In this document: positions 1-64,000 of the stretch, one piece after another
Numbering within the stretch: position 1 is the stretch's first letter
How the letters are laid out: each line of letters begins with the position of its first letter
Origin: Candidatus Helarchaeota archaeon
Lineage (GTDB): Archaea > Asgardarchaeota > Lokiarchaeia > Helarchaeales > RDOG01
Length of the DNA stretch: 64,000 nucleotides
Direction of reading: 5' to 3'
Assembly (NCBI GenBank): GCA_019058315.1
Contig: JAHPZH010000006.1
Coordinates: 64,001-128,000 of the forward strand
Notes under the pieces: generated by a model
Databases searched by the model: none
What the model was told of the DNA's origin: nothing
Seen by the model: only the letters and a program-made list of their open reading frames with translations
Translations under genes and position numbers: made by a program

Positions 1-925
1 AAATAATTTTTTTAGGAACATCAGGGACAGTTCCAACTGTTTCACGCAGTTTGCCTGCAATAATAATAAAAAGAGAAAATGATTTTTTGCTTTTTGATTG
101 CGGTGAAAAAAACTAATTAATTGTAGTTTTCACTAAGGCACACAACTTCAATTTAGGAAAGCAAAAATCAGTTTTTTTAAAATTAATAAGATTTTTCTTT
201 CACATTTACATGGCGATCATATTACTGGGTTACCTGGTCTAATTATGTCATTAGCTTTAGGTAAAAGAGAGAAAACTCTTACAATTTATGGACCTAATGG
301 GATTAAAGGATTTATAAATAAAGTTATTGATACAATGCATTTTGATTTAACTTATCCTTTAGAAATAGTTGAAATAGCTGGAGAAGAAAATTTTGAATTT
401 TTAAATTATAAAATTACTTGTTTTCCTTTAGAACATAGGATATTTACCTTAGGATATGTTATTGTAGAAAAACCAAAGGCAAAATTCGATGTTGAAAAGG
501 CGAAGTCATTAAAAATTCCAAAAGGTCCTTTATGGGGAAAATTGAAATCAGGTGAAAGTATTCATTTAAATAATGGGAGAGTTATCCAACCTTCCCAAGT
601 TTTAGGAAATATAAAACCTGGAAAAAAAATTTTATATTGCACAGATACTCGTCCTACAATTAAGACAAAAAATTTAAGCAAGAACGCAGATTTACTCATT
701 CATGATGGTATGTTTGAAGAGAATCTAAAAGAGTTCGCTACAATTGGAGGACATTCAACAGTAGTTGAAGCCGCAGAACTGGCTAAAGATTCGAAAGTAA
801 AAAAATTAATCTTATTCCATATAAGTTCTAGATATGAAAATAATAATTCTATTTTAGAACTTCAAGCAAAAAAAATTTTTCCTAATTCATTCATAGCTGA
901 AGATTTTATGAGAATTTTAGTTTAA
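1..925 (+). CDS. rnz: Ribonuclease Z, 5'-truncated by the window edge, intron-containing: join(<1..107,137..925)
   Basis: The frame from nt 3 reads [12 protein letters not shown]...LFDCGE. After removing 108-136 it continues GTQLQ...SHLHGDH and into ORF 245..925 (TDTRP, HST, HISSRY motifs). Confidence 0.95.
108..136 (+). other. 29-nt BHB intron in rnz mRNA
   Basis: Outer pairs TGC(99-101)/GCA(138-140), central helix GGTG(102-105)/CACT(131-134), bulges AA|A and AA|G, 7-bp intron stem AAAACTA/TAGTTTT. Removal restores DCGE-GTQ in frame. Confidence 0.9.
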
Positions 926-970
926 AACGGCATTTTAACAAAAATGGTTTAAATTCCTATAACATTTCTT

Positions 971-1264
971 TTAATTTCCTCCATGTATTGATGGAAGAAA
1001 AGTAATAATATCGTTATTTTTTAAGATTGTATTCAAGTTATTTAGCAAATCTACAGAGATTTCATTTATTAAAATAATGATATAAGGCCTAATTTCATTT
1101 TCATTTTCAGTTAAAACGTATTTTTTGAATTCAGGTCCGTATTTTTTGGAAAGTATGATTATTAATTCTTTTAAAAGTAATTGATCTTCTTCTATTATTA
1201 AACCTAACTCGTTTATCTTTATTATAGAACTTAAAGAACCGTAGAATTTTAATTGAAGATTTAA
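971..1264 (-). CDS. Urm1/SAMP/MoaD-like ubiquitin-fold protein (97 aa, not in the ORF track, no canonical start codon)
   Basis: Manual translation: LNLQLKFYGSL...RPYIIILINE...LKNNDIITFLPSIHGGN*. Beta-grasp pattern with a Urm1-like HGG end. Confidence 0.8.
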   Translation of the reverse strand, partial: LNLQLKFYGSLSSIIKINELGLIIEEDQLLLKELIIILSKKYGPEFKKYVLTENENEIRPYIIILINEISVDLLNNLNTILKNNDIITFLPSIHGGN

Positions 1265-1439
1265 TTAAATGACCTTCTAATAGATTATTGCTAGTATAAA
1301 ATAAATCAATTTATTTTTATAAACTTATCAATTAACTTGCATATTCACTTTTCTGAATGCCTCTCTTTCAATTTTTAAATGCGCATTAAAAATTTAATAT
1401 TATTTACTTTCAAAAAAGTGACTGAGAGCTATTTAAAAA

Positions 1440-2642
1440 ATGATGAATAATAATTATAATATTCTAGAAGAAGAACTAAAAAAACATTCAATTTTTAAAG
1501 ATGAATCAAAACTTTCTTTTGATTATGTTCCTCTTTATTTACCTCATAGAAACGAAAAATTGAGACAAATAGCACAATTTTTTAAAGTAATTATTGAAAA
1601 ACCGGGGGGAATGAGTCAAAAACTAATTATTCACGGATCAAATGGAACAGGAAAAACAGCAGTAGTAAAAAGATTTGGTGCAATGATTGAAGAAACAGCT
1701 GAAAAAAGAGATATAAAATTAAAATTCTTACATTTGAATTGCAGAAAAAATAAAACTGAATATATGATATTAAAGAATATCATAAATGTTTTTAATAAAG
1801 CTATTCCAAAACGGGGATTTTCTTCGGAAGAATTACTACAAATTTTAATAGAAATTCTTGAATTAGATGATTATTTTTTAATTTTAACTCTTGATGATTT
1901 AGATATTAAGGAAAATCAATTATTATATGATTTAACACGTTTGATGGATGATGAATTAAATCCTATTCAAAGGCTTTCATTGATAATTATTGCTAAAGAC
2001 TTAAATTTTATAAAAACTTTAGAAAAAGGGACTATTAGTACATTACAAAAAAATCATATCTTCTTTGAAAAATATTCTTCTTCTCAATTATATGACATTC
2101 TAAAAATGCGGTGTGATGAAGCTTTTTATGACAATACAGTTTTAGATGAATCCTTATACTTAATTTCTGATATTGCTTCAGAATTTGGTGATGCGCGCTA
2201 TGCATTAGAATTACTTTGGCGTGCTGGAAAATATGTAGATATTAACCAAAGTCCGCAAATTTCTCCTGAATATGTCAGACAAGCACAATCACACATAAGC
2301 CCTGTAGTTAGATCCAATTTAATCAAAGATTTAACGTTAGATCAAAAATTGTTATTATTGACAATAGCTAGGCAATTTAAACACAAAGAAAAGGCTTATC
2401 TTAGTATGAAAGAAGTTGAAAATGGTTATATTTTAATTTGTGAAGAATATCAAACAAAAGCAAAAAAACATACGAAAATTTGGGAAAATATTCAAGAATT
2501 AAATAATTTAGGAGTAATTAATTCTAAATTATCTGGTCCTGGAATCCGGGGGAAAACAACATTAATTGCACTATCTGATGTGCCTTCAGAAACTATTGAA
2601 AATAATCTTATTTCTCAATTACAAAAAGAGATAGAAGTCTGA
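1440..2642 (+). CDS. cdc6: Orc1/Cdc6 family replication initiator
   Basis: DYVP..LPHR, Walker A GSNGTGKT, GDARYALELL, C-terminal winged helix. Confidence 0.93.
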   Translation: MMNNNYNILEEELKKHSIFKDESKLSFDYVPLYLPHRNEKLRQIAQFFKVIIEKPGGMSQKLIIHGSNGTGKTAVVKRFGAMIEETAEKRDIKLKFLHLNCRKNKTEYMILKNIINVFNKAIPKRGFSSEELLQILIEILELDDYFLILTLDDLDIKENQLLYDLTRLMDDELNPIQRLSLIIIAKDLNFIKTLEKGTISTLQKNHIFFEKYSSSQLYDILKMRCDEAFYDNTVLDESLYLISDIASEFGDARYALELLWRAGKYVDINQSPQISPEYVRQAQSHISPVVRSNLIKDLTLDQKLLLLTIARQFKHKEKAYLSMKEVENGYILICEEYQTKAKKHTKIWENIQELNNLGVINSKLSGPGIRGKTTLIALSDVPSETIENNLISQLQKEIEV

Positions 2643-2947
2643 TGGAATTAAAAGATGTTCTTTTAAACGATAATCTTCCATCTATAGATGAAATTTTTTC
2701 TTCTAGGGGAAGAATTAAAGTTTTATTGATTTTAGCAAAAGAGGGGGAATTAAACATTTCAGAAATCGCAAAACGTGCAAATTTAAATCATGGCTCTTGT
2801 TCTAATCATTTAAAATTTTTGGCAAATAAAAATATATTACAAGAGAAAGTTTTTGGAAGAATTAGAATTTATAGATTTAGAATTGAAAATGTAAAAATTA
2901 GAGCTTTAAAAAACTTGTTTGATCTTTGGGAATCATCAAGATTTTAA
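2642..2947 (+). CDS. ArsR-type winged-helix protein, translationally coupled to cdc6
   Basis: FSSRGRIKVL..L...GELNISEIAKR HTH pattern; TGATG stop/start overlap. Confidence 0.8.
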   Translation: MELKDVLLNDNLPSIDEIFSSRGRIKVLLILAKEGELNISEIAKRANLNHGSCSNHLKFLANKNILQEKVFGRIRIYRFRIENVKIRALKNLFDLWESSRF

Positions 2948-2993
2948 AAAATTTTATTTAAAAAATATTTTGAAATAGATTAAAATCGTCTAG

Positions 2994-3359
2994 TCATCTT
3001 AAAATGTTTTTAACTCTACGAGCTAAAGTTCCCAAATTAAATACTACAATACCTAAATTTTTTGTATTTGGAATTAATGAAAAAATAATTGCTTCATCAC
3101 CAGCAGGAATTAAAATAATAGAACCTTCATCAGAATCGATTATTAATTTTCTAACAGTTGTATTTAATAATTCTTTCATTGTTCGTTCACTAAGTATTGT
3201 TATATCAGCAGCCAAACCAGCTATTGAATCTTCATTAAGTTGATAATCATTAATTGATGCGATTATTAACCCATCTCTTGAAACTATTGCACTGATTTTA
3301 ACTGGTGTATTCGATTCAAATTCTCTTAATAGCTCGTTTAATAGAGATGCTTTGTTCAT
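2994..3359 (-). CDS. Roadblock/LC7 domain protein
   Basis: SAIVSRDGLIIAS...IAGLAA pattern. Start placed at MNKAS rather than the ORF-track start. Confidence 0.85.
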   Translation of the reverse strand: MNKASLLNELLREFESNTPVKISAIVSRDGLIIASINDYQLNEDSIAGLAADITILSERTMKELLNTTVRKLIIDSDEGSIILIPAGDEAIIFSLIPNTKNLGIVVFNLGTLARRVKNILR

Positions 3360-3707
3360 TACATCATATCTCCAAAAAATACGATTTAAATAATTACTAA
3401 TAAATAGATATAAAAAGCCAAACAATTTTTTTTATTGAAAAAAAAGTATATTTAGTTGAATAGAATTGTTATAGAGGACATTTTGCAAAATTTTGCATAT
3501 TTAATTGGAGTTTATATTTAATTATTTGATTTTTATATCTTAAAAAAAAAATTTATGCGTTTATGGGATTAAAATAAACTTATATATTATATTTTTTATT
3601 AAATGTTAATTGTTATCACAGTTTTCTAATTATAAAATACTTTACTGTCTTTAAATAAGATTGATAAAACAAAAATTTTCTATGCATTTTAGATTGCCAG
3701 TTATTAG

Positions 3708-4304
3708 GTGATTATAATGTCAAAAATATTTGAAACAAATTATAATGAAACAAAAATTTTAGTAATTCATGGCAGTATAATAGAATTAGAAGTTGATGCA
3801 ATAGTAAATGCTGCTAACAGTTTTATGGAAATGGGTGGTGGAGTAGCTAAAGTAATAAAAAATGCAGCTGGTCAAGAGGTTGAAGATGAGGCAATTAAAT
3901 TAGTAAAACAAATGGGAGGTCAATGCCCAATAGGAAAAGCAATCTTAACATCTGCGGGAAAATTAAAATCAAGAATCAAATTTATTATCCATGCACCAAC
4001 AATGACCAAACCAGTTGAACCTTCAAGTTTAAACCGAATTAAAAGTGCTGTAAGGGGGGTTATGCAAAGAGTTTATGAATCTAATTTAAAAGATCAAGGT
4101 ATAATTAAAAGTATAGCCTTTCCTGCTATGGGAACAGGTGCTGGAAAAATGCCTAGGAACAAAGCAGCACAAGCAATTGTAGATGGATTAATTAATTATT
4201 TTAATACCACAGTAAATATTTCTGTAGAATTAATAATCCTTTGTGATATTAATGAAGAGCAAGCGATAGCATTTAAGGACGCTTTAATAAACAGTATTAA
4301 TTAA
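3708..4304 (+). CDS. Macro domain (ADP-ribose binding/hydrolase) protein
   Basis: DAIVNAAN...GGGVA, IIHA, SIAFPAMGTG. Confidence 0.92.
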   Translation: MIIMSKIFETNYNETKILVIHGSIIELEVDAIVNAANSFMEMGGGVAKVIKNAAGQEVEDEAIKLVKQMGGQCPIGKAILTSAGKLKSRIKFIIHAPTMTKPVEPSSLNRIKSAVRGVMQRVYESNLKDQGIIKSIAFPAMGTGAGKMPRNKAAQAIVDGLINYFNTTVNISVELIILCDINEEQAIAFKDALINSIN

Positions 4305-4658
4305 GAAATTAAAATTTGTTTTTCTATATTTACTCTTAATGGTTTATTTTAGAAATTATATGATAATGTTAAAAATTTTCGAAGATTTAAATCAAAATTT
4401 ATTCAACTTTTTAAAAAATGTTTACAAAAAAAATCATTTCATAAATAGTTATTTTGAAATTGTTTGATATTATGCGCGCGAAAAACCTATTTCACCGATT
4501 GATCACCTTAATTTTTATGCAAATTTGGCATTTGTGCTTTGCCAAATTTTTCAATGACAGAACTAGTGCGACAAAAAATAAAAATACTTAAATATTTTAA
4601 TTGATTTCTTATAGTCTAATAGTTTAAAAAATTTTAAAGTCAATATGAGGTTAGAAAT

Positions 4659-4874
4659 ATGGCAAAAAAAAGATATTTTGCTTGGAGTCCTTTAAGAAGT
4701 TTAATGGCAGATGCTGGCGCAAAAATCGTATCCAGAGATGCAGTAGATCATTTGATTGGATGGTTGCAAGATAAAGCAGTTGAATTAACTAAAAGAGCCG
4801 CTGTACTCGCAAAACATTCCAAGAGAAAGAAAATTACTAAAGGCGATATCGATTTAGCAGTCAAAGGATATTAA
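4659..4874 (+). CDS. Archaeal histone
   Basis: 71 aa; AGAKIVSRDAV...AKHSKRKKITKGDI histone-fold motif. Confidence 0.9.
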   Translation: MAKKRYFAWSPLRSLMADAGAKIVSRDAVDHLIGWLQDKAVELTKRAAVLAKHSKRKKITKGDIDLAVKGY

Positions 4875-5016
4875 AATATATAAATAATTTATCTTAAATC
4901 TCATTTTTTTTTTAATTTTAATCTCTTCTAGAAACATTTATCTATATTAATTGATTTATGCATCTGCAAACTTTAAAAAATTTATTCAATTATTTAATTA
5001 ATCAAAAATTTAGATT

Positions 5017-5637
5017 TTAAAAACTAATAATTCCCTCTTTTTGATAGGCCCTTAATATACTTAAAATTTTTGAAGGATTGGAATTCATGTGTCTTGCTAA
5101 ATCATAAATTGAATTTTTTCCATTGATTAATCTGAATAATTTCCGTCTATTATTACGGATATTATCTTCATTATCAATATGTCTTTTTGGAATTATTTCT
5201 CGGAAATAACTATCTTTATGATGGGTTTTTTTGAAGGGTTGTAATAATAAGCCATCATTCTCTTTAAAATCGTTAAAAAATTGATTGATGATTGACTTAA
5301 TAGGTGTAAAATCTATTGATTCTTTTTGGTCTTCAATTTGTTTAATGATTACATTGGATATTTTAAGAAAAAGTCTATCAATATATGAATTTGCAAGCGA
5401 AGGCTCACAGCTAATAATAAACAAAAGATCAGATTTCTCAAAAAAAGAAAATTTAATACTTTCAGTAATATAAAATGTTGGAATTCCTAATCCAGTCTCC
5501 TTAGTAAAATTTGTTATAGCACTTAAAAATCCTGTGATTAACGTGTCATCAACGGATTTTCTAAGTTTAGAATTGCCTTCTTTATGATGATATATTGGCA
5601 ATCCGTCTTTGAGAATAAAAATATCTTGAATTTTCAT
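5017..5637 (-). CDS. Longin-like domain protein with C-terminal winged helix
   Basis: IFILKDGLPIY...LITGFLSAITNF longin pattern; C-terminal INGKNSIYDLA HTH. Confidence 0.65.
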   Translation of the reverse strand: MKIQDIFILKDGLPIYHHKEGNSKLRKSVDDTLITGFLSAITNFTKETGLGIPTFYITESIKFSFFEKSDLLFIISCEPSLANSYIDRLFLKISNVIIKQIEDQKESIDFTPIKSIINQFFNDFKENDGLLLQPFKKTHHKDSYFREIIPKRHIDNEDNIRNNRRKLFRLINGKNSIYDLARHMNSNPSKILSILRAYQKEGIISF

Positions 5638-5933
5638 CTTTAACCACTAGTGAAATGAATCTTATTAAGATAAGATCGATGTTATAAACATTTTAGATTT
5701 AATAATATCAGTAGAATATGCCTATAATATCTTAAAGAAGGAGATTATTAATCAAATTAAAACTGTTATTAACAGTTCCCTTTTAATACCATTATATTTA
5801 TTATTTTTCATTCCATATAATTATATGCTTATTAAAAAGTTTATTTTAATATGATAATGATTTAAATCTATAATGAAGTAATTATAACTGCTTATTTTAA
5901 CTTATTTAATGAAATTTTAAGATGGGTGATTAA

Positions 5934-8060
5934 TTGACAGAAAAATATGCAATAGAATCCAGTGAAAATATTATTAAAGCAAGAAGACTCGTTGTTAGGA
6001 CGACTAGTGGAGATGTTGAATTATTTGATTCCAAAAAAATTATACAAAGTTTAATTTCTGAGACAAGTATCAATGATAATGTAGCTCATAAGGTTACTGA
6101 TATGGTACTTAAAAGGATAATAAACGCAAAAATTCAATGGCTTTCAGGTCCGGCAATTAGGGAAATGTGTTGTTCGGTTTTAGCGGAAATTGGACTTTTA
6201 GAAGCACGTAAAAGATATACCCGAATTGGAATGCCCTTAATGGATTATGAAAATTTCATTGAAATAGGTATTAAAGAAAATGCAAATCAATATCAAAACC
6301 CTATGTCGATTCATAGCTGGTGTGCTGATAGGATTTCTTCTGAATATTCATTACTTAGATTATTAACTGAAGAACAATCAAAGGCACATTTAAAAGGTGA
6401 TATTCATATTCATATGCTGCCTTATTTTGATCTCCGTCCATTTTGCCAAGAATTTGATCTTCGAATTATTTTAAAAAATGGGTTACCCCCAGTTAATTGG
6501 CCATATTCGGCAGTATCAAAACCTGCAAAACATCCAATTGTAGCTTTTCTCCATGCTGCAAAATGGCTTGGTTTGATTACGGGTGAATTTTCAGGTGGGT
6601 TAGGTTATGATAATTTTACTGTATTTTTAGCACCATATATAAAAGGATTATCTGAAAAAGAAATTGAGCAAATGGCACAAAGTTTTGTTTTTGAATCAAA
6701 TCAAATTTATGCCTCACGAGGAGGACAAATACCTTTTACTTCGATTTCTTGTGTTCCAACAATACCTGATAATTTACGAGATGTACCAGCAATAAGTTTT
6801 GAGGGAAAAGTTGATGGTATTTATGGAGATTACGTAGATGAATGTAATGCACTTTTCAAAGCTTTAAGTAAGGTATATTTTAAAGGCGATGGAATAGGAC
6901 GCCTTTTTAATTTTCCTAAACATGAAATTAAATTAAAAAAAGAATGGATACGTGAATTTGAAGATGATTATTTATTAATAAGCGAAGAAACAGCAAAATT
7001 TGGAAATCCTTACTATTTAAATTTAGCTGCCGATTGGATGCCTGATGAAGTACATTCACAATGCTGTAGACTAATTTTAACTCCAGAAGGAATTAGAAAA
7101 ATTTGTGATGATCCTGAACTTTTTGATTGGTCCAAATCTTATATTAATTTAGGAAGTCTACAAAGTGTTAGCCTTAATCTTCCTCGTTATGCTTACATGT
7201 CTAAAGGCGATGAAAATAAATTCTTTGAAATTCTAGATGAATATATGCTACTTATAAGAGATATTTTGATGATTAAGAGAGAATTGGTTGCTAAAAGATT
7301 AGAATCTGGGTTATTACCTTTATGTTCCCGTCAAGTAGACAATGGTATTCGGCTCCTCGATTTACGAAAACAGTCAGTGAATATAGGATTTGTTGGTTTA
7401 AATGAATGTGTTTTATATATCACCAACCATGAATTACACGAAAATAATGAAGCTTATAGATTAGGAAAAAAAATATTAGAATATATGTCAAAGAAATGCG
7501 ATGAATTCACGACAGAAAAATCTTTTAAATTTTCTCTTTGGGAACAACCTGCAGAATCCACGGCAGGTCGTTTTGCTTATCTCGATTTAAAACATTATCC
7601 TAATTATGCTATTGTCCAAGGTAATCCAGAGCTTAATGCTGTCTATTATACAAATTCAGATCACCTTCGTGATTCCGCTGATATTCCACTTTTTGAACGT
7701 ATTCAAAAACAAAGCGAATTTCATCCAATTGTTCAAGGCGGAGTAATAACTCATGTTTGGTTAGGTGAATCTCACCCAGATCCCGAAGGACTTTGGAAAC
7801 TTACTAAAAAAATCGCATTTAATACTCCTACTGCATATTGGGCATATACAAAGGATTTTACTCAATGTCTTGAATGTCAAAAGTTTTTAAATGGTATTTA
7901 CACAACATGTCCAAAATGTGGTGCATCATCTGAAAAATTAGAATGGTGGAGTCGAATTACTGGATATTATAGTCGATTAACTGGCTGGAATGCTAGCAAA
8001 ATAGAAGAATGGAAATCAAGAAAACGATATAATTTTAATAAAATGCAAAAAACTGGTTAA
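5934..8060 (+). CDS. nrdD: Anaerobic (class III) ribonucleoside-triphosphate reductase with ATP cone
   Basis: N-terminal ATP cone, H..GDIHIH, SQCCR, EQPAESTAGRF, CxxC...CPxCG, glycyl-radical motif SRITGYY. Confidence 0.95.
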   Translation: MTEKYAIESSENIIKARRLVVRTTSGDVELFDSKKIIQSLISETSINDNVAHKVTDMVLKRIINAKIQWLSGPAIREMCCSVLAEIGLLEARKRYTRIGMPLMDYENFIEIGIKENANQYQNPMSIHSWCADRISSEYSLLRLLTEEQSKAHLKGDIHIHMLPYFDLRPFCQEFDLRIILKNGLPPVNWPYSAVSKPAKHPIVAFLHAAKWLGLITGEFSGGLGYDNFTVFLAPYIKGLSEKEIEQMAQSFVFESNQIYASRGGQIPFTSISCVPTIPDNLRDVPAISFEGKVDGIYGDYVDECNALFKALSKVYFKGDGIGRLFNFPKHEIKLKKEWIREFEDDYLLISEETAKFGNPYYLNLAADWMPDEVHSQCCRLILTPEGIRKICDDPELFDWSKSYINLGSLQSVSLNLPRYAYMSKGDENKFFEILDEYMLLIRDILMIKRELVAKRLESGLLPLCSRQVDNGIRLLDLRKQSVNIGFVGLNECVLYITNHELHENNEAYRLGKKILEYMSKKCDEFTTEKSFKFSLWEQPAESTAGRFAYLDLKHYPNYAIVQGNPELNAVYYTNSDHLRDSADIPLFERIQKQSEFHPIVQGGVITHVWLGESHPDPEGLWKLTKKIAFNTPTAYWAYTKDFTQCLECQKFLNGIYTTCPKCGASSEKLEWWSRITGYYSRLTGWNASKIEEWKSRKRYNFNKMQKTG

Positions 8061-8217
8061 AAAAATTAATATCTTCAAAAATTTCTATAAGTAATTTAGT
8101 TATTTTTAAATGAATGTTACTTTTAAGAATTTAAATACAAAAAAAAATTATTGATTTGATAAATTTTAAATATCATAGCTGATGTGAAACAATAATAAAA
8201 GGCTGAAAAGAATTGGT

Positions 8218-8325
8218 GGGCCGGTAGATCAGCCTGGTATGATCGCCACGCTTGCAACGTGGAGATTGAATATATTACAATTTATCAACCATATGTCCCG
8301 GGATCGAAGCCCGGCCGGTCCACCA
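8218..8325 (+). tRNA. tRNA-Ala(UGC) with a 30-nt intron at 45/46 (8265-8294)
   Basis: Cloverleaf with G3-U70 and encoded CCA. Helix GTGG/CCAT, bulges AG|A and AT|G; removal gives variable loop AGGTC. T-loop is ATCGAAG. Confidence 0.92.
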
Positions 8326-8338
8326 CCAAATAAACCAT

Positions 8339-8410
8339 GGCCGGAATAGTATAGTGGTAGTATGAGGGATTGTGGCTCCCTTGACTCGGGTTCAAATCCC
8401 GATTCCGGCC
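8339..8410 (+). tRNA. tRNA-His(GUG), intron-less, encoded G-1
   Basis: GCCGGAA/TTCCGGC acceptor stem, G-1:C73, anticodon GTG. Confidence 0.95.
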
Positions 8411-8426
8411 CTTTTTAAACCTTTAT

Positions 8427-8532
8427 GCGGGAGTGTCCGAGTTGGTCAAAGGAGCTGGGCTTAGGACCCAGTGGCGTAGGCCTGCATGGGTTCGAATGGA
8501 TAAAAGTCCCGAAAAACCCATCTCCCGCACCA
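8427..8532 (+). tRNA. tRNA-Leu(UAG) with a 19-nt intron at 59/60 (8497-8515)
   Basis: Long variable arm; BHB TTCG/CGAA, bulges AA|T and AA|A; encoded CCA. Confidence 0.92.
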
Positions 8533-8780
8533 AATATTAAATATTTTTTCTTATAATAATTATTTTACTTGTTGTTTCTAACAGTATTTATTTTGTGTAG
8601 ATGGCAGAATTCGAAATATGGAGAGCTTTATAATTTGGATATTATTAACAATCTCAACCAATAGAGTCTATTTTTTTCAGAAATGTTTAAAATTTAATGA
8701 TAATTTTTTAAAATATCCAATTAACTATCTAATGTTTTAATTAAATTTTAAAATCTAAAATAATCTTTTTTAATCTTAAT

Positions 8781-9767
8781 TTGGATATTATTTATTGTGG
8801 TATTATGGGCAAAGATTACAAAATTTTAGTATTAGGCTCTTTAGTATTTGATAATTTAATGCATTATCCTGATTTTTTTGAAAAAAATATTGTCATTGGG
8901 GAACGAAATAATATAGATGGTTCTTTTGTTGTTGATAAATTTGAGATTTGCAGAGGTGGGACTGCAGGAAATATCTCCTATAATCTGGGAAAATTGAATA
9001 TAAAAAATATATTAATTTCAGTAGCTGGTAAAGATTTTTTAGAATATGGGAAGCTCTTAGAAAAAATGGGAACAGATTTAAGAGTAGATATTTATGAAAA
9101 AGAAAACACTGCAGCTTGTTTTATAATTTATGATAAAGATCATGATAAAATTAACATTTTTTGTGCGGGAGCACTTCAAAATGCTTATAAAATTAAAATA
9201 TCAGAAAAATTATATCCTAATGAGATTATTAAAATTGCAATAAATGCACCAAATCCTATTGATTCAATGAAAAATTTTGCTTTAGAATTAGAAAAATTAA
9301 AAATCCCAATGGTTTTTGATCCTGGACAACAAATAAATGAATTTTCAAGAGATGATTTACTAGAAATATTGAAAAAATCAGAATATCTTATATTAAATGA
9401 ATCAGAGTTAGAAATTTTAAAAAAGAAAACCAAATTAAATGAAGAACAAATCACTGAATTGGTAAATAACATTATAGTTACTTTTGGAGCTAAAGGGTCA
9501 GAAATTTATCAAATTGACGAGAAAATTACTATACCTGTGGCAAAACCTAAAAAAATAATTGATACAACTGGAGCTGGAGATGCTTATAGGGCAGGTTTAT
9601 TATGTGGCATTTTTTATAATATCAGTTTAGAAGACTCATGCAAATTGGGGTCGATAATTGGTTCTTTTGCTGTAGAATCACCAGAACCTCAAAATCAAGA
9701 TTATGATTTTAAAGATATTAAAAATAGATATGAAGAAAATTTTGGCAAGTTTCCTTTAGATTATTAA
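8781..9767 (+). CDS. PfkB-family carbohydrate/nucleoside kinase
   Basis: GGTAGNI and DTTGAGDAYRAG signatures. Confidence 0.92.
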   Translation: MDIIYCGIMGKDYKILVLGSLVFDNLMHYPDFFEKNIVIGERNNIDGSFVVDKFEICRGGTAGNISYNLGKLNIKNILISVAGKDFLEYGKLLEKMGTDLRVDIYEKENTAACFIIYDKDHDKINIFCAGALQNAYKIKISEKLYPNEIIKIAINAPNPIDSMKNFALELEKLKIPMVFDPGQQINEFSRDDLLEILKKSEYLILNESELEILKKKTKLNEEQITELVNNIIVTFGAKGSEIYQIDEKITIPVAKPKKIIDTTGAGDAYRAGLLCGIFYNISLEDSCKLGSIIGSFAVESPEPQNQDYDFKDIKNRYEENFGKFPLDY

Positions 9768-10774
9768 AAGAAAAAAGTTTTTTGTGCTTGAGAATATTTT
9801 TGGTAATTTAAAATTTGGTCATAACCTGCATGTGAAGAAAGAGGAAAAGATTTTACACCAAAATTTTGAGTTTTAGCCCAACCAGTTGCAACCATTATAG
9901 AATTTTTACTATATTTTGCCTCTAATTCTCTAATTTTTCGAATATAATAGTAAGGCAATAATATAACAGACTTGGAATTACTACTTTTATAAGTTCCATT
10001 CCCACTTTTTGAATTAAAATATGAAGTTAAATTTCTAATCTTCCTTTTATTTTCTAATGGATGGCTTTTATATTGAAATTTTCCTAAAGGTAAATAAGAA
10101 GAATGAATTTCGTTTGCTTTATAGATTGACGGATGAGTAATTAAACTGCAACTTAATGTAGAATAGTTTAAAAGTGCCGTAATTTCTTGTTGAACTCCTA
10201 ATCTCTGGGCAATGATAATTATTTCTTCATTTTCTTCTAATGTTTCCTTAAACCAGTTAAGAATTTTAGGATATAAGGTTTTTCTAGTAGGAAAAACATA
10301 TTCTTGAGAAAAGTAAGTATCATCTGTAATAAAAATCCCATTCTTACATTTTAATAATGGAGCTTTACTCATTCCAAAACGACTTTCAAGACAAAAGTCC
10401 CCAGTATATAAAATAGTTTTATTATTCAATTTAATTCTAAACTGAAAACTTCCTAAACAATGTCCTGCATGAAAGGCACTTATTTTACAACCTTGAATAT
10501 TTATTTCATCTTCAGGACAGCTATATGGTTCTATAATTTTAAAATTTGTAATTTTACAATTTTGTTTCAAATTTGATGATAATAAATCAAATGTAGGTCG
10601 GCTCATGATTTTCAGTGGATTAATTTTTTCCACATTTTTAATATGATCTACATGAGCATGACTGATAAGGATTAGATCAGCATCATTTGCTGAGGAGATT
10701 GTTGTAGGATCTATTACAATGTGAATTCTTTTTGAAATTAGATGCATGCCTCGATTTTTTATAACTTTCAACAA
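9764..10774 (-). CDS. Metallo-beta-lactamase/beta-CASP family nuclease
   Basis: SHAHVDH, AGHCLGS, YTGDF, PLSSHA. Confidence 0.85.
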   Translation of the reverse strand: MLKVIKNRGMHLISKRIHIVIDPTTISSANDADLILISHAHVDHIKNVEKINPLKIMSRPTFDLLSSNLKQNCKITNFKIIEPYSCPEDEINIQGCKISAFHAGHCLGSFQFRIKLNNKTILYTGDFCLESRFGMSKAPLLKCKNGIFITDDTYFSQEYVFPTRKTLYPKILNWFKETLEENEEIIIIAQRLGVQQEITALLNYSTLSCSLITHPSIYKANEIHSSYLPLGKFQYKSHPLENKRKIRNLTSYFNSKSGNGTYKSSNSKSVILLPYYYIRKIRELEAKYSKNSIMVATGWAKTQNFGVKSFPLSSHAGYDQILNYQKYSQAQKTFFF

Positions 10775-10847
10775 AAATCAACTACTTTTTTTATAGATAT
10801 TAATAAATTAAAAATAACGGTATTTTGTCGAAGGTGAAATTATTTAA

Positions 10848-11759
10848 ATGCTAGAATTTATTGTGAAAATAAGAGATGAAATATATAAGAAAAATAATAA
10901 GGAATTTGAATTACAAATTCAAAAATTAGTTAATAATAAAATGAAAAAATTCTATAAGTTCTATAATATTACTGAAAAAATACCAATTTTAATATATTTT
11001 CATGATTTTATCTATGAACTCTTCCCATTAGCGATGATAGAGCCCAATTTCAAAAATAATGTATTATATATTAAGAGTATCTGGTTTCAATTTTGCCCAT
11101 CAAGATGGTACTTTACAACTGATGAAATTTTATGGAATACATTATTACATGAAGGATTACATTATAAACATCAATTTAATGAAAAATTTAAACGGCTTTT
11201 TCTCGAATTTCATGGGGATTTGTTGGATGCACTATGTGATATACATTTAATTCCGTTTATAAAGGAATTAAAAATAGAAAAAAGTGAATCAGAAAGGATG
11301 TTGATTGGACGTATATTAAATTTAATGGAAAGAGAAAATCGTATTCTATTGGTAAAAAATTTCTGCGAAAATAAAAATGTTGACGATTTAATAATACATT
11401 TTCAGTTAAATAAACCTTCAATTTATCTTTTATCGGTTCTATTCTATTCGAAACGTTACATAGAATTAATTAGTAAAAAGTCTGAAATTTTTAATCTTAT
11501 ATTAGAACAAATAAAAAGGCAAGATAAAGAATTCAAAAAGAAAGAAGAAAGATTTAATTCTGTATTTGAATCAGCATTATTCCTTAAAAACGGAAAAGAA
11601 ATGGAGAGTATACTTATGAAATTAAATTCATTTAAAAATGTTCTTTTGAAAAACAATGTCAATTATAAAATAAGATTTGATTTAAACTTCAAAAAAAATT
11701 ATAGAGCCCGAAAAACTAATTCACCTAGATCAAATAATTTTAATTTTGAGTTGGTATAA
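10848..11759 (+). CDS. Hypothetical protein with an HExxH motif (possible zincin)
   Basis: LLHEGLHY; good SD (GAAGGTGA); 3' end overlaps the convergent gene. Confidence 0.55.
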   Translation: MLEFIVKIRDEIYKKNNKEFELQIQKLVNNKMKKFYKFYNITEKIPILIYFHDFIYELFPLAMIEPNFKNNVLYIKSIWFQFCPSRWYFTTDEILWNTLLHEGLHYKHQFNEKFKRLFLEFHGDLLDALCDIHLIPFIKELKIEKSESERMLIGRILNLMERENRILLVKNFCENKNVDDLIIHFQLNKPSIYLLSVLFYSKRYIELISKKSEIFNLILEQIKRQDKEFKKKEERFNSVFESALFLKNGKEMESILMKLNSFKNVLLKNNVNYKIRFDLNFKKNYRARKTNSPRSNNFNFELV

Positions 11760-12817
11760 CGAATTACTCGCTCAAAAGTAGATTCACAAGTTGGACACAT
11801 CGTTACCAAAGCTTCTGCACCTGTCGCTTCTGCAGCTTCTAACCGCTTTGACGCAATATCCATACTCAGATCTGCGTTAGCTGAAAGCATACCCCCTCCA
11901 GCCCCACAACAACTTGACTCATACTTATTATTTTGCATTTCAAGTAGTTGAATTCCGGGAATACTTGATAAAATAATTCTGGGGGGTTCTAGAATTCTCA
12001 TATGTCGACCTAAATCACAAGGATCATGCCAAGTAACTTTCAATTTTATTTCATTTTGAAAATTAACTTTTCTTTTTTCTAATAATTCAGCAAGAACTTC
12101 AGTGTAATGTAGAATTGTGGGATTAAAATTTGTATCTAGCTTACTATATTTATTTTTTAAAGTTTTATAACAACCAGGGCAAGGAGTAATGATTTTTTCA
12201 ATTTTATTTTCATTAAAATATTCAATATTTTTTTGCGATAATGTGTGAAACTTTTCCAAATATCCCGTTGTGGATAATAATGCTCCACAACAAACTTCAT
12301 TTTCACCAAGATAATTGAGTTTTAAACCTATTTTAATCAAGGAACTATAAATTTTTCTTAAACGATCAGGTTGTAAGTATGGATAGACACATCCAGCAAA
12401 AAATAAAGTATTTGAGGTTTTAGAAACTGGTAACCCTTCTGACCATTTTGAACGATTTTCATTAGATTCTTTAAAAGGATTGTTATATTCGATTATATTT
12501 TTAACAGTTATTCTGTGATATTTATTTTCAAAGCCCATATTTATTAAATCTGCTCTTAAAGATTCAATTAAATCGACATTATTTAAAGCACAACGATATA
12601 AACAATAACCACAAGTTGTACATAAGCTAATACATTCAATCAAATCATTATTAGGTTTTATAGATCCCTCAATTAATCCTCGGGCAATAAGCATCTTACC
12701 TCGGCAACTAAAAGCTTCATATCGAAGTTCTGAATAAACAGGACAATTTTCGCGACAAAATCCACAACGAGTTCTATTACAAGTATATATATTTTCCTTT
12801 AAATCATCTATATACAT
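11699..12817 (-). CDS. Fe-S oxidoreductase, HdrD/GlpC family (CCG domains)
   Basis: Two 4Fe-4S Cys clusters and two CCG domains (EVCCG, HDPCDLGR, CCGAGGG). Confidence 0.9.
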   Translation of the reverse strand: MYIDDLKENIYTCNRTRCGFCRENCPVYSELRYEAFSCRGKMLIARGLIEGSIKPNNDLIECISLCTTCGYCLYRCALNNVDLIESLRADLINMGFENKYHRITVKNIIEYNNPFKESNENRSKWSEGLPVSKTSNTLFFAGCVYPYLQPDRLRKIYSSLIKIGLKLNYLGENEVCCGALLSTTGYLEKFHTLSQKNIEYFNENKIEKIITPCPGCYKTLKNKYSKLDTNFNPTILHYTEVLAELLEKRKVNFQNEIKLKVTWHDPCDLGRHMRILEPPRIILSSIPGIQLLEMQNNKYESSCCGAGGGMLSANADLSMDIASKRLEAAEATGAEALVTMCPTCESTFERVIRYTNSKLKLFDLGELVFRAL

Positions 12818-12970
12818 TTTTAATCATTTTAATAATTAATTAATTAATTTCTTCTATTGGAAAACGATATTTTTAATATATTTTTTTTTCTAATATTCTA
12901 AAAGCAAAATTTTTTAAAATTATTGATTCTTTTTTAGTAATAACAAAAATTATTATTTATTCCTAAATGA

Positions 12971-13429
12971 ATGAGGTGTTTTGTAACGACAGGTTTAAAA
13001 TCACCAAAAGGCGAATTTGCAGGAAGATTACTTATTAGGAAGAGAAAAAAATTCCGTTGGAAAGATATTAGATATAAAAGAAGAAAATTGAAGTTGGATG
13101 TAAAATCTGATCCATTAGAAGGTGCTCCTCAAGCACGTGGTATAGTTCTAGAAAAAATTGGGATAGAAACAAAACAACCAAACTCGGGAATACGTAAGTG
13201 TGTTCGTATTCAACTTATTAAAAATGGTAAACAAATAACTGCATTTCTCCCTGGTGATGGAGCATTAAATTTTATAGACGAACATGATGAGGTTTTAGTT
13301 GAAGGTATCGGAGGAGCGAAAGGGCGGGCTGTAGGAGATTTACCTGGTGTAAGATGGAAAGTTATTAAGGTAAATAATGTCGGGCTCGAATCGCTTTTAA
13401 CAGGTAAGAAAGAGAAACCAATCAGATAA
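12971..13429 (+). CDS. rps12: 30S ribosomal protein uS12 (S23e-type); true start possibly at 12986
   Basis: [25 protein letters not shown]. Confidence 0.96.
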
Positions 13430-13475
13430 ATTATTTGGAATTATTATTTCAAATATTATAAACTATTTAGCATTT

Positions 13476-14531
13476 TTAAATAGGTTTTCCTGGAAAAATA
13501 TTATTTAATTTGATATTTGATAGTTTAATTATAGTAGGGGCAACATCAAGAGTTGAATAAATTCGGGAAGAATTATATTTATATTTAAGTTCATAATTTT
13601 TACTCATAATAATAAGAGGAACGTACAATTCTTCTTTTAGATATCCCCCATGACTTCCGTTTAAATTTTCCTTTTCAAATTCAATTCCTGTATTTGCAGA
13701 TATCACGATATCTCCAGTCCTTTTATGATATAATTTAATATCTTTTGTTTGAGATTTAAGAAAAATTTTGTCAATTTCTTTTATATGGTTGAGTTCTTCC
13801 ATTATTTCTTTATGATCTTTATTTAAATAAATATGACATGCACGATGGGATTCTAAAAATTGGCCTGATATTCCTACATTTTGAAAATAACGTTTTAAAT
13901 TAAATCTTTTTGATACTTTGGTCATACCATGGTCTGCAGTGATTATCATTATTAATTTATCTTCAACAATTTCATAAATTTGTGATAAAAATTGATCACA
14001 TTTAGATATTTCATTTAGATATTTTTTATTATCTGGACCAAATGTTTCACCATACCCATCAACTCCTGCAAAATTAATTACCCCAAATTTGATATTATAG
14101 TTCTTCAAAAATTTCATAGTTTTATCAAAAATTAATTCATCTCTTTTTTCTAACGATATTTCATTTAGCTCTTGCATAGGCATTATATAATCCGCTCCTT
14201 TTGTTATAGGTTCTGCCACAGCCATGGTTTTTGGTGAATTAAGCATTTCAAATAGAGTATGAGATTGAATATATTCAGAAGGGTTATAATAGTCAAAATG
14301 TTTTACTTTTTTATCATTTTTATCAAAGAATTGATTTCCAATCATTCCATGTTGTTCGGGAAAAGTGCCAGTTACAATTGACGAGTGTCCAGTATAAGTT
14401 GCTGTTGGAAATACTGTCTTACAATTAAAAGTTATAAATCCTTTTTCACTTAAAGAATCAATAAAAGGAGTATGAGCTTTTATATATGAATTTATTGCAC
14501 ATCCGTCCAAAATAAAAAGAAGAATAATCAA
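13476..14531 (-). CDS. Alkaline phosphatase / nucleotide pyrophosphatase superfamily protein
   Basis: ILDG, FPTAT..GH, TADHG, GSHG. Confidence 0.85.
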   Translation of the reverse strand: MIILLFILDGCAINSYIKAHTPFIDSLSEKGFITFNCKTVFPTATYTGHSSIVTGTFPEQHGMIGNQFFDKNDKKVKHFDYYNPSEYIQSHTLFEMLNSPKTMAVAEPITKGADYIMPMQELNEISLEKRDELIFDKTMKFLKNYNIKFGVINFAGVDGYGETFGPDNKKYLNEISKCDQFLSQIYEIVEDKLIMIITADHGMTKVSKRFNLKRYFQNVGISGQFLESHRACHIYLNKDHKEIMEELNHIKEIDKIFLKSQTKDIKLYHKRTGDIVISANTGIEFEKENLNGSHGGYLKEELYVPLIIMSKNYELKYKYNSSRIYSTLDVAPTIIKLSNIKLNNIFPGKPI

Positions 14532-14838
14532 GAAAATCCCATTTTAATAAAATATTCAATTTTTAATTTTCAAATTTTAGATAGAATTCTAGATTTTTAA
14601 ATCAACTTTTAAATAGAATTATATTTTTTTAAGGAAAAAAAGGTAAATAGATGAAAAAATTCAAAGTTTTTGAATAATTCATTGAATTAAAGAAAATAAT
14701 ATGAATGAAAATAATGCTAAATTAGAAGATTTTAAAATAAATTCAATCTCAACGTTATATTTTCAAAATTTGTGGGTATTAAATATTAAAAATTCTAATC
14801 ATTAATAAAATAAAATTAAGTCAATAAGTGGAGTTTCG

Positions 14839-15216
14839 ATGTCAGTTTTATTAAAAACTTATAAAATTGATAAATTAAAAGAATATTTAGAGGATTTAAA
14901 TACGAAAAACGGAAATAAAGGATGTATCTTATGCTCAGAAGAAGGATTAGTAGTCATATCAACAAAGAATGGAAATAATGAATTAGATTTTGACTCATTA
15001 GCAGCTATGGGAGCAACATTATTAAGTATTATGAATGATCAAATTTTTTTAGATGTCATAATATCATATGAAAATAAGAAAGTCTTTATCCGCAAAATCG
15101 ATGGCGAAATATGTAATTTTATATTCATTAATATATTTGAGACTAATAAAAGATATTTTAGGCGAGATGTAAATAAAACAATTAAAAAAATTAGCAAACT
15201 TTTAACATTATCCTAA
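14839..15216 (+). CDS. Roadblock/LC7-like protein
   Basis: ILCSEEGLVVIS...LAAMGA. Confidence 0.7.
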   Translation: MSVLLKTYKIDKLKEYLEDLNTKNGNKGCILCSEEGLVVISTKNGNNELDFDSLAAMGATLLSIMNDQIFLDVIISYENKKVFIRKIDGEICNFIFINIFETNKRYFRRDVNKTIKKISKLLTLS

Positions 15217-15225
15217 AAATATATT

Positions 15226-15363
15226 TGGTGCAGCTGCCGAGATTTTCGGAATAAATTTAAAATAATCTATTCTTTCGAACCCGGGTCAGAGGCTTGGGAG
15301 GCTTCCGTAAATTGACCGATAATGGTCAATTTGCCCCGTCCTAACCAACTAGACTACAGCTGC
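15226..15363 (-). tRNA. tRNA-Gly(CCC) with two introns: 29/30 (15303-15333) and 59/60 (15243-15273)
   Basis: GCAGCTG/CAGCTGC acceptor stem with ACCA. Removing both 31-nt hairpin inserts gives a full cloverleaf. Confidence 0.88.
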
Positions 15364-15398
15364 ATTATTCTCATTATTAGATAAAGATAAATTATTAT

Positions 15399-17550
15399 TT
15401 AAAAAAAATCGGCTTTTGGTATTTCAGCTTTTCTACCTTTTTTTATACGAATGTCTGAAATTATTTTTTGAGCGCTATCATAGGAAATAAATTCCCAATG
15501 AGAAAAAACTGTTTGCCAGAATGCTTGTCCTGCAGTTTTTGAACGAATATCAGTAGATAGATTAAATGATTCTTTAACTGGAATTAGACCAGTAATGTAT
15601 GAATAAGAATCTTTTTGTTCAATATTTAGAATTTTGCTTTTCCTTTGTAATAATAAAGCTGTAATAACTCCTATTAGATTTGTAGGAACTTGGATTTGAA
15701 TCTTATAAATTGGCTCAAAAATAGTAGGTTCTGATTTTAAAAAAGCGCTGTAAACCGCTCTTTTACCCATTAACATAATTTGAAGCGGATCGACTTCTAA
15801 AGTATTTTTATCAATTTTTAATAAATGGATATTTATTTGCAATCCTTTTATTGGTTCTTCGCATAAAGGTCCTGCATTTAGAGCCATTTTAATACCCTTT
15901 ATAATAATTTCTTTGATTTTATCATCAATTTCTTGGCTTAAATCATTAATAATTAGATTATTATTGTAATCTATTGCTAGAATCTTCTTATGTTTTAAAA
16001 TTTCTTTAATTCTTTCTTCGTTTATTGGTTCTACTGAAAGTTTGATTTGATTCAAATTATTTTGACTTAAAGTTGAAATTATTGGGCTCTTTATTTTAAT
16101 TCCTTCTCTGTAGACTACAATTGGATCGGACATTAATATGTCAATCCCAAAATCTTTTATTTCATTAGCAATGATTTCTAGATGTAATTGTCCGATTCCA
16201 GAAATCAAATATTCCCCTGTATCTTCATTAATATCGATTTTTATATCGGGATCGTTTATTTTTATTTTATTTAAAATATCTAGCATTTTAGGTAATTCCT
16301 TTGGATGTTTGGGTTCAATAGAAACTGTTATAACAGGATCTGATACATATTTGATATTTTCAAATGGGTCAATTATTTCTTTAAACTCACTATTAGTTAA
16401 TGTTTCTCCAACTATTGCCTCTGAGAGGCCTATAAAAGCTCCAATATTACCTGCTGTAAGAGAATTAACAATTTCTCTTTTATGTCCCATTGAAATGAAA
16501 ATTTTTAAAACTCGATTAATGTCTTTCGCAGTTAATAAATAGACTTCATCACCTGAATTAATGGTTCCAGAAAATATACGTCCTATTGATATTTTTCCTA
16601 CATGTTTGTCAAATAATATCTTATGAATACAAATAATTAATGGTCCATTTTCATTACATTTTTGCATATTTTGTGCTAAAGCTGAATTTAAATCGCCTTT
16701 CCAAATTTTTTTAATTCTATAAGTTTGTGCAATTTTAGGACTTGGCAAATGATTAATTATCATATTTAATATACATTTATCTAAAGGTAGAATTTCACTT
16801 AATATCTCAATTTTGTTTATTCCATTTTTATAATAATTAAAAATATTATCAAACTTTAGTTTCTTATTTTTCATGATATTTAATGTAAAACCCCAACTAG
16901 GATATAAAGCGCATCCAAATCCTACATTATTCATTTCTGGAATTATTTTCCATTTATCTTTAAATTCATTTTCAGCATAAAGTTCAATATAATCGTTAAA
17001 TTTATCTATAATATTTTGAAAATAATTTTGAATTTCATTAGAGTTTAATTTTAATTCTTTTATTAAACGATCAACTTTATTTATATACAGAATTGGTTTT
17101 ATACGTTCTTGCAAAGCTTGTTTTGTTACAATTTCTGTCTGAATTTGGCATCCTTCAACTGCATCTACAACTACAATGGCACCATCAATTGCTCTTAACG
17201 CTCTAGATACTCTGGCAGTTAAATCCACTTAGTCTATAAAAATAATTTTATTTTTATATATGACCTGGAGTATCTATCAGATTAATAATGAATCTCTCAT
17301 TAGCTATTTGATACAATAATGAAATATTTGCAGTCTTAACTGTAATTCCTCTTTTTTGTTCAATATCTAAATAATCCAGAGCCCGAAGAGAACCTGCTAA
17401 ATTTGAAGATATTACTTTCCCTAATGCTAAAAGGCTATCAGTTAAAGTAGTCTTTCCATGGTCTATATGCGCTATTATACCAATATTGCGTATGTTGTCC
17501 TTTTGTTTCATTGTTTCTAAAATTTCATTAATTTTTTTTGATTTTACCAT
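15399..17550 (-). CDS. Elongation factor 2 paralog (aEF-2p-like, no diphthamide His), intron-containing: complement(join(15399..17228,17260..17550)), 706 aa
   Basis: AHIDHGKTT, RGIT, DTPGH|VD, NKVD and domain III-V motifs. The two ORF-track pieces join in frame after removing 17229-17259. Confidence 0.92.
17229..17259 (-). other. 31-nt BHB intron in the EF-2 paralog mRNA
   Basis: Minus strand: outer pairs TCCA/TGGA, central helix GGTC/GACT, bulges AT|A and AA|G, 10-bp stem TATAAAAATA/TATTTTTATA. Confidence 0.9.
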
Positions 17551-17680
17551 CCTTTTTTTTCCTATTAGTGAGTTTGAATAAAAATAATTATCAGTAATAA
17601 ATAGTTTAAAATTATATTTTTTAAGAATTATAGATTAGTGTTCATGTTATGTTTAAATTGGTTTTTAAATAAAAAATTAC

Positions 17681-19522
17681 ATGAATAGAAGAATTGAATT
17701 CTTAATTTTGTTATTGATAATTATTTTTCCTCTCTATTTTCAATCTAATGAAACTATATACAAAAATAATACAAAATTTCATCAATATTTACAAATTTAT
17801 GGAAATATTATTAGTACAAACTATCAAAATGAAAAACAGATAATTTTTTTGGATTCTGAATTTTATGAAATGGATATATTTAATATCACTTTATTAAGAG
17901 AAGGAAATATTGAAATTGGTGATACCATTCAAATTATGGGACGATATACTTTGAATTATTCCCCTTTCAAATATGTTGCATTAGAAAATTGGATGGATAT
18001 CGGTGATTATCCTGAAGATTTTCATACAATTCCAACTTTCGTAAATAATTTTACATATTATAGAAATATCACCTTAGATCCCAGCCGTTTTGATATAAAT
18101 GAAACATATTATGGAAAGATTATGTTAAAACTATTAGATATAGAAACAAGTTTTGTTTATTCAAGGCAAAATACATCAAATCAAGAGATTTATATTACAG
18201 AATCTAAAGTAAATTATACAATTCTCGAAAAATGGCCAGAAAACATATTATCTACTAAAATGACAAATATTACATTTAATCTTTTTAATAGAAATAATTA
18301 TAATTTTAAATTCAGCGATTCATATGTAAATTTTTTACTTTACGCCCCTAATAATACTATTGTACAAAATGAGACTCTATTAACAACAGTAAATGGGGAT
18401 GTTAATGTTTTATTAAAGACAAATTCTTGTAAATCTGGAGGAAATTATACTCTTAAATTATTTACTCATGGAACTGAGTTCTATAAACCTACAAATCATA
18501 CAATAATTCTTCCCGTATATAATGAATCTGCAATTTTTAATGTATCAATCTCTGAAAACGAAAAATATGTATCGGTTCCTTATGATCCTATGAGTCTAGT
18601 TTTAACTGCAAATCTTAAATTTGATTCGGATATAATTTGGAATTCTTCCTTTTCATCAGGGGTATTCATAAAGAAAGATAATATTACATATGAAAGTAAT
18701 TTAACAGTCCCTTATTTTGAAAACACTTATATTATTGATATTTGGGCAAACCCATTTGGAACTAATTCTACACTTAATAGAAAAATAAATTTAACTGTAA
18801 TAACTCGTCCAATAGATATTTCTTTATCTATAAAGAAAATATTATTTTCAAATAAGATTAAAATCACAGCCAAAATAGTTGATAATTTAACATATCATCC
18901 AATAGTTAATGATGAAATCTTTAATTTTTATGTTTTCTCAAATTCAAGCTGGTTTTTTGTGGGAAATTCTAAAAGCATTAATGGAGAAGTGAGTTTAACA
19001 AAAAAAATATCTAAAAGTATTTCAGATGGAAAAATACTTATTAAAATTGAGAACTATAATTCTTCAATTTATAGTAATATAAGTTCATATAAGGAAATAT
19101 TTTTAACTGAATTGAGTGTCCTGACTGTATCAGAAATAAATATTTTTAATTTTTTTCCTTTATTATTTAAATTGCAAACAATTAATGGAACAGATATTTC
19201 AAATGAAACTGTAGAAATATTTATTAATGGTTTTAAAATTGTTAACTTCAAGACTAAGCCTAACGTGGTTAATTTTTTACTTTTTTTAGCACCAGCTTAC
19301 GAAACTGTATTAAATTTTTTAATTATCTATAAGGGTAATGATAAAAATCTTAATAGTTATTTCTTTTTTCAGTTGAATATTAAAAGTGATATCGTTATAA
19401 AGGCTCTAGGAAATTGCGGATTTTTTATTTCTATATTCATTTCTGCAATTTTCACGTTTTTATATCTAAAAAATAGGAAATCTCATAATTTGAGTAAATT
19501 AAAAATTCGAAATGATGATTAA
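17681..19522 (+). CDS. Secreted/membrane-anchored surface glycoprotein, beta-rich (Ig-like)
   Basis: N-terminal signal/TM, many N-x-S/T sequons, C-terminal TM followed by a basic tail. Confidence 0.65.
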   Translation: MNRRIEFLILLLIIIFPLYFQSNETIYKNNTKFHQYLQIYGNIISTNYQNEKQIIFLDSEFYEMDIFNITLLREGNIEIGDTIQIMGRYTLNYSPFKYVALENWMDIGDYPEDFHTIPTFVNNFTYYRNITLDPSRFDINETYYGKIMLKLLDIETSFVYSRQNTSNQEIYITESKVNYTILEKWPENILSTKMTNITFNLFNRNNYNFKFSDSYVNFLLYAPNNTIVQNETLLTTVNGDVNVLLKTNSCKSGGNYTLKLFTHGTEFYKPTNHTIILPVYNESAIFNVSISENEKYVSVPYDPMSLVLTANLKFDSDIIWNSSFSSGVFIKKDNITYESNLTVPYFENTYIIDIWANPFGTNSTLNRKINLTVITRPIDISLSIKKILFSNKIKITAKIVDNLTYHPIVNDEIFNFYVFSNSSWFFVGNSKSINGEVSLTKKISKSISDGKILIKIENYNSSIYSNISSYKEIFLTELSVLTVSEINIFNFFPLLFKLQTINGTDISNETVEIFINGFKIVNFKTKPNVVNFLLFLAPAYETVLNFLIIYKGNDKNLNSYFFFQLNIKSDIVIKALGNCGFFISIFISAIFTFLYLKNRKSHNLSKLKIRNDD

Positions 19523-19588
19523 TTTTTATTAAATATTGATTTTTATCGAAAAATCTCATATTAATGAATTTTTTATAATAATTTTCAT

Positions 19589-20137
19589 TTAGCTTCTATT
19601 ATGAAAAATCTCTTTAATTATTGCTTGTAATGCCTCTAATAAATTGTATCCATTTGGAGCTATAGTTTCAAAAATTTTCTTATTTTCTAATCCCAAACTA
19701 TCTTTAAATTCATCAATAGAAATTTTAGGACTTAAATCTCTTTTATTAAGGCAAAAAATTATTGGTATTTTTTCTAAATTATCTATTAATGAGCAAAGTT
19801 CTTTCCAACTCTTAATATTATCATTTAAGAAGTTTGGTTGGGAATCCGCAATGAAAATAACACCATCCACTCCTTGCAAAACTGTAGGTCTGGTTTCACA
19901 ATAAAAATCTTGACCAGTAGATGTGAAAATATGGAGATGAAATTTCCAATGTCCTTTTTGTATTAATAATTCCCCAAAGTCAAAAAACAAAGTTCTACCG
20001 GTACTTGTTTCAATAGATTTTAAATTATTACCAAAAATCTTAAAAATATATTTAATAGATGTAGTTTTTCCCGACATAGCTCCCCCCCAATAAACAATTT
20101 TTATTATTATTTCCCTATTTCCATAATTTATTATCAT
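19589..20137 (-). CDS. MglA-like small GTPase
   Basis: KIVYWGGAMSGKTT, RTLFFDF, TGQDFY, NKRD. Confidence 0.88.
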   Translation of the reverse strand: MIINYGNREIIIKIVYWGGAMSGKTTSIKYIFKIFGNNLKSIETSTGRTLFFDFGELLIQKGHWKFHLHIFTSTGQDFYCETRPTVLQGVDGVIFIADSQPNFLNDNIKSWKELCSLIDNLEKIPIIFCLNKRDLSPKISIDEFKDSLGLENKKIFETIAPNGYNLLEALQAIIKEIFHNRS

Positions 20138-20156
20138 TTAATTACCTCTTATCAAA

Positions 20157-21065
20157 TCATCCCCATAAACTATCAACATAATCTCCCACTCGAGATTTCC
20201 ATCCATCCTGTAAATATCTTGAAAAATCTACTCTGTATTCAGAATTTAAAAATTCTATAATTCGTTCAAAATTAACAATTTCAAAATCAATAGTTCGAAG
20301 AAAAGTTTTATCTGATATTTTAATATCAATTCCTAATTCATGTAATAAATCAATTCTGGATAATATTGCTAAAGCTCTTACTCCTGCATGAGCAAAAGCT
20401 TGAATCTCTTCATTGAAAATATTCGTCTGGATTTTATCTTCTTCCACATCAAAATTAATTACTGTTTTCATTATTTCAGATGATGAAGGTATTTTTACCT
20501 TTTTTTCTAAAACTCTTTTCATTTTTTCAAGAGAAATTTTGCTTTTTTCTACAGCTCTTTTTAATAATTTCTTTTCAAAACTTAAATCTAAGGATTTTAT
20601 ATTATTTCCATATTTTTCAATTTTGATTTGTTCTTCATCGTCCAAAAAAATTGTTAAAAAATATTGTTCTTCCTGTTTAACCTTTGAAATTATTTGATCT
20701 TTTGTATAGGTATCATTTATTTTCAAAGCGATTATCCAACCAGAAAGTTTAAAATTATTCTCTAATGCAAATTGAGAAGCTTCTGTATGAGAACAAACAA
20801 TTATTCGAGGAATTGTAAAATTATCTAATTCTTCTTGAATAATATTACTATATTCCTCTAATTCGACAAAATCATTATAGTATACTAATTGAGTTCTATG
20901 CGGAGCTAATGATATTATAGCATTAGCTAAATCGTCTAAACTTTCTCTATTTTTACCAATTATAATGATAGGATGTCTATCTAATACAAATCTCAGTAAT
21001 AGAGAAAATGTGTTAAATCCAAGTAATTCTATTAATTTTTTTAACGAAAATAACATAATACCCAC
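20157..21065 (-). CDS. Hypothetical protein, possibly DENN-like
   Basis: PIIIIG......L...I.SL.P segment resembles the cDENN core; lies in an operon with roadblock and GTPase genes. Confidence 0.4.
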   Translation of the reverse strand: MGIMLFSLKKLIELLGFNTFSLLLRFVLDRHPIIIIGKNRESLDDLANAIISLAPHRTQLVYYNDFVELEEYSNIIQEELDNFTIPRIIVCSHTEASQFALENNFKLSGWIIALKINDTYTKDQIISKVKQEEQYFLTIFLDDEEQIKIEKYGNNIKSLDLSFEKKLLKRAVEKSKISLEKMKRVLEKKVKIPSSSEIMKTVINFDVEEDKIQTNIFNEEIQAFAHAGVRALAILSRIDLLHELGIDIKISDKTFLRTIDFEIVNFERIIEFLNSEYRVDFSRYLQDGWKSRVGDYVDSLWG

Positions 21066-21076
21066 TTAAAATAAGA

Positions 21077-22066
21077 TTATATGTTTAATTCATTTAAAAT
21101 CTGAGTTATATTAAACGTTTTAACAGATTTTTTATCAGTTTCTTTTAGATAAGTTTTTAAATTTTGAACATATTGGGGGATGAGTAATCTAAATAAGCCT
21201 AATCGTTTGTCCTCTCCTCTCTCAATGTAACAACTGAAGATTGAGCCTTTCTCTAAACTATAAATAAAATGAATATATTGTTTAGTATCACATAACACAT
21301 TTTTAACATTTGTTTTTTTTAGCATCCATATAATTCTTCGAGAGGTATCAAATAAACTAAAAGACATTGCCCCTTCTGCATCAATTAACGGATCAAACAC
21401 AAATTTACAAATAGAATATCCTCCATTTAAAGTAACAGATGCTGATTTTACTCCCGGGACGTTTTTTGAAAAATCAAGAATACACGATTTTATACTTTCA
21501 GAAGTTTGTTGAGACATTTGTAACATAAATGTATCAATAAAATTATCATTATTTTCAATAGAATCTTTAACTTTAAAAGAATCTAAAATTTCTTTTATTT
21601 CTTCTTCAGAAAATGATCTTAACGGAGGTTTATAATCTTTTTCTGAATTAGATAACAAGGTTTCAATAGACTTTAATGCCTTTTTCATTTTAATGAAAAT
21701 ACTCCCTAAATTAACAACATTTTTTGTCGTGATAATTAAATAAAATTCTGAATGAGCATTATGATCCAAATGCAATGGAGTTACAACTATTTTGGACCTT
21801 TCTCCATCAATAAGAATATGATTTAAACGATTTTTGTGTATTTCTTCTGCCACATTAAAAATTGCTGAAGTAGAAGAACAAACACCAAAAATTTCATTTT
21901 TTGAAAGCCAAATTCCAGCAGACTCAATTGGTTGTCCGTCTCGTTGAGTTAAAATAACGTTTTCTACTCCAGATATTGATTTAATTACTTTTAATTGTTG
22001 CTTTATTATTTCTAGAACCTCGGACATAAAAAATAGCTCCAAAGAAATTGAATATTTTCCTCCCAT
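21077..22066 (-). CDS. Tandem roadblock (MglB-like) domain protein
   Basis: Two repeats: GVENVILTQRDGQPI and GVKSASVTLNGGYSI. Confidence 0.75.
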   Translation of the reverse strand: MGGKYSISLELFFMSEVLEIIKQQLKVIKSISGVENVILTQRDGQPIESAGIWLSKNEIFGVCSSTSAIFNVAEEIHKNRLNHILIDGERSKIVVTPLHLDHNAHSEFYLIITTKNVVNLGSIFIKMKKALKSIETLLSNSEKDYKPPLRSFSEEEIKEILDSFKVKDSIENNDNFIDTFMLQMSQQTSESIKSCILDFSKNVPGVKSASVTLNGGYSICKFVFDPLIDAEGAMSFSLFDTSRRIIWMLKKTNVKNVLCDTKQYIHFIYSLEKGSIFSCYIERGEDKRLGLFRLLIPQYVQNLKTYLKETDKKSVKTFNITQILNELNI

Positions 22067-22211
22067 TTTTTATAGAAATTTATATTTAAACCCCTTTTTT
22101 AGAAATTTAGGTAAGAATTTAATTGAGGAGGAAAAAAAAAACGTTGTATTAAAATAAATTCCAAAATAAATTTATATAAAAAATTTTATAGAATTATATA
22201 ATCTTAATAAA

Positions 22212-22532
22212 ATGAATAAACACACTTCGGGATTAAAACCTATGTCAATTGGGATTAAAAGATTAGTTCTTGATGTATTGAAACCTCATAATCCGTCTTT
22301 ACCTTATTTAGCAAACCAAATTGCAAAAATTCAAGGAATTAACGGAGTTAATATTTCTTTAATTGAAATGGATAAAGAGACACAATCTATTAAAATGACT
22401 ATAGAAGGCGAAAACCTAATTTTTGACGATTTGAAAGAAAAATTAGAAGAATGGAACTGTGCAATTCATTCTGTTGATCAGGTGGTCGCAGGAAAATCTA
22501 TTATAGAAGAAGTTCGTACACACCAAGAATAA
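22212..22532 (+). CDS. DUF211 family protein
   Basis: RLVLDVLKPH...GVN...IHSVDQV. Confidence 0.88.
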   Translation: MNKHTSGLKPMSIGIKRLVLDVLKPHNPSLPYLANQIAKIQGINGVNISLIEMDKETQSIKMTIEGENLIFDDLKEKLEEWNCAIHSVDQVVAGKSIIEEVRTHQE

Positions 22533-22650
22533 TTTACTCTTAATGTATCTCCTATTTTTATTTTTAATGCTAGAATAAATTAAATAGAAATATGTAATTT
22601 CTTTGATTAATAAAGAAATGTAACTTCAATGATTCATAATTATTAATCAG

Positions 22651-24051
22651 ATGATTATAATGAAAGATTTTTTGATGAGTTTAATTGATAAGGGCTTAGA
22701 AGATGTTGAATTTATCGATATGAGGATAAATGACATTCAAAGTTTTATTATTAGAATTACAAATGGGATATCAAGAGAAATGATGGAAGCAAACGAAGAA
22801 GGAATTGGAATCAGAGCATTTAATTCTGGTTCATGGGGGTTCTCTTGTTCTAATCTATTAGATAAGATATCAATCGAAAAAACAATGAAAAATGCAATTA
22901 AACTTGCAAAGGCAAATGAAAATAAAGTTAAAAATAAGTTCAGAATAAAAGAATTTCAATCAATTCAAAAATCAAGCAAAATTCCATTTAAAATAAATAT
23001 TCAAGATGTAGACGTTAATGACAAAATTGAATATGTATTAAATCTAGATAAACAAGGAAAAGAGTTTGATAAACGAATTGTAAATACAAATGTTATTTAC
23101 ATGGATGGTATAATTAATAATCTTGTCTGTAATTCGTTTGGGACTATTATCGAATCTACCAAGAGTATAGTTCGAACTATTTGTTCAAATTATTCTTTTG
23201 AAAATGGAATTAGACAGAGGGGATTTTCGAGTATTGGTGGTACTGGTGGATATGAAATAATAAAAAATGAGAAAGCAGAAAAATTAGGCATTGAAGCTTC
23301 TGAACAAGCCATACGTTTATTAAAAGCAAAACCTGCAAAAGCTGGTACATTTTCAGCAATTTTAGATCCTAAATTGAGTTCTGTATTCATTCATGAAGGA
23401 CTAGGTCATTGTTGTGAGGCCGACACGGTTCTTTCTGGTGAATCAATTTTAGAAAATAGAATTGGAGAAGTAATTGGTTCGAATAAGGTAACAATTATTG
23501 ATGATCCAACTCAAATTGGACATTATGGCTCTTATTTATTTGATTCGGAAGGAACCCCCGCTCAAAAGAAGATTTTAATAGAAAATGGAATTTTGAAAAG
23601 CTTTTTACATAGTATTGAAACTGCAAGTCGAATGAACTTGGAAAAATCAACAGGGAATGCTCGAGCAGAGAATTATCAAAATGTTCCCATAGTTAGGATG
23701 TCAAGTATTTACATTGATAAAGGTGATCACACTCTTGAAGAAATGTTAGAATTAGTAAATAATGGGATATATGCTAGTGGATGGTTGTATGGTTATACAG
23801 ATACAGCTAAAGGCTTACATCAATTTAAAGCAGCTGAAGCATATTTAATTGAAAATGGAGAATTAACTACACCATTGAGAGATTGTGCAATTTCTGGAAT
23901 GACTCTGGAAGTCTTAAAAAATATTTTAGCTGTAGATAAAAAATTAGAATTTACACCAGGAACATGCGGAAAAGCTGGTCAATATGTTCCAGTTAGTGAT
24001 GGAGGGGCACATGTTCTGGTACAAAATGTAACTTTTGGTGGATTATCTTAA
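22651..24051 (+). CDS. tldD: TldD metalloprotease
   Basis: HEGLGHCCEAD, FDSEG, GNAR, CGKAGQ. Confidence 0.92.
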   Translation: MIIMKDFLMSLIDKGLEDVEFIDMRINDIQSFIIRITNGISREMMEANEEGIGIRAFNSGSWGFSCSNLLDKISIEKTMKNAIKLAKANENKVKNKFRIKEFQSIQKSSKIPFKINIQDVDVNDKIEYVLNLDKQGKEFDKRIVNTNVIYMDGIINNLVCNSFGTIIESTKSIVRTICSNYSFENGIRQRGFSSIGGTGGYEIIKNEKAEKLGIEASEQAIRLLKAKPAKAGTFSAILDPKLSSVFIHEGLGHCCEADTVLSGESILENRIGEVIGSNKVTIIDDPTQIGHYGSYLFDSEGTPAQKKILIENGILKSFLHSIETASRMNLEKSTGNARAENYQNVPIVRMSSIYIDKGDHTLEEMLELVNNGIYASGWLYGYTDTAKGLHQFKAAEAYLIENGELTTPLRDCAISGMTLEVLKNILAVDKKLEFTPGTCGKAGQYVPVSDGGAHVLVQNVTFGGLS

Positions 24052-24069
24052 TGCATTATTGGAGTTCTG

Positions 24070-25440
24070 ATGATGAATAAAATAGATTTAATAAATATGG
24101 GTCAAAAAGCAATAAAACAAATGCAAAAAAAAGGTATTGATCAGTCTGAATTGTGTGTAATTAAATCTAGAGAAATATCTATTGAAATTGAGAGGGGGTC
24201 AATAAAATATTCTAAAGAAATTACTGATTTTGGATGTTCTATTCGAGCAATAAAAAATGGGTGCTTGGGTTTTAGCTATACTACATCAATAACTCCGAAA
24301 TCAATTTCTCAACTAATAAATAGAGTAGAAAAATTAACAAATGTTGGACTTCATGACCCTGACTTTAAAAGTCTTCCAACTCCAAAAAAAATACCCAAAG
24401 TTTATGGAATATATGATTCTAATATTGCAAATTTGGATGTTTCTGAAGCTGTAGAATTAATTCTTAATCTTTTAGATAATGCCAATATTGATAAAAGAAT
24501 ACACTCAATAAATTCTTCTTTAAATTGTTCTTATGAACAGACTTTCATTATGAACTCTCTTGGGGTAGAAGCTATTGAAGAAAATAAAAATGGGCATACA
24601 TCGATTACAGTTTATGCGGAAATAACGGCAAAACAAGGTCAAGAAATGAGTTCTGGTTTTGAATTCCAAAATGGAAGATTCATTAAAGAAATAAACGTCG
24701 AAGAAATAGGAAAAAACGCCGCAAAACTAGCTATTGACAGCTTAGGAGCGAAAAACATCAAAACCTGTGAGCTTCCTATAGTTTTTCATCCGATTGCACT
24801 TTATAATATATTCTCAACGGCTATTGGAAATTCTATTAATGCAGAATCTATTCAATATGGAAGAAGTTATTTGTTAGATAAATTAAACAAAGAAATTGCT
24901 ATTAAAGAGTTTGAAGTCACTGATGATGGCATTTATATAAAAAATGGAATAGCGGGTTTAGGAACTTCAGCTTTTGATGGGGAAGGAACTCCTCAACAAA
25001 AAACTCAAATAATAAAAGAAGGAATTTTAAAAAATTATTTACATAATTCTTATACAGCAGGAAAAGCTGATACAGAAAGTTCAGGAAACGCATCAAGAGG
25101 AAATTTCAGAAGAATTCCAACAATTTCACCAACTAATTTGATAATAAAACCTGACAATGGTAAATTAGATAATCTAATTTCAGAAACTAAAGAGGGAATT
25201 TTAGTTATTTGGACAGGAGATAGACCAAATTTAGCAACAGGAGAATTTTCTGGTTTAATTGGTGCAGGGTTTAAAATTGAAAATGGTGAAATTACATTTC
25301 CTTTAAAACAAACAATGATTGGAATAAATATGTTAGATTTTTTTCAAAGAATAGATAGGATTGGGAACGATCTAAGACAAGTATCCCATATAATTACACC
25401 ATCAATTCGAATAAATAAAGGAAAAATAGGCGGAAAATGA
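24070..25440 (+). CDS. pmbA: TldE/PmbA family protein
   Basis: FDGEG, GNASR, TGEFS; adjacent to tldD. Confidence 0.9.
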   Translation: MMNKIDLINMGQKAIKQMQKKGIDQSELCVIKSREISIEIERGSIKYSKEITDFGCSIRAIKNGCLGFSYTTSITPKSISQLINRVEKLTNVGLHDPDFKSLPTPKKIPKVYGIYDSNIANLDVSEAVELILNLLDNANIDKRIHSINSSLNCSYEQTFIMNSLGVEAIEENKNGHTSITVYAEITAKQGQEMSSGFEFQNGRFIKEINVEEIGKNAAKLAIDSLGAKNIKTCELPIVFHPIALYNIFSTAIGNSINAESIQYGRSYLLDKLNKEIAIKEFEVTDDGIYIKNGIAGLGTSAFDGEGTPQQKTQIIKEGILKNYLHNSYTAGKADTESSGNASRGNFRRIPTISPTNLIIKPDNGKLDNLISETKEGILVIWTGDRPNLATGEFSGLIGAGFKIENGEITFPLKQTMIGINMLDFFQRIDRIGNDLRQVSHIITPSIRINKGKIGGK

Positions 25441-25483
25441 AATATTATTTAATTCAAATGCTTTTATTTAATTAATAAAGATG

Positions 25484-25568
25484 TACAGTAGGCTCAATAC
25501 TCAAGATCTTTCTCATTACTATTATTTTCAAATAGCTCGATGGGGTCATGAAATCATTACCTACTGCA
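25484..25568 (-). ncRNA. Box C/D-type guide sRNA; predicted target pre-tRNA-Leu
   Basis: 9-bp terminal stem and two K-turn geometries (AAU-GAUU/UUGA; UCGA..AAU-GAGA). Both guides are complementary to pre-tRNA-Leu(UAA) at 60602-60758. Confidence 0.75.
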
Positions 25569-25672
25569 AGTGATAGTAGTATTGAAAATATTTTTTTATT
25601 TTTTGTATTTTTAAAGAAGCATAGATTTGTTTGGTTTAAATTTAATTGTTTTAGTTAATTTTTGAAATTATA

Positions 25673-28600
25673 ATGAAACCATCCAAAACGAAAATAATAA
25701 GTTTTGAAAAGGATAGAAAGAATATATTAAAACTTATTGGGATTTTTATATTTTATACTAGTTTTGTAGGCATTTTAAACTATTTATTGCTTAATTTTCA
25801 AAATGTTAGTCCCCTCTCCTTATTAATTACATCTTATCAGCTCGAATTATTTAGTAAATTTATTCCAATTTTCGGAATTTTAATTATTACTTATATATTT
25901 TGGTATCTACGTAAAAAAGCAGATTTTAATAATAGTAAAAATGTAAAAAAAATAGATTTAATCATTATAACGCTAATTCTTTCTAATTTATTATTATTTT
26001 ATTTATTATATACAACTCCAATTTTTAAAATTGGACTAAATTATGGTTTATTAACTAATATTTTCTCAATATTTAATTCAATCAACTATTTATTTTTTAA
26101 TATTCAATTTTTAATATATTTAGTTAATGGATTTTTAATTAATTCCATTTCAATTTACTTAGTATTATCCACATTCATAAAAAAAACAAGAAAAAAAATT
26201 GTTTTGAGTTTTTTATTTTCATTAATAGTTTATGGAATTTTAATTATCTATTTACATATTTTTGAATTTTATTCAGAGCACATTCTAATATTGTCATTTT
26301 TTATTATTATTTGGCAAATTCCTTTAATGAAAATGTCTTATTTGTTTTTAAAATATAAAAATATTGATTTAAAAAATCATGGTATTCGTTCATTTGCACT
26401 AATCTTTAATAATAAAAATTATAGACGTGGTTTATCTATTTTAGAAGTCGCGCAAATTTCTAAAAATATGATTACAAGAGAAAATAGACAGATACCAAGA
26501 ACTTTAGATAAACTCATTGTTCCAGGACAAAAACAATATTTATTCTATCATCTTTTGCCACTTGCAGATGATATTCAGCAATTAAGTTATGAGATAGTTA
26601 TCTCAAAGTATTCCATTAAATTAAGATTTTATATTTCAATTTTTGGCAATTTGATCGAGGAAGAACTAATTAATAAGCTAAGAGATAATTCAGATCTTGT
26701 GGAAACTGCGTTTAAATCAAGTTTTAAAGATATTGAATTTAAGAATTTAGTAGGACAAGAATTATTAGATGCTTGGAGTGAGATTGTTGAATATGGGAAT
26801 TATTCATTTAAACGTGTAAGAGATGAAATTATTGAAATTAACAGGACAACTAATAACTTATATTTATCAATACTTAATTTAGATTCAATAGCACCTATCA
26901 ATGCAAATTCAGCTTTAACTCAAATTGATCAACTTATAAATAATATTTTGACTCATAATATTTCTGTCCATTACATAAGCGTCATTGAACCAAGTTCAAA
27001 ATTTGATTTTTTTAAACAGCTTGAAAAATTTCAGGATTCAAATTTAGCTAATAAAACTTTAGATAAATTCACACTAGAAGATAAGTTACACCATGAATTA
27101 TTAAATATAAGACACTCTGAATATATCCAAATGTGGAATTCATCGACATATATAGTAATAAAAGCGCTAGATCTTGAAATATTAAAAAGACATATACAAA
27201 AAATAAAAGCAATTTTTAAACAAGTATTTTCAAACTCAATGGTTACAGGCAATGTAAAAATTTTAGAAAAAAAAGAGCTAGAAAAAGCCCTACCTAAAAT
27301 TATAATGCGTGATAGAATAAATAATATAAAAATGAGTTCAGAACAAGTAATTTCTACATTTCATCTTCCAGAAAGCGTTGTTCCATCAATATCAATTAAG
27401 AAAGATATTCCATTATTCGAAATTCCACCAAAATTAGAGAAACTTGATAAAAGAAAAATAAAGATTGGAACGATTTATCATGGAGATAAATTACTATATA
27501 ATTCTTATATAGATTTAGAAGAATTAAGATTGAATATGTTTATAGTTGGACAAATTGGGATGGGAAAAACAGAATTTGCTAAAAATATCTTGAAAGAATT
27601 ATATAAAACTGTGCCAAATATAAACTGGTTAGTATTAGAATGGAAAGGGGATTATAAAGATTTGATTACGCGAATAAATGAGCCTATTCAAGTAATAAAT
27701 GTAGGTTCTGAAAAGAATCCTTTGAAATTAAATATTTTCGATCCAAATAGAGCAAATCCTGAAAATCATGCTATGAAAATATTTTCAATTATTAAAGAGA
27801 TTTTTAAAAGTAGCTATAAATCCCGTTCATATTTAGCTAATTATGAATTAAGCCCTCAAATGGAAAAAATTGCTCGTGATGTATTAATTGAATGTATGAG
27901 AAATCCAAATAAAAGGAACTTTAAGGCTTTTTTTAATGAATTAAAAGAATATGAAAAAAAATATTTTGGTAGTCAGAAAAGTTCTATAACAATGAGTGTA
28001 GCTGCAATAGAAAATCGTTTTCAACGGTTAACCACTGGTGTTTTAGGGAGAGTATTAAATACGGAGAATTCAAACGTTAATTTCCAAGATTTAATGAATA
28101 GGAAAATTATTTTTGATTTAAGTTCGGTTATATTTAATGAAGGAACTAAGGAAGATGTCAGACTTTTAATTAATTTAATTTTAAAATATGTAATTGATCA
28201 AGCTTTAAGAAGGGGACCGACACCTGAATTAAAACACATCGTTATATTAGAAGATTCACAGTTATTAGTTCCTGAGGTATTAAGGGAAGTGCCAGAGACG
28301 ACATTAGGGGAAGATATTCCACTTTTATTAAGAAGTGTGGGTGAAGCAATGATTTCTGTTGCTACACGACCCCAAATATCACCTGATATAATATCAAATT
28401 CCGCAATTAAAGTCACATTTAAATTAAATCAAGCTGATGATACTATTAAAGTTGCAAAATATCAAAATTTGAATGAAGAACAAGAACAATATCTAAGACT
28501 GACAAAAAAACAAGAAGCTATTGTAACTACACTTAATTTTCCTTATCCTTTCAGAATTAAAACAGTCACTTCTTATCCTAAAACTGTTACGGATGTCGAT

Positions 28601-29617
28601 ATCATAAAACATAATAAAAAATTCTATCCTGAAATGTATGAAAATAAAAGGAAAGACATTACAGATGATCAGATTAAACATCAGTTTAAAAGTCCTGAAG
28701 CAGTAGTTAAAAATTACGAAAAAACAAAAATTAGTAAAAATGATACCATATATGATGAAAAAGAAGTAAATAAATTATTAACCAGTTGGGAACTTAAGTG
28801 TTTTCAAAATTTAACTATTGATTATAAAAAAATGTTTTTAAAATTAAGAAAAACACTTTCAGAACCAAAATCTCTAAATGAAATTTCAAACCATTTAGGT
28901 CTTAAATCAGAAGAGCTAAATAAATATTTGAAAAAATTTGAATCTTTAAGATTAATAAGCTTTAATTTTTTTCCGAATTTTGATTCAGAAAAAACTGAAA
29001 AAAAATTTCATCTAACAAATAATGAAAATTATTTTAAGAAAATAATAGAGAAAAAATTAAAAGACGAATTCTATAAAGCTAGAGTAATTGGGGATTCGGA
29101 TATTGAGTCTTTTGATTTCTTCATTTTTAAAAATGAGTTTTTTATAAAAATCTTTACAAATAAAATAAACGAAACAAACAAATATTTTTTTAAGGAATTA
29201 TTTCTACAATGGGAGAGTGAAATTTTAAAAAGTAAAAGAGCTGGCTTAATCATAATTGTTCCATATCGATCTACAATAAATGCAATAAAATCAGTTATAA
29301 AAGATTACTTGAAAATTCCTGTAAAAATATTTAATTTTAGTAGCGATGATTGGGAAAAATTAAGAAAAATAATTAATACAAATAAGAATATAGAAGAAAT
29401 TCAAATAAAGGAAGGTATTTCAAAAGATATCGATGAAATATTAGAAGATCTTGATGGAACAGATACAAAGGAAATGGTTAATAAATTTTCAATTTTAGAA
29501 AGTAAACAAGAAAAGAATAATAATATTCAAAATGATTCTAATTCAGACAAAAAGGAACTCTTTTCTTTTATTGATAATATTCAAAAAAAAATTAAAACAA
29601 ATTTAGAAAAAAATTGA
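25673..29617 (+). CDS. Membrane-anchored HerA/VirB4-like (DUF87) ATPase
   Basis: Multiple N-terminal TM helices, Walker A GQIGMGKT, LEWKGDY, ILEDSQ; C-terminal HTH-like region. Confidence 0.8.
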   Translation: MKPSKTKIISFEKDRKNILKLIGIFIFYTSFVGILNYLLLNFQNVSPLSLLITSYQLELFSKFIPIFGILIITYIFWYLRKKADFNNSKNVKKIDLIIITLILSNLLLFYLLYTTPIFKIGLNYGLLTNIFSIFNSINYLFFNIQFLIYLVNGFLINSISIYLVLSTFIKKTRKKIVLSFLFSLIVYGILIIYLHIFEFYSEHILILSFFIIIWQIPLMKMSYLFLKYKNIDLKNHGIRSFALIFNNKNYRRGLSILEVAQISKNMITRENRQIPRTLDKLIVPGQKQYLFYHLLPLADDIQQLSYEIVISKYSIKLRFYISIFGNLIEEELINKLRDNSDLVETAFKSSFKDIEFKNLVGQELLDAWSEIVEYGNYSFKRVRDEIIEINRTTNNLYLSILNLDSIAPINANSALTQIDQLINNILTHNISVHYISVIEPSSKFDFFKQLEKFQDSNLANKTLDKFTLEDKLHHELLNIRHSEYIQMWNSSTYIVIKALDLEILKRHIQKIKAIFKQVFSNSMVTGNVKILEKKELEKALPKIIMRDRINNIKMSSEQVISTFHLPESVVPSISIKKDIPLFEIPPKLEKLDKRKIKIGTIYHGDKLLYNSYIDLEELRLNMFIVGQIGMGKTEFAKNILKELYKTVPNINWLVLEWKGDYKDLITRINEPIQVINVGSEKNPLKLNIFDPNRANPENHAMKIFSIIKEIFKSSYKSRSYLANYELSPQMEKIARDVLIECMRNPNKRNFKAFFNELKEYEKKYFGSQKSSITMSVAAIENRFQRLTTGVLGRVLNTENSNVNFQDLMNRKIIFDLSSVIFNEGTKEDVRLLINLILKYVIDQALRRGPTPELKHIVILEDSQLLVPEVLREVPETTLGEDIPLLLRSVGEAMISVATRPQISPDIISNSAIKVTFKLNQADDTIKVAKYQNLNEEQEQYLRLTKKQEAIVTTLNFPYPFRIKTVTSYPKTVTDVDIIKHNKKFYPEMYENKRKDITDDQIKHQFKSPEAVVKNYEKTKISKNDTIYDEKEVNKLLTSWELKCFQNLTIDYKKMFLKLRKTLSEPKSLNEISNHLGLKSEELNKYLKKFESLRLISFNFFPNFDSEKTEKKFHLTNNENYFKKIIEKKLKDEFYKARVIGDSDIESFDFFIFKNEFFIKIFTNKINETNKYFFKELFLQWESEILKSKRAGLIIIVPYRSTINAIKSVIKDYLKIPVKIFNFSSDDWEKLRKIINTNKNIEEIQIKEGISKDIDEILEDLDGTDTKEMVNKFSILESKQEKNNNIQNDSNSDKKELFSFIDNIQKKIKTNLEKN

Positions 29618-29646
29618 CTTCTTTAAAATCCATATAAAAAGAATTA

Positions 29647-30543
29647 TTATTGAATTGAATCCCAATACAGGTAATTTAATATGGATAAGGTACTAATTAA
29701 GGCTTCTTCAGTAGTTACTGTTTCTGTTCCTTGATGAGGAATCATATTTAAATCAAAAAAGTTATTATTTTGAATTTTAATTTCCTTTTTTTTAAAAATA
29801 GGTATTAAACCTTCAAAAGGGGCTCCGAATACAACAAGCAGTTTTGAAACTTGAAGAACTTTATTAATTAGCCTAGTTTTATTTTTCTCGATATTTTTAC
29901 CATATTTTGATGTTATAATAACACATAAATCTTTATAATTATCTAAAATTTTTTTAAGATCTTGTATATAAATTTTATAACCCCAATAATATCTCAAATT
30001 ATTAGGGTCAATCATCGATATTTTCATTTTAGAATTTTGTTTTTTTAAAAAGATTGTAATACGACTATTAATTTTTAAATTTGGTATGTCTAGATAAAAT
30101 TTTTGGTCTAGCCCTATGTCAACTCTCGAAAATTTATCATTAGATTCAATAATAAGACCCTCTCTTATTTCTCCTGATTCTAAATTTTCAAATTTATTCT
30201 TTAATATATGATGAGCAATTTTTAAAGGTGGTAATAAGCCACTAAATTTTAAATATGGAGAAATTGGGAATAGTCGTTTTCGTAGATATGGAGGACATTC
30301 AAGATAATTAAAAATTGTAGTTATAAATTTTAAATTATTTTCTTTAATACTATTTTTTGTTTTAAAATAATGTGGATAAATAAATATCTCTTCAACTTTA
30401 AAAATTGCACAAGCTCGTGCAATTATTCCGATTTTTTCAGTCTGAGAGCGCAAATCTTGACAATTTTCTAAAATTGACGAAGGAATAGCAATGGATAATT
30501 TAATTTTTAATTTTTTTGGAAATGAACTAATATTACTCATCAC
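29647..30543 (-). CDS. SPOUT RNA methyltransferase (DUF171/C9orf114-like)
   Basis: IARACAIF, YLECPPYLRK, P.QGTETV.TEEA. Confidence 0.88.
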   Translation of the reverse strand: MMSNISSFPKKLKIKLSIAIPSSILENCQDLRSQTEKIGIIARACAIFKVEEIFIYPHYFKTKNSIKENNLKFITTIFNYLECPPYLRKRLFPISPYLKFSGLLPPLKIAHHILKNKFENLESGEIREGLIIESNDKFSRVDIGLDQKFYLDIPNLKINSRITIFLKKQNSKMKISMIDPNNLRYYWGYKIYIQDLKKILDNYKDLCVIITSKYGKNIEKNKTRLINKVLQVSKLLVVFGAPFEGLIPIFKKKEIKIQNNNFFDLNMIPHQGTETVTTEEALISTLSILNYLYWDSIQ

Positions 30544-30585
30544 AATATTTCCATATTTTTGGATATAGAATTTTTTAACTAAAAT

Positions 30586-31395
30586 TTAAATTTCTAGATC
30601 TTCAAAACTTTTTCTTACTAAAATTTCGAATTCTTTATGATCTAAATTAGAAATTTCATTAACTAATCCAGCAAAAAATTTTCTTTCTTTTTTTGAAAAT
30701 GGATTATTTTTTTGTATTTCAAAGATTACATCTAAATTATTTAGCAAATTTTTTAGATTTGGTATCATCATTTTAAAAGATCTTGTATAAAAATTAGGTT
30801 CTATCTTTGATTTTGCCATAGCTATAACCATAGATAAAATAGTAAAATGAAATAACGATTGAATTTTACTCATTTTAATATCGTGTTCTGTATTAGATAT
30901 AATTAATACATTACTTCCTAATTTTTCAAAAAGATATTTGATTTTCTGAATCCATTGTTTTCCCTTTACAGGAATTAAAATTATATTTTCTCCTGAAAAA
31001 TTACCTTGTGGACCAAATAAGAAATGGGCACTTAGGTATTCGATTGAATCTGGAATTTCTAAATTATTAATTATACTACTTTTTACTGAGGAAAGATCAA
31101 TTAACAACGCTCCATTTTTCATTATTTTAATTACGTTTGTGCAAGTTTCAAGTACATTATCTAATGGTACAGAAACAACAACTATATCTGAATTTTGACA
31201 GTCTTCCAATACACCAAATTCAATATTTTCTCCAATTTGTTTAGCAACTGACTTAGCTTTTTTTAAATCTCTACTACAAATCATTACATTAGTAATATCC
31301 TTTAAACTCTTAACAAAGATTCTACCCATTCCCCCAGTTCCTCCGATAATAGAGATATTTAATTGTTTAAAAAAGGTGTCAAAAGTATTTTTCAT
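30586..31395 (-). CDS. tyrA: Prephenate/arogenate dehydrogenase
   Basis: IIGGTGGMG, DLSSVK, H.LFGP, EHD..M..IQ. Confidence 0.85.
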   Translation of the reverse strand: MKNTFDTFFKQLNISIIGGTGGMGRIFVKSLKDITNVMICSRDLKKAKSVAKQIGENIEFGVLEDCQNSDIVVVSVPLDNVLETCTNVIKIMKNGALLIDLSSVKSSIINNLEIPDSIEYLSAHFLFGPQGNFSGENIILIPVKGKQWIQKIKYLFEKLGSNVLIISNTEHDIKMSKIQSLFHFTILSMVIAMAKSKIEPNFYTRSFKMMIPNLKNLLNNLDVIFEIQKNNPFSKKERKFFAGLVNEISNLDHKEFEILVRKSFEDLEI

Positions 31396-31514
31396 TTTCG
31401 TTATTTCCTTAATTTTTAATTTAAATGCAATAATAATTATTTTTATTTGATAAACGATTTTTATTAAATCTATATTTTAAAATAAAATCTTTTAACTATT
31501 AATGCTGATAAAAA

Positions 31515-32600
31515 ATGGCAGGAAATACATTTGGAAAGATCTTTAGAATTACAACTTGGGGAGAATCACATGGAACTGCAGTGGGAGTTATCATCGATGG
31601 ATGTCCTGCAAATTTAGAATTGGATATTGAATTCGTTCAAAAAGAATTAAATAAAAGAAGACCTGGTCAAAATGATTTAAGTTCACCTAGAAAAGAACTG
31701 GATCAAGTTGAGGTTTTATCAGGTATATTTGAAGGAAAAACTACGGGATCTCCTATTTGCTTATTAGTTTATAATAAGGATGTTGATTCATCTAAATATG
31801 AAAAAATAAAAAATTTATTAAGACCTGGCCATGCTGATTTTACATATTTTATTAAATATCAAAATAGAGATTGGCGTGGTGGAGGTCGGGCATCAGGGAG
31901 AGAAACAATTGGTAGAGTGATTGCAGGTGCAATAGCTAAGCAAATTTTGGAAAAAATTGGGATAAAAATATTTGCCTATACCAAAGAATTGGGTGGCATT
32001 CAAATTGAAAAGATTGATTTAAATCTCATTGATAAAAATCCTGTTAAATGTCCGGATGAGTTGGTAGCCAAAAAAATGGAAAATCTAATTAGAGATATAA
32101 AAAAGCAGGGAGATTCTATTGGTGGAATTATTGAAATTATTGCAAGTGGAGTTCCAGCAGGTTTAGGAGAACCTATTTTTGATAAACTTTCAGCTGATAT
32201 AGCAAAAGCCCTAATGTCAATCGGCTCGGTTAAAGGGGTAGAAATAGGTTCTGGATTTCAAGCTGCTAAAATGAAAGGTTCAGAACATAATGATGAATTT
32301 ATTCTTGAAAAAGGAAACATTCGGTTGAAAACAAATTTTTCAGGTGGAATATTAGGTGGAATTTCAACAGGCGAGGAAATTGTTGTTAGAATTGCAGTTA
32401 AACCGATTTCATCAATTTCAAAAAAACAAAACACAATTAATATCAAGAGTATGAAGCCTGAAGAAATAAGTGTGGAAGGTAGACATGATGTAACAAGTGT
32501 AATTAGATTGATTCCTGTTGCAGAGGCAATGATTGCTCTCGTCTTAATAGATCATTTCTTAAGAAATAAATTAGCAAAAATAGATAATATTCTAATATAA
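31515..32600 (+). CDS. aroC: Chorismate synthase
   Basis: GESHG, RPGHAD, GGGRASGRET, GRHD. Confidence 0.97.
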   Translation: MAGNTFGKIFRITTWGESHGTAVGVIIDGCPANLELDIEFVQKELNKRRPGQNDLSSPRKELDQVEVLSGIFEGKTTGSPICLLVYNKDVDSSKYEKIKNLLRPGHADFTYFIKYQNRDWRGGGRASGRETIGRVIAGAIAKQILEKIGIKIFAYTKELGGIQIEKIDLNLIDKNPVKCPDELVAKKMENLIRDIKKQGDSIGGIIEIIASGVPAGLGEPIFDKLSADIAKALMSIGSVKGVEIGSGFQAAKMKGSEHNDEFILEKGNIRLKTNFSGGILGGISTGEEIVVRIAVKPISSISKKQNTINIKSMKPEEISVEGRHDVTSVIRLIPVAEAMIALVLIDHFLRNKLAKIDNILI

Positions 32601-32609
32601 TGATATTTA

Positions 32610-33890
32610 TTAATTTTTGATATTGTTTTTAATGACATTTTTAATAATTTGGAAAAAACTGGGGAAGGACTTTGAAACACACTCTGTATCTTTAATTACA
32701 ACCTTTCCAGTTTTAAGACTGGCGATGGTAAAGCTCATTGCAATTCTATGGTCATTATAAGTATTTATTTCTGCAGTTTTAAATTTACCTTTTTTAATAA
32801 TTAATCCTGTTGGTAATTCCTCAACTTGTGCACCAATTTTCTTCAATTCAGTTGCAAGTGCTTTTAAACGATCAGTTTCCTTATATTTTAAATGTTCTAC
32901 GTTCTGAATATGCGTTTTACCCTCTGCAAATGCTCCTATAACTGCCAAAGTTGGAACTAAGTCGGGATAATCCTTCATATCAATTGAAATACCATTAAGA
33001 TCGTCCCCCTCTACTTCAATCCAACTTTGTCCATATTTAATTCTACATCCCATTTTCTTTAATATGTCCAAAAATATTTTATCTCCTTGAGAGGAATTAT
33101 AATTTAAATTATTTATTTTAATTTTACCTCTCAATACTGCAGCAATGCCAAAAAAATAAGAAGCAGAGCTAAAATCTCCCTCTATGGTATATTCTTTTGA
33201 AATAAATTGCTGATTTGCTGGTATGAAAAATTTCTTATATTCTTCATTAATCACTTCTCCTCCAAAATGCTTTATTGTATCTAAAGTCAAATCTATGTAA
33301 GGTCTTGATTTAATTGCACTAAAAGAATGAATTTCCACATCTTTTTTAGCTTTAACGCAACTTATTAATAAAGAACTAAAAAATTGTGAACTCTTTTCCC
33401 CTCTTAAATTTGTTATTCCTCCTCTAATTCCTCCTCCTTCGACTATTATGGGAGGACAATCATTCTTATTAATAGAATAAATATTTACCCCCAAATCTTT
33501 TAAAGCATGTATCAAATCACCAATAGGGCGCTCATTCATTCTATTATCGCCAATTATTTCAACTTGATTATTTTTCATTAAAGCTGAATAACTAGCAATA
33601 AACCTCATAGTAGTTCCGGAATTTCCAACATAAATTTTGTGTAATGGAGGATTTAATGGGCATTCTTTCCCTATTATTTGTAAATTACTATTTAATTTTT
33701 TTATTTTTGGTCCAAATGCAGAACATGCCATTATTGAATAATTTGTATCGTCCGAAAATAGACAATTTTTTATTAGACTAGTTCCATTTGCAAGAGATGC
33801 TATGAAAATTGCTCTATGAGTTAAACTTTTTGATGGTGGAGCCGTCAATTCAGTATTTAAATTATTTAATTTATTAAATTTTACACTCAA
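32610..33890 (-). CDS. aroA: EPSP synthase
   Basis: SKSLTHR, GNSGTTMRF, SSQF, KETDR, DHRIAM. Confidence 0.96.
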   Translation of the reverse strand: MSVKFNKLNNLNTELTAPPSKSLTHRAIFIASLANGTSLIKNCLFSDDTNYSIMACSAFGPKIKKLNSNLQIIGKECPLNPPLHKIYVGNSGTTMRFIASYSALMKNNQVEIIGDNRMNERPIGDLIHALKDLGVNIYSINKNDCPPIIVEGGGIRGGITNLRGEKSSQFFSSLLISCVKAKKDVEIHSFSAIKSRPYIDLTLDTIKHFGGEVINEEYKKFFIPANQQFISKEYTIEGDFSSASYFFGIAAVLRGKIKINNLNYNSSQGDKIFLDILKKMGCRIKYGQSWIEVEGDDLNGISIDMKDYPDLVPTLAVIGAFAEGKTHIQNVEHLKYKETDRLKALATELKKIGAQVEELPTGLIIKKGKFKTAEINTYNDHRIAMSFTIASLKTGKVVIKDTECVSKSFPSFFQIIKNVIKNNIKN

Positions 33891-34064
33891 AAAATTCTCT
33901 CTTTAACTTAATTAATCAAAAATACATGTAAGGTTTTAAATTTTTAGGTAAATTTTTCAAATCTTAGTGAAAAAAGAATGATTAATAGAACCATATACTA
34001 TAACTAAATAATAATTTCAACACTTGTATTTTAATTTGATATATTTATCATAGAGGCATAACTT

Positions 34065-34598
34065 ATGGAAAAAAGTAATATTGCATTAATAGGATTTATG
34101 GGAACTGGAAAAACTACCATTGGGGAAAAATTAGCAGAAATTTTAAAATTGAATTTTATCGAACTTGATGAATTCATTGAAGATTTAGCTGGAAAGACAA
34201 TTCCTCAAATTTTTAAAGAAGATGGGGAAATTCGTTTCCGTGAATATGAAATCGAAGCATGTAAAAAAGTCTCTATAAGAGATAATGTAATAATTGCTTG
34301 TGGTGGAGGAGTAGTCTTAAACAAAATCAATATTGATTATTTAAAAGAAAAAGCTATAATAATTTATTTGGAAGCCTCACCAGCAGTAATATATGATAGG
34401 ACAATGAATGAAGGAAAAGAAAAGCGCCCATTATTAAATAATCCAAATCCAATGAAATCTATTAAGGATTTATTAGAATATAGAGCCCCTTTTTATAAAG
34501 CTGCAGCTCAATATACAATTAATACAGAAAAGGATATCCATTCAATAATTAATGAAATCATTGAAATTTTTAAAAAAGAAAAAAAAATAAATGATTAG
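34065..34598 (+). CDS. aroK: Shikimate kinase (bacterial AroK type, not GHMP type)
   Basis: GFMGTGKTT, GE..FR..E, GGG, RPLL. Confidence 0.93.
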   Translation: MEKSNIALIGFMGTGKTTIGEKLAEILKLNFIELDEFIEDLAGKTIPQIFKEDGEIRFREYEIEACKKVSIRDNVIIACGGGVVLNKINIDYLKEKAIIIYLEASPAVIYDRTMNEGKEKRPLLNNPNPMKSIKDLLEYRAPFYKAAAQYTINTEKDIHSIINEIIEIFKKEKKIND

Positions 34599-34608
34599 AT
34601 GTGGTATT

Positions 34609-34743
34609 TTAAGGCCAAGGCCAAGGAGAAAAAGGATCTGCGCCAGTGCTCGTGAAAATAGTTTCACCCAGTGCAAATTTTAGAAATAATAGAAATATTG
34701 GCATTACGTTGCTTTCTTTTAATTCAGAATAGGTATTATTCAT
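34609..34743 (-). CDS. Putative 44-aa peptide ending DPFSPWPWP
   Basis: ATG preceded by an SD-like GTGAT; MNNTYSELKESNVMPIFLLFLKFALGETIFTSTGADPFSPWPWP*. Confidence 0.35.
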   Translation of the reverse strand: MNNTYSELKESNVMPIFLLFLKFALGETIFTSTGADPFSPWPWP

Positions 34744-35006
34744 TTTTTATCACAGTTTTTTTTGGATGCTTTTTTTTTCCATTTTTTCCTATTTAAACCG
34801 CAATATTTTCTATTCTTACTCAAATAACCATTTAAAACTCTCTTGATAATTCAGATGTGATTAATGCTAAAATGTGGGAGAGATGGAAAAAAAAGTAATA
34901 TTATATTTTTTCATTTCCCTTTTTGAAACAAATTTTAAATTTTAAAATCAAAATTATTAAGAAAAAATAGAAGAATAAATTTATTTTTCTGAAAATTTTA
35001 AAATAA

Positions 35007-35885
35007 ATGGTGAAATTTTTGATAGAAACGGAGTTAAGCGGCAAAACAAAGGTTGTTATACTAATAGGAAATCCTGTGGAGCATAGTATGTCTCCTAAAA
35101 TGCATACTACTGCTTTTAAAGAAGTCGGAGTTAATGCTATATATGTTGCGACCAAAGTGGAAAAAAATAACTTAAAAACTGCTGTTGAATCTATAAGAGC
35201 ATTAAATTTCTTAGGAGCAAATGTAACAATTCCCCATAAAGTTGCTGTTATGAAATTTGTAGACGAAATAGAACCTATTGCTAGAGATATTGGAGCGGTT
35301 AATACAATAGTAAACAAAGAAGGAAAATTAATAGCAACCAATACTGATGGATTAGGTTTCATGAGATCAATGAAAGAAGCAGGAGTTAAATTAAAGGGGA
35401 TTAATGCGGTTATGGTTGGAGCAGGAGGAGTTGCAAGAGCGATTTCATTCAATTTATTGCATGAAATTAATCAGTTGAAAATAACTGATATTAAGAAGAA
35501 GGTTATTGATAGCCTTGTTTCTAATTTAAAACAGAGATTTGGTAATAAAGTTACATCTTTTAATCTAAATGGAAAAAATTTAAAAACCGAATTAGAAAAA
35601 GCTGATTTATTATTAAATTGTACACCAATCGGCATGTTTCCAAAAAATAAAGAAACTCCTGTCCCTAAGGAATTTTTACGAAAAGATTTGACTGTATTTG
35701 ATGCTATTTATAATCCGATTGAAACTCTTCTAATAAAAAATGCAAAACAAATAGGAGCAAAGACTATAGGTGGTAGTAAAATGTTTTTATACCAAGGAGT
35801 AGAAGCTTTTGAACTATGGACAGAGAAAAAAGCACCAATAAAATTAATGGAAACTATAATAAATGAAAATTTAATAAAGAAATAA
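35007..35885 (+). CDS. aroE: Shikimate dehydrogenase
   Basis: HSMSP, NVTIPHK, GAVNT, NTDG, GAGG. Confidence 0.95.
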   Translation: MVKFLIETELSGKTKVVILIGNPVEHSMSPKMHTTAFKEVGVNAIYVATKVEKNNLKTAVESIRALNFLGANVTIPHKVAVMKFVDEIEPIARDIGAVNTIVNKEGKLIATNTDGLGFMRSMKEAGVKLKGINAVMVGAGGVARAISFNLLHEINQLKITDIKKKVIDSLVSNLKQRFGNKVTSFNLNGKNLKTELEKADLLLNCTPIGMFPKNKETPVPKEFLRKDLTVFDAIYNPIETLLIKNAKQIGAKTIGGSKMFLYQGVEAFELWTEKKAPIKLMETIINENLIKK

Positions 35886-35895
35886 ATCATTTTTC

Positions 35896-36573
35896 CTATT
35901 TAATTTTAGAAAAAATTTCTAATATTTTATGCATATTATCTATATTAATCTGACCAGGTGCAGTTAATTCTTCTATGGAAGCAAAAGTAAAAAAAGCACC
36001 AAAATATGGTGAAAAAATTCGTGAAAATATACCTTTTTCACCCATAGCAAAAGCAACTATTTTGTCTCTCGCATGTTTAATCAGTGATAAAATTCTAAGA
36101 TTATCATCAATATTATTTGCAGTAGTTATAATCTTTGAAATATACCCACTGATTTCTTCAATTTTTAATAGAATTTTTTGGAGTTCATTTAATTTAGGGG
36201 TATATGAAAAATTATGATAAGAAATGATTGTTTTGACATTTAATTTTTCAGCTAATTTTATGAGTTTATTAATATTAAATGTAGAATATTCAACATCAAC
36301 AAATTCTGGCTTAAATTCAATACATTTCTTTAAAATTTGTATTCTTTCTTCTTCTGAAGACTTTAAATGTCCTCCTTCATCTTTTTTTCTTACAGTAAAT
36401 ATTTTAGGAGCTTCAATTCTTTCTAATAATTGATTTAATTCTATATCAGAAATATTTTCAAAATAATCTAATCGAATTTCAATTAAATCTGCACCTTTTT
36501 TAATTGCATCATTAGCTTTTTTTATAGCCATTTCAGAATTTTCTGCAGCAATTGCAACACAAATCGTTTTTAA
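35896..36573 (-). CDS. aroD: Type I 3-dehydroquinate dehydratase; N-terminus extends upstream of the ORF-track ATG (36531)
   Basis: EIRLD, SYHNF, AMG..G..SR, APGQ; the same frame upstream encodes KTICVAI. Confidence 0.9.
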   Translation of the reverse strand, partial: LKTICVAIAAENSEMAIKKANDAIKKGADLIEIRLDYFENISDIELNQLLERIEAPKIFTVRKKDEGGHLKSSEEERIQILKKCIEFKPEFVDVEYSTFNINKLIKLAEKLNVKTIISYHNFSYTPKLNELQKILLKIEEISGYISKIITTANNIDDNLRILSLIKHARDKIVAFAMGEKGIFSRIFSPYFGAFFTFASIEELTAPGQINIDNMHKILEIFSKIK

Positions 36574-36600
36574 AATCTCCTTAGCTTCATAATATTTTAT

Positions 36601-37686
36601 TTATTTTTCTATGATAAATTCATTCTCTACTAATTTACCGAAATGTCGACCGCCATGTTTATAATACACTAAAATCTCATCACCGACCTTAAGCTTTGAG
36701 ACTGAAATTGCCTTTTTATCTTTATTAACGAGTCTTATTGTTTCTGCATTTTGAACAATTGTTTTAAGGATTTCACTATTAATTTGTGCCTCAATTAATA
36801 TTAAAGGACGTTTTTCAATTTTTGAACGACCGATAATAGCTTTGCGACATGAACCGTTTGAATCAACTATTAAAACGTCATCCCCTGCTTTAATCTCAGA
36901 TAAATATTGTGTTTTACCATTTGGTAATAATATATACGCATGAACAGCTCCAGCATTTACTCTAAAAGGACGAGATGCAACAAATTCCGTATCAAAAGTT
37001 TCACTATGAATAAGAAATAACCCCTTTGATTGGGATCCAATAAGCATACCTTCGCCTATATTTAAAATTGAACAAGTATCCAAACATACTCTATCTCCTG
37101 ACCCTACTTCTTTAATTTTTGTGACTTTTGCTATACCAAGTTCAATAGTTATAGATTCTTCTAATAAATTTTTTATTTCTTTGATTTCATTGATTGATTT
37201 TAATGGAATCAATACACCATCTGAGCCAATTTCTAGCGTTTCTAACATTAATTTTGCTTCGGTTAAATCTTCGACTTCAACTATTAATTGCGTATTAGTT
37301 TTATGTAAATCTGCTATTATATTTTCAAGTGGAATAATCTTCCAATCCGCACCCTTAACTATTACAATCTCAGCCCCTAATTTGGAAGCTCTAATTACCA
37401 ATTCTTCATCTTCTTTATTTTTTATTATTATATAGCTTCCAATACGCTGGTCTTTCTTTAAAGTCAATTCATAATCTTCTTTTTCCTTAATAAGAAGAAT
37501 ATCTGGGTTGAGATCTTTATTAAAGGAATATAAAGTAATGGACCCAAATTCTCGTACCTTGTTTGCAATTGTATTGTCATTTGTAAAAAAATTTGTTAAT
37601 CCATTGATAACAGCTTCTGAAGCAATCTTTTTTACAGAATTCCAGTTGTCTTCTAATTTAATTATAAATAATTTTATCCTCATCAC
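36601..37686 (-). CDS. 3-dehydroquinate synthase II (archaeal type)
   Basis: W.IIPLEN, GDRVCLDT, RPFRVNAG, QNAETIRL, RHFG. Confidence 0.93.
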   Translation of the reverse strand: MMRIKLFIIKLEDNWNSVKKIASEAVINGLTNFFTNDNTIANKVREFGSITLYSFNKDLNPDILLIKEKEDYELTLKKDQRIGSYIIIKNKEDEELVIRASKLGAEIVIVKGADWKIIPLENIIADLHKTNTQLIVEVEDLTEAKLMLETLEIGSDGVLIPLKSINEIKEIKNLLEESITIELGIAKVTKIKEVGSGDRVCLDTCSILNIGEGMLIGSQSKGLFLIHSETFDTEFVASRPFRVNAGAVHAYILLPNGKTQYLSEIKAGDDVLIVDSNGSCRKAIIGRSKIEKRPLILIEAQINSEILKTIVQNAETIRLVNKDKKAISVSKLKVGDEILVYYKHGGRHFGKLVENEFIIEK

Positions 37687-37746
37687 CTTTATTTATTAAA
37701 ATAATTAAAGTAATAAAAAATCTTTAAATTATAAAAATGAAAGACC

Positions 37747-38826
37747 TTATATATAATTCTTCATTATAGCCATTTCAGCTCCTAATAAAGATGCCCCCGC
37801 TGCACCTCGGATTGTATTATGGCTAATTAGACATAGGTTTATTGATGAATTATCTACACCTTTCCTAATTCTTCCAACGCTTATTGCCATACCTGGTACC
37901 GTCCCCGCTAATCTATCTAATCTAGGCTGTGGTCTATTTATTTCTTTACGAACAATTATTGGGTCTTTGGGAGCATATGTAAGGTTTTCCTTGTATTTTA
38001 AAAATTCTGGAATTCCTTTAAAATCTCCTAATATTTTTTCTACTTTTTGGATATCCTCAATTTTTTCTTTTGTATTAATATATAAAGTTTCAAAATGTCC
38101 ATCTGTGACTGGAACTCTAGTACACGTGCTAGCGATTGGAAAACCTGCATTTATTATAGAATCTTTTTCTAAATTACCTAATATTTTTAAGACTTCTGAT
38201 TCAACTTTTTCTTCTTCTCCAGCAATAAATGGTATAACATTATCATTAATCAACAAACCAGGAACTCCCGGAATTCCAGAACCAGAGATTGCCTGCCAAG
38301 TATTAGCAATTACACTCTTAATACCAAATTCATCATAAATTGGTTTAAGGACCATAGCTAAGCCTACTGTTGTACAATTAGGATCAGTAACAATTGCGCC
38401 TGACCATTTTGTATCTCTTTGTAATTTTACTAACTCTAAATGATCAGCATTTAATTCAGGAATAATTAGTGGGACATCCCGATCCTGTCTATGGGCACTT
38501 GCTTTACTTTGAATAAAATAACCGGCTTTTGCAAAATCTAGTTCTAATTGTTTAGCTTCCTTAGATGGTAGTGCAGAGAATGCAATATCCGCTTTTTCCA
38601 CTTCATTGGGCTCAGTTAATTTTATTTTCATTTCTGCTATTTCCTCAGGAATATCAACATCAAGATGCCAACTATCTTTTAATCTTTCTTTGTATTTCAA
38701 CCCTGCAGATCTCTTAGAGGCTGCAATATCGACTATATCGAACCAAGGATGCTGACTTAACATATATACTAACCTCTGTCCTACAGTTCCTGTAGATGCT
38801 AATATGACACAGCTTCTTTTTTTCAT
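37747..38826 (-). CDS. asd: Aspartate-semialdehyde dehydrogenase
   Basis: TGTVGQR, PNCTT, QAISGSG, RVPV.DGH, HNTIRGAAG. Confidence 0.95.
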   Translation of the reverse strand: MKKRSCVILASTGTVGQRLVYMLSQHPWFDIVDIAASKRSAGLKYKERLKDSWHLDVDIPEEIAEMKIKLTEPNEVEKADIAFSALPSKEAKQLELDFAKAGYFIQSKASAHRQDRDVPLIIPELNADHLELVKLQRDTKWSGAIVTDPNCTTVGLAMVLKPIYDEFGIKSVIANTWQAISGSGIPGVPGLLINDNVIPFIAGEEEKVESEVLKILGNLEKDSIINAGFPIASTCTRVPVTDGHFETLYINTKEKIEDIQKVEKILGDFKGIPEFLKYKENLTYAPKDPIIVRKEINRPQPRLDRLAGTVPGMAISVGRIRKGVDNSSINLCLISHNTIRGAAGASLLGAEMAIMKNYI

Positions 38827-38961
38827 CTTTAATTACCATACTTTTAATTTTCGTAAAAAATGGTTAATTATTATTAATTTTTCTTTTAAATTAATTTTAA
38901 ATCATTATATATTAATGTTAGCCTAGTAAATATTAAGATATAATTGGTAATTTTATTTAAA

Positions 38962-40305
38962 TCAGATTAATTTTTTTTGGAATAGTTTTTTAGAACAAAA
39001 GTTTACATTAAAGACATCAATTTTTTTACCAACAACCAATTTACCATATGTGCCATCAAAACCTATAGGTGAAAAAGAAAAATTACCATTTTTAATTTCT
39101 TTTATTAAATTAATAATTTCTGGTGAAATTTCCTGACTTAGTTTTTCTTCGAGTATGGAATTGTCTAAAAACCACATCTCACATTCATTTCCTAAAAGAT
39201 TGACAATTTTATTATAAATATTTATTATTTTTTTTGACTTTGGGGATTTAATTTGATAATAATAGGCCAAAATTTCTATCAGAGGAACCATATGAATAAA
39301 CTTTTGTTGCTTTGGAGGTAAAAAGCCATACTGTCTATTTGCCCCTTGAATCTTTGATAATTCTAAAGCACGTTCTAAGACTCCAATTGTAAGTTTTTTT
39401 CCACAAATAGGACATTTTTTATCCTTAGGAGTGAATTTCGGTGAATATACACAATAATCATTATTATGTCTTTCTTTTCCTGCTCTATGACCTGAAAGAA
39501 AAAACTTCCCCTCTGTAGGGTTAAATTCACAAGTTCTTATTATAGAATTGGACCTAAATGATTCAATTATTTCGAAGTATGTGAATTGATCTTTATTTAA
39601 CTCTAAACTTGTAAATTCTCTTCCGCAACGATTAAGCCATGTACTATGAGCATCACTATTTGAAATTAAACCAATTTTATCTAATTCAGGAATAAGTCCT
39701 AATATTATTGGATCTGCGCTTAATCCCGTTTCCACGACGTGTATTTCATCAGTTATACCGCCAAAAAAATCTTCTAGATAATTGATTGGATTTTTTGATC
39801 CAAATACTCCTTCAGGGGTCATGATATGAGCGGGAATAAATTCAATAGATTCATTAATATTTAAAATTTCGCTTATTTTATTTCCAACTTCTTCATTATC
39901 TTCACATACTACAAATGGTCTTCCAATAGTATTTTTCACATTCCATAACTCAAATAATCTTATTGTATTAGATATACTTTCAAAATTTGGAAATAAAAAA
40001 ACTATATGAGCCGATTTGCGTTTGTTTTTAAGTGAACAAGTAAATATCAATTCCGTTTGTAAAATAAATTTCACAGATTTTTGTTTTTCTAGTTGAAAAA
40101 TCCCACTATCTTTTTGAGTTTCAACAAGTTGATTTTTTAAATTTTCCAACCATAATTCATGTAAACAATCTCCGGTCCCAAAAACATTTATTCCTTTTTT
40201 AGGTCCGGTTTCAATGAAGTCTGTTAAATTTATTTGACCTACTCCACCAGAATAACCACTATGATAGTGTAAATCTATATTAATTAACATTTTTAATTTT
40301 TCCAA
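38962..40305 (-). CDS. PHP-domain protein, endonuclease Q-like
   Basis: DLHYHS, GTGD, PAHIMTP, ETGLSAD, SNSDAHS, CPICG. Confidence 0.85.
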   Translation of the reverse strand: MEKLKMLINIDLHYHSGYSGGVGQINLTDFIETGPKKGINVFGTGDCLHELWLENLKNQLVETQKDSGIFQLEKQKSVKFILQTELIFTCSLKNKRKSAHIVFLFPNFESISNTIRLFELWNVKNTIGRPFVVCEDNEEVGNKISEILNINESIEFIPAHIMTPEGVFGSKNPINYLEDFFGGITDEIHVVETGLSADPIILGLIPELDKIGLISNSDAHSTWLNRCGREFTSLELNKDQFTYFEIIESFRSNSIIRTCEFNPTEGKFFLSGHRAGKERHNNDYCVYSPKFTPKDKKCPICGKKLTIGVLERALELSKIQGANRQYGFLPPKQQKFIHMVPLIEILAYYYQIKSPKSKKIINIYNKIVNLLGNECEMWFLDNSILEEKLSQEISPEIINLIKEIKNGNFSFSPIGFDGTYGKLVVGKKIDVFNVNFCSKKLFQKKLI

Positions 40306-40481
40306 ATTTTAGTAGCTTTAAAATTAAATTAATGTAGAATTTAATATCCAATTTTATTATTAGATTTTCAAGATCTCTTATTTATCAAAAAATTCTTTCA
40401 TTAATACGAAATTGAAGCCTTACTATAAATTTAATAATATTTTATTATACTTATTTAAAAATAAAAGGTTATTTGAAACCA

Positions 40482-41165
40482 TTATAATTTCATAAGAGAA
40501 TTTAAATCTGAAATTTTTGAAATGATAAAATCAGCTCCGCTTGCCAATAATTCTTTTTTAGTATGTAATATACTCTTTTTTCCAATACAAAGAGCTCCAA
40601 TATTCTTACCACATTCCATATCAATTTTATGATCCCCTATAATAATTACTTGATCTGCCTTTACTTTTATTTTATTTAAAATATACATTAAATGCTCGGG
40701 ATTTGGTTTTAATTCTTTAACAATATCTCTTGAGGCAATTATATCAATCAAATGTTCAATTTTAGCTTTTTTTAAATAATATTCAATTATTTCTTTTGGT
40801 TCTAGGGTAAATATTGCTAATTTAAAACCTTTATGTTTTAAAATTTTTAATGTTTCTTTAACGTTTGAATCAATTTTATTTTTCTTCGCAGCTTCCCATT
40901 CCCATTTTCGCATTATTTTATCTACATCATTTGAAATTGAATTCAAATCAAAACTAGATTCTTTTTTCAAAATAAAAGCACGAGCCTTATTTAATGTAGT
41001 TAATACTCGATCTTGAATTGAAAAAAAATTTGAAGGAAATTCGAACGCACAATTTAAATATTCAATAACTTCTGAACGTAAAGAAACGTAATTTATTATA
41101 AAATCTACTAAAGTTCCATCAAAATCAAAAATTATCAGCTTTTTATTAAAAAATTTATTAGACAT
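40482..41165 (-). CDS. HAD-superfamily hydrolase
   Basis: FDFDGTL, KP.P, IGD...D. Confidence 0.9.
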   Translation of the reverse strand: MSNKFFNKKLIIFDFDGTLVDFIINYVSLRSEVIEYLNCAFEFPSNFFSIQDRVLTTLNKARAFILKKESSFDLNSISNDVDKIMRKWEWEAAKKNKIDSNVKETLKILKHKGFKLAIFTLEPKEIIEYYLKKAKIEHLIDIIASRDIVKELKPNPEHLMYILNKIKVKADQVIIIGDHKIDMECGKNIGALCIGKKSILHTKKELLASGADFIISKISDLNSLMKL

Positions 41166-41348
41166 GTATATTCAATATAATTTATAATGTAAATTATCAA
41201 TAATTGAATAATTAAGTGGAATCAAAAATATTCTGACATTAAGTTCTTTACTTGGTGTGTTTAAAATCTCACGTTATTGTATAAACATAACAAAATGAAA
41301 AAAGGTTTTAGTGGCAATTATGAAGATTTTATATTTTAATTCATTCAG

Positions 41349-42392
41349 TTATTTCATTTTTTTAATAAAATCATAAAGTAATCCACGCCAATGATCTCTT
41401 ATACTATATTCAGCACAATTTGTGGCTTCAGATAAAATTTTTTGTGTTAATATTGAATGAAGTTTTAACTTAGTTGAAATCCTTTGATCAGCAGCATAAA
41501 CAGTTGCTACTGTAAAAATATATGGATTTCTCCCTCCACGCTTTTTAATATCTATATTTTTCAGGATCATTCTTGTTTCACTTATAAGTTCTCTTTCATA
41601 AATAGTCGGATTAACATTATAATTTTTTAAACGTGAACTAACTTTTGGATATTTCATAACATTAGAAATAATACGTGAAATATACTCTTCACTTCGACGA
41701 ATTTTATTTCTAAATAAAGTTTTAAATTTTGGTCTCATTTTCAATCTTAATTGAATCATTGCTCGTTCACTAACTCTATGACCCAAAATTTGAAAGGTTT
41801 TTGCAATTTCTTGTATTGTTACAGGAGCAAGGTCCTTATATTCTCGAACCGCCAATAAAAGACACAAAGCAATCAATAAAATATGATTTGTAATTTTATT
41901 TTTTTCTTTAATTATTTTATGGTAGAAATATGCTGCCCTATCTCTAATTTTCGAATTTAAATTCAATTTTGGAATAACCTGATTCAAAGTCTTTAATGCT
42001 CTATAATCAGTTTCTCTCTTTGCAATTCTTGCCCTTAAATCATAATATTTTAATCTTTTAAATAACGCCTGTGATTTAGCAGATAGTGGAATGCCTTGGG
42101 AATCTGAAAAAAAAGAAGAATGTTCATAATCAATAAAACTACCCAATCCATCAATTATGTGCAATCGATCTCCTAATGAAATATAATGTCTAGATGTATT
42201 ACCTATTTTATCACCAACAATAGGATTCATCTTATATGTAGGGGAAACGTATTGTTGAGATATGACTAAACCACAATTTGAGCAAATATATTCTCCTCTT
42301 GAAAAATCTAAAATTACATCTTTATGATTGCATTTTTCAAATGGTTTTTGCTTATGGTCAAAGATTTGTATTTGGGATCTCTTAACACTCAT
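41349..42392 (-). CDS. tfb: Transcription initiation factor IIB family protein (divergent TFB paralog)
   Basis: Zn ribbon GEYICSNCGLV followed by two cyclin-like repeats. Confidence 0.8.
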   Translation of the reverse strand: MSVKRSQIQIFDHKQKPFEKCNHKDVILDFSRGEYICSNCGLVISQQYVSPTYKMNPIVGDKIGNTSRHYISLGDRLHIIDGLGSFIDYEHSSFFSDSQGIPLSAKSQALFKRLKYYDLRARIAKRETDYRALKTLNQVIPKLNLNSKIRDRAAYFYHKIIKEKNKITNHILLIALCLLLAVREYKDLAPVTIQEIAKTFQILGHRVSERAMIQLRLKMRPKFKTLFRNKIRRSEEYISRIISNVMKYPKVSSRLKNYNVNPTIYERELISETRMILKNIDIKKRGGRNPYIFTVATVYAADQRISTKLKLHSILTQKILSEATNCAEYSIRDHWRGLLYDFIKKMK

Positions 42393-42630
42393 TTTTTTAA
42401 AACCTAATAAATTTTTAAATTACTTATTAGGTTTATTTCCTTTTTTTTGAGCATTTTTAAAAGAAAAAATGAGAAGTATAGGATTTTTAGGTATATATAA
42501 TATGATAATTGTGAATTCAATGGTAACATTCGTTCTATGTAAGATAGAGTATTATGAAACTAATTGATTAATGCAAATAATTTTAAATAAAAAGACAAAT
42601 TAATATATAAAATTCTATACGGTTTTAATT

Positions 42631-42873
42631 TTGTGCGGTAAAGTAAGAACTGAAACAATAAAAAGGTTAGCAACTCAAATTTATGAAAAATTTCCAAGTG
42701 AATTCACATCAGATTTTGAACATAATAAAAATGTTCTAAAAAGAGTAACTAATTACACTTCAAAACGTTTTAGAAATAAAATTGCTGGATATATTACGAG
42801 AATTTTTGTTAAAAAACTAGAACTTGAAAAATTAGAAGAGGAAGATATCGATTATATGCAAACTCCCTCATAA
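42631..42873 (+). CDS. rps17e: 30S ribosomal protein eS17
   Basis: GKVRT, F..DFEHNK, SKRFRNKIAGYIT. Confidence 0.95.
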   Translation: MCGKVRTETIKRLATQIYEKFPSEFTSDFEHNKNVLKRVTNYTSKRFRNKIAGYITRIFVKKLELEKLEEEDIDYMQTPS

Positions 42874-42991
42874 ATCAAACTTGAAATTCTAATTTTATAG
42901 TAATAATTCTACTCAAATTAAATGAATTTAAACCATCTAATTAAAATATATGAAAAAGAAATTTTTAAATTAATCAAATTCAGATTATATT

Positions 42992-43079
42992 TGGATGATG
43001 AAACTGACCTGCAAGGAATTAAATTTTCATTGAAGCAATGAAAATATTAAATGACTTGAATTTGTAAGTATTTCTGACA
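42992..43079 (+). ncRNA. Box C/D guide sRNA; predicted 16S rRNA target
   Basis: C box ATGATGA (42995), D' AGGA (43014) pairing with C' ATGACT (43051) around an internal hairpin, D box CTGA (43074). Guide ACTGACCTGC is complementary to the archaeal 16S segment GCAGGUCAGU. Confidence 0.75.
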
Positions 43080-43464
43080 TTCCTATTTTTTTTCTTTTTA
43101 AAAGAAATTCATCTTATGAATTAGTTACAATAATCATATAAAATTGATAAATTATTAATATTCCAATAATTATGGCTAAAATGATAAAAACTGGAATAAA
43201 TAGAGGAAAATCCCTAGCTTTACTAAAGACTAATGGAATTGTTATAATAAACGGAATAGTAAATATAAAAAGTGTTATAAAATCATGACTTAAAGGAATT
43301 AGAATTATCTGTCGATTTACAATTTAAATCATAAATTTTCGACTATCCAGATTATTAATAAAAAAATTAAAAAATACAATTTAAATCACCAAATTTTTTT
43401 TAAAAATATACGATTTAAACTCCTCGTATTCTTTTCTAATTCCTTTTCTTAAATAATTTGAATT

Positions 43465-45702
43465 ATGAGTTTAAATATATTTATTTCAATTAATTTAAGA
43501 ATAATAATGAAGGAAATATCAAATAATTGCAAAACAGAATTAGAATTAGTTTATGAAAATGATGAATCAACACCAAATAAGTTGTTGAGGAGGCTGAATT
43601 ATCTTTGTTTTAAAAATGAAAAGTGCAAAGATAGAAAAATCTTCTCGCATCCAATTTGTACTTATAATTGCTATAGAGATCTTTCAAATTTTGATAAAAT
43701 TGATGAGATTTTTTTTATTAATGAACAATTTAAGATATGTTTTTATAAAAATCAAACTGAAATGTTAAAAGAATTATCAAATTATCTACTAAAAATAAAA
43801 AAAATAAATTTAAGACTTAATCTGTTTAATAATTCATGTGTAAATCGTGAAACTTGTCAAAATAAGTATCAGATTTTTTTAAAAAGAATATTTGGAAGTA
43901 AAACTAGAATAGGATTACTTTTATCTAACCCTATAAGAGCATACGTTGAAATTATAAACGAAATTCATGTAATTATTTCATTAATTGAGAAGAATAAAAA
44001 CTGTAAAAAATGTTTGAATCACATTCTAGAGGATTTAAAAAAAATAGAAATTTCAATAAATCGGCTCGAATTTTTTAAAAAATATATGAATTTAACACCT
44101 GCAGAAAAAAAAGATCCATTAGAAAGAATTTATTTAAAACTTTTTCAATTAAAAATAATACAGAGCGAAGAAAAGTTAACCGAAAGCTTTGAAACGAACA
44201 AAATAATTGATGAATATTCAGTAGGTCCGTATTTCATTCAAATTTATAATAATAAGAGGAAAGAAGAGCTATTCTATAAATATTCGAAATCTATTACATC
44301 TAATGATTTAATAGGGAATTTTATTGATACAAATGCAGTTTTAAACGAAAAAATAAGATTTTTTACTTTAAATGAATTAATAAAATATAAATTGCATAAA
44401 ATAACAAATCTTTTAGAATCAAATTATAGTAGTTTAAAATTAAACAAGGAAAAATTTGTTGAATTACTTTGTTTTGAGTCCATTGGATTAAATAAAATTA
44501 TTCCTTTTCTATTAGATGATCTTGTTGAAGAAATATTTCTGGATAATCCTATGTCAACCATATATTTAGATCATAGTAAATATGGTAGGTGTTTTACGAA
44601 TATTAATTTTAATTCTAATGACATTGAAAATTTTAAAACTAAAATTAGATTGGAAAATAATTCATTACTCGATGAAAAACATCCATTTTTAAAAACAGAT
44701 TTAATAACTGATTTTTTTAATATAAGAGTGGCATGTAATATTAGTCCTTTGGCCGCTGATGAATTTAATTTCGCAATTAGAAAATTAAGGAAAAATGTAT
44801 TTTCTATTATTGAATTAATAAATCTTAATACAATTTCCTTTAAAGCTGCAGCGTATCTGTGTCTTTTATTATTTCATAGGAGAAATATTTTAGTAATTGG
44901 AGCACCAGGAGCAGGTAAAACAACATTGATTAATTCTTTAGATATTTTATCTCCAACAGAATGGCGAAAAGTTTATTTGGAAGATGTTATTGAGAGTATT
45001 ACTCAATATAAATATGGAAAACATCAAGTTAGATTTCATGTTTCAGCAAATTCTCAAGAAAATACTTTATTTTCAAAAAAAATTCAAGTTAGAGAGTCTC
45101 TTCATAGAACTCCTGACATGGTATTTATTGGAGAATTAATTCATAAAGAAACTGTAAAAGCTTTTTTTTTCTTATTAAAAACTGGACTAAGATGTGGACT
45201 TGGAACCTGCCATGGAGAATCGCCTGAATTAATTATTCAAAGATGGATAGAGGATGATGAAATACCTTATAATTCTATTAAAAATCTTGATGTAATCGTA
45301 CAAATCGCCAAAACAAAATTTGGAAGAAGAGTTATAAGAATTGCGGAGATTGGAAATAATAAACAAAAAAATAATATTGAAATCGTAAATTTATTTTTAA
45401 GAGACCCAGAAAATGATATTTTGAAATGTACTTTTAACTCATTAGAAGAATTATTTAATAAATCACCTGTGATAGGGAAAATAAAAGAACTTTTAATAGA
45501 AAATATTTTAGAAAATAATTTTGTTGAAGAGTTAATGACCTATTATAAATTCTTTGAATTATTAAAAAATCACGAAATTTATGAATTGGATGATATTGTA
45601 TCATATATTAAAAAATTCTGGGTCTTTAAAAAAAATTTTGAGATGCAACCTCAATTTTCATTTAAAAAATTAAATTCCCAGCTCCTAACTCTATTTGTAT
45701 AA
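43465..45702 (+). CDS. Type II/IV secretion (VirB11/TadA/ArlI-like) ATPase with a Cys-rich N-terminus
   Basis: GAPGAGKTT, LED..E, PD..FIGE, T.HG. Confidence 0.85.
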   Translation: MSLNIFISINLRIIMKEISNNCKTELELVYENDESTPNKLLRRLNYLCFKNEKCKDRKIFSHPICTYNCYRDLSNFDKIDEIFFINEQFKICFYKNQTEMLKELSNYLLKIKKINLRLNLFNNSCVNRETCQNKYQIFLKRIFGSKTRIGLLLSNPIRAYVEIINEIHVIISLIEKNKNCKKCLNHILEDLKKIEISINRLEFFKKYMNLTPAEKKDPLERIYLKLFQLKIIQSEEKLTESFETNKIIDEYSVGPYFIQIYNNKRKEELFYKYSKSITSNDLIGNFIDTNAVLNEKIRFFTLNELIKYKLHKITNLLESNYSSLKLNKEKFVELLCFESIGLNKIIPFLLDDLVEEIFLDNPMSTIYLDHSKYGRCFTNINFNSNDIENFKTKIRLENNSLLDEKHPFLKTDLITDFFNIRVACNISPLAADEFNFAIRKLRKNVFSIIELINLNTISFKAAAYLCLLLFHRRNILVIGAPGAGKTTLINSLDILSPTEWRKVYLEDVIESITQYKYGKHQVRFHVSANSQENTLFSKKIQVRESLHRTPDMVFIGELIHKETVKAFFFLLKTGLRCGLGTCHGESPELIIQRWIEDDEIPYNSIKNLDVIVQIAKTKFGRRVIRIAEIGNNKQKNNIEIVNLFLRDPENDILKCTFNSLEELFNKSPVIGKIKELLIENILENNFVEELMTYYKFFELLKNHEIYELDDIVSYIKKFWVFKKNFEMQPQFSFKKLNSQLLTLFV

Positions 45703-45755
45703 TTTTATACCAGTTAAATTCTGCTGTTTATATATGAATTTCTAAATAAGTTAAC

Positions 45756-47324
45756 ATGAGTAATTATATTATAGAAAACGAAAAAAATCATTTATATAGT
45801 AGAATATGTAAAAGTATTTCAAAAATAAATTTATCTAAATTTATTTATTCACGAATTAACAGTGAAAAACTAGAAATTGCTGCTAAACACCTATTCAACA
45901 AATACTTTTTATCTCCTCAAGAAATAATTTCGACATCCATATTTTTCTTCTTTTTATCAATAATTTTTTCAATAATTTTAACGATATTTTTTAAAACCTT
46001 CCTTTTTTTAATTGTTGGAATAGTGATTGGTTACATATCACATAATATGATATTAAACAAATTGATAATAGAATATGAAAATGAAAAATTATTAATTTTG
46101 CAATATGTTGACCTAACCTTTCAAGAATTTCTAATAATTTTAGCAACAACAAAATCAATATTTGATTCGATTTATTTTATATCTCAAGGGAATTACCCTT
46201 TAATTTCAAAAAAATTTCAAGAAATGATATGGAAAATTAATCAAGGTTCTGAACCTGAAGAATTACTTTATAATTTTGCCCTTAATCAACCTAGTAATTC
46301 TTTAAGAGAACGTATTCTAAATATAATTGCATCAAATTATTCTCAAGATACAATTATAGAAGAATTAGAGAGTCATATTGTTGAAAAGGAAAATGAATAT
46401 CAAAAATTTACAAAACAATTAGATAGCAAATTAATTTTAGTAATCGGAATTTGTTCTTTTCTACCACTATTATTCACAATTACAATTTTATTAAATGGAT
46501 GGGAGAATAATATCTGGATTTTTATATTAATACCTTTTTTTTGGATTCTCCTCCGATATTTAAAAAGATCTTTGTTGAAATCAAAATTTATAATTTTCGG
46601 AAGCTTTGAAACCGTAAATTACAAAATTTCTAATAGAAATTTGGATAAAATGAAATTGGAATTTGAAGAACTGATTGAATTTCTATCATTTTTTGGAAAT
46701 TTTTTAAAAAGAAAATTTTCTATTGAAAGATCTTTTATCAATGCAGTTTTGAAATATAATGGGATTTTAAAATCCAAATTAATTAATTTTTTAAAATTAA
46801 ATCTTTTCAATAATATGTCGTTTATAACTGCATGGGAAAAGTTCACTCAAAGTCTTTTAAATGAACCTTCTATTCAAATTTTAAATTTAATCAAACGAAT
46901 GTTAATAAAAGATTCAATAAAAGCAGGAGATCAAATAATTTCTTTATTAACTCAATTGAAAAAAAATCAAAATTTAATAAAAAAAAGGGAACTTGTTTAC
47001 AAAACTCAACAATTTAAAATACAGTTAATATCTTTAATTTCGGGATTTATTTTAGGTTTATTAATTTCTTTAGCTCCAGTTTTTAGTCTCGCTTTTTCTT
47101 TTTCTAATATTGATTTAAAATTTCAAAATTTATTGTTAAAATCGGTAAATTATTTGAATTTTTTACCCCTAATTTTAACCTTAGTTGCTATTTTAATAAT
47201 CTCATCATATAATTTAGCCAAAATCATTAAAATAGCAAATCCGATAAAAAATATAATTTTAACATTAATGATCTTTGGATGTACATGGTACATTTGTTAC
47301 CTTTATTTATTTAATATGTTATGA
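45756..47324 (+). CDS. Type II secretion F / TadC-like membrane platform protein
   Basis: Two TM clusters separated by helical cytoplasmic domains; follows the secretion ATPase. Confidence 0.7.
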   Translation: MSNYIIENEKNHLYSRICKSISKINLSKFIYSRINSEKLEIAAKHLFNKYFLSPQEIISTSIFFFFLSIIFSIILTIFFKTFLFLIVGIVIGYISHNMILNKLIIEYENEKLLILQYVDLTFQEFLIILATTKSIFDSIYFISQGNYPLISKKFQEMIWKINQGSEPEELLYNFALNQPSNSLRERILNIIASNYSQDTIIEELESHIVEKENEYQKFTKQLDSKLILVIGICSFLPLLFTITILLNGWENNIWIFILIPFFWILLRYLKRSLLKSKFIIFGSFETVNYKISNRNLDKMKLEFEELIEFLSFFGNFLKRKFSIERSFINAVLKYNGILKSKLINFLKLNLFNNMSFITAWEKFTQSLLNEPSIQILNLIKRMLIKDSIKAGDQIISLLTQLKKNQNLIKKRELVYKTQQFKIQLISLISGFILGLLISLAPVFSLAFSFSNIDLKFQNLLLKSVNYLNFLPLILTLVAILIISSYNLAKIIKIANPIKNIILTLMIFGCTWYICYLYLFNML

Positions 47325-47364
47325 ATGAGATTTAATAAAGAATTATCTTGAATATATTTAGAGG

Positions 47365-48255
47365 CTAATCTTGAGATTCAACAGATCTAGACCATTCATC
47401 AATTGCATTGGATAAAATTGAAACCAAATTTTCACGAAAAGTTGGATTTATTGCTACCATAGAATAACAAGGAACACCTAATAATCGTTCAATTAATTTT
47501 GGTTTCATTGCCCTCGGCATATCTTGCTTATTAGCGATTCCAACCGTATGAAGTATTCTCTCTTGTTGTTTTTGTCTTATTATTTCTAAATATACCTTTT
47601 TTGTTTCCATCACATTTTCAACAGTACTATCTGTCACTAATAAGACAATGTTAGTTCCACGTAATAAAAAAGTCCATAAAGGAGTATATCTCTCCTGACC
47701 AGCAAAATCCCAAATTATTACTTCAAAACGGTCAGATAAACCAGTTAATCTTTTTACATCAACTGCAATTGTTGGATTATAATCTAATGGAACCTCAGTT
47801 CCTCTCATCAAATTAAGCATTGTTGTCTTTCCAACACCACCAAACCCTACAAGCGCAATTTTGATAATTCCCATTAATATTTTTTCTAGACTTGTATTAA
47901 AACCATCAAAAGCACTTGAATCCCTTCCATCCCAACCCAAAGCTTGTATACCAAAATCTTCTACAAAAGAATCTCTTGTTCGTTTTAATCTCTCTCTCAA
48001 TCCTAAGTCATCATCGCCTTCATCTGCACAAAAAACGAATAAATAATCCCTATATCTTCCAGGTCCTGCAGTATAAACAAATTTTAAACGTCCAGTAACC
48101 ACTGATTTAATTTCTCCTTCTGATAAAGACCCTGCAAATGAACTTACAGCACTAAGAAAAACTGAGACAAGACTATCATCAACTTTAACGCTGCCATAGG
48201 TTTTATGGAATAAAATTGTTCCATCACTTCTGATAATGTAAACATGGTTTATCAT
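47365..48255 (-). CDS. Longin domain fused to a Ras-superfamily small GTPase
   Basis: N-terminal longin (VYIIRSDG...FLSAVSSF); GFGGVGKTT, PTI, WDFAGQE, NKQD. Confidence 0.88.
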   Translation of the reverse strand: MINHVYIIRSDGTILFHKTYGSVKVDDSLVSVFLSAVSSFAGSLSEGEIKSVVTGRLKFVYTAGPGRYRDYLFVFCADEGDDDLGLRERLKRTRDSFVEDFGIQALGWDGRDSSAFDGFNTSLEKILMGIIKIALVGFGGVGKTTMLNLMRGTEVPLDYNPTIAVDVKRLTGLSDRFEVIIWDFAGQERYTPLWTFLLRGTNIVLLVTDSTVENVMETKKVYLEIIRQKQQERILHTVGIANKQDMPRAMKPKLIERLLGVPCYSMVAINPTFRENLVSILSNAIDEWSRSVESQD

Positions 48256-48633
48256 ATTTTATTTTCTCCCATGCAATTACCTTTATAACTTATTTTTCTT
48301 TAAATAGCAATTTCTATGATAAATTCAAAGGCGTTTTGATATTTATTTAATCCATAAATTTTCAATTCTCATTTAAAGGAAAACTTTAAACTTAATTTTA
48401 AATATTTTTATTTCGTTGATTTAAATTTATTGCATTATTTTCTTCTAAAAAAAAATAAATGTATCTTATGAATCTTAAGAAATTCTTCCTTTTTTTTGAT
48501 CAAATTCTTCCTTAATTTTTTAATATCAGTAATTTGAGTAATTCGGATAAAGGAAAGAAACTTTTTTTAATTATTTTAAAATATTTGGTAAAATAATGAT
48601 TTTTTATTTACATATCTAACTTGGGTATTTTAA

Positions 48634-49938
48634 ATGAGAGAAGTATTTTCTAATAATAAATTGCTTTACATGTATAATCACTTAAAAATAAATAATCCGA
48701 ATAAAATTCCTGAAAAAATATATATTTGGGATGAAACACTTCGTGATGGTGAACAAACACCTGGAGTTAACTTATCATTTGAGCAAAAACTTAACATCGC
48801 AAAATTATTGGATGAAATTGGGATTAGCGTTATAGCTGTAGGTTTTCCGGCCGTTTCTGAATCTGAGAAAAAAATTGTTAGTGCTATAGCTAAAGAAAAG
48901 TTTCAGGCAAAAATAGCAGGAGCAGCTAGGGCTAAAAAAAGTGATATCGATGATTCTCTTCAATGTGATATTGATGAAATTCCAATTTTCTTTCCAACAA
49001 GTAAATTGGCTTTAAAAAAAGTATTAAATAAAGATATTAATGATTCAATTAAAATTGTTTCAAACGCCATTGAATATGCAGTTGATCATGGTGTAATTAC
49101 TGATTTCGTTGCAATGGATGCTACTAGAACTGAGTTTGAGACTCTTTTAAAATTTCTTCATACAGCAATCAAATGTGGTGCGAATAAAATAATAATTGCT
49201 GATACTGTTGGAATAATGCGTCCATTATCCATGTCTAATTTAATTAAAAAATTACGTGAGGATGAACTTATAAAAAAATCAACTATATCAATTCATGCCC
49301 ATAATGACTTTGGGCTTGCAGTTTCAAATTCCTTGGCAGGAATAGAAATGGGAGCAAATTTTCCTCATGTCTGTGTAAACGGATATGGAGAAAGAAGTGG
49401 AAATGCTTCATTAGAAGAAATGGTTTTAGCTTTAGAAATATTATATAATAAAAAGACGCTAAAAAAAGAAAAAATATTCGAATTATCTAAATTAGTGGAG
49501 GAATATTTTGGCTTACCTATTTCTGTTCATCATCCAATAACTGGGTTTAACAGTTTCTGTCATGAAAGTGGTCTACATGTAGATGCGATCTTACGAGGGG
49601 GACCTGAAACTATTGAACCTTTTGATCCAAGAATAATTGGTAGACAAAGACACTTTTACATGGGAAAATTCTCAGGAAGGAAAAATATAGAATGGATTCT
49701 CGATAAATTAGGAATTAAAGCAAATCCTGAACAAGTATTACAAATACTTTATCAAGTTAAAAGCAAAGATATTAGCAATTCGATTAAAAAATCGAAAGCA
49801 TTAATGGAATTATTTGAAGAAAAAATTAATCAAATATATAAAGCGTTTTCAGCTTTGGAATTTCTTAAAATCGTTGAATCTGTGACCAAACAAAAAATCT
49901 CTATTTCTAAATTAACCGAATATAATGAAATCATCTAA
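48634..49938 (+). CDS. Homocitrate / isopropylmalate synthase family (DRE-TIM) enzyme
   Basis: DETLRDGEQ, HAHND.G, G.GERSGN, HESG.H; no C-terminal regulatory domain. Confidence 0.88.
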   Translation: MREVFSNNKLLYMYNHLKINNPNKIPEKIYIWDETLRDGEQTPGVNLSFEQKLNIAKLLDEIGISVIAVGFPAVSESEKKIVSAIAKEKFQAKIAGAARAKKSDIDDSLQCDIDEIPIFFPTSKLALKKVLNKDINDSIKIVSNAIEYAVDHGVITDFVAMDATRTEFETLLKFLHTAIKCGANKIIIADTVGIMRPLSMSNLIKKLREDELIKKSTISIHAHNDFGLAVSNSLAGIEMGANFPHVCVNGYGERSGNASLEEMVLALEILYNKKTLKKEKIFELSKLVEEYFGLPISVHHPITGFNSFCHESGLHVDAILRGGPETIEPFDPRIIGRQRHFYMGKFSGRKNIEWILDKLGIKANPEQVLQILYQVKSKDISNSIKKSKALMELFEEKINQIYKAFSALEFLKIVESVTKQKISISKLTEYNEII

Positions 49939-49951
49939 ATTTTCCTAATTC

Positions 49952-50635
49952 TTAAATTATTTTAATAAATATAATCAATAAATTTCCTATTATTAAAGTA
50001 AATACGAAAAAGGTCATTATTTGTAAAATTTCTTTGCTTTTTTTTACTTTTAAACAAATATTATTGGATTTTTCTAGATGTATTTTATTTTTTAAGATTT
50101 TAGTATCCAAAGTCACCATAATTAATGAAAAAAAGAGTATACCTAATATTAGACATAAAATAAAATGTAAAAAAAGCTCGATTATTATGAATTGATTTGA
50201 AATTTGAACAAATAATTTAATATAATTGTCAAAAATGTAAATAATTGAAATGATATTAAAAAAAAACAATATTTTTTTCTGAAATCGACAAGATTTGTTA
50301 TGTCTAATAAATAAATCTTCTACGGATTTTTCATTTGAAATCCTTTTAATCGGACCTTTAATGGTATAATAAAGAATATTCAAATTAAATTCAAAAAAAA
50401 TAATTGAAATAGTAAATATCAAAAAGAATAAGTCTGATTTTAAAAAATTGATTCCTCCCATTCCTTCAAAACCTTTTTGCAAACCTAAAGAGTAATCAAA
50501 ATGAATTAGTTCTACTAAAAAAAAGAAAATCAAAGAAAGATAGAAAGCGGATGAGCTTAGAATTAAAAGTTTTTTTTCTTTTAGACTCCAAGTCTCTAAA
50601 TATTCAGTTAATAATTTTTTATTGAAATTCCTCAT
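49952..50635 (-). CDS. Hypothetical multi-pass membrane protein
   Basis: About five hydrophobic segments; no recognised motif. Confidence 0.5.
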   Translation of the reverse strand: MRNFNKKLLTEYLETWSLKEKKLLILSSSAFYLSLIFFFLVELIHFDYSLGLQKGFEGMGGINFLKSDLFFLIFTISIIFFEFNLNILYYTIKGPIKRISNEKSVEDLFIRHNKSCRFQKKILFFFNIISIIYIFDNYIKLFVQISNQFIIIELFLHFILCLILGILFFSLIMVTLDTKILKNKIHLEKSNNICLKVKKSKEILQIMTFFVFTLIIGNLLIIFIKII

Positions 50636-50837
50636 TTAATCTTTCCGGGATAAAATTTTTTAAATATTTATTAAAAATAATTCAATTAAATTAAATAATA
50701 TCGTGTTATTTACTATTTTGAATTAAAAATTAAATTTAAAATCGTAAATACTTTTAAATTAATAGTCAATAATTATTTAACTTCCTTTAAGTAAAAAACA
50801 TAAATACCAAGTTTTTAATTATTCTAGTCGAAACTGG

Positions 50838-51110
50838 TTGATATTAATGAGCCTAATAAATGATATAATCATCCGACCTGTAATGACAGAAGCCGCATTT
50901 GATTTAATTGAAAAAGAAAATAAATTAACATTTATTGTTGATCGAAAATCTAATAAGACTACTATTAAATATGCTGTAGAAAAACTCTATAATGTTAAAG
51001 TAGACAAGGTGAATACTTTGATTCAAAGAGATGGAAATAAAAAAGCGTATGTGAAATTAGTTCCTGAAGATAATGCGTCTGATATTGCTACTAAACTTGG
51101 AATATTCTAA
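50838..51110 (+). CDS. rpl23: 50S ribosomal protein uL23
   Basis: [21 protein letters not shown]. Confidence 0.96.
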
Positions 51111-51126
51111 AGAAAGGTGAAATATA

Positions 51127-51840
51127 TTGGGAAAAAGAATACGTGTTCAAAGAAAAAATAGCCCAACTTTTAAAGCTAATACTCATAGAAGAAAAGGTAA
51201 AATTGCCCATCTTTCATTAAATGACCAAAATGTAACTGGTAAAATTATTGATCTTGTTCATGAAAGCGGAAGAGGTGCTCCTTTAGCTCTAATAAATTTT
51301 GATAATGGAAAAAAGGTGTATATGTTAATTCCTGAAGGAGTATTTATTGGTCAAAAAATAGAAATAGGGGAAAAAGCTGCAATAAAAGAAGGAAATACAT
51401 TACCACTAAAAAATATACCCGAAGGAACTCCTGTATTTAATATTGAATTAAAGCCAGGTGATGGAGGTAAATTAGTTAGAGCAGGTGGTACTTACGCTAC
51501 GATAATATCTCGATCCTCGACAAAAATAATGATTCGTTTACCTTCTGGAAAGCTGAAAAGTTTTATTCCGACATGCAGAGCAACGATTGGAATTGTTGCA
51601 GGTGGCGGCAAACCCGAAAAACCAATTGTAAAAGCAGGAAAGAAATTTCATATGACAAAGGCTAAGCGGAAAAAATGGCCAATTACACGTGGAGTGGCAA
51701 TGAATACTGTAGACCATCCTCATGGGGGCGGTGGTCATCAGCATATAGGTAAAAAAGGATCTACTGTATCTAGAAATGCACCACCAGGAAGAAAGGTAGG
51801 ACTTATTGCTGCTCGCCGAAGTGGAAGAAAGAAAAAATAA
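51127..51840 (+). CDS. rpl2: 50S ribosomal protein uL2
   Basis: GRGAPLA, RGVAMN.VDHPHGGG, PPGRKVG. Confidence 0.97.
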   Translation: MGKRIRVQRKNSPTFKANTHRRKGKIAHLSLNDQNVTGKIIDLVHESGRGAPLALINFDNGKKVYMLIPEGVFIGQKIEIGEKAAIKEGNTLPLKNIPEGTPVFNIELKPGDGGKLVRAGGTYATIISRSSTKIMIRLPSGKLKSFIPTCRATIGIVAGGGKPEKPIVKAGKKFHMTKAKRKKWPITRGVAMNTVDHPHGGGGHQHIGKKGSTVSRNAPPGRKVGLIAARRSGRKKK

Positions 51841-51868
51841 AATAGTATGTTCTAATATATTTTGTCTA

Positions 51869-53419
51869 TTAAACACATGAAAAAATTATATTGCTTATAT
51901 TCCCACCATAATCTTCATAAGTTGTTATATCACTTTCAGTAGGATTTACATTATAATAAAGTGGGTTTGTATGCAAATAACTCAAGAATCTTTCGGGATT
52001 AATTTCTCTATAAGTCTCTGGATATTTTTTAAAGCGCCATTTCTTTTGCAATGTAATTATTGACATATAATAAGCCCAGATCTGCTCACTGCTTAAAATA
52101 AGTTCGTTATTTTCATTAATTAATGAATATGGAGGTGGAAATATAGCTCTATCAAAAAAATCCCAATTTTTAGTATTTAATTTAATTCCAAATTTTTCAG
52201 GATTAGAGAAAGGTTCTGTTCCAGGAGTAGGAATAAAAATAAAGCATATTGCGGTTTGAATTAAATCACTTTTATTTAAAAAATTTAGACATTTTAGATT
52301 ATGTGTCATGGTTTCAACGTTTTCGCCTGGAAATCCAATCATCCAACTTGGGATTGAATTAATATTATGCTTCTTTACTTTTTTTAAAGCTTCATATTGA
52401 ATATCCCACGAAGGTTTTCTCATATTTTTTAAAATTTTATCGGAAGCATTTTCTACTCCGATTGTAATAAAAGATTTTGGATGATCTGCTAGCATCTTGT
52501 TTATTAATTCTAAACGTTCATCATTTACTAAGTTTGCTCTCATCAGAACCATCCCTAATGAATTATTAAAATTTAGTTCAGAGATTTCTTTAACTAATTC
52601 TTTAAAATTTTTTATTAAAGGTAAATTTGTATCTCCAAAATCAAAAAAGACGTTATATTTTTCATTGAGCATTCTAATTTCATCAACGATAACATCAATA
52701 GATCTGAATCTTAATTTACGATTCCAAAAATGTGGATTTGCACAAAAAGTGCAATTATATGTACAACCCCTGCTACAATGAATTGAAAAATATAAGGGTT
52801 TTTTTAATTCGCTTTTTGGAATTAGATTAATGTTAATTCTTGGTAAATTTGCCAATTCCTCATCAGTTAATAAATTTCTATTAGGGTTTCTCTTCTTAGA
52901 ATTAGTTGTACCTAATATGTTGGTGTAATCTTTTCCTTTAACTATCTTATTAACTAGTTCTAATGTTGTAAATTCTCCTTCACCTCTGACTACGACATCT
53001 AGAGCTCCATTAAATTCCTTTATGGTTTGAGTATCTAAAAAAGTAACATGTGGTCCACCAGCTATGGTAATAATCTCGGAATTAATATGTTTAAAAATCT
53101 GAAATGCTTTTTTCAAACCATTAATATATGGTGTATAAGCATATCCCCCTACAATCTTTGGATCGTGTTTCTGAATTAAGAATTTAATTAAATCCGTTAG
53201 ACTTTTTTTAGATTCGAAGTGAATGAAATCATAATAAGAAATTGCGTAACCCTCATGTTCTAGTAAAGATCCAATACTCATTATGCCATTAGGAATAGGT
53301 AAAAGTTTCATTTTACTTTGACTTGAAATTTTTTCAAAATATGTATAAACTAGGTCTAAAGAACGAATCATTGGTTTCACAGGAGGTAAAATAAAGAGAA
53401 TATCTTTTTTTTCTGTCAT
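51869..53419 (-). CDS. Cobalamin-binding radical SAM protein
   Basis: GGPHVT, GEGE, RGCTYNCTFC. Confidence 0.9.
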   Translation of the reverse strand: MTEKKDILFILPPVKPMIRSLDLVYTYFEKISSQSKMKLLPIPNGIMSIGSLLEHEGYAISYYDFIHFESKKSLTDLIKFLIQKHDPKIVGGYAYTPYINGLKKAFQIFKHINSEIITIAGGPHVTFLDTQTIKEFNGALDVVVRGEGEFTTLELVNKIVKGKDYTNILGTTNSKKRNPNRNLLTDEELANLPRININLIPKSELKKPLYFSIHCSRGCTYNCTFCANPHFWNRKLRFRSIDVIVDEIRMLNEKYNVFFDFGDTNLPLIKNFKELVKEISELNFNNSLGMVLMRANLVNDERLELINKMLADHPKSFITIGVENASDKILKNMRKPSWDIQYEALKKVKKHNINSIPSWMIGFPGENVETMTHNLKCLNFLNKSDLIQTAICFIFIPTPGTEPFSNPEKFGIKLNTKNWDFFDRAIFPPPYSLINENNELILSSEQIWAYYMSIITLQKKWRFKKYPETYREINPERFLSYLHTNPLYYNVNPTESDITTYEDYGGNISNIIFSCV

Positions 53420-53601
53420 AAATCAAACCATTTGTATTTTTTTTTAAAATTCTTTAAATAATCTAAGAAATAATATAAAAACTACCAGTTTAACCCTACA
53501 AAATATAATGATAATGAAGTGACTTAAAAGAGAAAGAATTAATAATGATGTTAATAATAAATTATTAATTTTTACTTAATTGTGTAGAGTTGCTATATAA
53601 T

Positions 53602-53964
53602 ATGTCGTATGATGATTTAGTTAACAATATTATGGCGCAAAATCCGTCAATTACGGCTATTGCTATCGAAAGTAACGGGGCAATCATTTATCAAACATCT
53701 AATTGGGATCTTTCGGGAGATATTTCATCGGTAATTGGTCTATGGAGCTCAAGTCAAGGTGGTGGATCACTCAATATTCAAGGAATTAAATATATTTGTT
53801 TAGAAGTAATCCCTGAACGTCTAATTGCTACAAATGTTCAAGGACAAGGACATATCGTAGCTTTTAAAGGAAATAGTGGGAATCGAATAATAACTTACGT
53901 AAGTCCCGATGGCGATGCACGAGGTGCTCTTGCAGTCTTAAACTCAATGGCTGCTTATATTTAA
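53602..53964 (+). CDS. Profilin (Asgard type)
   Basis: 120 aa; YQTSNWD, IQGIKY, ERLIATN..GQGHIV; start placed at MSYDD. Confidence 0.85.
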   Translation: MSYDDLVNNIMAQNPSITAIAIESNGAIIYQTSNWDLSGDISSVIGLWSSSQGGGSLNIQGIKYICLEVIPERLIATNVQGQGHIVAFKGNSGNRIITYVSPDGDARGALAVLNSMAAYI

Positions 53965-54110
53965 TTTCAATTTTGTTATATTTTTTTATTTTCAACAAAT
54001 TATTTAATAAAAAAATTTATTCTTACAATTTTTAATAATTTAGAATTATTTAATTTGAAAATAATTATTTATATTTTAAGAACACAAGATAACATTAGTA
54101 AGTTTTTAGG

Positions 54111-55064
54111 TTGGAAATTATGAGCACTGATAGTAAATTCGTGATTATGTTAGAAATTACTAGTGGAGTTAGTGAAAGACTTCTATTTAATATGGAAAGT
54201 CTGAAAGATGATAATATTGTAGCAATAATGGATGAGATCCATGATGTAATATGGTTATGGATGGGAAAAAACACAGGATTGGTTCAAAGAAGGGGATCTA
54301 TGCGTGCAGCAAGAAGTTTAAAGGCTTATGGTCATGAAATAAGCCCTTATATTGTTGGTAGAAAATTAAAAGATGTGTTAGATGTAAGAGGAGATTCTAT
54401 TGAATCTGATGCGGAACAAAAACAAAGATTTGAACAAGTTTTAAATCTTTTTAATACCGAACATAATTTAAAATTCGAAGGCGTTCTTGCTGAATATACA
54501 GGTATTGGTGCAGGAGCATCTAATATTAAATATGGACTTACAACTGAACAAAGAAGCGAATTAGTAAAAGCGGCTCTTGCTGCACCAACTGCAGGAGATG
54601 ATACCCGAAAAATTGAACAAATTGTTGGAGATTTTCGTCCGCCACCTCCACCAGAATCAAGTACTGCAAAGGTTATCCCTAAATATCAAGAAAATGTATC
54701 TTCTGTTCCAATAAAAACAGCCCCCAAACCAGTTTCACCAACCCCTGCGACCCCAACTAAGACAGTAACAATCCAACAAAGGGCCCCTATAGATGAAAAC
54801 GTTTTAGGTGAAATTAAAGGGTCAATTTTAATAAATGCGATTTTAAGTAAATTTAATGAACTTTTTGTAGGAGTCTCAAAAAGTCCTGATGGTTCAAAAA
54901 CCTATAGCATAGAGGGTCCTAATGGTGAGACTTGTAAATTTAACATAAAAGGGTCTAATTTAAGTTTTTTGCCAGGATCTTGGGAGAAAATTGCTCCTAA
55001 TATAAAACAAGAGATTCAAAAACTGTTTTTAGATCGTGTACAATTACTAATTAAAAATAATTAA
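54111..55064 (+). CDS. Gelsolin-like domain protein with a proline-rich linker
   Basis: D......IWLWMGK.....R...R.A gelsolin-repeat pattern; FRPPPPPES and a Pro/Thr-rich stretch. Confidence 0.6.
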   Translation: MEIMSTDSKFVIMLEITSGVSERLLFNMESLKDDNIVAIMDEIHDVIWLWMGKNTGLVQRRGSMRAARSLKAYGHEISPYIVGRKLKDVLDVRGDSIESDAEQKQRFEQVLNLFNTEHNLKFEGVLAEYTGIGAGASNIKYGLTTEQRSELVKAALAAPTAGDDTRKIEQIVGDFRPPPPPESSTAKVIPKYQENVSSVPIKTAPKPVSPTPATPTKTVTIQQRAPIDENVLGEIKGSILINAILSKFNELFVGVSKSPDGSKTYSIEGPNGETCKFNIKGSNLSFLPGSWEKIAPNIKQEIQKLFLDRVQLLIKNN

Positions 55065-55065
55065 A

Positions 55066-56850
55066 TTATTTTTTATTTTGATTTTGATACATTTGAATTA
55101 ATTCATTTGTGGTTGTAGCATCTTCTGGATTTTTATCATATCTTATTTGTAAAAACCTTGGAAATCGAATAGATAAGCCTGAATTTTCTCTAAATTCTCC
55201 AAATGCTGCTGAATATGTAGGTGAAAGAGTTATTTCATCTCCCTTAATCTCAATTACGATATTAGGAGAAAAAAGCACATCAGGTTTTATTTCACTTGGT
55301 AATTCTACCCGAGGATCTTTTTCCTGAATTTTGAACGGATCTAGGAGTTCCATAAAAGTTTTTAAGACCTCTTCAGTAAAACCAGATGCAATTTTACAAG
55401 TTGTTTTAAATAAATCTGTATCTTTATCATAAATTGCTCCAAATAAGGCTCCATAGAGCCCAGCCCATTTCCCACGTCCCATATTCCCCCCAACGACAAC
55501 TAAATCAATTGAATCTCCTAGATTTTCTTGATATGAATGTTTAAATTTTATCCACAAAAAGCCTCTTGCGCCTGCTTTGTAAATCGAATCTTTTTGTATT
55601 GATTTTGCTATAACTCCCTCACAACCATCTTTAATTGATTTATCAAAAAACTCATGAAATGGGCTTGGAGAATCTACTATCAAGCTTTTAGCAGTAGATA
55701 TACCATTGTTTTTTATCAATTTTTCTAAATTCTTTCTTCTTTCCAAATATGATTCGTTTAAAAAGCTTTTTCCATTCAAAAATAATAAATCAAAAACGAA
55801 TAATTTGACTTGATATTGCTCTTTGGCTTTATCAACATCATATTTTCTACGTCGATGCATTAATTCTTGAAATGGTTTAAACTTATTATTTGCTATATCA
55901 TAAGCTACACATTCGCCCTCAATTATTAATTGATTAACATCGATGTCTTGGATATATTCTCGAACATCAGGAAATTGTTCAGTTAATTTTTCGAGGTTTC
56001 TAGAATATAATACAATTTTTTCACCATCTTTATGAGCTTGTATTCGTATTCCATCATATTTATATTCCAGAGCACATTTCCCCCCCAATTTCTCTAAAAT
56101 TTCTTCAGGTGTTGCCAATCTCTGTGCTAACATCATCCTAATAGGAGTTCCAATTTGGATTTTAATATTTTTAATAGCTAAAATACCCTTTTCCGCCAAT
56201 TCTTTTGCTATATACCCTAAATCACAACGAACATTGTAAGCATTTTCAATTATTTCTTTGTTTGCTTTTTCATCTGTGAAAGCAATAGCTAATGCTTCAA
56301 TCATAGTCATTTCGGCAATTCCAACCCTAAGTTTTCCTTCTATTGTTCTAATTATCCATTTAGCTTCCTTAGGAGAAGCATTACTAAGTAATGAAGCAAG
56401 AGACTTCATTTTACGTTCTTGAGACCCTGCTCCAGAATAGGTTCTCATGTTTTCAAATGTTGAATAAACTTGAGATATTGTTAATGGTTTTGGTTTAATA
56501 AGTGTCATTTGTTTTTTTCCTTTTAATGTCCCAACATAGGATCCTAAGTCAATTGCTTTTTTTTCAGATGATAATCCACTTATTTTTTTTATTTGCCTTT
56601 CAATTTTTTTTACAGGAACCCCAAAAGATGTCGATATAGTTTTTATTGCCAATTTTTCGGCCATGCCTATCTCTGGTTTTCCAATCCAACTCGGTTCTCC
56701 TAATGTTAAATAAATAATTATATCAATTAGTTCAGTTGGAGTTATTTTTATTAAATCAACTAAATGGTCTATCATTTCTAACCTTTTAGTCGTATTTTCT
56801 AATTTTTCATATGTAGACACTAAGTCAAGGTATTTCATAAAAACACGCAA
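55066..56850 (-). CDS. lig: ATP-dependent DNA ligase
   Basis: EYKYDG.R, EGE, FDLL, EG..AK, W.KFK, RFPRF. Confidence 0.97.
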   Translation of the reverse strand: MRVFMKYLDLVSTYEKLENTTKRLEMIDHLVDLIKITPTELIDIIIYLTLGEPSWIGKPEIGMAEKLAIKTISTSFGVPVKKIERQIKKISGLSSEKKAIDLGSYVGTLKGKKQMTLIKPKPLTISQVYSTFENMRTYSGAGSQERKMKSLASLLSNASPKEAKWIIRTIEGKLRVGIAEMTMIEALAIAFTDEKANKEIIENAYNVRCDLGYIAKELAEKGILAIKNIKIQIGTPIRMMLAQRLATPEEILEKLGGKCALEYKYDGIRIQAHKDGEKIVLYSRNLEKLTEQFPDVREYIQDIDVNQLIIEGECVAYDIANNKFKPFQELMHRRRKYDVDKAKEQYQVKLFVFDLLFLNGKSFLNESYLERRKNLEKLIKNNGISTAKSLIVDSPSPFHEFFDKSIKDGCEGVIAKSIQKDSIYKAGARGFLWIKFKHSYQENLGDSIDLVVVGGNMGRGKWAGLYGALFGAIYDKDTDLFKTTCKIASGFTEEVLKTFMELLDPFKIQEKDPRVELPSEIKPDVLFSPNIVIEIKGDEITLSPTYSAAFGEFRENSGLSIRFPRFLQIRYDKNPEDATTTNELIQMYQNQNKK

Positions 56851-56852
56851 AA

Positions 56853-58115
56853 TTATTTATCTTGAAAGAAAAGACTTTGAATTTCTTTTAATGCAATTTT
56901 TTCGATAATTCTAGCAGAATAATTAGTATTTTTTGCTACATTTATAAGGTCATCAAATTCGGGTTTTATTTGAATAATTTCTCCATTATTGTTTTTTACT
57001 ATTTTTATTTTTATTTTCCATTTTTTATTATCTATATCAATTTTGATCTCTTTAATTTCTCGATTAAGAATAAATCTTTTACAAGGATAAACACGAACTC
57101 CTAAAGTTCCTGTTTCATTCATCAATATTTTTATTAACTCTTCTTGATTTATTGAATTCGTAATAACTTTTATAATATGTCCTGGGCGATTTTTTTTAGT
57201 AATCATAGGAATTATACTTACATCCTTAGCATTACCTTCATCAATTAATTTTTTAATTGTATGACCAAGAATTTCACCTGAAACATCATCTATATTAGTT
57301 TCTAATACAATAATTTCATCAGTATCTGAAAATATTTCTTTTTGATAACCAGTTATAACCCTCATTATATTTGGAATATTGGAAAAGGTTTTTGAGCCAG
57401 CTCCATAACCTATAGATTTTATCTTCATATTAGGAAAGCTTGAAATTGATTTTATTTTTAAACTTGCTATAATTGCAGCTCCAGTAGGTGTAGTCAATTC
57501 TTCATTAATATCCCCACCAGTGATTTCAATATTATTTGAAGAAAGAATTTCTAATGTAGCAGGTGCGGGAGCTGATATTATACCATGAGAAAATTTAATC
57601 TTTCCACTACCAACTGCAACAGGTAATACAAACCAAGTTACATTATTAAATAAATTTAAGCTTTCCAATGCTGTCGCTGATCCAATAGAATCAATTAATG
57701 TATCAGCTGAACCTGTTTCATGCAAATGTACTTTCTCTATAGTAGTATTATGTACTTTAGCTTCAGTTTTTATCAAAGTCTTAACTATTGATAATGCATA
57801 TTGTTTGGCCATATCTGTTAATTTTAAATTGTTTAAACATTTTTCAGTAATTTTAATTAATTCAATTCCAGTTCGATGATATTTTTTTTCTGAAAATTTT
57901 ATTTGAATTCTTTTTGCATGAAATTGCTCTATTTTATTATTATTTAAAGATAGAGAAATATCTGAAACTCCTTCTAAATAGTCTGGTATAATTGATATAT
58001 TATTCTGGATGGATTTAATATTGACCCCAAGATCTATTAAAGCACTTAGAAATTTATCTCCTGATATTCCCGTAGTTTGACAGTCGATAATAGCGATATT
58101 TGGATTAGTCATCAA
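56853..58115 (-). CDS. larC: Nickel-pincer cofactor Ni insertase LarC
   Basis: GISGD, HLHE, HG...PAPAT, TPTGAA, ETNIDD, KPEFDD. Confidence 0.92.
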   Translation of the reverse strand: MMTNPNIAIIDCQTTGISGDKFLSALIDLGVNIKSIQNNISIIPDYLEGVSDISLSLNNNKIEQFHAKRIQIKFSEKKYHRTGIELIKITEKCLNNLKLTDMAKQYALSIVKTLIKTEAKVHNTTIEKVHLHETGSADTLIDSIGSATALESLNLFNNVTWFVLPVAVGSGKIKFSHGIISAPAPATLEILSSNNIEITGGDINEELTTPTGAAIIASLKIKSISSFPNMKIKSIGYGAGSKTFSNIPNIMRVITGYQKEIFSDTDEIIVLETNIDDVSGEILGHTIKKLIDEGNAKDVSIIPMITKKNRPGHIIKVITNSINQEELIKILMNETGTLGVRVYPCKRFILNREIKEIKIDIDNKKWKIKIKIVKNNNGEIIQIKPEFDDLINVAKNTNYSARIIEKIALKEIQSLFFQDK

Positions 58116-58125
58116 TATGAATCAC

Positions 58126-58938
58126 TTATTTATCTTTTAATTTATTTCTAAATGAAGCTACACGATTTGCAATTTTTGCTGCCATAACTCCTGCTCCAAA
58201 TCCATTATCTATATTAACTACTGCAATTGGAGAACAAGAACTTAGCATTGAATTTAATGCACTAAACCCTTTCTCACTAACACCATAACCTATAGAAGTA
58301 GGAACTCCTATTACTGGAACATCTATAAGGGAGGAAACAACACCTGCTAATAAACCTTCAAAACCCGCACAAACCACAACAACATCTACTTCTGCATCAA
58401 TTAATTTCCTTAAAGGTGGAAAAATTCTATGTAAACCAGCAATACCTACATCATATGAAGTAAATGTTGAACATCCCATAGACTTACAAATAATTTTAAT
58501 TTCTTCAGCAATGGGAATATCTGAAGTACCAGCGGTAATTATCCCAATTTTACCTCCTTTATCTTCAATTTGATATCCCTTTTTCTTTACTACTATTAAT
58601 TTCGCTAATTCATGTACTTCAATTTCTAAGTCTTTTGGTAAAATATTTTGGATTTCAATAGTATGTTCATTTGAAATTTTTGTCATTATAGAGAGATTTT
58701 TAGTTTGGGCAATTTTTATTGCAATTTGAGCTGCTTGTTTTGGATTTTTGCTTGCACTATAAACTATTTCTGGTATTCCAGTTCTAAGTTCCCTTTCCAT
58801 ATCTATATTAACAAAATCTTCTATACTAATTATTCTATTTGCTTTTAATAATCTTTCAGCCTCATCAATTGAGATTTTCCCATTTTTAAAATCTTCTAAA
58901 ATTTCTCTCGAAGTCTTCATTGTTCTTATTTTCTCCAT
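58126..58938 (-). CDS. larB: Nickel-pincer cofactor biosynthesis protein LarB
   Basis: R..RTG.PE, AGTSD, DVGIAG.HR, VPTS.GYG, NIDNGFGA. Confidence 0.93.
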   Translation of the reverse strand: MEKIRTMKTSREILEDFKNGKISIDEAERLLKANRIISIEDFVNIDMERELRTGIPEIVYSASKNPKQAAQIAIKIAQTKNLSIMTKISNEHTIEIQNILPKDLEIEVHELAKLIVVKKKGYQIEDKGGKIGIITAGTSDIPIAEEIKIICKSMGCSTFTSYDVGIAGLHRIFPPLRKLIDAEVDVVVVCAGFEGLLAGVVSSLIDVPVIGVPTSIGYGVSEKGFSALNSMLSSCSPIAVVNIDNGFGAGVMAAKIANRVASFRNKLKDK

Positions 58939-59077
58939 TTTTAAGTTTTAATTGTTATAAAATCTCAAATAAATTTCTTATTTAATACTTTAGAAGTAAA
59001 TTAAAATAATAAATTTCTAATTTTGTTTATATTAATTGAGCGTAGATTTTCGCATTATGTTATTAAATATTTAAATT

Positions 59078-59536
59078 CTAGTGATTATGTTTATGTTTAA
59101 AAACTCTTTTTTTCTCTTCTGATAATAATGGCATAAAAATCTTTTTAATGGATTTTATTTCTGGTCGTTTTTCTAATTCTTCACTCAAAGTGTCTATTGA
59201 TTGTCCTTGCCCTCGAACAGCCATAACCAACATACAGTTTTCTCCGTCTAAATGGATATGTAAAGTTGCATCTATTACATCATAATATTGATGTTGAATT
59301 TCGGTTAATTCATCCATAACTCCAGGTCTTTCTTCATGATTTAATATACAAGTGATTGAACCAGCTTTTAAATTTCCTCCTTCTGCCAATTCTACACTTT
59401 TTTCCTCTATATAATCCCTCATAATCTTTCTAATTGTGTCTGATCTCGACATGTCCTTTTTTTTAATTATTTCATCAAACTCATTTAACAAAGTTTCTGG
59501 TAAAGAAACCGTAAATCGTTGATATTTTTTTTTCAA
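59078..59536 (-). CDS. nikR: Nickel-responsive regulator NikR
   Basis: Ribbon-helix-helix RFTVSL...SRS..IR; QH...LHIHL....C. Confidence 0.9.
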   Translation of the reverse strand: MKKKYQRFTVSLPETLLNEFDEIIKKKDMSRSDTIRKIMRDYIEEKSVELAEGGNLKAGSITCILNHEERPGVMDELTEIQHQYYDVIDATLHIHLDGENCMLVMAVRGQGQSIDTLSEELEKRPEIKSIKKIFMPLLSEEKKRVFKHKHNH

Positions 59537-59579
59537 ATCATTTTCCTCCCAAATTGTTCAAATTTTTTAATAAAATAAA

Positions 59580-60302
59580 TTATTTCAAGCATAATACCGC
59601 AACAGGTGTGGATGCTTTTCTCCATTGTGCCATCTTTGAATCTGGGTCATAAGACATGGATATTTCTTTTCTTCCATGATTTCCTACTATCATTATAAGA
59701 GAATTTGGTGCTGCTTGTTTATACATACTCAACATCCACTTATCTGTCCTATGGATTAATCTTTTAATTAAGTTCTCAGGAGGACCACGTTTATAAATTG
59801 GATTTTGATATAAATTTTCGAAATCTAGGAAATGTATCCATTGAAAATCAAATCTATTCAAATATTTGGAAGCAGATACCCACGTATTTGTATCCATCTT
59901 AGTGGGAATAACTTTTGATGTTCCTGCATAAGTTATAAGATCTTCTTGTCTACCAATCATTAGAGTTGTTTTGGAATTTTGATTTAAATATGACATAAGA
60001 TTAAAATCTTTATTTTGAAGATCTCCATGAAAAATTTGGTGTAAAACCTCATTAGCAAGAGGTTGCTCAGTTTCTAATAATATTAAAGCTTTAGATTGAC
60101 TTATGACAAATTCGGGTTTGTGAACCACAATCTCAAATAATCCAAAGTTATCTAACATTATCAAAATAATACGTTCTATTGGGGGAGTCTTCATTTGAAT
60201 GGGTTCAGGTAAATTATTTGGAATTGTGATGCCAAATAAGTGTAAAATAGTTGAAGTTAGTGCTGGCATTGGTGCATTAATTGATGGTAAATCATCACTC
60301 AA
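59580..60302 (-). CDS. Degenerate alkaline-phosphatase-fold protein
   Basis: LIMLDNFG and IVGNHG resemble AlkP metal-binding segments. Confidence 0.5.
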   Translation of the reverse strand: MSDDLPSINAPMPALTSTILHLFGITIPNNLPEPIQMKTPPIERIILIMLDNFGLFEIVVHKPEFVISQSKALILLETEQPLANEVLHQIFHGDLQNKDFNLMSYLNQNSKTTLMIGRQEDLITYAGTSKVIPTKMDTNTWVSASKYLNRFDFQWIHFLDFENLYQNPIYKRGPPENLIKRLIHRTDKWMLSMYKQAAPNSLIMIVGNHGRKEISMSYDPDSKMAQWRKASTPVAVLCLK

Positions 60303-60465
60303 GATTAAATCAAACCCTTTTAATCTTTCTTTATTAACTATATTTTGAGATTATTTGTTCCTTATTTATTTTTTTAAAAATATATTTTTTGTGTAATAAG
60401 AAAAAAAAGATATTTTAAAGTATTAAGCAAAATAATACAGAATAATCATATTTTAATGAGTAAAA

Positions 60466-60591
60466 TGGAGCCTCAGCCGGGGAACGATCCCGGGACCTTT
60501 GCCTTTCTGGCAGATATTATTACCAGGGCAACGCTTTACCGTTGAAATTTTCAGATCGGCATGATTTTTCTACCAACTGAGCTACTGAGGC
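60466..60591 (-). tRNA. tRNA-Thr(GGU) with a 34-nt insert at 22/23 (60536-60569, probably two tandem introns) and a 16-nt intron at 37/38 (60505-60520)
   Basis: GCCTCAG/CTGAGGC acceptor stem with U73-CCA; CTGG/CCAG BHB at 37/38; T-loop ATCGTTC. Confidence 0.88.
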
Positions 60592-60601
60592 GTAAATTTA
60601 A

Positions 60602-60758
60602 TGGTGCGGGGGATGGGAGTTTCACCAAAATATATAATATTTCGGATTCGAACCCATGAACTCCTACGAGACAGGATCTTAAGTCCTGCGCCGTTCGGCA
60701 CGTTTGTATGACCCCATACAAGTTGTCTCTTTTGTTTTACCAGCTTGGCTACCCCCGC
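60602..60758 (-). tRNA. tRNA-Leu(UAA) with introns at 21/22 (60694-60736) and 59/60 (60619-60646)
   Basis: Long variable arm; central helices TGGT/GCCG and TTCG/TGAA; encoded CCA. Confidence 0.88.
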
Positions 60759-60868
60759 AAGGGTATTTTATAATATTTATTTTTAGTTTACAAACTATAT
60801 TCTTTTCTAAATTGATTACTCAATATAATTTTTAATGAGATTTTCATATTTAAGATTTAGAATTAAAG

Positions 60869-61067
60869 TGCCGAAGGAGGGCTTTCCGTCCAAATTCTAG
60901 TAGCTATTTGGTTTCGGACCCTCGATCTCCGGAATACGCGTTTATGGAGCTAAATCCGATAACTTTATGAGTCCGGCGCGTATTCTTCTTGATCATAATA
61001 GATCAAGATTTCTAACCAGGTTTCTCTCCAAGAAAGCTGAGCTTTCCGGGACCTAAGCTACTTCGGC
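60869..61067 (-). tRNA. Elongator tRNA-Met(CAU) with four introns: 15/16 (61021-61052), 23/24 (60980-61010), 38/39 (60934-60964), 59/60 (60883-60912)
   Basis: Removing the four hairpin inserts gives GCCGAAG TA GCTT AGCCTGGTTA GAGC G CCGGA CTCATAA TCCGG AGATC GAGGG TCCGAAG CCCTC CTTCGGC A. Confidence 0.82.
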
Positions 61068-61174
61068 TATGTTAATTCTTACAAGCTTTATTAAAATAAC
61101 CTTAGTTTATAGAGTTTACTATTATTTATATTAAACCTTTTTCTTAAAGAAATGAGTAAAACTAATTAAATGAA

Positions 61175-61250
61175 TGGAGCCTCTGGGGGGATTCGAACCC
61201 CCGACCATTGGCTTACAAGGCCAGCGCTCTACCAACTGAGCCACAGAGGC
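61175..61250 (-). tRNA. tRNA-Thr(UGU), intron-less
   Basis: Standard cloverleaf with U73-CCA. Confidence 0.95.
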
Positions 61251-61265
61251 ATTATTTAGATGATA

Positions 61266-61374
61266 TGGTGGGAAAGGTGAGATTTGAACTCACGATCCCG
61301 TGGTTTCTTTTTGATCCTTTACAATTTTCGGATATCCCAAGCCACGAATCATAGCCAAGCTAGACCACTTTCCC
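61266..61374 (-). tRNA. tRNA-Pro(UGG) with a 31-nt intron at 37/38 (61305-61335)
   Basis: GGGAAAG/CTTTCCC acceptor stem; CGTGG/CCACG anticodon stem; relaxed BHB. Confidence 0.9.
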
Positions 61375-61379
61375 ATATT

Positions 61380-61603
61380 TGGTGGGGTTGAAGGGATTTT
61401 CACCGAAATTTCGATTATTTCGGATTTGAACCCTTGATAAGTCCTCTGGATAAAACTCGTTCATCCAAACGAGTTACTCCTAGTGGTACGCTCCAAAATT
61501 ACATCATCTGGAATCAGTATTTTTATTCTATTTTTCTGGAGCCCGTTGTCATACCGTGTTTTCTTAAGCTCACAATATGTGAACACATCTAGACCACAAC
61601 CCC
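61380..61603 (-). tRNA. tRNA-Trp(CCA) with four intron sites: 15/16 (61559-61588), 37/38 (61475-61535), 43/44 (61441-61468), 59/60 (61397-61424)
   Basis: Spliced form: GGGGTTG TG GTC TAGCACGGTAT GAC A ACGGG CTCCAGA CTCGT TTATC AAGGG TTCAAAT CCCTT CAACCCC ACCA. Confidence 0.85.
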
Positions 61604-61650
61604 TTTTTATTCAGCTTTTTTAGGAGGTTTTTATGTGAGAAAATAATATT

Positions 61651-61774
61651 TTACCGTGTTCGGAACGAGAACGGATGGTTCCATTGGCCTATGGCCGACC
61701 ACGAATGATCAGCTAACTGGATTTCTCGTTGGCTCTCGCACAACAGAAGTTCCAATAACGCACCAAATGTTTAA
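61651..61774 (-). rRNA. rrf: 5S rRNA, circularly permuted gene (3' part 61774-61706, UUCG linker 61705-61702, 5' part 61701-61651)
   Basis: The re-ordered halves total 120 nt, fold into 5S helices I-V and contain the conserved CCGAAC loop C. The gene is flanked by a 13-bp stem with a BHB motif. Confidence 0.9.
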
Positions 61775-62194
61775 TTCGGCATATTATTTCCTCTTTTTCT
61801 AAGGCGCCATAAATGTTTTCCGTTTTATTAATCATTTTCCATAATTTAAATTTAAACTTCAATTTTTAAAAATTCTAAAGAATTAATTTAAAATTTTTCT
61901 CCATTACTTTTAACTTATTCTAATTTGAAATTTTATGTAAGCTATTAAACCAATAATTTATTATTTTCATCATATAACTTAATGCTTGACGATTTTAAAT
62001 ATTTGGAATAAAATCCAACTGTGTATTATTAACTTAAAATTATTAGTTTCTTAAAATAAAATAGAAAAATATTCATAAATTGATTTTGTATTCAAAAAAT
62101 ATATCTAAAATTTTTCTAAATTTGTTAAAATTAATAAAATTAGGTGAATTTTACATCCCTATATAATTCAATCAAATAATAATTGTGATTAAAG

Positions 62195-63343
62195 ATGGCT
62201 AATGGCACTCCCTCAATTCCTGGATTAACCCCACAAACAGATTATTTTACTATGATTCTTCAAGTTGTTTTTTATGTTTTCTTCTTTATCTTTATGTTTT
62301 ATGGTCAACGTATCCAAATGTGGACTTGGTTAAAAACTATAGAAAATGCAGTTGCAAAGTTGCAATATATGGCTCATGAGGGTAGAGAAATAACTATAAA
62401 TATGATTAAGAATATTGCGAAACCGGAGACCGATCCTAGAAGTCTTGTGGGACAATTTCTGGAATTCTTCATTGTCCAACCTGTAGAAAAAGATCCCGCA
62501 GGAGTCATAAGAAGATTAGAACATGTTCTTGATGTTCGTGAATCTAGATTTAAAGAGCATGTTAAAATCTTAGCACCTAATGTCAATAAGGATGAAGCTG
62601 CAAATATTGAAAATACATTAGAAGCTGCATTATCTGTCAATTTAATTTATCGAATTGTAAAACATTTTTACTTATTGGGTAAAAAGACCAAATCAATGAT
62701 GGTTATTATGCAGATTCAAATGCAATTAAGTCTTATATTGAGAATCGCAAAAGCAATAATGGAGGCTTTAAAAGCTTTTTCACAAGGGAAACCAATTGGA
62801 GATGGTTTGGGACCTTTAGTTATTGCAAATCTTTATCATCGATATAAAAATTCTCAAAATGAACCAAAGACAATACTTGATTACACAGAAGATATCACAG
62901 TCCATGAATTAGAAATTGAAGATAGACATGCATTTTTAGTTCGAGCCACAGGTCCTGGAGCTAGAGTAGGAAAACCAGGTAAAGCTGTTCAAAAGCTAAT
63001 GGATGAATATCAAGATAAAATCAAACGTTTATTCATGATAGATGCTGGTTTAAAACTTGAAGGTGAAAAAACTGGGGATGTGATTGAAGGCGTTGGTGCA
63101 GTTATAGGAGGACCCGGTGTTGAAAAATATAAGATTGAAGAAAGTGGTGTAAAATATAATCTACCAATGGATGGTTATGTAGTAAAAGAATCCGAAATTG
63201 ATGCATACGGTCCAATGAAACAAGATATTTCAAAATCTGTAAATAAAGTAATTGAAATGTTAAAAAATGGAATTCAAGAGCGAACAGAAAAAGGTGACAC
63301 TATTATCATCTGTGGTGTAGGAAATACTATCGGAATCGGATAA
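62195..63343 (+). CDS. DUF1512 family membrane-anchored protein
   Basis: N-terminal TM; PIGDG.GP, GPG..VG.PG, IDAGLKLEGE.TG...EG.G, GVGNTIGIG. Confidence 0.85.
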   Translation: MANGTPSIPGLTPQTDYFTMILQVVFYVFFFIFMFYGQRIQMWTWLKTIENAVAKLQYMAHEGREITINMIKNIAKPETDPRSLVGQFLEFFIVQPVEKDPAGVIRRLEHVLDVRESRFKEHVKILAPNVNKDEAANIENTLEAALSVNLIYRIVKHFYLLGKKTKSMMVIMQIQMQLSLILRIAKAIMEALKAFSQGKPIGDGLGPLVIANLYHRYKNSQNEPKTILDYTEDITVHELEIEDRHAFLVRATGPGARVGKPGKAVQKLMDEYQDKIKRLFMIDAGLKLEGEKTGDVIEGVGAVIGGPGVEKYKIEESGVKYNLPMDGYVVKESEIDAYGPMKQDISKSVNKVIEMLKNGIQERTEKGDTIIICGVGNTIGIG

Positions 63344-63355
63344 GGGGCAATATTA

Positions 63356-63988
63356 ATGTCTTTAAATGGCGAAAAAAAATCTAAAAGTAGTAGTATATTT
63401 CAAGCACTTAGTACTATATTATTTATTATAAGTTTTTTTCTTATTTTATCTGCTTTTGGATTAATACCAAATTTTCCAATGGATCAAAATTTTTTGACTT
63501 ATGGTATGATCTTATTAGTACCTGCGTTTCTATTTTTAATTTTAAGTGTTTTAACAGGAGTGAGCAAAGAAGTTAAAAAATTAGAAGAATTTACAACAAT
63601 AAAATGCCAAAATTCTTCATGTCAATATGTTTTAATCAGGGATTTTAATAAAAAAGACTTTGTGTTTAAAGAATTGGAAGCATCTTGTCCAAAATGTAAT
63701 TCAACAATGTATATAACAGATATTTCTTCTATTCCTACAAAGAAGATTAAAGAAGATACTAAGAAAGAAATTCGCTCAAAAAAACCAAAACTTGATAAAA
63801 AAGAAAAGAATTATAAAACGATAACCACTTTTAAATGTGAAAATTCAGACTGTGATTTTATTAAAACAAGAAATTTTGAAATAAATGATTATATTTTTAA
63901 AAAAATTGACGATAGTACTTGTTCAAAGTGTGGTTCGACTTTATATATTTCTGAAATAAGCCATTTAATTCCAAAAAAAGTTTCTTAA
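63356..63988 (+). CDS. Two-TM protein with a duplicated C-terminal Zn ribbon
   Basis: Two repeats of C....C...R.F...D..FK....C.KC...YI..I. Confidence 0.7.
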   Translation: MSLNGEKKSKSSSIFQALSTILFIISFFLILSAFGLIPNFPMDQNFLTYGMILLVPAFLFLILSVLTGVSKEVKKLEEFTTIKCQNSSCQYVLIRDFNKKDFVFKELEASCPKCNSTMYITDISSIPTKKIKEDTKKEIRSKKPKLDKKEKNYKTITTFKCENSDCDFIKTRNFEINDYIFKKIDDSTCSKCGSTLYISEISHLIPKKVS

Positions 63989-64000
63989 TCTTTGATTAGA

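Follow-up and report, generated by a model that had tools for sequence, protein, structure and literature searches.

A predicted BHB intron within the RNase Z coding sequence of a Helarchaeota-like Asgard archaeon

The window analysed here is a stretch of 64,000 nt (G000:C6:64001-128000) from a genome assembly of 5.79 Mb, which comprises 12 contigs and has a G+C content of about 30%. Among named sequences, the nearest relative of the gene analysed here belongs to a 'Candidatus Helarchaeota archaeon', and a genome panel assigns the host to the Asgard phylum. It opens within rnz, the gene for RNase Z, whose start ATG lies 3 nt upstream of the window at C6:63997. Two stretches of RNase Z coding sequence, referred to below as exons 1 and 2, are separated by a short insert with the layout of a BHB intron. 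The locus comprises the following features.

1-107, plus strand: rnz exon 1, 37 codons, ending in ...LFDCGE (...GAT TGC GGT GAA)
108-136, plus strand: candidate BHB intron, 29 nt, with an in-frame TAA at 114-116
137-925, plus strand: rnz exon 2, 262 codons plus a stop codon at 923-925, beginning GGC ACA CAA (GTQLQF)
203-220, plus strand: HLHGDH (HxHxDH) zinc-binding motif, in exon 2 and upstream of its first in-frame start codon
245-925, plus strand: truncated 226-aa ORF called by gene callers (public protein P0001)

Read in frame from exon 1, the insert (AAAAACTAATTAATTGTAGTTTTCACTAA) contributes the codons AAA AAC TAA, and it also shifts the frame. Excision of positions 108-136 yields a single RNase Z frame of 299 aa in which DCGE|GTQ is restored and HLHGDH is back in frame; the DCGE|GTQ motif is regained only if these positions are removed. 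The junction peptide of the spliced product spans LFDCGEGTQLQFR (DCGE|GTQ), and the 299-aa product aligns with eight uninterrupted orthologues without a gap across FDCGE|GTQ. Exon 2 alone scores above the cut-off of the TIGR02651 RNase_Z profile (302.8 vs 292.95 bits, profile positions 37-300 of 302), with RNase Z structures 1y44, 2fk6 and 2cbn as its best PDB matches. Its first in-frame ATG, GTG or TTG is at position 245, past HLHGDH, and 36 codons precede it. The public protein at this locus is a 226-aa fragment that begins beyond HLHGDH, and the entry of one relative is named 'ribonuclease Z, partial'. On the minus strand, positions 99-140 hold neither an ORF nor any other feature.

We read the BHB by hand according to the tRNA 37/38 geometry, in which the end of exon 1 pairs with the 3' end of the intron in a 4-bp helix, each strand of this helix is followed on its 3' side by a 3-nt bulge, and the cut falls after the second base of each bulge. 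Its elements are given below.

99-101/138-140, plus strand: outer helix, 3 bp (UGC/GCA), paired in 100% of five distinct sequences
102-105/131-134, plus strand: central helix, 4 bp, GGUG (exon 1) with CACU (intron 3' end), including one G-U pair
106-108, plus strand: 5' bulge AA|A, with a predicted cut at 107|108
135-137, plus strand: 3' bulge AA|G, with a predicted cut at 136|137, invariant across all lineages
109-130, plus strand: inner hairpin, with a 7-bp stem at 109-115/124-130 (AAAACUA/UAGUUUU) and an 8-nt loop at 116-123

Positions 99-140 of the window satisfy the hBHBh' layout, with two 3-nt bulges on opposite strands, a 4-bp helix between them and helices on both sides; this is the motif ascribed to archaeal tRNA introns by Marck and Grosjean (2003, as cited in PMC5829648). 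Counting both strands, only 27 of the 11.6 million positions of the genome (2.3e-6) hold a 29-nt BHB with 4+3+7 pairs or more, and the chance of such a BHB in any of the three frame-restoring registers is about 7e-6. As a control, the scanner, which was built on this geometry, recovered the two tRNA introns that ARAGORN models cleanly, tRNA-Met i(41,19) and tRNA-Ile i(38,63), with identical boundaries. Folded without constraints, the sequence has an MFE of -10.6 kcal/mol (with a weak shuffle z-score of -1.5) in a structure where the A/U run slides and the 5' bulge is absorbed, and the BHB conformer, at -7.8 kcal/mol, is less stable than this fold by 2.8 kcal/mol. Thermodynamics by itself would have missed the rnz BHB. 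An Rfam gathering search of the window gave no match at 99-140, nor any match to 5S rRNA in the window as a whole.

The original prediction had described a 29-nt insert at 108-136 that splits DCGE^GTQ, adds an in-frame TAA and shifts the frame, and all of its coordinates are correct. It had also held that the predicted BHB cut sites are exactly the frame-restoring ones, which agrees with the 299-aa frame produced by joining at 107|108 and 136|137. Its expectation that annotators would call a truncated protein without HxHxDH is borne out by the two public entries, the 226-aa fragment and the 'partial' one of the relative.

Conservation and covariation of the insert

We searched exon 2 against 5.8 billion proteins. 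The five nearest protein clusters, at 70-100% identity, are all truncated ORFs (226, 226, 226, 206 and 160 aa), and the next matches, at 53% identity or less, are full-length RNase Z proteins of 300-307 aa. An insert of 29 or 30 nt also occupies this site in four more metagenomic lineages related to the host (70-91% protein identity); the contigs that bear it form four clusters besides the window's own and derive from six or more assemblies made independently (ENA, JGI, Logan and NCBI). The insert is 29 nt long in two lineages and 30 nt long in three, with the exon junction unchanged. By sequence, it is identical in L040 and L041, 29 nt long in L037, and 30 nt long in L034-L036, L038 and L039. 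Synteny of rnz with an Orc1/Cdc6-like neighbour is kept among the insert-bearing contigs. An independent study from 2025 has contigs in two runs that likewise bridge the insert, one without an indel and one with an extra T.

Among the other Asgard species genomes (400 searched), the rnz matches examined or listed are open frames of at least 288 aa, and uninterrupted rnz frames are found within the host's own family and order. The alignment with rnz of relatives that had been proposed at the outset as a check places the insert in four further lineages and not in the other Asgard matches examined or listed, and reveals one compensatory pair. Pattern scans of metagenome contigs (two patterns) and genome contigs (one pattern), aimed at the core of the intron or its border with the exon, returned zero loci; this reflects a limit of those collections and not absence, since the intron-bearing JGI contigs were reached through the protein that they encode.

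All 14 BHB pairs are formed in each of the five distinct intron-bearing sequences. The compensatory change concerns pair 104/132. Four lineages have U-A here and L037 has C-G, its exon 1 codon having changed synonymously from GGU to GGC and the intron partner from A to G. At pair 102/134, L037 has G-C in place of G-U. As covariation, this amounts to one compensatory pair in five sequences, from one lineage, and it is not significant in a shuffle control (101/500). The parts of the insert also differ in their rate of change. The inner-stem columns are invariant (14/14), as against 7/59 fourfold degenerate sites in the same five sequences (p = 3e-10), and the loop columns, with one of eight invariant, are indistinguishable from neutral and drift as fast as fourfold sites. 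Within the BHB, the synonymous exon positions 101, 107 and 139 are invariant and position 104 co-varies with intron position 132; position 142, the first synonymous position beyond the BHB, varies.

In the three lineages with a 30-nt insert, the extra U makes the 5' side non-canonical, with either a 2-nt bulge or an unpaired U beside the central helix. A change in length between 29 and 30 nt with a constant junction fits a non-coding RNA that is cut at sites defined by its structure, and not recoding.

Splicing genes and other interrupted reading frames

The host genome contains two matches to the EndA family (PF01974; 103 and 78 bits) and one to RtcB (PF01139; 582 bits). The EndA proteins of 184 and 201 aa are encoded at C12:5149-5703 and C1:331411-332016, respectively, and RtcB at C5:272272-273576. 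The 184-aa EndA protein carries the Tyr/His/Lys positions, and its nearest PDB chains are 3p1z_B, 3ajv_B and 2zyz_B, which we take to be crenarchaeal heterotetramer chains. Its 201-aa paralogue, 27% identical to it, has Pro aligned to the catalytic His. The putative alpha/beta-type pair fits an (alpha-beta)2 enzyme. An EndA of this kind with a broad-specificity L1 loop has been reported for Asgard archaea (PMC5829648), and (alpha-beta)2 EndA has been linked to cbf5 pre-mRNA splicing (Yoshinari 2006, as cited in PMC5829648).

We also considered how common such interruptions are in this genome. A genome-wide screen for a BHB together with ORFs that merge on excision gave 172,810 minimal hits and 3,838 passes, compared with 3,039 passes at random positions; with passes this close to the random level, the screen was too noisy to serve as a count of mRNA introns and was set aside for that purpose. 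A stricter filter left 17 hits, and four of these appear genuine on both sides of the insert: rnz and the three listed below. The cbf5 and RNase HII genes of the host are uninterrupted.

17229-17259 of the window, minus strand: 31-nt BHB insert in the EF-2 gene, between DTPGH and VDL (aEF-2 profile 96|98)
C10:138945-138976 (L046:945-976), minus strand: 32-nt BHB insert in rrp41, inside the RNase_PH domain (profile positions 1-59 on one side and 64-129 on the other)
C5:499169-499201 (L047:669-701), plus strand: 33-nt BHB insert in the gene of an HTH-CBS regulator, inside the HTH_3 domain

In the EF-2 insert, 4 bp form the outer helix and 10 bp the inner one, and its 5' site is immediately followed by an in-frame stop. 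The BHBs of rnz (102-137) and EF-2 (17229-17265) have a common core, GGUN/NACU, with a G-U first pair and the 3' bulge AA|G, and their intron hairpins are otherwise unrelated. The shared GGUN/NACU-AA|G core may point to a common origin or to a preferred insertion site, though chance could also account for it.

Because EF-2 is indispensable, the organism must be able to remove inserts of this type, which raises our confidence that the rnz insert is spliced. The inserts in EF-2 and rrp41 also suggest that the rnz intron is one case of a genome-wide phenomenon and not a dedicated feedback device. We think it probable, if less assured than the reading of the rnz insert itself, that BHB micro-introns lie across conserved motifs of several housekeeping genes (rnz, EF-2, rrp41, the HTH-CBS gene and possibly more), and that EndA and RtcB would here constitute an obligatory, general mRNA-splicing pathway.

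Function of the gene and rival readings of the insert

In pairwise comparisons of the intron-bearing lineages, dN/dS is 0.08-0.33 for exon 1, apart from one near-identical pair with a value of 0.85 that derives from four changes, and 0.09-0.24 for exon 2, with dS of about 0.3-1.9. Both rnz exons are under purifying selection, with dN/dS of about 0.1-0.3. The 36 codons before the first start codon of exon 2 are conserved, so ribosomes must reach them by reading on from exon 1. In L040 and L041, which come from one sample and whose rnz is 91% identical to that of the window, codon 197 of exon 2 is an in-frame TAA instead of CTA (L040:1039-1043), with the length unchanged; this could be a real nonsense mutation, and thus decay, or a low-coverage assembly error. 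Four of the five lineages have no other defect in the sequence at hand, the contig of L039 stopping after exon 2 codon 234.

A tblastn search for a second true rnz, an intact copy of which had been named in the original prediction as evidence that would count against it, found none in the 94%-complete genome, only two RNase Z-like MBL paralogues of 249-258 aa that score below the cut-off.

C5:1063242-1063991: RNase Z-like MBL paralogue, 187 bits against a cut-off of 293
C3:339336-340112: RNase Z-like MBL paralogue, 159 bits against the same cut-off

The alignment of either paralogue to the RNase Z profile is interrupted around position 150, presumably the site of the tRNA-binding flexible arm. 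They appear from these scores and breaks to be other MBL hydrolases, and not substitutes for RNase Z.

We consider it highly likely that positions 108-136 are a spliced BHB intron in the reading frame of the one orthologous RNase Z gene that the organism has. The original prediction had also proposed that the expression of RNase Z relies on the tRNA-splicing enzymes. The conserved insert, the purifying selection on both exons, the failure to find another true rnz in the genome and the alpha/beta EndA and RtcB genes all support this dependence as a probable one.

From the sequence we infer both cleavage and ligation of the rnz pre-mRNA, in the following way. The pre-mRNA would fold so that GGUG at the end of exon 1 pairs with CACU at the end of the intron, flanked by the two 3-nt bulges, with the intron hairpin closing the central helix on the inside and a helix between exon 1 and exon 2 closing it on the outside. 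A heteromeric (alpha/beta) EndA would then cut after the second base of each bulge, at 107|108 and 136|137, and RtcB would ligate GGUGAA to GGCACA, restoring DCGE-GTQ and placing HxHxDH in frame. Without splicing, the mRNA would encode only a 39-aa peptide. The rnz intron probably arose in a narrow Helarchaeota-like Asgard clade, as one of several mRNA introns in the genome.

The intron might in addition be regulatory, in that the efficiency of splicing would couple the supply of RNase Z to EndA/RtcB capacity in a feedback loop. This would be a functional addition to the intron explanation and not an alternative to it. RNase Z and EndA/RtcB share pre-tRNA substrates, the organism has many intron-containing tRNAs, and the intron has been retained over a dS of about 1, all of which would suit such a loop. 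However, similar inserts lie in EF-2, rrp41 and the HTH-CBS gene, which have no special tie to tRNA splicing; retention can be explained by the want of a mechanism for precise deletion; and relatives in the same order manage without the intron. We regard a regulatory role of this kind as unlikely.

Splicing is not the only way in which a full-length protein could be obtained from an interrupted frame. Ribosomes might bypass 108-136 or shift frame across it, as in the hopping of phage T4 gene 60, and a stable hairpin with an in-frame stop right after the 'take-off' site does resemble bypass elements. Yet the landing site offers no codon matching GAA, and no single frameshift rule fits gaps of 29 and 30 nt between identical flanks. 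The conserved features are, moreover, those of a BHB, including the compensatory change in the 4-bp helix, and the same BHB geometry recurs in three other genes with unrelated insert sequences. Translational recoding is in our view very improbable.

We place in the same low range the reading of rnz as a pseudogene, inactivated by the 29-nt insertion and decaying, with its function taken over by a paralogue or dispensed with. The in-frame stop and frameshift, the two MBL paralogues and the extra stop in one related strain would be expected of such a gene, but dN/dS stays at 0.1-0.3 in both exons across synonymously saturated lineages, and four of the five lineages have no further defect that we can see. 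Conservation extends over the 36 codons of exon 2 that precede any start codon, HLHGDH included, the stems of the insert are invariant while its loop drifts, and the paralogues fall well under the RNase Z cut-offs.

A split gene, in which polypeptides from exons 1 and 2 are made separately and then assemble, has still less to commend it: callers do report an ORF of 39-47 aa and one of 226 aa, but with no ATG, GTG or TTG before exon 2 codon 37 the conserved GTQ...HLHGDH segment would stay untranslated. An assembly or sequencing artefact, for which nothing specific speaks beyond the metagenome-derived nature of the genome, is effectively refuted by the recurrence of the same insert in six or more independently made assemblies (ENA, JGI, Logan and NCBI) and also in a pair of runs from a different study.

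Comparison with known introns

The cbf5 pre-mRNA of Crenarchaeota contains a BHB intron that is said to have been described by Watanabe in 2002 and by Yoshinari in 2006. Like the candidate rnz intron, it is a short BHB inside the coding sequence of an RNA-processing enzyme that leads to mis-annotation, it is lineage-restricted (with gain and loss in the case of cbf5), and it occurs in hosts with a heteromeric (alpha-beta)2 EndA, to which the putative alpha/beta-type pair of the present genome would correspond. The two differ in their hosts, which are Desulfurococcales and Sulfolobales for cbf5 and a Helarchaeota-like Asgard archaeon for rnz, and in the number of interrupted protein genes, of which the rnz host has several per genome, unlike the cbf5 case. 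Splicing of cbf5 has been shown experimentally, whereas that of rnz is deduced from sequence. With cbf5 uninterrupted in the present host, the rnz intron represents an independent gain. The rnz intron appears to work like the cbf5 intron; new are its host gene, the phylum and its place in a multi-gene set of one genome.

In the open literature that we searched, cbf5, which encodes a pseudouridine synthase, is the only coding sequence reported to carry a BHB intron (Yokobori 2009, PMC2738675), and PMC7714728 states that it was the sole case of this kind. In Haloferax volcanii, the HVO_1309 mRNA has a BHB intron in its 5' UTR (Schwarz 2020, PMC7714728). Introns in mRNA go unmentioned in a 2026 preprint on the tRNA introns of Asgard archaea, and our searches of open-access papers and bioRxiv turned up no account of a BHB intron in rnz or in any protein-coding gene of an Asgard archaeon. 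The HVO_1309 intron is, as we predict for that of rnz, a substrate of the archaeal splicing endonuclease within an mRNA; it lies in an untranslated leader and leaves the frame intact, whereas the rnz intron must be removed for any full protein to be made.

In the splicing of HAC1 and XBP1 mRNAs, a regulated stress switch, IRE1 recognises two stem-loops and acts together with a tRNA ligase or RtcB. The process proposed for rnz would likewise be spliceosome-independent and protein-catalysed, with a short intron, a change of frame and ligation by an enzyme of tRNA splicing. The endonuclease differs, being the IRE1 kinase-RNase acting on a motif of two stem-loops in one case and, by prediction, EndA acting on a BHB in the other.

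If correct, the rnz intron would add a second independent host gene, in Asgard archaea, beyond the published cbf5 family, and the phenomenon would be broader than has been thought. If the inserts in EF-2, rrp41 and the HTH-CBS gene belong to one set with it, EndA and RtcB would act generally on mRNAs in an organism closely related to eukaryotes. The catalytically dead 226-aa fragments that gene callers predict would distort annotation, completeness estimates and pathway inference for genomes of this kind. The locus also offers a compact substrate of about 60 nt on which the biochemistry of Asgard EndA and RtcB can be tested.

With the BHB introns of tRNAs, the rnz intron shares its geometry and cut positions, its size class, which matches the 19-63 nt of the host's tRNA introns, and the expected use of EndA and RtcB. 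Its substrate is an mRNA, however, and its outer helix is built from coding exons and not, as in tRNA, from the anticodon stem; synonymous codon positions are therefore constrained by RNA structure.

Several observations concern the tRNA genes themselves. In its intron mode, which over-calls, ARAGORN flagged 16 of 40 tRNAs, and most multi-intron tRNAs are mis-modelled. Rfam matches four tRNAs in the window, and the length of two of them (8218-8322, plus strand; 61269-61374, minus strand), about 105 nt each, implies about 33 nt of intron. The strict BHB scanner did not pick up these introns, which are probably relaxed or non-canonical. Genome-wide, 40 tRNAs were detected, and several more are likely hidden by introns. 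A dense tRNA cluster occupies C3:627600-631800, where ARAGORN calls many long, intron-containing genes, probably with more than one intron each.

What the first reader, a model, noticed from the sequence alone, without database searches (positions are those of the whole stretch)
17222..17270. Second mRNA BHB intron, in the G3 motif of the EF-2 paralog
Seen: 31 nt (17229-17259) interrupt DTPGH^VD with an in-frame stop and frameshift. They form a strict BHB (TCCA/TGGA, GGTC/GACT, bulges AT|A and AA|G, 10-bp stem). This intron shares its architecture with the rnz intron: phase 0, GGT(G/C)AN|A...(C/G)ACTAA|G. Inference: two such introns within 17 kb suggest that mRNA splicing by EndA is widespread in this genome, and that many apparent split genes or pseudogenes in such lineages may be spliced genes.
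Basis: partly seen in the sequence, partly recalled or inferred. Interest (0 to 1): 0.88.

Follow-up and report, generated by a model that had tools for sequence, protein, structure and literature searches.

The report
tRNA-type intron splitting an EF-2-like gene
A 31-base insert shaped like an archaeal tRNA intron splits the GTP-binding motif of an EF-2-like gene in a probable Helarchaeales (Asgard) archaeon, so the mRNA almost certainly has to be cut and rejoined; the papers I could search show this for only one archaeal coding gene (cbf5).

Summary
On the minus strand, 31 nt (17259..17229) interrupt DTPGH|VD of a 706-aa EF-2-family GTPase. The lowest-energy fold is a strict bulge-helix-bulge (BHB). 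Cutting after the second base of each bulge rejoins the aEF-2 profile without a gap.

The comparative evidence is strong:
- Eight other sequences (seven distinct; Helarchaeales-type and Jordarchaeia) carry a 28-33 nt insert at exactly this site. The interiors are unrelated, but the BHB is kept and one central pair changes from U-A to C-G.
- Codon third positions that form the outer helix are fixed in every intron-bearing gene and vary freely in the 33 intron-free loci.
- Both exons are under purifying selection (dN/dS 0.07-0.24).
- Two relatives carry a second BHB intron that this genome lacks.
- The genome encodes alpha-like and beta-like EndA subunits and RtcB.

The rnz intron (29 nt, window 108-136) is also confirmed.

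A genome-wide scan gave five solid cases (EF-2 paralog, rnz, rrp41, HDAC, HTH-CBS) and two probable ones. Several genes are spliced, but they are well under 1% of genes.

There is no RNA evidence for this organism. In a Jordarchaeia homologue, one public contig lacks exactly the intron, but I could not establish that run's library type.

Earlier notes of this scan reported such introns on other Asgard DNA. I found no paper describing them.

The parts
17260..17550 (-). Exon 1 of the EF-2 paralog (97 codons, ATG to ...DTPGH). It carries G1 (AHIDHGKT), switch I (RGIT) and the first part of G3.
   Evidence: GTP_EFTU profile positions 2-79; TIGR00490 positions 2-96.
17229..17259 (-). 31-nt BHB intron, phase 0, with an in-frame TAA at its second codon. 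It is a single copy in the genome.
   Evidence: an insert sits at the same site in 8 other sequences.
15399..17228 (-). Exon 2 (609 codons plus stop), from VDLTAR... through domains II-V of EF-2/EF-G.
   Evidence: GTP_EFTU 82-151, GTP_EFTU_D2, EFG_III, EFG_IV, EFG_C; TIGR00490 from position 98 at residue 2.
17224..17269 (-). Complete hBHBh' motif. Outer helix 17269-17266 with 17227-17224. Central helix 17265-17262 with 17234-17231. Bulges 17261-17259 and 17230-17228. Inner 10-bp stem 17258-17249 with 17244-17235. Predicted cuts after 17260 and after 17229.
   Evidence: Lowest-energy fold; pair counts on 9 orthologues (98.1% of cells paired, 0 of 500 shuffles as high).
108..136 (+). 29-nt BHB intron in rnz (RNase Z), phase 0, between DCGE and GTQ. 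Outer helix UGC/GCA, central helix GGUG/CACU, bulges AA|A and AA|G.
   Evidence: intron-free orthologues.
1..107 (+). rnz exon 1. Its ATG lies 3 nt before the window, at G000:C6:63998.
   Evidence: TIGR02651 positions 1-37.
137..925 (+). rnz exon 2 (262 codons plus stop).
   Evidence: TIGR02651 positions 37-300, 302 bits.

Best explanation
The 31 nt are an archaeal bulge-helix-bulge intron inside the coding sequence of a divergent EF-2-family GTPase. In the primary transcript, exon bases (UCCA GGUC before the intron, UGGA after it) pair with the last bases of the intron (GACU). Together with an A/U hairpin inside the intron, this forms a strict hBHBh' motif. The heteromeric splicing endonuclease (a catalytic alpha subunit and a His-less beta subunit, both encoded in the genome) would cut after the second base of each 3-nt bulge. 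RtcB would then join the exons to give ...CCA GGU CAU|GUG GAU..., which restores DTPGHVD and a 706-aa reading frame. Unspliced mRNA ends translation two codons into the intron. Shown here: the structure, the exact restoration of the frame, conservation with covariation, selection on both exons, constraint on exon synonymous sites, and presence of the enzymes. Inferred: the cleavage and ligation themselves in this organism, and any regulatory use.
For: (1) The lowest-energy fold is a strict BHB. (2) Removing exactly 31 nt joins TIGR00490 profile position 96 to 97/98 and gives a 706-aa frame with G1-G4 intact. (3) An insert sits at the same site in L048, L049, L050, L054, G001/L019, L053, L051/L052 and L056/L057. 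Lengths are 28-33 nt and there are at least four unrelated interiors. (4) On the alignment of nine, 98.1% of cells pair against 86.8% in shuffles (0 of 500 as high) and 19-45% when the partner is slid. The central pair at columns 11-43 is U-A in 7 and C-G in 2, and three inner pairs change on both sides. (5) All nine intron-bearing genes read ACT CCA GGY CAY|GTG GAT. None of the 33 intron-free loci has the full TCCA/TGGA complement, and their third positions vary. (6) dN/dS is 0.07-0.19 for exon 1 and 0.16-0.24 for exon 2, and the spliced frames are 706-713 aa in five orthologues. (7) L049 and L050 carry a second BHB intron of 40 and 41 nt at EQ|KRGIT, which G000 and L048 lack precisely. (8) EndA alpha-like (Tyr/His/Lys present) and beta-like (His replaced by Ser) proteins and RtcB are encoded. 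Asgard archaea are reported to have the broad-specificity (alpha-beta)2 type (PMC5829648). (9) In a Jordarchaeia homologue, contig L055 equals L056 minus exactly the 31-nt intron. The flanks are 100% and 99.94% identical, and L055 keeps the intron-adapted exon codons. (10) The intron is unique in the genome, so it is not a repeat family.
Against: No RNA data set holding this locus was listed. No spliced read or circular intron has been seen for this organism. The fold z-score alone is moderate (-2.45, with 5 of 200 shuffles as good). The outer helix never varies, because it lies in conserved codons, so it gives no covariation of its own. Five of the nine sequences are close relatives that share one intron lineage, so the shuffle statistics overstate independence. 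I could not establish the library type of the run behind the intron-free Jordarchaeia contig, so it may be a DNA polymorphism rather than a transcript.
Confidence: 0.88

Rival explanations
1. The gene is truly split. The 98-aa and 609-aa reading frames are translated separately, the second from the GTG at the exon 2 boundary, and assemble into a two-piece GTPase without RNA splicing.
For: Exon 2 begins with GTG, which ORF listing takes as a start codon. Public annotations call the two pieces as separate genes.
Against: The break lies inside the G3 motif. This model does not need the BHB, its covariation or the fixed synonymous sites in the exons. In L049 and L050 a second insert would leave a 30-aa middle fragment. 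Insert length and interior vary while the cut sites stay exact.
Confidence: 0.05
2. The insert is a small hairpin insertion in a decaying pseudogene, or an assembly artefact.
For: The insert has an in-frame stop and shifts the frame. The genome bin has 6.6% estimated contamination.
Against: dN/dS is 0.07-0.24 on both exons, and the spliced frames are full length in five orthologues. The same insert occurs in independent assemblies from NCBI, ENA, JGI and Logan. All GTPase motifs are intact.
Confidence: 0.02
3. The ribosome bypasses or frameshifts over the 31 nt (translational hopping), and the hairpin serves as the bypass signal.
For: A stable hairpin directly follows the last sense codon, as in the known bypass of phage T4 gene 60 (from memory).
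Against: There are no matching take-off and landing codons (CAU before the insert, GUG after it). The conserved part is the BHB geometry with 3-nt bulges, not a hopping signal. The same architecture occurs in tRNA-type introns and in four other genes with different codons at the boundaries.
Confidence: 0.02
4. The insert is a BHB intron, but splicing is conditional. Retention of the intron would act as an off-switch for this EF-2 paralog, by analogy with HAC1/XBP1.
For: An in-frame stop lies within 1-3 codons of the 5' splice site in every orthologue, so unspliced mRNA gives only a short product. An accessory translation GTPase is a plausible target for regulation.
Against: Early stops are expected by chance in A/T-rich inserts. 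Housekeeping genes (rnz, rrp41) carry the same kind of intron. I have no expression data.
Confidence: 0.15

Closest known systems
cbf5 pre-mRNA intron of Crenarchaeota (Desulfurococcales, Sulfolobales; Watanabe 2002, Yoshinari 2006, Yokobori 2009 = PMC2738675)
   Same: It is a BHB-type intron inside a protein-coding sequence. It is removed by the tRNA splicing endonuclease of the heteromeric (alpha-beta)2 type. Its presence and absence are lineage-specific, and it leads to mis-called split genes.
   Different: The host gene here is an EF-2-family GTPase, split in the G3 motif. The lineage is Asgard, probably Helarchaeales, and also Jordarchaeia. The motif is a strict hBHBh', whereas cbf5 introns often have relaxed motifs (PMC2738675). 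At least five genes per genome are affected here, not one. Splicing has not been shown experimentally here.
Archaeal tRNA introns (BHB at 37/38 and at non-canonical positions)
   Same: They share the geometry (two 3-nt bulges, a 4-bp helix, cuts after the second bulge base), the size class (about 30 nt) and the enzymes. Two tRNA genes of 105-106 nt in this window (Rfam hits) appear to carry inserts of about 33 nt; one sits outside the anticodon loop.
   Different: Half of the motif is built from coding exon sequence, so it constrains synonymous codon positions. The product is an mRNA.
BHB intron in the 5' UTR of HVO_1309, Haloferax volcanii (PMC7714728)
   Same: It is an EndA substrate in an mRNA. 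It was verified there by circRNA-seq and in vitro cleavage.
   Different: That intron lies in the untranslated leader and does not interrupt a reading frame.
HAC1/XBP1 unconventional mRNA splicing in eukaryotes (IRE1 plus tRNA ligase/RtcB; from general knowledge)
   Same: It is non-spliceosomal. An endonuclease and the tRNA ligase act on a small intron in a coding sequence, and its removal changes the frame.
   Different: The endonuclease is IRE1 and recognises twin stem-loops, not a BHB. The splicing is a stress-regulated switch. No homology is implied.

Membership tests
Archaeal BHB intron (EndA substrate) | Two 3-nt bulges on opposite strands, separated by a 4-bp helix | tested here: met
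   The lowest-energy fold and the centroid show it. The central helix is 100% paired in 9 orthologues.
Archaeal BHB intron (EndA substrate) | Flanking helices h and h' (strict hBHBh') | tested here: met
   The outer helix is 4 bp and the inner helix 10 bp. In L053 and L056 the inner helix next to the bulge is weaker.
Archaeal BHB intron (EndA substrate) | Cuts after the second base of each bulge give a functional product | tested here: met
   Removal of exactly 31 nt joins TIGR00490 position 96 to 97/98 and restores DTPGHVD.
Archaeal BHB intron (EndA substrate) | Splicing endonuclease and RtcB ligase encoded in the genome | tested here: met
   Two PF01974 proteins are found, one alpha-like and one beta-like. 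RtcB scores 582 bits.
Archaeal BHB intron (EndA substrate) | Structure maintained in evolution by compensatory change | tested here: met
   the central pair is U-A in 7 and C-G in 2, and three inner pairs change on both sides. No shuffle of 500 reaches the observed pairing.
Archaeal BHB intron (EndA substrate) | Excision seen in RNA (spliced mRNA or circular intron) | tested here: inconclusive
For the Jordarchaeia homologue, a contig lacks exactly the intron, but the library type is unknown to me.
Canonical archaeal EF-2 (TIGR00490 equivalog) | Score at or above the curated cut-off of 738.45 bits | tested here: not met
   The exons score 112.4 and 543.7 bits, about 656 in total.
Canonical archaeal EF-2 (TIGR00490 equivalog) | Diphthamide loop HxDxxHRG in domain IV | tested here: not met
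   The loop reads KIDKNTLEVDPLQ here, against HEDPIHRGPAQ in Jordarchaeia, Freyarchaeia and Bathyarchaeia EF-2. It is also absent in L019, L048-L050, L053 and L054.
Translational GTPase (GTP_EFTU, PF00009) | G1, switch I, G3 and G4 motifs intact | tested here: met
   AHIDHGKT, RGIT, DTPGH (after splicing) and NKVD are present.

The most novel reading that the evidence does not exclude
Splicing of mRNAs by the tRNA endonuclease may be a regular part of gene expression across Asgard archaea. On this reading, introns are gained repeatedly at exon sites that happen to offer a short inverted repeat. The DTPGH|VD site of EF-2-family genes would be such a hot spot, or an ancient intron, shared by Helarchaeales-type and Jordarchaeia genes. 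The closest prokaryotic relatives of eukaryotes would then already have interrupted protein genes and a protein-only mRNA splicing pathway, with codon usage around the introns shaped by RNA structure.
Probability: 0.45. Interest if true: 0.88.

Novelty: new member of a known kind. Interest (0 to 1): 0.75.

Why it matters
In the papers I could search, endonuclease-dependent splicing inside an archaeal coding sequence is documented only for cbf5 in Crenarchaeota, plus one intron in a 5' UTR (PMC2738675, PMC7714728). Here a translation-factor paralog, RNase Z, the exosome subunit Rrp41, a deacetylase and a transcription factor in one Asgard genome all need it.

This matters in three ways:
- Gene callers split or truncate these genes. 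Public records list the EF-2-like gene as 613-636 aa.
- The exons carry half of the splicing signal, so RNA structure constrains codon choice.
- It gives a testable example of interrupted protein genes in the archaeal lineage nearest to eukaryotes.

Tried and rejected
I therefore have no read-level check.
- Genome-wide scan by motif plus ORF joining. Raw hBHBh' pattern hits were 134,334, against 135,013 in a mirrored-geometry control. After the ORF-joining filter the counts were 2601 against 2600. A relaxed motif with a coding-score filter was also no better than the control. The pattern alone is noise in this A/T-rich genome.
- An excess appears only when the BHB must also agree with the lowest-energy fold. 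The counts were then 2 against 0, 4 against 0 and 7 against 1.
- Candidates rejected by eye as non-coding junk or neighbouring genes: C5:1029771-1029787 (17 nt), C3:242822-242854, C3:51785-51802, C9:54937-54996 and others.
- The 'TAA inside' flag on the EF-1alpha-like hit at C10:100044-100544 is not an intron. DAPGHRDF is uninterrupted there.
- ARAGORN with the intron option gave an unreliable tRNA census, which I did not use.
- I could not find the library type of SRR28530379.
- Literature searches found no report of Asgard mRNA BHB introns.

Full report
**Observation.** The gene lies on the minus strand. Exon 1 (17550..17260) encodes 97 residues ending in DTPGH. Then come 31 nt (17259..17229), then exon 2 (17228..15399), which starts with VDLTAR and runs 609 codons to the stop. 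The insert is not a multiple of three and has TAA as its second in-frame codon.

It has an outer helix UCCA/UGGA, a 4-bp helix GGUC/GACU, 3-nt bulges AUA and AAG on opposite strands, a 10-bp A/U stem and a loop AAAU. The energy is -11.5 kcal/mol, z = -2.45, and 5 of 200 shuffles fold as well. Each bulge lies 3' of the central helix on its own strand. This is the geometry of the tRNA 37/38 intron (from general knowledge).

Pfam and NCBIfam place exon 1 on aEF-2 profile positions 2-96 and exon 2 from position 97/98 onward. Cutting after the second base of each bulge therefore restores the protein without gain or loss of a residue.

**What the gene is.** The spliced product (706 aa) has G1, switch I, G3 and G4 intact and all EF-G/EF-2 domains. 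Its summed score on TIGR00490 is about 656 bits, below the cut-off of 738. The domain IV loop that carries diphthamide reads KIDKNTLEVDPLQ instead of HEDPIHRGPAQ. All its close orthologues lack that loop as well. A second EF-2-like gene of 811 codons lies on contig C5. 'EF-2 paralog' is therefore a fair name.

The closest database relatives are labelled Helarchaeota (86% identity). The genome is 5.8 Mb in 12 contigs.

**Comparative evidence.** This is the core of the case.
- The only other genome of the same family among those searched (G001, 46% protein identity) has a 33-nt insert at exactly DTPGH|VD. Its interior is unrelated, and GACC pairs with GGTC.
- Contigs encoding proteins 66-86% identical (L048, L049, L050, L054) carry 32-nt versions of the G000 intron. 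Their loops differ, and the 3' strand of the central helix reads GACC, GACU, GAUC or GAUU. All of these pair with GGUC through Watson-Crick or G.U pairs.
- L053 has a 30-nt insert with another interior.
- Two Jordarchaeia genes have inserts of 28 and 31 nt at the same site. There the protein is a canonical aEF-2 with HEDPIHRG.
- In the Jordarchaeia genes the glycine codon is GGC instead of GGT, and the intron partner is G instead of A. A U-A pair has become C-G.
- On the alignment of nine sequences, 98.1% of cells pair, against 86.8% in column shuffles (0 of 500 as high) and 19-45% when the partner is slid. Three of the four inner pairs examined change on both sides.
- Five of the nine sequences share one intron lineage, so these numbers overstate independence. 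Even so, at least four unrelated interiors keep the same geometry.

**Constraint on the exons.** All nine intron-bearing genes read ACT CCA GGY CAY|GTG GAT. The third positions of the Thr, Pro and Val codons are exactly the bases needed for the outer helix.

In 28 intron-free loci of the same class, the Pro codon is CCA, CCT, CCG or CCC, and the next residue is mostly Leu. The three order-level relatives with Val use GTG, GTC and GTA. Intron-free Jordarchaeia-like and Freyarchaeia genes read ACA CCG GGC CAT GTT and ACC CCG GGA CAT GTT. None of the 33 intron-free loci has the full TCCA/TGGA complement. RNA structure therefore shapes codon choice only where the intron is present.

**Selection and the pseudogene question.** After the predicted splicing, five orthologues give open frames of 706-713 codons. 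dN/dS is 0.07-0.19 for exon 1 and 0.16-0.24 for exon 2. That excludes decay.

L049 and L050 also carry a second BHB intron of 40 and 41 nt between EQ and KRGIT, with central helix GAAC/GUUC. G000 and L048 lack it precisely. This is a natural presence/absence test of the predicted boundaries.

The intron has no other copy in the genome within 4 mismatches, so it is not a repeat family.

**Machinery.** The genome encodes two endonuclease-family proteins that are 27% identical. One keeps the catalytic Tyr, His and Lys. The other has Ser in place of the His, as expected of a structural beta subunit. RtcB is also present. Asgard archaea are reported to have the (alpha-beta)2 enzyme with the L1 insert that gives broad specificity (PMC5829648). 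That enzyme type has been linked to the cbf5 mRNA intron (PMC2738675).

**Indirect RNA-level hint.** For the Jordarchaeia gene, the Logan contig from run SRR28530379 (L055) equals those from SRR28530378 and SRR28530382 (L056, L057), except that exactly the 31-nt intron is missing. The flanks are 100% identical over 1469 nt and 99.94% over 3417 nt. L055 keeps the intron-adapted codons ACT CCA ... GTG, unlike species that lack the intron in DNA.

This fits a spliced transcript or a very recent loss. I could not learn the library type.

**The rnz intron and the wider claim.** rnz starts 3 nt before the window. A 29-nt insert at 108-136 separates DCGE from GTQ. It reads GGUGAA|A...CACUAA|G and is phase 0. 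The TIGR02651 profile covers 1-37 and then 37-300. Its BHB lies 1.4 kcal/mol above the lowest-energy fold. All five family- and order-level relatives with a match, including G001, have uninterrupted frames of 295-310 codons. The two I read (G001 and G005) give FDAGE|GTQ. This intron is therefore specific to G000 among the genomes searched.

My genome-wide scan shows that the BHB pattern with ORF joining is no better than a mirrored-geometry control. When the BHB must also agree with the lowest-energy fold, the real geometry wins by 4 to 0 and by 7 to 1.

Five cases lie in conserved domains:
- the EF-2 paralog (31 nt);
- rnz (29 nt);
- rrp41 (32 nt), with RNase_PH profile 1-59 then 64-129;
- an HDAC-family gene (32 nt), with Hist_deacetyl profile 1-151 then 154-295;
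- an HTH-CBS regulator (33 nt).

One is a 29-nt insert after DLDGT of a HAD hydrolase. The other is a 16-nt insert in a Cys/His-rich protein.

Several genes therefore need splicing, but the verified number is a handful out of several thousand. The scan misses relaxed motifs and short first exons.

**Comparison with what is known.** The mechanism is that of the cbf5 intron. PMC7714728 states that cbf5 is the only other BHB intron reported in an archaeal mRNA besides its own 5' UTR case. PMC2738675 states that splicing has not been confirmed for any gene other than cbf5. Four literature searches found nothing on Asgard protein-gene BHB introns. A 2026 preprint on Asgard tRNA introns does not mention mRNA.

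Earlier notes of this scan report the same phenomenon in this genome and in other Asgard genomes. Those are unchecked leads, except where I tested them here.

**Verdict.** Excision in this organism remains inferred. I rate it a new member of a known kind, with high interest because several genes of an Asgard genome are involved.

Noticed in passing
L049:1337-1376 and L050:1337-1377 (orthologues of the window gene): A second BHB intron (40 and 41 nt, central helix GAAC/GUUC, bulges AA|A) splits EQ|KRGIT in switch I of the same EF-2 paralog in two relatives. It is absent from G000 and L048.
   Followed up: partly
window 8218-8322 (+) and 61269-61374 (-): Rfam finds two tRNA genes of 105-106 nt that ARAGORN missed. 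Each appears to carry an insert of about 33 nt. In the first (anticodon GCA), the insert lies after the anticodon arm, not at 37/38.
   Followed up: partly
window 925-15399, compared with G002:C140, G004:C107 and G005:C115: In three order-level relatives, rnz and the EF-2 paralog are direct neighbours. In G000 about 14.5 kb lies between them, including the tRNA genes at 8.2-8.4 kb.
   Followed up: no
G000:C5:121873-124110 (-): The other EF-2-like gene (811 codons) reads HEDPTHTRFGQ where canonical EF-2 has HEDPIHRGPAQ. Neither EF-2-family gene found in this 94%-complete genome has the full diphthamide loop consensus.
   Followed up: no
G000:C6:32233-32261 (-) and G000:C6:38360-38375 (-), upstream of the window: A 29-nt insert after DLDGT of a HAD hydrolase has a relaxed BHB and a 14-codon first exon. 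A 16-nt mini-insert in a Cys/His-rich protein has outer helix CCC/GGG and central helix GCGU/ACGU. Both restore long frames when removed.
   Followed up: partly
P0002, P0004, P0005, P0009, P0011, P0015, P0017 (public records): Public annotations list these EF-2-family genes as 613-642 aa proteins, with the 97-98 aa first exon called as a separate small GTP_EFTU gene. Gene calling is systematically broken at BHB introns.
   Followed up: yes
all intron-bearing orthologues (alignment A1): Every version of the G3-site intron has an in-frame stop within one to three codons of the 5' splice site (ATA TAA, TAG, TGA, TGT TAG, AAC AAT TAG).
   Followed up: no

Follow-up and report, generated by a model that had tools for sequence, protein, structure and literature searches.

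In archaeal box C/D sRNAs, box C (consensus RUGAUGA) is located towards the 5′ end and box D (consensus CUGA) towards the 3′ end, with a K-turn beside the terminal helix. Their guide spacers are approx. 12 nt long and the target nucleotide faces the fifth position upstream of box D, here called the N+5 register. Among the closest described systems is sR47 of Pyrococcus abyssi. This dual-box C/D sRNA is free-standing, its D spacer has 12 nt, and it guides Cm34 of tRNA-Leu(CAA) in vitro (PMC3413156). For P. furiosus, sRNAs were predicted to target C34 of tRNA-Leu(CAA) as well (PMC7668247). The only other leucine tRNA prediction found for Pyrococcus concerns the mature position G47 of tRNA-Leu(UAA). 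Archaeal C/D RNPs also act on the intron-containing pre-tRNA-Trp and pre-tRNA-Met; with the intron-borne guide of the former and sR-tMet of Haloferax volcanii, the modification of position 34 precedes splicing (PMC4033218). In yeast, extra pairing between snoRNA and pre-rRNA is established to aid methylation. This complementarity lies beside the guide and outside the methylation duplex, is not associated with a box and assists methylation at a neighbouring site (van Nues et al. 2011, PMC3116282).

The sRNA described in this study is encoded in a window of 64,000 nucleotides, i.e. the whole stretch of DNA that was analysed, from an archaeal assembly of 5.8 Mb with 30% G+C (Candidatus Helarchaeota archaeon). 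It resembles sR47 in its dual-box C/D layout, its free-standing nature and the 12-nt length of its D spacer, and the spacer core GAUCUUGAGU is complementary to ACUCAAGAUC with C34 in the N+5 register; the core of sR47 was taken from the target oligo and splint sequences in PMC3413156. Unlike sR47, the Asgard sRNA has a D′ spacer that pairs with an intron of pre-tRNA-Leu(UAA), its boxes are degenerate and a hairpin is situated between D′ and C′. The guide core common to both sRNAs could be convergent, since the target is conserved. Like sR-tMet and the pre-tRNA-Trp guide (PMC4033218), the C/D RNP would act on position 34 of an intron-containing precursor, the methylation being a prediction in the present case. 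In pre-tRNA-Trp the intron itself is the guide, whereas the Asgard guide is trans-acting and has a separate arm for the intron motif. In the sR-tMet case of Joardar et al. 2011, a single contiguous guide duplex beside position 34 reportedly extends over both exon and intron. The Asgard intron motif, unlike this, is at least 23 nt away and even belongs to another tRNA arm. As in the extra base-pairing of eukaryotic snoRNAs, complementarity exists outside the methylation duplex and is predicted to help; it differs in filling the whole D′ guide position and in addressing a segment that is later discarded. In a literature search, no description of such an arrangement of D′ arm and intron was found for Asgard archaea. 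Giving a whole guide arm to a distant intron or leader segment differs from all described cases that were found.

Architecture and conservation of the sRNA locus

The sRNA was delimited by sequence, fold and conservation in relatives. It is 85 nt long and located on the minus strand (25484-25568), as are all of its elements. The sequence-only reading had described it as an intergenic minus-strand RNA, and this was borne out by its position in a 232-nt gap between two plus-strand ORFs (24070-25440 and 25673-29617). An A/T-rich, TATA-like stretch (25585-25597, minus strand) that was recognised by sequence reading lies 17-29 nt upstream of the RNA 5′ end and is a candidate archaeal promoter. RNAfold gave -22.9 kcal/mol for the sRNA, with z = -4.2. 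The terminal stem is formed by the 5′ strand UGCAGUAGGU (25559-25568) and the 3′ strand GCCUACUGUA (25484-25493). It had been proposed with a length of 9 bp; the stem as such stands, but it measures 10 bp, of which two are G.U pairs.

All boxes are off-consensus and retain the UGA/GA cores that would make the sheared pairs of a K-turn. Box C reads AUGAUUU (25551-25557) and has its UGA core 2 nt past the stem, as in the relatives. Box D reads UUGA (25494-25497) and occurs as CUGA, UUGA, AUGA or GUGA in relatives. The tandem G.A/A.G core of a putative C/D K-turn is present 2 nt from the 10-bp stem, with a U.U in place of the consensus G-C pair. Box D′ is UCGA (25537-25540) and conforms to the NNGA that is found throughout the relatives (CUGA, CGGA, CAGA, AUGA). 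Box C′ is AUGAGAA (25510-25516); the distance from its AUGA core to box D is constant in all family members. Both C′ and D′ keep their GA cores and align with the C′/D′ of all family members. They are separated by an internal hairpin that was predicted by folding, with a 5-bp stem and a 7-nt loop (25519-25535). The D spacer AGAUCUUGAGUA (25498-25509) has 12 nt, a length that is set by the search pattern in 136 genomes, and its N+5 nucleotide is G at 25502. The D′ spacer CAUGACCCCA (25541-25550) is 10 nt long, compared with 10-13 nt in relatives, and has a conserved core GACCC(C).

When the whole RNA was subjected to a BLAST-type search against 60 relatives, mostly A/T-rich noise was obtained and the C′-guide-D part alone was recognisable; pattern searches were therefore used instead. 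The pattern comprised the C′ core, four bases, GAUCUUGAG, three bases and the D core. It detected the C′-guide-D unit with one copy per genome in 136 out of 400 genomes of the phylum, and the reversed pattern, used as a control in the same search, gave 1 match. In distant families, the members carry canonical boxes (GUGAUGA, CUGA) at equivalent positions. The terminal stems of the relatives diverge wholly in sequence and keep their complementarity, and the UGA of box C is found 2 nt past the stem in many of them. On the level of strains, short contigs from soil and mangrove metagenomes cover the sRNA, and their internal differences are confined to the loop of the internal hairpin (25525, 25526, 25529 and 25530, as well as insertions after 25524 and 25526). 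In two of these contigs, the similarity stops exactly at 25568, the predicted 5′ end. With regard to the protein partners, fibrillarin (310 bits) adjoins Nop5 (217 bits) in an operon of the same genome (G000:C3, ~1272-1275 kb). Given the conservation in the phylum, the compensating stems, the strain-level conservation and the presence of Nop5 and fibrillarin, the locus is, on comparative grounds, a genuine archaeal box C/D sRNA, and its expression is predicted.

An Rfam search of the region matched no family, the best hit being a chance match with E = 1.4. The sRNA was not found in the three genomes of f3 (82-88% complete), even when 2 mismatches were allowed. An over-degenerate pattern search and exact 10-mer searches in genus g10 yielded coding-region matches alone and were discarded. 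A second AUCUUGAGU stretch in the window (~60292-60312, minus strand) is probably a chance occurrence and overlaps the TTG start of the ORF 59580-60302. It is flanked by UGA...AUGA and situated ~290 nt downstream of the tRNA-Leu(UAA) gene.

Complementarity of the D arm to leucine tRNAs

The tRNA-Leu(UAA) gene (60602-60758, minus strand) was identified by sequence and fold. It contains two non-canonical introns, one in the D loop and one in the T arm, and an encoded CCA; both ARAGORN and Rfam at gathering score miss it. The D-loop intron of ~42 nt (60696-60737, minus strand, boundaries ±2 nt) was delimited against the intron-less D arm of the genome G003 and other Leu genes. The tRNA-Leu(CAA) gene was located on another contig (G000:C5, ~310540-310678, minus strand) and has introns in the D loop and after nt 38-40. 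It is not called by ARAGORN either; introns abound in most tRNA genes of this genome, and several of these genes are overlooked or called incorrectly.

The D guide GAUCUUGAGU (25499-25508) pairs with ACUUAAGAUC, which corresponds to nt 31-40 of tRNA-Leu(UAA) (60675-60684, minus strand). Within this duplex, the wobble nucleotide U34 (60681) is paired as G.U with G at 25502, which occupies the fifth position upstream of box D. The proposed 10-nt match to the anticodon arm, with the D+5 rule leading to position 34, is thus exact in the sequence. It had further been expected that the G-U pair would be G-C for a Leu(CAA) isoacceptor, and the tRNA-Leu(CAA) found elsewhere in the genome agrees with this: its nt 31-40, ACUCAAGAUC, form 10 Watson-Crick pairs with the D spacer, with C34 in the N+5 register. 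The duplex was calculated with -15.7 kcal/mol for tRNA-Leu(CAA) and with -13.0 kcal/mol for tRNA-Leu(UAA), which has 9 pairs and the G.U at position 34. In the tRNA-Leu(UAA) gene, the D duplex is wholly exonic, and the intron motif described below forms a separate duplex with the D′ arm.

The assignment as a C/D sRNA aimed at position 34 is supported by the phylum-wide C′-guide-D unit and by the core that matches sR47. The D arm is accordingly best described as a known function in a new lineage, and the predicted guidance of Nm34 on NAA leucine tRNAs is in itself ordinary. A double target (CAA and UAA) is plausible, since bacterial TrmL and yeast Trm7-Trm734 place the wobble 2′-O-methyl group on both NAA leucine tRNAs (PMC4615657, PMC6847430). 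A second guide with an A opposite position 34, which would fit UAA perfectly, is not present in this genome. The G.U at the target nucleotide could reduce or prevent the methylation of U34; a literature search gave no statement on the effect of such a pair at a C/D target nucleotide.

Some tRNA-Leu(CAA) introns (in G075 and G014) carry a copy of the guide core, e.g. GUUCUUGAGCC in G014. This copy pairs with the anticodon loop of its own precursor, so that sRNA and intron would compete.

Complementarity of the D′ arm to the tRNA-Leu(UAA) precursor

The D′ pairing stretch AUGACCCCAU (25540-25549), whose N+5 nucleotide is C at 25545, forms 10 Watson-Crick pairs (-16.8 kcal/mol) with the motif AUGGGGUCAU in the D-loop intron (60708-60717, minus strand), with G at 60712 in the N+5 register. 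The perfect complementarity between D′ region and intron that had been read from the sequence is exact, and the match is among the longest perfect ones of the lineages compared. The motif makes up the loop of a 7-bp hairpin within the intron together with its uppermost three pairs and is thus partly buried in the stem. By itself, the 10-mer match is unremarkable and weak evidence, because the D′ 10-mer occurs 14 times on both strands of the 5.8-Mb genome and dozens of equally long or longer matches with G.U (10-14 bp) exist genome-wide. The chance of such a 10-mer falling in the same ~157-nt precursor as the D target is ~1e-3 or less, and in shuffles of the precursor the match was equalled in at most 1 out of 300. 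Acceptor stems are G-rich, and matches between the D′ spacer and the 5′ ends of further tRNAs (Val, Trp and others) were therefore put down to chance.

The D′ spacer is conserved across the phylum with the core CU[AG][GA]CCC and a conserved partner was therefore expected. Genes for pre-tRNA-Leu(UAA) were taken from sRNA-bearing genomes and located by the anticodon arm, and the sRNAs by the D arm. As the homologues were collected by the D arm and the anticodon arm only, the test of the D′ arm is not circular. In 35 genomes from 20 lineages, the D′ spacer and a precursor motif GGG(G)YYR, usually displayed in a hairpin loop, change together. The longest match of the D′ spacer in the pre-tRNA-Leu(UAA) of the same genome was 8-12 bp in 15 of the 20 lineages, so that the guide/intron covariation which the sequence-only reading had named as a check turned out positive in these. 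With one genome per lineage, the mean pairing score was 8.9 within the own genome vs. 6.72 across lineages. The value of the own pairs was reached in none of 5000 permutations (p < 0.0002, a value that overstates independence as the lineages are related).

Compensatory sets of guide and motif are CUAGCCCC/GGGGCUAG, CCAGCCCC/GGGGCUGG and AUGACCCC/GGGGUCAU, and further ones are CUAACCC/GGGUUAG and CGGCCC/GGGCCG. In individual genomes, guide and motif read GUCUAGCCCCAA and UGGGGCUAGAU (G065), GAUCCAGCCCCA and GGGGCUGGAUU (G066), UCUAACCCUUGA and UAAGGGUUAGA (G086), UGUUCGGCCCU and GGGCCGGACA (G296), AAAUCUGACCCCA and UGGGGUCAGA (G177), UUCCAGCCCUG and AGGGCUGGA (G397), and UUUCUGACCCAU and GUGGGUCGGAAG (G038), the latter with 12 pairs of which three are G.U. 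In every lineage, a C occupies the N+5 position of the D′ spacer and faces a G of the GGG(G) run. This own-genome covariation across lineages shows that D′ spacer and precursor motif most probably pair in vivo and that their pairing is under selection.

The element that hosts the motif varies. It is the D-loop intron in most lineages; in f13 and f31 it is an intron directly 3′ of the anticodon, and in f19 a 5′ leader hairpin. In the f19 genome G165 (contig C1), the motif AAGGGUCAG is part of a hairpin ~80-50 nt upstream of tRNA-Leu(UAA). In front of this hairpin, the acceptor start GCGGGGG occurs a second time, and the host may be a leader or an acceptor-stem intron. Five lineages pair over 6-7 bp only, including the large family f4, f14, f17 and G001. 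In f4, the motif is reduced to UGGGUCA, followed by a bulged A. G001 is the sole relative from the same family and pairs over 7 bp (AGGGGUC), with its intron at the equivalent place. The D-loop region of its tRNA-Leu(UAA), ~100 nt in length, contains besides the motif AGGGGUC an upstream sense-strand look-alike of the D′ spacer, GCGACCCGU. Both can pair with each other, and the look-alike may be an internal competitor of the guide.

The Asgard pre-tRNA-Leu(UAA) precursors examined have 2-4 introns each. It had been asked whether tRNA-Leu(CAA) has the same intron sequence. This is not the case, as the D′-pairing motif is absent from the precursors and introns of Leu(CAA) in this genome and in relatives. 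The D′ spacer pairs with the intron or leader motif only; a guide-substrate pairing that requires the intron is present.

The genes of the sRNA and of tRNA-Leu(UAA) often share a contig at a distance of 10-60 kb. They are 35 kb apart here, 18 kb in G001, 10 kb in G065, 40 kb in G067, 41 kb in G059 and G052, 38 kb in G042, 42 kb in G320 and 21 kb in G296. This linkage is loose but recurrent.

Proposed mechanism and alternative explanations

We consider it probable, with room for doubt, that the locus encodes a dual-guide sRNA of the sR47 type whose D arm acts on U34/C34 and whose D′-intron pairing serves as a landing pad that aids wobble methylation. The sRNA would assemble with L7Ae, Nop5 and fibrillarin, and its D spacer would pair with nt 31-40 of both NAA leucine tRNAs, placing nucleotide 34 in the methylation register. 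The expected outcome is Cm34 on tRNA-Leu(CAA) and, most likely, Um34 on tRNA-Leu(UAA) despite the G.U. The D′ spacer would address no mature RNA and pair instead with the G-rich motif atop the intron hairpin of pre-tRNA-Leu(UAA). This landing pad would tie the RNP to the unspliced Leu(UAA) precursor, i.e. to the isoacceptor with the weaker anticodon-loop duplex, and wobble methylation would precede the removal of the intron. As a side effect, the motif nucleotide in the N+5 register, G 60712, may become methylated as well. In this proposal, we infer from sequence that the sRNA is expressed and protein-bound, that the G.U does not keep U34 from being methylated and that the intron pairing assists this reaction. 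The landing-pad role is favoured because the motif is limited to the isoacceptor that is weakened by the G.U, because it survives relocation between introns and leader and because it is displayed on hairpin tops.

Alternatively, the D′ pairing might serve the 2′-O-methylation of the intron G itself (60712 in this genome), with any help for the wobble position being incidental. Such a Gm could render the excised intron more stable, label it or control the cleavage by the splicing endonuclease. The pairing of the N+5 C with a motif G in every lineage agrees with this, as the register is always methylation-competent, and no part of the motif is more conserved than the G run. However, with a spacer of 12 nt, any duplex of at least 8 bp covers position 5 and the register does not discriminate. 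Besides, the target G shifts within the run, with 1-4 nt between CCC and D′, and the motif is restricted to the isoacceptor that is also addressed by the D arm. We know of no role for the methylation of a discarded intron, and this was counted against the explanation as well. On balance, intron methylation as the purpose of the pairing appears unlikely.

It is also conceivable that the sRNA methylates C34 of tRNA-Leu(CAA) only, that U34 stays unmethylated and that the D′ arm is a chaperone for the multi-intron pre-tRNA-Leu(UAA), which would open or hold the intron hairpin for correct folding and splicing. The G.U at the UAA target position and the presence of the motif in intron hairpins fit this idea, and precursors with 2-4 introns would need help in folding. 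Yet the complementarity of the D arm extends over the same 10 nt in the UAA anticodon arm, and the genome has no other UAA-specific guide. Moreover, both NAA tRNAs as a rule carry a 2′-O-methylated wobble nucleotide in bacteria (TrmL) and yeast (Trm7) (PMC4615657, PMC6847430). A chaperone that leaves U34 unmethylated is therefore regarded as decidedly improbable. The roles as landing pad, in intron methylation and as chaperone are not mutually exclusive, and sequence alone cannot separate them.

Finally, the intron match might be coincidental and the D′ spacer might have another target in rRNA or in another tRNA. This would be in line with the many spacer matches of 10-14 bp genome-wide, and the 16S rRNA in the assembly covers only the 5′ 828 positions at a contig end (G000:C12:50-897), its 3′ half being missing. 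Longer targets in rRNA for both guides had been named as a result that would speak against the intron function; they were looked for and none was convincing. Neither spacer had a convincing site in the LSU and 5′ SSU of this genome, with no run of at least 10 bp with few G.U, and in four relatives, among them the one from the same family, the full-length SSU genes gave no consistent D′ site. The LSU site CAAGGGUUAG matches the D′ spacer of the relative G075 over 10 bp but was rejected, as the homologous site misfits the spacers of this genome and of G001. That spacer and precursor motif covary in 15 of 20 lineages also argues against another target, which we regard as very unlikely.

Further candidate targets were dismissed in the course of these searches. 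Those in mature tRNA-Leu (D loop, variable arm and anticodon arms of other isoacceptors) needed bulges or mismatches. The canonical variable arm CCGUAGGGGU fits the D′ spacer of G001 and is absent from both Leu(UAA) and Leu(CAA) of G001. The LSU A-loop region was dropped after sequence reading. In the LSU rRNA of G000:C5, this A-loop (~position 2760) reads GGGGCUGUACGCCC, with an A in place of the U that is presumably to be expected from bacterial and archaeal sequence.

That the stretch is not a functional RNA and merely an intergenic hairpin resembling a C/D RNA by chance, as its degenerate boxes and the Rfam search without a match might suggest, is hardly credible in view of the unit's conservation throughout the phylum (136/400 genomes), the compensating terminal stems and a strain-level conservation that is limited to the RNA.

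Implications for tRNA introns in Asgard archaea

The purpose of archaeal tRNA introns is an old open question, especially for the non-canonical ones of Asgard and crenarchaeal lineages. To our knowledge, the few exceptions are the tRNA-Trp intron that acts as a guide and the guides that span exon and intron. The landing-pad proposal suggests that this tRNA-Leu(UAA) intron may have a job, which would be a concrete and testable intron function, with a pairing that is held by compensatory change across the phylum even while the intron moved within the gene. In a more general and tentative form, non-canonical introns of Asgard archaea may be kept, at least in tRNA-Leu(UAA), as landing pads for modification, with an order of modification before splicing and a motif that was passed between intron positions while its pairing was retained. 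The motif would in this case recruit the C/D RNP to the precursor and be required for wobble 2′-O-methylation to be efficient; we regard this as possible and rather doubtful.

In bacteria and eukaryotes, Nm34 on NAA leucine tRNAs is made by protein enzymes. If the landing-pad proposal is true, modification would be linked to the order of splicing in these archaea. The pairing would then also represent an archaeal equivalent of the extra base-pairing by which snoRNA-guided methylation is enhanced in eukaryotes. Such a parallel would be of interest, given that no known relatives of eukaryotes are closer than the Asgard archaea.

Follow-up and report, generated by a model that had tools for sequence, protein, structure and literature searches.

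The window, a 64,000-nucleotide stretch of DNA from a Candidatus Helarchaeota archaeon, carries on its minus strand a tRNA-Met(CAU) gene that is interrupted by four short introns. We consider it likely, with a probability of roughly 0.8, that this gene is functional, that it is apparently the only elongator tRNA-Met(CAU) gene of its genome, and that its introns would be spliced by EndA and RtcB with the anticodon intron removed last. The precursor also contains a helix, conserved among relatives, that joins the 3' regions of two of the introns and is predicted to compete with the anticodon stem.

Gene structure and mature tRNA

The gene spans 199 nt, running from window position 61067 (the 5' end of the RNA) to 60869 (the discriminator A); the RNA starts with GCCGAAG and ends with CUUCGGC followed by A. 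The initial annotation had described four inserts of 30-32 nt at 15/16, 23/24, 38/39 and 59/60, and a motif-free alignment of the 199 nt to the gene's own 75-nt spliced form bears out their sizes, positions and coordinates. The inserts measure 32, 31, 31 and 30 nt (124 nt in total) and follow positions 15, 25 (Sprinzl 23/24), 40 (38/39) and 59 of the 75-nt reference, the last of these points lying inside a repeat that makes its placement ambiguous over positions 57-60. The gaps fall at the same places when the gene is aligned to relatives in which one or another intron is missing. Counted along the precursor, the introns occupy positions 16-47, 58-88, 104-134 and 156-185. The parts of the gene, in the order in which they occur in the RNA, are as follows.

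61053-61067, minus strand: exon 1, tRNA positions 1-15, with acceptor 5' strand GCCGAAG, U8, A9, D-stem 5' strand GCUU, A14 and G15
61021-61052, minus strand: intron 1, 32 nt, at 15/16 in the D loop; relaxed BHB with an inner hairpin
61011-61020, minus strand: exon 2, the 3' part of the D loop with G22 and A23 (CCUGGUUAGA)
60980-61010, minus strand: intron 2, 31 nt, at 23/24 in the D stem; 8-bp hairpin
60965-60979, minus strand: exon 3, positions 24-38, with GCG, anticodon-stem 5' strand CCGGA and loop CUCAUAA, which contains the anticodon CAU
60934-60964, minus strand: intron 3, 31 nt, at 38/39; degenerate BHB centre
60913-60933, minus strand: exon 4, positions 39-59, with anticodon-stem 3' strand UCCGG, variable loop AGAUC, T-stem GAGGG and T-loop UCCGAA
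60883-60912, minus strand: intron 4, 30 nt, at 59/60 in the T loop; canonical-class BHB
60869-60882, minus strand: exon 5, G60, T-stem 3' strand CCCUC, acceptor 3' strand CUUCGGC and discriminator A73

ARAGORN identifies the 75-nt spliced form as tRNA-Met(CAT), with a cloverleaf in which all four arms are present (acceptor 7 bp, D 4 bp, anticodon 5 bp and T 5 bp); the initial annotation had expected a normal elongator Met cloverleaf once the inserts are removed. No CCA is encoded in exon 5. The exons have a G+C content of about 60%, compared with 30% for the genome. The unspliced locus is invisible to ARAGORN, with or without its intron search, and the Rfam tRNA model gives no match to it even at E values up to 10. 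A search of the introns for C/D-box guide motifs gave none that was convincing.

An alternative parsing with five introns, in which the internal AGCUCAGC of intron 1 serves as a D-arm exon, gives an equally good cloverleaf in ARAGORN. This parsing was rejected because it is without BHB support and the element is missing from G001, a genome of the same family.

The mature T loop is UCCGAAG (window positions 60913-60918 plus 60882), with C55 at a position where U is nearly universal. An unusual loop is shared by the elongator tRNA-Met genes of the order, which carry ACCGAAG in G003 and G006 and AUCGAAG in G001, G005 and L091; U55 is replaced by C in several lineages. In the window's own clade, which comprises the window locus and its closest relatives L086 and L087, U54 and C55 are precisely the two bases that make up the full 4 bp in the BHB centre of the recently acquired T-loop intron.

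In each of introns 1 and 3 there is a degenerate copy of the exon that precedes it. The copy in intron 1 (61036-61044) reads AAGCUCAGC, compared with UAGCUUAG in the exon, and that in intron 3 (60942-60951) reads CUCCAUAAAC, compared with CUCAUAAAG; intron 3 of G001 has GCUCAUGAAG. Such copies might hint at an origin of these introns by local duplication.

Neighbouring tRNA genes

The gene is one of five minus-strand tRNA genes that lie head to tail within 0.9 kb. The other four members are listed here.

60466-60591, minus strand: tRNA-Thr(GGU), with two introns, one of 34 nt in the D stem and a canonical one of 16 nt at 37/38 with a perfect BHB centre
60602-60758, minus strand: probable tRNA-Leu(UAA), with introns in the D loop and the T arm and with CCA encoded; splice sites approximate
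61175-61250, minus strand: tRNA-Thr(UGU)
61269-61374, minus strand: tRNA-Pro(UGG), with anticodon arm CGUGG-CUUGGGA...CCACG and a 31-nt intron

The unspliced tRNA-Thr(GGU) locus is missed by both ARAGORN and Rfam, and its spliced form is called tRNA-Thr(ggt) by ARAGORN. Both programs also miss the probable tRNA-Leu(UAA), for which an initial choice of boundaries gave no fold in ARAGORN. A tRNA-Leu gene follows tRNA-Met in G003 too. For positions 61269-61374 the intron search of ARAGORN returned Ser(tga); this call was rejected, as the anticodon arm reads Pro(UGG).

Splice-site motifs

The BHB geometry was calibrated on the canonical intron of the initiator tRNA gene in the tRNA array of this genome. 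Intron 4 has a central helix UCCG/CGGA with all four pairs, an outer helix formed by the 5-bp T stem, and an inner helix of 6 bp with one extra A; in partition-function folding of the full precursor the pairs of this BHB have probabilities of 0.45-1.0. The central helix of intron 1 has three of its four pairs (GCUU with GAGA), and the corresponding sequence of G001 has all four. Intron 2 likewise scores three of four, with G19-A21. The covariation in the inner helices of these two introns, described below, speaks for genuine structure in both. The initial annotation had noted a poor central helix for the 38/39 intron, and this was confirmed: intron 3 has two of the four pairs, and the count is the same if the intron is placed at 37/38.

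Read from the sequences, intron 3 of G001, G003 and G005 keeps the centre GUGA with U33-U36, giving four of four central pairs in G001, and the sister family has AUGA. In the window's clade and in L091 the intron ends in GUAU, which replaces GUGA/AUGA. A manual search for another partner of U33-U36 anywhere in the precursor found none; a lone AUGA in the intron 2 hairpin was considered and rejected, being without flanking helices and not conserved. From a centre of two pairs it would be puzzling how EndA finds the splice sites of intron 3, even with the anticodon stem formed. The neighbouring tRNA-Thr(GGU) has a perfect 37/38 BHB, and the organism therefore does not generally dispense with the motif. 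Genome-wide BHB scoring of ARAGORN-called introns was set aside, since the ARAGORN calls are unreliable on multi-intron genes.

Conservation and intron gain among relatives

The tRNA gene is flanked by an ORF of 240 amino acids (window positions 59580-60302, minus strand), the close homologues of which come from Candidatus Helarchaeota according to the NCBI naming. The flanking protein is 80% identical in L086 and 74% identical in L087, the gene order is the same as in the window, and both loci have the same tRNA gene with all four introns. The exons are identical at 75 of 75 positions between the window and each of these two loci, whereas the introns match at 17/35 to 27/31 positions (49-87%). 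RNAalifold analysis of five family-level precursors found one two-sided compensatory pair in the T stem, covariation at two pairs of the intron 1 inner helix (C-G to U-A) and covariation at three pairs of the intron 2 hairpin. The acceptor pair 5:68 is also compensatory, being A-U in three of the sequences and G5:C68 in the other two (G001 and L091). Taken together, the exon identity and the covarying introns indicate, at the level of sequence comparison, that the gene is under purifying selection and that its introns are constrained for shape and not for sequence.

Orthologues were recovered from 24 genomes including that of the window, and 21 of the other 23 were aligned with the window locus to the 75-nt form. 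A single such Met gene per genome was found in 24 of 41 related genomes; in two genomes of one family (f2) no Met gene was recognised. A metagenome scan with the 17-mer ACGCGCCGGACUCAUAA gave 28 matches, all of them chance hits in DNA that was unrelated and for the most part GC-rich.

Among more distant relatives, the number of introns in the Met gene ranges from one to four. Introns 1, 2 and 3 are present in G001, from which the T-loop intron is absent, and L091 and L092 (flanking protein 61% identical) have introns 2 and 3 only, as does G003. Intron 1 is absent from L091, from G003 and from the class-level relatives, and intron 2 is absent from the compact relatives G011, G033 and G016. In a neighbouring family, two order-level relatives, G005 (L023) and G006 (L021), carry four introns in the Met gene at positions that differ from those of the window gene; one of the four, about 30 nt long, interrupts the acceptor stem in its 3' strand. 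This variation in intron content indicates that the introns near 23/24 and 38/39 are old in the class. Judging from its distribution, intron 1 is younger than introns 2 and 3. Compared with G001 and L091, intron 4 stands out as a clean insertion of 30 nt, and it is confined to the clade formed by the window locus, L086 and L087.

One locus of the sister family (L038 in G033) has an insert with the GAAUUGGGUCAGA core of the 38/39 intron of the others, placed after about position 45 in the variable region, with a copy of UCUGGAG ahead of it. This displaced insert may reflect intron sliding.

The cross-intron helix

The precursor contains a perfect 9-bp inverted repeat, GAAUACGCG/CGCGUAUUC, linking the 3' regions of introns 2 and 3. 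Both the sequence and the coordinates agree with those claimed for it in the initial annotation.

60977-60985, minus strand: helix 5' strand, GAAUACGCG, the last 6 nt of intron 2 with G24, C25 and G26
60932-60940, minus strand: helix 3' strand, CGCGUAUUC, the last 7 nt of intron 3 with U39 and C40

The helix contains the 3' splice sites of both introns. Since its pairs include U39 and C40 and cross the anticodon stem, only one of the two structures can exist at a time; a pseudoknot combining them was rejected as sterically impossible, the connecting loops being 0-2 nt long. Introns 2 and 3 have four splice sites between them, and every pairwise combination of these was tried with the helix as the outer or central helix of a BHB. 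This too was rejected, as two 3-nt bulges across 4 bp never arise at the true sites.

Perfect inverted repeats of at least 9 bp occurred in 82 of 1000 dinucleotide shuffles of the precursor (8.2%), and on this one sequence alone the helix is accordingly insignificant. Its core is GC-rich and partly palindromic (ACGCGU). However, a helix of 7-11 bp lies at the same place in all five family-level precursors, and the RNAalifold consensus structure includes it. The length is 9 bp in the window's genome, L086 and L087, 7 bp in G001 (CACGCGC/GCGCGUG) and 11 bp in L091 (AAUAUGCGCCG/UGGCGUGUAUU, with three G-U pairs). Within the shared 6-bp core there is one two-sided change (U-A to C-G), there are two wobble changes and no pair is broken; the rest of intron 3 is unalignable between the helix-bearing lineages. 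The core is shared by descent in the close relatives, and the independent evidence therefore amounts to about three lineages. In the neighbouring family, G006 has a 6-bp analogue, GCGCUG/CAGCGC, which fits its own anticodon stem CUGGA (CCGGA in G003 and G005). No comparable cross-intron helix was found in the sister family.

Partition-function folding of the window precursor (energies for protein-free RNA at 37 °C) gives pair probabilities of 0.9-0.99 for the helix and 0.002 for the anticodon stem, and forcing the anticodon stem in the precursor costs 3.7 kcal/mol. The values for the helix are similar in the relatives, with anticodon-stem probabilities of 0.000-0.005. The exception is L091, in which the helix has a probability of 0.49-0.82 and the anticodon stem of about 0.18. 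When intron 2 is removed in silico, 3 bp of the helix are left and the anticodon stem forms. The cross-intron helix is thus real as a conserved feature, and its dominance over the anticodon stem is a prediction of these folding models.

Splicing enzymes

The initial annotation had reasoned that splicing of this gene needs a broad-specificity EndA, and the genome does encode a two-paralogue EndA of the type associated with a broad substrate range. The domains PF01974 and PF02778 each match two loci. At the first (C12:5149-5703 of the window's genome), the 184-residue EndA alpha has as its best PDB match the catalytic subunit of Aeropyrum pernix (3P1Z_B, E = 4e-45), to which it aligns end to end with the Tyr/His/Lys triad in register and with RKPKT in the specific loop against EKPRG. 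Earlier work ties the lysine of this loop to broad specificity (PMC5829648). The second locus (C1:331411-332016) encodes a paralogue of 201 residues with both domains and a proline in place of the catalytic histidine. On these alignments the pair matches the (alpha-beta)2 type that is linked to broad specificity. A homologue search with EndA alpha returned only relatives from Thermoproteota. RtcB is also present (PF01139, 582 bits).

Proposed splicing order and possible role of the helix

On the reading that we prefer, a precursor of about 199 nt would be transcribed with four protein-spliced introns, at 15/16, 23/24, 38/39 and 59/60. A two-subunit, (alpha-beta)-type EndA would excise the introns, and RtcB would join the five exons into the 75-nt tRNA, to which CCA would then be added. 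Intron 4, with a canonical BHB of its own, should be removable at any time, and introns 1 and 2 would present relaxed motifs. The 3' end of intron 2 with G24-G26 would pair with the 3' end of intron 3 with U39-C40 and would replace the anticodon stem for as long as intron 2 is present, so that the anticodon intron would be removed last, after the D-stem intron. An ordered splicing with the D-stem intron leaving before the anticodon intron, an order that the initial annotation had taken to be obligatory in some form, is plausible, as it fits both the predicted dominance of the helix and the order known from Cyanidioschyzon merolae, discussed below. Two points speak against the preferred reading: the 3' splice site of intron 2 lies within the helix, which should impede the same removal of intron 2 that would resolve it, and the T loop has C55. 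Sugahara and colleagues are said to have found in 2007 that some motifs form only once other introns are gone.

The helix itself may nevertheless be without function, a by-product of the GC-rich, partly palindromic exon segment (GCGCC) and of shared intron ancestry, with any splicing order set by BHB stability alone. We would give this explanation somewhat less than an even chance. It accommodates the frequency of equally long repeats in the shuffled sequences and the identity by descent of the three 9-bp copies, but complementarity has been kept in three lineages with an otherwise unalignable intron 3, in which the sequences differ (GAAUACGCG, CACGCGC and AAUAUGCGCCG) and the extensions lie on different sides while the shared core is unbroken. 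The sister family has introns at the same two positions and no helix, and in G001 the position of the helix relative to the intron 3 splice site is shifted by about 3 nt; the analogue in G006, on the other hand, matches that genome's own anticodon stem. A further point against a mere by-product is the C at intron 3 position -5 in the window's clade, which favours the helix and weakens the BHB centre.

A more ambitious proposal makes the helix a selected folding checkpoint, which would hold the anticodon stem unformed until the D-stem intron is gone. Intron 3 of the window's clade would on this proposal have given up its BHB centre, and EndA would find the sites otherwise, perhaps by measuring from the mature tRNA body. 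Eukaryotic splicing endonucleases measure from the mature tRNA body in this way. We regard the proposal as unlikely.

Copy number and isotype

The initial annotation had raised the possibility of another elongator Met gene, and none was found in the assembly, which is 94.3% complete, by a 15-mer search, by three structure scans for CAU anticodon arms or by BLAST with the Met genes of relatives. The 15-mer, taken from exon 3 and allowed one mismatch, has a single occurrence in the genome. The other CAU genes found are two in number, and both are of initiator type.

C3:630544-630636: compact initiator-type tRNA-Met, in a tRNA array
C5:113829-114010 of the window's genome (G000), plus strand: dispersed initiator tRNA-Met, 182 nt, with three introns (D arm, anticodon loop and T arm) and an encoded CCA

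The marks used for initiators were A1:U72 and three G:C pairs at 29-31:39-41, and both of these genes carry them. The window gene does not, having G1:C72, the anticodon stem CCGGA/UCCGG, the anticodon CAU and A73. The same genome scans did not find a tRNA-Ile2(CAU) gene. As this gene was missed as well and the genome is about 94% complete, the scans are not exhaustive and the absence of a second Met gene is unproven.

This incompleteness leaves some room for the window gene to be a decaying copy, unspliced on account of its weak BHB centres, with a working elongator Met gene elsewhere or in the unassembled 6%. The central helices of introns 1-3 do score three, three and two of four, where G001 has four of four for introns 1 and 3. 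We nevertheless consider a decaying copy very improbable, since the exons are identical at 75 of 75 positions in three genomes while the introns diverge, A5:U68 is compensated against G5:C68, the intron stems covary, and no other candidate emerged from any of the searches above. That the product is instead tRNA-Ile2, with C34 of the CAU anticodon converted to agmatidine so as to read AUA, seems very improbable: the anticodon alone cannot separate Ile2 from Met and no Ile2 gene was found, but the elongator Met gene would then be missing altogether, the acceptor start GCCG and the anticodon arm CCGGA-CUCAUAA-UCCGG are of a kind that we take to be typical of archaeal elongator tRNA-Met, and one such gene per genome occurs in 24 of the 41 related genomes.

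Comparison with known systems

The initial annotation had taken three introns as the usual described maximum for a tRNA gene. That figure is outdated, as published Asgard tRNA genes reach five (PMC11291895; bioRxiv 10.64898/2026.10.13.758758). In the first of these, introns are described in 92-95% of the tRNA genes of three complete Asgard genomes, with over half of the genes having several introns, often at non-canonical positions (Valentin-Alvarado et al. 2024, PMC11291895). For the focal families of the preprint the tally is 2.2 intervening sequences for each gene, and the highest number in a single gene is five; inserts in the D arm, it notes, systematically escape detection, and two EndA paralogues are found in most genomes (bioRxiv 10.64898/2026.10.13.758758). 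The window gene fits this heavily interrupted class, having an Asgard host, four inserts above the 10-nt threshold for the class relative to compact relatives with the same anticodon, and a locus that annotators miss. Like the Asgard genes described in the available text of these reports, it has several short (about 20-40 nt) protein-spliced introns, many of them at non-canonical positions in the D and T arms, it is overlooked by standard tRNA finders, and it is accompanied by two EndA paralogues and by lineage-specific intron gains. It differs in its host, which is of the Helarchaeota type, a lineage that we did not find named in the preprint text. Neither an intron-intron helix competing with the anticodon stem nor a splicing order is described in the available text of PMC11291895 or bioRxiv 10.64898/2026.10.13.758758. 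Four introns per se are already known, whereas the helix and the lost BHB centre of the anticodon intron were not found described in the portions of the literature examined.

The gene is in these respects a Helarchaeota-type example of a phenomenon already known in Asgard archaea, and a further case in which standard tRNA finders miss an essential Asgard gene, here apparently the sole elongator Met tRNA gene. It offers a ready in vitro substrate, with natural helix variants of 9, 7 and 11 bp, for asking whether intron-intron pairings dictate the splicing order in multi-intron pre-tRNAs. A second question is whether an Asgard EndA can cut an anticodon intron that is without a BHB centre, which bears on the origin of the body-measuring recognition of eukaryotes.

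The multi-intron tRNA genes described from Thermoproteales have at most three introns each (Sugahara et al. 2007, 2008; Marck and Grosjean 2003; cited through PMC4090602). The window gene resembles these genes in having BHB or relaxed hBH/HBh' introns at the D arm, at 37-39 and at 59/60 and in the (alpha-beta)2 EndA. It differs from that other phylum, with its maximum of three, in having four introns, one of them without a recognisable central helix.

The closest parallel to the proposed order comes from the three-intron tRNA-Ile(UAU) of C. merolae, in which, by RT-PCR, the anticodon intron was shown to leave only after those of the D stem and the T loop (Soma et al. 2013, PMC3728597). That gene is eukaryotic and nuclear, unlike the one described here, and its authors credit the order to BHB free energy or position and to no intron-intron helix (PMC3728597). 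The D stem, anticodon loop and T loop are nevertheless interrupted in both genes, and the order observed in C. merolae is the order that we infer for the window gene.

What the first reader, a model, noticed from the sequence alone, without database searches (positions are those of the whole stretch)
61637..61793. Circularly permuted 5S rRNA gene encoded as a BHB 'intron'
Seen: the minus strand reads flank-GCCG-AA|UUAAACAUUUGG...GCUGAUCA-UUCG-UGGUCGGCCAUAGG...CCGAACA-CGGU-AA|A-flank. The first block is the 3' half of 5S rRNA and the second is the 5' half. Helix I (UGGUCGGC/GCUGAUCA, 8 bp) is closed by a UUCG loop instead of having free ends. The flanks form a 13-bp stem (61793-61781 with 61649-61637), a 4-bp helix GCCG/CGGU and two 3-nt bulges, which is a BHB. 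Cutting at the standard BHB positions releases 124 nt (61651-61774). End-joining gives CCGAACACGGUAA|UUAAAC, matching the conserved CCGAACACGGAAGUUAAGC of 5S, and removing the tetraloop leaves exactly 120 nt. Established: EndA plus RtcB circularise BHB introns, archaeal pre-16S/23S rRNA and permuted tRNAs. Inference: this 5S matures through a circle and is either reopened at the UUCG loop or used in the ribosome as a covalently closed RNA. I know of no described permuted 5S gene. Such genes would be missed or only half-called by standard rRNA finders.
Basis: partly seen in the sequence, partly recalled or inferred. Interest (0 to 1): 0.97.

Follow-up and report, generated by a model that had tools for sequence, protein, structure and literature searches.

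The report
Back-to-front 5S rRNA gene, circularised
This Asgard archaeon encodes its only 5S ribosomal RNA with the two halves in swapped order between tRNA-intron-type cut signals, and environmental RNA contains exactly the predicted 124-nt rejoined ring; the same arrangement is found in most Asgard families sampled and explains why their 5S genes looked "missing".

Summary
On the minus strand, 61793-61637 reads: 13-bp outer stem, GCCG, AA|U, 3' half of 5S, helix I closed by UUCG, 5' half of 5S, CGGU, AA|A, outer stem.

- **Only 5S in the genome.** The 5.8-Mb genome has no colinear 5S. This locus is its only 5S-like match.
- **RNA evidence.** Four metatranscriptomes from four studies each hold a 154-nt cyclic contig (124 nt + k-1). 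It covers exactly 61651-61774 and carries the predicted back-joint 61651|61774.
- **Distribution.** A covariance model of the permuted order finds full-length hits in 93 of 151 genomes of the phylum, across at least 22 families. Rfam's colinear 5S model passes only in the other families, so the two are mutually exclusive.
- **Break points.** Four different break points occur (Rfam positions 34|35, 50|51, 51|52, 52|53). Each has a co-varying bulge-helix-bulge, and cutting there restores the same 5S.
- **Machinery.** Two EndA paralogues and one RtcB are present.
- **Open question.** Whether the ring itself sits in the ribosome is not shown. I put that at about 0.6, and re-opening at about 0.3.
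- **Novelty.** No paper in the library describes this. Wu et al. 2022 state that 5S genes could not be predicted in their Asgard genomes. This scan has noted the same thing before on other DNA (81 notes, at least 68 genomes).

The parts
61781..61793 (-). 5' strand of the 13-bp outer (processing) stem of the BHB
   Evidence: sequence. It pairs with 61649-61637 (one G-U). All 12 tested pairs show compensatory changes among 7 type-A relatives.
61777..61780 (-). GCCG, 5' strand of the 4-bp central BHB helix. It lies in the flank and is not in the product.
   Evidence: It pairs with CGGU 61656-61653. The helix is 96% paired in type-A relatives, with a G-C / G-U / U-A exchange.
61774..61776 (-). 5' three-nucleotide bulge AA|U. 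The cut lies between 61775 and 61774.
   Evidence: RNA contigs start their cover at 61774. The AA leaves a 2-nt ambiguity in the joint.
61706..61774 (-). 3' half of the 5S rRNA: 3' strand of helix II, helices IV/V with loop E, and the 3' strand of helix I (61713-61706)
   Evidence: Aligns to the 3' part of colinear Asgard 5S. Helices IV, V and I co-vary.
61702..61705 (-). UUCG tetraloop that joins the native 3' and 5' ends of the 5S (the hinge)
   Evidence: In 34 of 54 permuted genes examined the hinge is a UNCG-type tetraloop.
61651..61701 (-). 5' half of the 5S rRNA: 5' strand of helix I, loop A, helix II, helix III and loop C
   Evidence: RF00001 positions 1-52, 27.5 bits, cut off at the 3' end.
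61653..61656 (-). CGGU, 3' strand of the central BHB helix. In the mature fold it is part of the 3' strand of helix III.
   Evidence: The same nucleotides co-vary with the helix III 5' strand and with the flank.
61650..61652 (-). 3' three-nucleotide bulge AA|A. The cut lies between 61651 and 61650.
   Evidence: RNA contigs end their cover at 61651, and the joint runs from 61651 to 61774.
61637..61649 (-). 3' strand of the outer stem
61651..61774 (-). The excised and ligated product: a 124-nt ring
   Evidence: Cyclic 154-nt contigs (124 + 30) in runs X1-X4 from four studies, with no cover of the flanks.

Best explanation
This is the organism's functional, and only, 5S rRNA gene, encoded in circularly permuted order.

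**Proposed pathway.**
1. The transcript folds so that its flanks form a 13-bp stem and a bulge-helix-bulge.
2. The 4-bp central helix of that BHB is a decoy of helix III. One strand (CGGU) is the real helix III strand. The other (GCCG) lies in the 5' flank.
3. The splicing endonuclease (two EndA paralogues, probably a heterotetramer) cuts two nucleotides into each bulge.
4. RtcB joins the ends of the excised 124-nt piece.
5. The joint restores the conserved CCGAAC..GG.AA.UUAA sequence, so helix III and loop C can form.
6. The native ends of helix I stay capped by a UUCG tetraloop. The ring then most likely enters the 50S subunit as a covalently closed 5S rRNA.

**Shown:** the permuted order; that this is the sole 5S; the co-varying BHB; the exact joint in RNA; 31-mers through the hinge in the same cyclic contigs; the enzymes being encoded.

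**Inferred:** which enzymes act; that the ring is the mature ribosomal form.

For the core claim (functional permuted gene, excised and ligated at the BHB) I give about 0.93. For the full statement, including a closed ring in the ribosome, I give 0.6.
For: - **Sequence anatomy:**
- **Only 5S:** no RF00001 hit over the cut-off in the window or in the whole 5.79-Mb genome. The permuted model R1 hits once, here, at 82.6 bits.
- **RNA:** four metatranscriptomes from four studies each hold one 154-nt contig equal to a 124-nt cycle. The joint is 61651 to 61774, each contig starts at a different point, and there is no flank cover.
- **Hinge and joint both intact:** mean k-mer depth is only 4.5-8.5, yet all four contigs close through both the hinge and the joint. 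Both must therefore be intact in a sizeable share of molecules. This step is my inference.
- **Independent DNA assembly:** a 77.5-kb Logan contig carries the identical permuted DNA.
- **Class-level conservation:** 27 of 27 complete permuted loci in the class have a BHB, 26 of them with a fully paired central helix. Four break points each restore the same 5S.
- **Covariation:** 92.6% of cells paired against 74.4% in shuffles, and 88.2% against 65.8%.
- **Hinge as structural cap:** the hinge is a UNCG-type tetraloop in 34 of 54 genes, on a strongly co-varying helix I of 7-13 bp. That is what a structural cap looks like, not a cleavage site.
- **Energetics:** the BHB-constrained fold is within 2.3 kcal/mol of the unconstrained optimum.
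- **Enzymes:** EndA x2 and RtcB are encoded.
- **Splicing acts on 5S precursors in relatives:** their 5S genes also carry clean 30-nt BHB introns.
- **Precedents:** circular SRP RNA in Thermoproteus (PMC4731332). E. coli tolerates a 5S whose native ends are closed (PMC7283268).
Against: - Only assembled contigs could be laid, not raw reads. Strand, ends and the ratio of hinge-spanning to joint-spanning molecules are therefore not measured.
- One of the four runs is flagged as possibly DNA, although its library source is metatranscriptomic and it does not cover the flanks.
- The contigs come from close relatives or strains (1-2 differences), not demonstrably from this very genome.
- The inner helix h' of the BHB is only 1 bp, so the motif is relaxed on that side.
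- The unconstrained minimum-energy fold prefers a local hairpin over the central helix.
- No ribosome structure or RNase R test exists.
- For 16S rRNA in well-studied archaea the ring is only an intermediate.
Confidence: 0.6

Rival explanations
1. The start is the same (a permuted functional gene, BHB excision, ligation to a ring), but the ring is only a processing intermediate. It is re-opened at or near the hinge loop, so that the ribosome receives a conventional linear 5S of about 120 nt. This would parallel archaeal circular pre-16S rRNA and the permuted tRNAs of Cyanidioschyzon.
For: Circular pre-rRNAs are classically re-linearised, and permuted tRNA rings are opened at the native ends (background in PMC12918454, and PMC4267664). 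Removing the tetraloop leaves exactly 120 nt. Contig data cannot measure the share of hinge-intact molecules. One relative (L025) has a 31-33-nt insertion at the hinge, which shows the hinge is not always a minimal cap.
Against: The hinge is a 4-nt UNCG-type tetraloop in most lineages, with no spacer or conserved cleavage motif. All four low-depth RNA contigs still run through the hinge. Circular SRP RNA (PMC4731332) and circular 23S in ribosomes (PMC12918454) show that rings can be end products.
Confidence: 0.3
2. The 124-nt piece is cut out and works as a linear, permuted 5S with a nick in helix III / loop C. The joined molecules would be a minor by-product.
For: Brown-algal mitochondrial 5S works with permuted ends and no ligation (PMC4267664).
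Against: The joint is present in all four RNA data sets at low depth. The break lies inside the most conserved part of 5S, and the joint restores it to the nucleotide in four different break-point types. A nick there would leave helix III with only one strand attached.
Confidence: 0.04
3. This is an assembly artefact or a decayed remnant of a tandem 5S pair. The real 5S gene would be unassembled or too divergent to detect.
For: The genome is a 12-contig assembly, 94% complete with 6.6% contamination. rRNA genes are often missing from such assemblies.
Against: The same order is found in 93 genomes, including single-contig genomes, and in a second assembly of this locus. Compensatory changes occur in every helix. 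The RNA is expressed. Permuted and colinear genes are mutually exclusive across 151 genomes.
Confidence: 0.02

Closest known systems
Permuted, circularised SRP RNA of Thermoproteus tenax (Plagens et al. 2015, eLife, PMC4731332)
   Same: An essential structured non-coding RNA gene with swapped halves that annotation could not find. [quoted passage not shown]
   Different: The RNA is different (5S rRNA, a ribosome component). That case is confined to some Thermoproteus species, whereas this one occurs in at least 22 families of a phylum, with four break points. Here the enzyme step and the function of the ring are not yet shown experimentally.
Circularly permuted tRNA genes (Cyanidioschyzon merolae, Soma et al. 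2007, as cited in PMC4267664; also reported in some Archaea, from my own knowledge)
   Same: The 3' half is encoded upstream of the 5' half, the native ends are joined by a short linker, there is a BHB at the new ends, and the RNA passes through a circular form.
   Different: tRNA rings are re-opened at the native ends by RNase P and RNase Z. The 5S hinge is a bare UNCG tetraloop with no known opening activity.
Circular pre-16S/23S rRNA, and circular or permuted 23S rRNA in archaeal ribosomes (PMC12918454; PMC7758197)
   Same: BHB in a long processing stem, the EndA and RtcB pathway, and rings of ribosomal RNA, in some cases as the mature form.
   Different: Those genes are colinear and circularisation joins the native ends. 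Here the gene itself is permuted, and ligation is needed to create an internal conserved region. PMC12918454 states explicitly that 5S rRNAs were not known to take this route.
Permuted mitochondrial 5S rRNA of brown algae (Valach et al. 2014, PMC4267664; Rfam mtPerm-5S)
   Same: A 5S whose helix I is a closed hairpin and whose ends lie elsewhere. It is also missed by the standard models.
   Different: It is organellar, has no BHB and no ligation, and its ends lie at the three-way junction. The product stays permuted and linear. No Rfam family other than RF00001 matched this 5S locus at E up to 10; the one other hit, RF00207, lies upstream of it.
Engineered circularly permuted 5S fused into 23S rRNA in E. 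coli (Huang et al. 2020, PMC7283268)
   Same: It shows that ribosomes can work with a 5S whose native ends are closed.
   Different: It is artificial, bacterial and covalently part of 23S.

Membership tests
5S rRNA (Rfam RF00001) | Scores above the Rfam gathering threshold (38 bits) as encoded | tested here: not met
   21.6 bits for the genomic order. The 5' half alone scores 27.5 bits on model positions 1-52. The 3' half alone gives no hit. The failure is the expected result of the permutation.
5S rRNA (Rfam RF00001) | The re-ordered sequence is a full-length 5S | tested here: met
   Infernal cannot be run on a constructed sequence here. The surrogate was a profile HMM of 14 colinear Asgard 5S, which gives one hit (46.1 bits, HMM 4-107) on the re-ordered sequence and two swapped hits on the genomic order. 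The re-ordered sequence also aligns end to end with colinear 5S of the sister family.
5S rRNA (Rfam RF00001) | Helices I, II, III, IV and V supported by covariation, with conserved loop A, C and E motifs | tested here: met
   Compensatory changes occur in 20 of 35 pairs and in 31 of 40 pairs. Slid controls are only 32-46% paired.
5S rRNA (Rfam RF00001) | Present in the large ribosomal subunit | not testable with these tools
   Needs purified ribosomes. Indirect support only: it is the sole 5S-like gene in the genome and it is expressed.
Bulge-helix-bulge substrate of the archaeal splicing endonuclease | Two 3-nt bulges on opposite strands, separated by a 4-bp helix | tested here: met
   GCCG/CGGU with bulges AAU and AAA. 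The same geometry is found in 27 of 27 complete permuted loci in the class and in 16 of 27 loci from other families by a strict automatic scan. The rest are relaxed or have a hairpin inserted in the outer stem.
Bulge-helix-bulge substrate of the archaeal splicing endonuclease | Flanking helices h and h' (strict hBHBh') | tested here: inconclusive
   The outer helix is 13 bp. The inner helix is only 1 bp. The motif is strict on the outer side and relaxed on the inner side.
Bulge-helix-bulge substrate of the archaeal splicing endonuclease | Cleavage two nucleotides into each bulge, followed by ligation | tested here: met
   RNA contigs join 61651 to 61774 and form a 124-nt cycle. The register is ambiguous by 2 nt because both bulges begin with AA. 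The product is the same in every register.
Bulge-helix-bulge substrate of the archaeal splicing endonuclease | EndA and RtcB are encoded and act on it | tested here: inconclusive
   The genes are present: two EndA paralogues (184 and 201 aa, 27% identical) and one RtcB. Their action on this RNA was not tested.
Permuted RNA genes expressed through a ring (tRNA, SRP RNA) | 3' half upstream of 5' half, native ends linked, ring detected | tested here: met
Permuted mitochondrial 5S (mtPerm-5S) | Matches that Rfam model; ends at the three-way junction without ligation | tested here: not met
   No such hit at E up to 10. The break is in helix III / loop C, and the ends are ligated.

The most novel reading that the evidence does not exclude
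Most Asgard archaea, including the Heimdall-group relatives of eukaryotes, build their ribosomes with a covalently closed circular 5S rRNA made from a permuted gene by the tRNA-splicing machinery. On this reading the permutation is ancient in the phylum. Its break point has since moved through stages in which the RNA joint was contiguous in DNA: the type C gene contains the type B joint. Moves of this kind could come from ring-derived or tandem copies. The colinear genes of a few families could be either ancestral or reversions by the same route.
Probability: 0.5. Interest if true: 0.93.

Novelty: new variant of a known kind. Interest (0 to 1): 0.9.

Why it matters
5S rRNA is universal and has been treated as a simple linear, colinear gene product in all cells.

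- **It solves a stated annotation puzzle.** In most sampled families of the archaeal phylum closest to eukaryotes, a working 5S can form only after the tRNA-splicing machinery cuts and rejoins the transcript. Wu et al. [quoted passage not shown]
- **It gives a search tool.** The covariance model of the permuted order finds these genes directly.
- **It ties ribosome biogenesis to EndA and RtcB.** In these organisms ribosome assembly would depend on the splicing enzymes.
- **It predicts a ring-shaped 5S in a cellular ribosome.** This can be tested in the cultured Asgard strains, provided they carry the permuted gene.
- **It gives a natural series for studying gene evolution.** The series consists of moved break points, extra 5S introns and colinear sister families. 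It can show how permuted RNA genes arise, drift and perhaps revert.
- **It bears on early eukaryote evolution.** It shows what the ribosome biogenesis of archaeal relatives of the eukaryotic ancestor may have looked like.

Tried and rejected
- **RF00001 on the 3' half alone (61707-61774).** It gave no 5S hit, only a chance snoRNA match. A sequence HMM was used instead.
- **RNAalifold on the mixed type A + B alignment.** It recovered helices I, III and IV/V, but not helix II or the BHB. The two types are offset by one column and MAFFT misplaces gaps in helix II. The types were then tested separately.
- **Naming the organism.** The genome-contig scan with a neighbouring LarC-like protein returned only distant relatives (44% to a Sifarchaeum MAG, 40% to a Thermoproteota MAG), and the window's own record is left out. 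The name stays unverified. Three MCR-alpha-like genes fit the earlier guess of Helarchaeales.
- **Metagenome contig scans.** Scans for the joined form and, as a control, for the genomic 5' boundary both gave 0 hits. The organism is not in that collection, so the absence of a DNA copy of the joint says nothing.
- **Automatic hinge and BHB finders.** They mis-assigned several loci and were corrected by restricting loop size or by eye.
- **Loci I could not resolve.** In f16 the CGUG 5' site is duplicated around a hairpin. In some f8 genes a hairpin interrupts the outer stem. I could not decide which 5' site is used.
- **Search outside the phylum.** Whether permuted 5S genes exist outside this phylum could not be tested, because searches are limited to the phylum and its handles.

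Full report
**1. The observation**

- a 13-bp outer stem, 61793-61781 with 61649-61637, with one G-U pair
- GCCG (61780-61777) facing CGGU (61656-61653)
- a bulge AAU (61776-61774) and a bulge AAA (61652-61650)
- between them, first the 3' half of a 5S rRNA, then the 3' strand of helix I (GCUGAUCA), a UUCG loop (61705-61702) and the 5' strand of helix I (UGGUCGGC), then the 5' half ending in CCGAACACGGUAA

Cutting two nucleotides into each bulge releases 61774-61651. That is 124 nt, or 120 nt without the loop.

Rfam's 5S model does not call the gene. There is nothing at the gathering threshold in the window, and only a forced 21.6-bit match in a permissive scan. The 5' half alone matches model positions 1-52 and is flagged as cut off at its 3' end (27.5 bits). 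The 3' half alone is too weak for Infernal.

It gives one hit on the re-ordered sequence (46.1 bits, HMM 4-107). On the genomic order it gives two hits in swapped order (24.3 and 8.3 bits).

**2. It is the only 5S in the genome**

The window lies in a 5.79-Mb assembly of 12 contigs (94% complete). A search of the whole genome with RF00001 finds only this locus, below the cut-off. The permuted-order model R1 also finds only this locus, at 82.6 bits. The 23S gene is present on another contig. A separate assembly of public reads (a 77.5-kb Logan contig) carries the identical DNA order.

**3. RNA evidence**

Four metatranscriptome runs from four studies (two wetland, one sediment, one mangrove) each hold a single contig of 154 nt. 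Each contig lies on exactly 61651-61774 and then goes back 124 nt. That makes 124 + 30 nt, which is the signature of a cyclic k=31 path. The start points differ between runs, and the flanks have no cover.

The joint runs from 61651 to 61774, which reads CGGUAA|UUAAAC. It has a 2-nt ambiguity because both bulges begin with AA. Each contig also runs through the UUCG hinge. Mean k-mer depth is only 4.5-8.5, so both the joint and the hinge must be intact in a substantial share of molecules. This last step is my inference.

Limits of this evidence:
- These are contigs, not reads, so they show no ends, strand or ratios.
- One run is flagged as possibly DNA.
- The contigs differ by 1-2 bases from the window, so they come from strains or close relatives.

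**4. Relatives in the same class**

Of 40 relatives, only family f5 has a colinear 5S over the cut-off. The others give weak, often paired, sub-threshold hits. All 28 non-f5 loci have the permuted order. One of them (L027) is cut by the contig end. All 27 complete ones have a BHB, with the central helix fully paired in 26.

Three break points occur within the class:
- Type A, which includes this locus (families f1-f3): the joint is GGNAN|UUAAGC.
- Type B (most of f4): the joint is GGAA|GUUAAAC.
- Type C (six f4 loci): the break is on the other side of loop C, and the joint is CCCGGUC|CCAUCCGAAC.

In every case, cutting two nucleotides into each bulge restores the sequence that the other types have contiguous. 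This is an internal control for both the motif and its register. The re-ordered sequences align end to end with the colinear 5S of f5.

Formal pair counts:

| Set | Cells paired | Shuffled | Pairs with compensatory change | Outer stem |
|---|---|---|---|---|
| Type B | 92.6% | 74.4% | 20 of 35 | all 3 pairs compensatory |
| Type A | 88.2% | 65.8% | 31 of 40 | all 12 pairs compensatory |

Slid controls are 32-46% paired in both sets.

For this locus, a fold constrained to the BHB has -50.8 kcal/mol. The unconstrained optimum is -53.1 kcal/mol.

**5. The phylum**

I built a covariance model of the permuted order (R1). It finds full-length hits of 47-118 bits in 93 of 151 genomes drawn across the phylum, in at least 22 families. 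These include single-contig genomes of 1.4, 2.8, 3.1-3.3 and 3.6 Mb.

On the same sample, RF00001 passes its cut-off in 49 genomes. They belong to other families: f10 25 of 26, f15 17 of 19, f19 3 of 5, plus f13, f29 and f5, with f28 borderline. RF00001 passes in none of the families where R1 hits strongly, apart from that borderline f28 genome, for example f4 0 of 25 and f8 0 of 13. The two states are therefore mutually exclusive by family.

In 27 loci from 20 further families, a strict scan finds clean BHBs in 16. A fourth break point, type D, appears there: the flank CGUG AA|A is followed by GUUAAGC, and the gene ends in CCGAA CACG GA|A. The other loci are relaxed or have a hairpin inserted between a long outer stem and the BHB.

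In Rfam numbering the break points are 34|35 (C), 50|51 (D), 51|52 (B) and 52|53 (A, this locus).

**6. How it most likely works**

The central BHB helix is a decoy of helix III. One real strand of helix III pairs with a copy of its partner placed in the flank. The same columns co-vary with both partners.

The genome encodes two divergent EndA paralogues (184 and 201 aa, 27% identical). The second lacks the histidine at the aligned catalytic position. This fits a heterotetrameric enzyme of the kind known to accept relaxed motifs, which I state from my own knowledge. The genome also encodes one RtcB.

The splicing pathway does act on 5S precursors in this group. Five relatives carry 30-nt insertions inside the 5S gene that are clean BHB introns, and removing them restores the relatives' sequence to the nucleotide.

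The gene lies about 33 nt upstream of an intron-rich tRNA array on the same strand, with no oligo-T run of five or more between them. Co-transcription is therefore possible. I did not establish a promoter.

**7. Ring or re-opened?**

Points in favour of a mature ring:
- The hinge is a bare tetraloop, UNCG-type in 34 of 54 genes, on a strongly co-varying helix of 7-13 bp. This looks like a structural cap, not a spacer with a cleavage site.
- The hinge is intact in all four low-depth RNA contigs.
- There are precedents: circular SRP RNA in Thermoproteus (PMC4731332) and circular 23S in archaeal ribosomes (PMC12918454).
- E. coli ribosomes tolerate a 5S with closed native ends (PMC7283268).

Points against:
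- No read-level or biochemical data are available.
- 16S rings are intermediates.
- One relative has a long insertion at the hinge.

I put the ring as the mature form at about 0.6 and re-opening at about 0.3.

**8. Evolution (inference)**

Type C and type B genes share the same flanks (GCG CUGG AA ... A CGC). They differ by the transfer of a 16-nt block from the 3' end to the 5' end. As a result, the type C DNA contains the type B RNA joint as contiguous sequence. Break-point moves therefore passed through a stage in which the joint existed in DNA, either as a tandem copy of the ring region or as a ring-derived copy. The same route could produce colinear genes such as those of f5.

**9. Literature and novelty**

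Full-text searches for a permuted or circular 5S in archaea or Asgard found nothing. Three papers bear on the question:
- Wu et al. 2022 state that 5S genes "could not be predicted" in their Asgard genomes.
- A 2026 paper states that circularisation concerns 16S and 23S "but not 5S rRNAs".
- Valach et al. 2014 describe permuted mitochondrial 5S by another mechanism.

The library lacks most subscription journals, so absence from it is not proof.

Earlier notes of this scan report the same arrangement on other DNA: 81 notes in at least 68 genomes. One of those notes covers this same locus. I treated them as leads only. The results above are my own.

The mechanism is of a known kind, namely BHB-dependent permuted RNA genes. 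The substrate, the scale and the moving break points are new.

Noticed in passing
L005, L016, L022, L024, L030 (relatives in family f4); L025: Five permuted 5S genes carry an extra insertion of exactly 30 nt, in helix V / loop D or in loop C. Each is a clean BHB intron (4-bp helix, two 3-nt bulges), and its removal restores the sequence of intron-less relatives to the nucleotide. I know of no described introns in 5S rRNA genes. L025 has a 31-33-nt insertion at the hinge with only a weak BHB.
   Followed up: partly
L017 and L020 (family f2, same order as the window): A second, outer BHB-like motif encloses the 5S BHB. It would release 165-166 nt (AUGC AA|A ... GCAU AA|A in L017; GUAC AA|U ... 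GUAC AU|A in L020). Its outermost stem resembles the 13-bp stem of this window. The cut signals appear to be nested.
   Followed up: no
L081, L082 (f16, single-contig genomes); L079, L096 (f8); many f4 loci: A hairpin sits on the 5' side between a long-range outer stem and the BHB, forming a three-way junction. In f16 the 5' site CGUG is duplicated (CGUG AAA, then a hairpin, then CGUG AGA), so two alternative or sequential cuts are possible.
   Followed up: partly
window 60466-61603 (minus strand), directly downstream of the 5S: This is a tRNA array. cmscan calls a tRNA at 61374-61269 with a 34-nt insertion in the anticodon loop, and another at 61250-61178. The plus-strand tRNA at 8218-8322 has an insertion in the variable region. 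Earlier notes of the scan describe about 13 introns in six tRNA genes here.
   Followed up: no
G000 contigs C5:377506-377883, C3:198869-199246, C11:316902-317273: There are three MCR-alpha-like genes in open frames of about 600 aa. This fits an alkane-metabolising Helarchaeales-type Asgard archaeon. The name could not be verified.
   Followed up: partly
G000 C12:5149-5703 (L031:1228-1782) and C1 (L032:1474-2079, minus strand): There are two divergent EndA paralogues, each with N- and C-terminal domains. The second has Pro where the first has the conserved His. This suggests a catalytic plus structural subunit pair.
   Followed up: partly
G136 contigs C77, C90, C106, C132 (family f28): Four identical permuted 5S hits all lie at contig ends, and a borderline RF00001 hit overlaps one of them. 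This is probably a multi-copy or tandem 5S locus that breaks the assembly.
   Followed up: no
window 56853-59536 (minus strand): Three neighbouring genes look like a nickel-pincer cofactor set: LarC-like nickel insertion protein, an AIR-carboxylase/LarB-like protein, and NikR. A DNA ligase gene lies next to them (55066-56850).
   Followed up: no
window as a whole, compared with 61651-61774: The window has 27% G+C, whereas the 5S ring has 48%.
   Followed up: no
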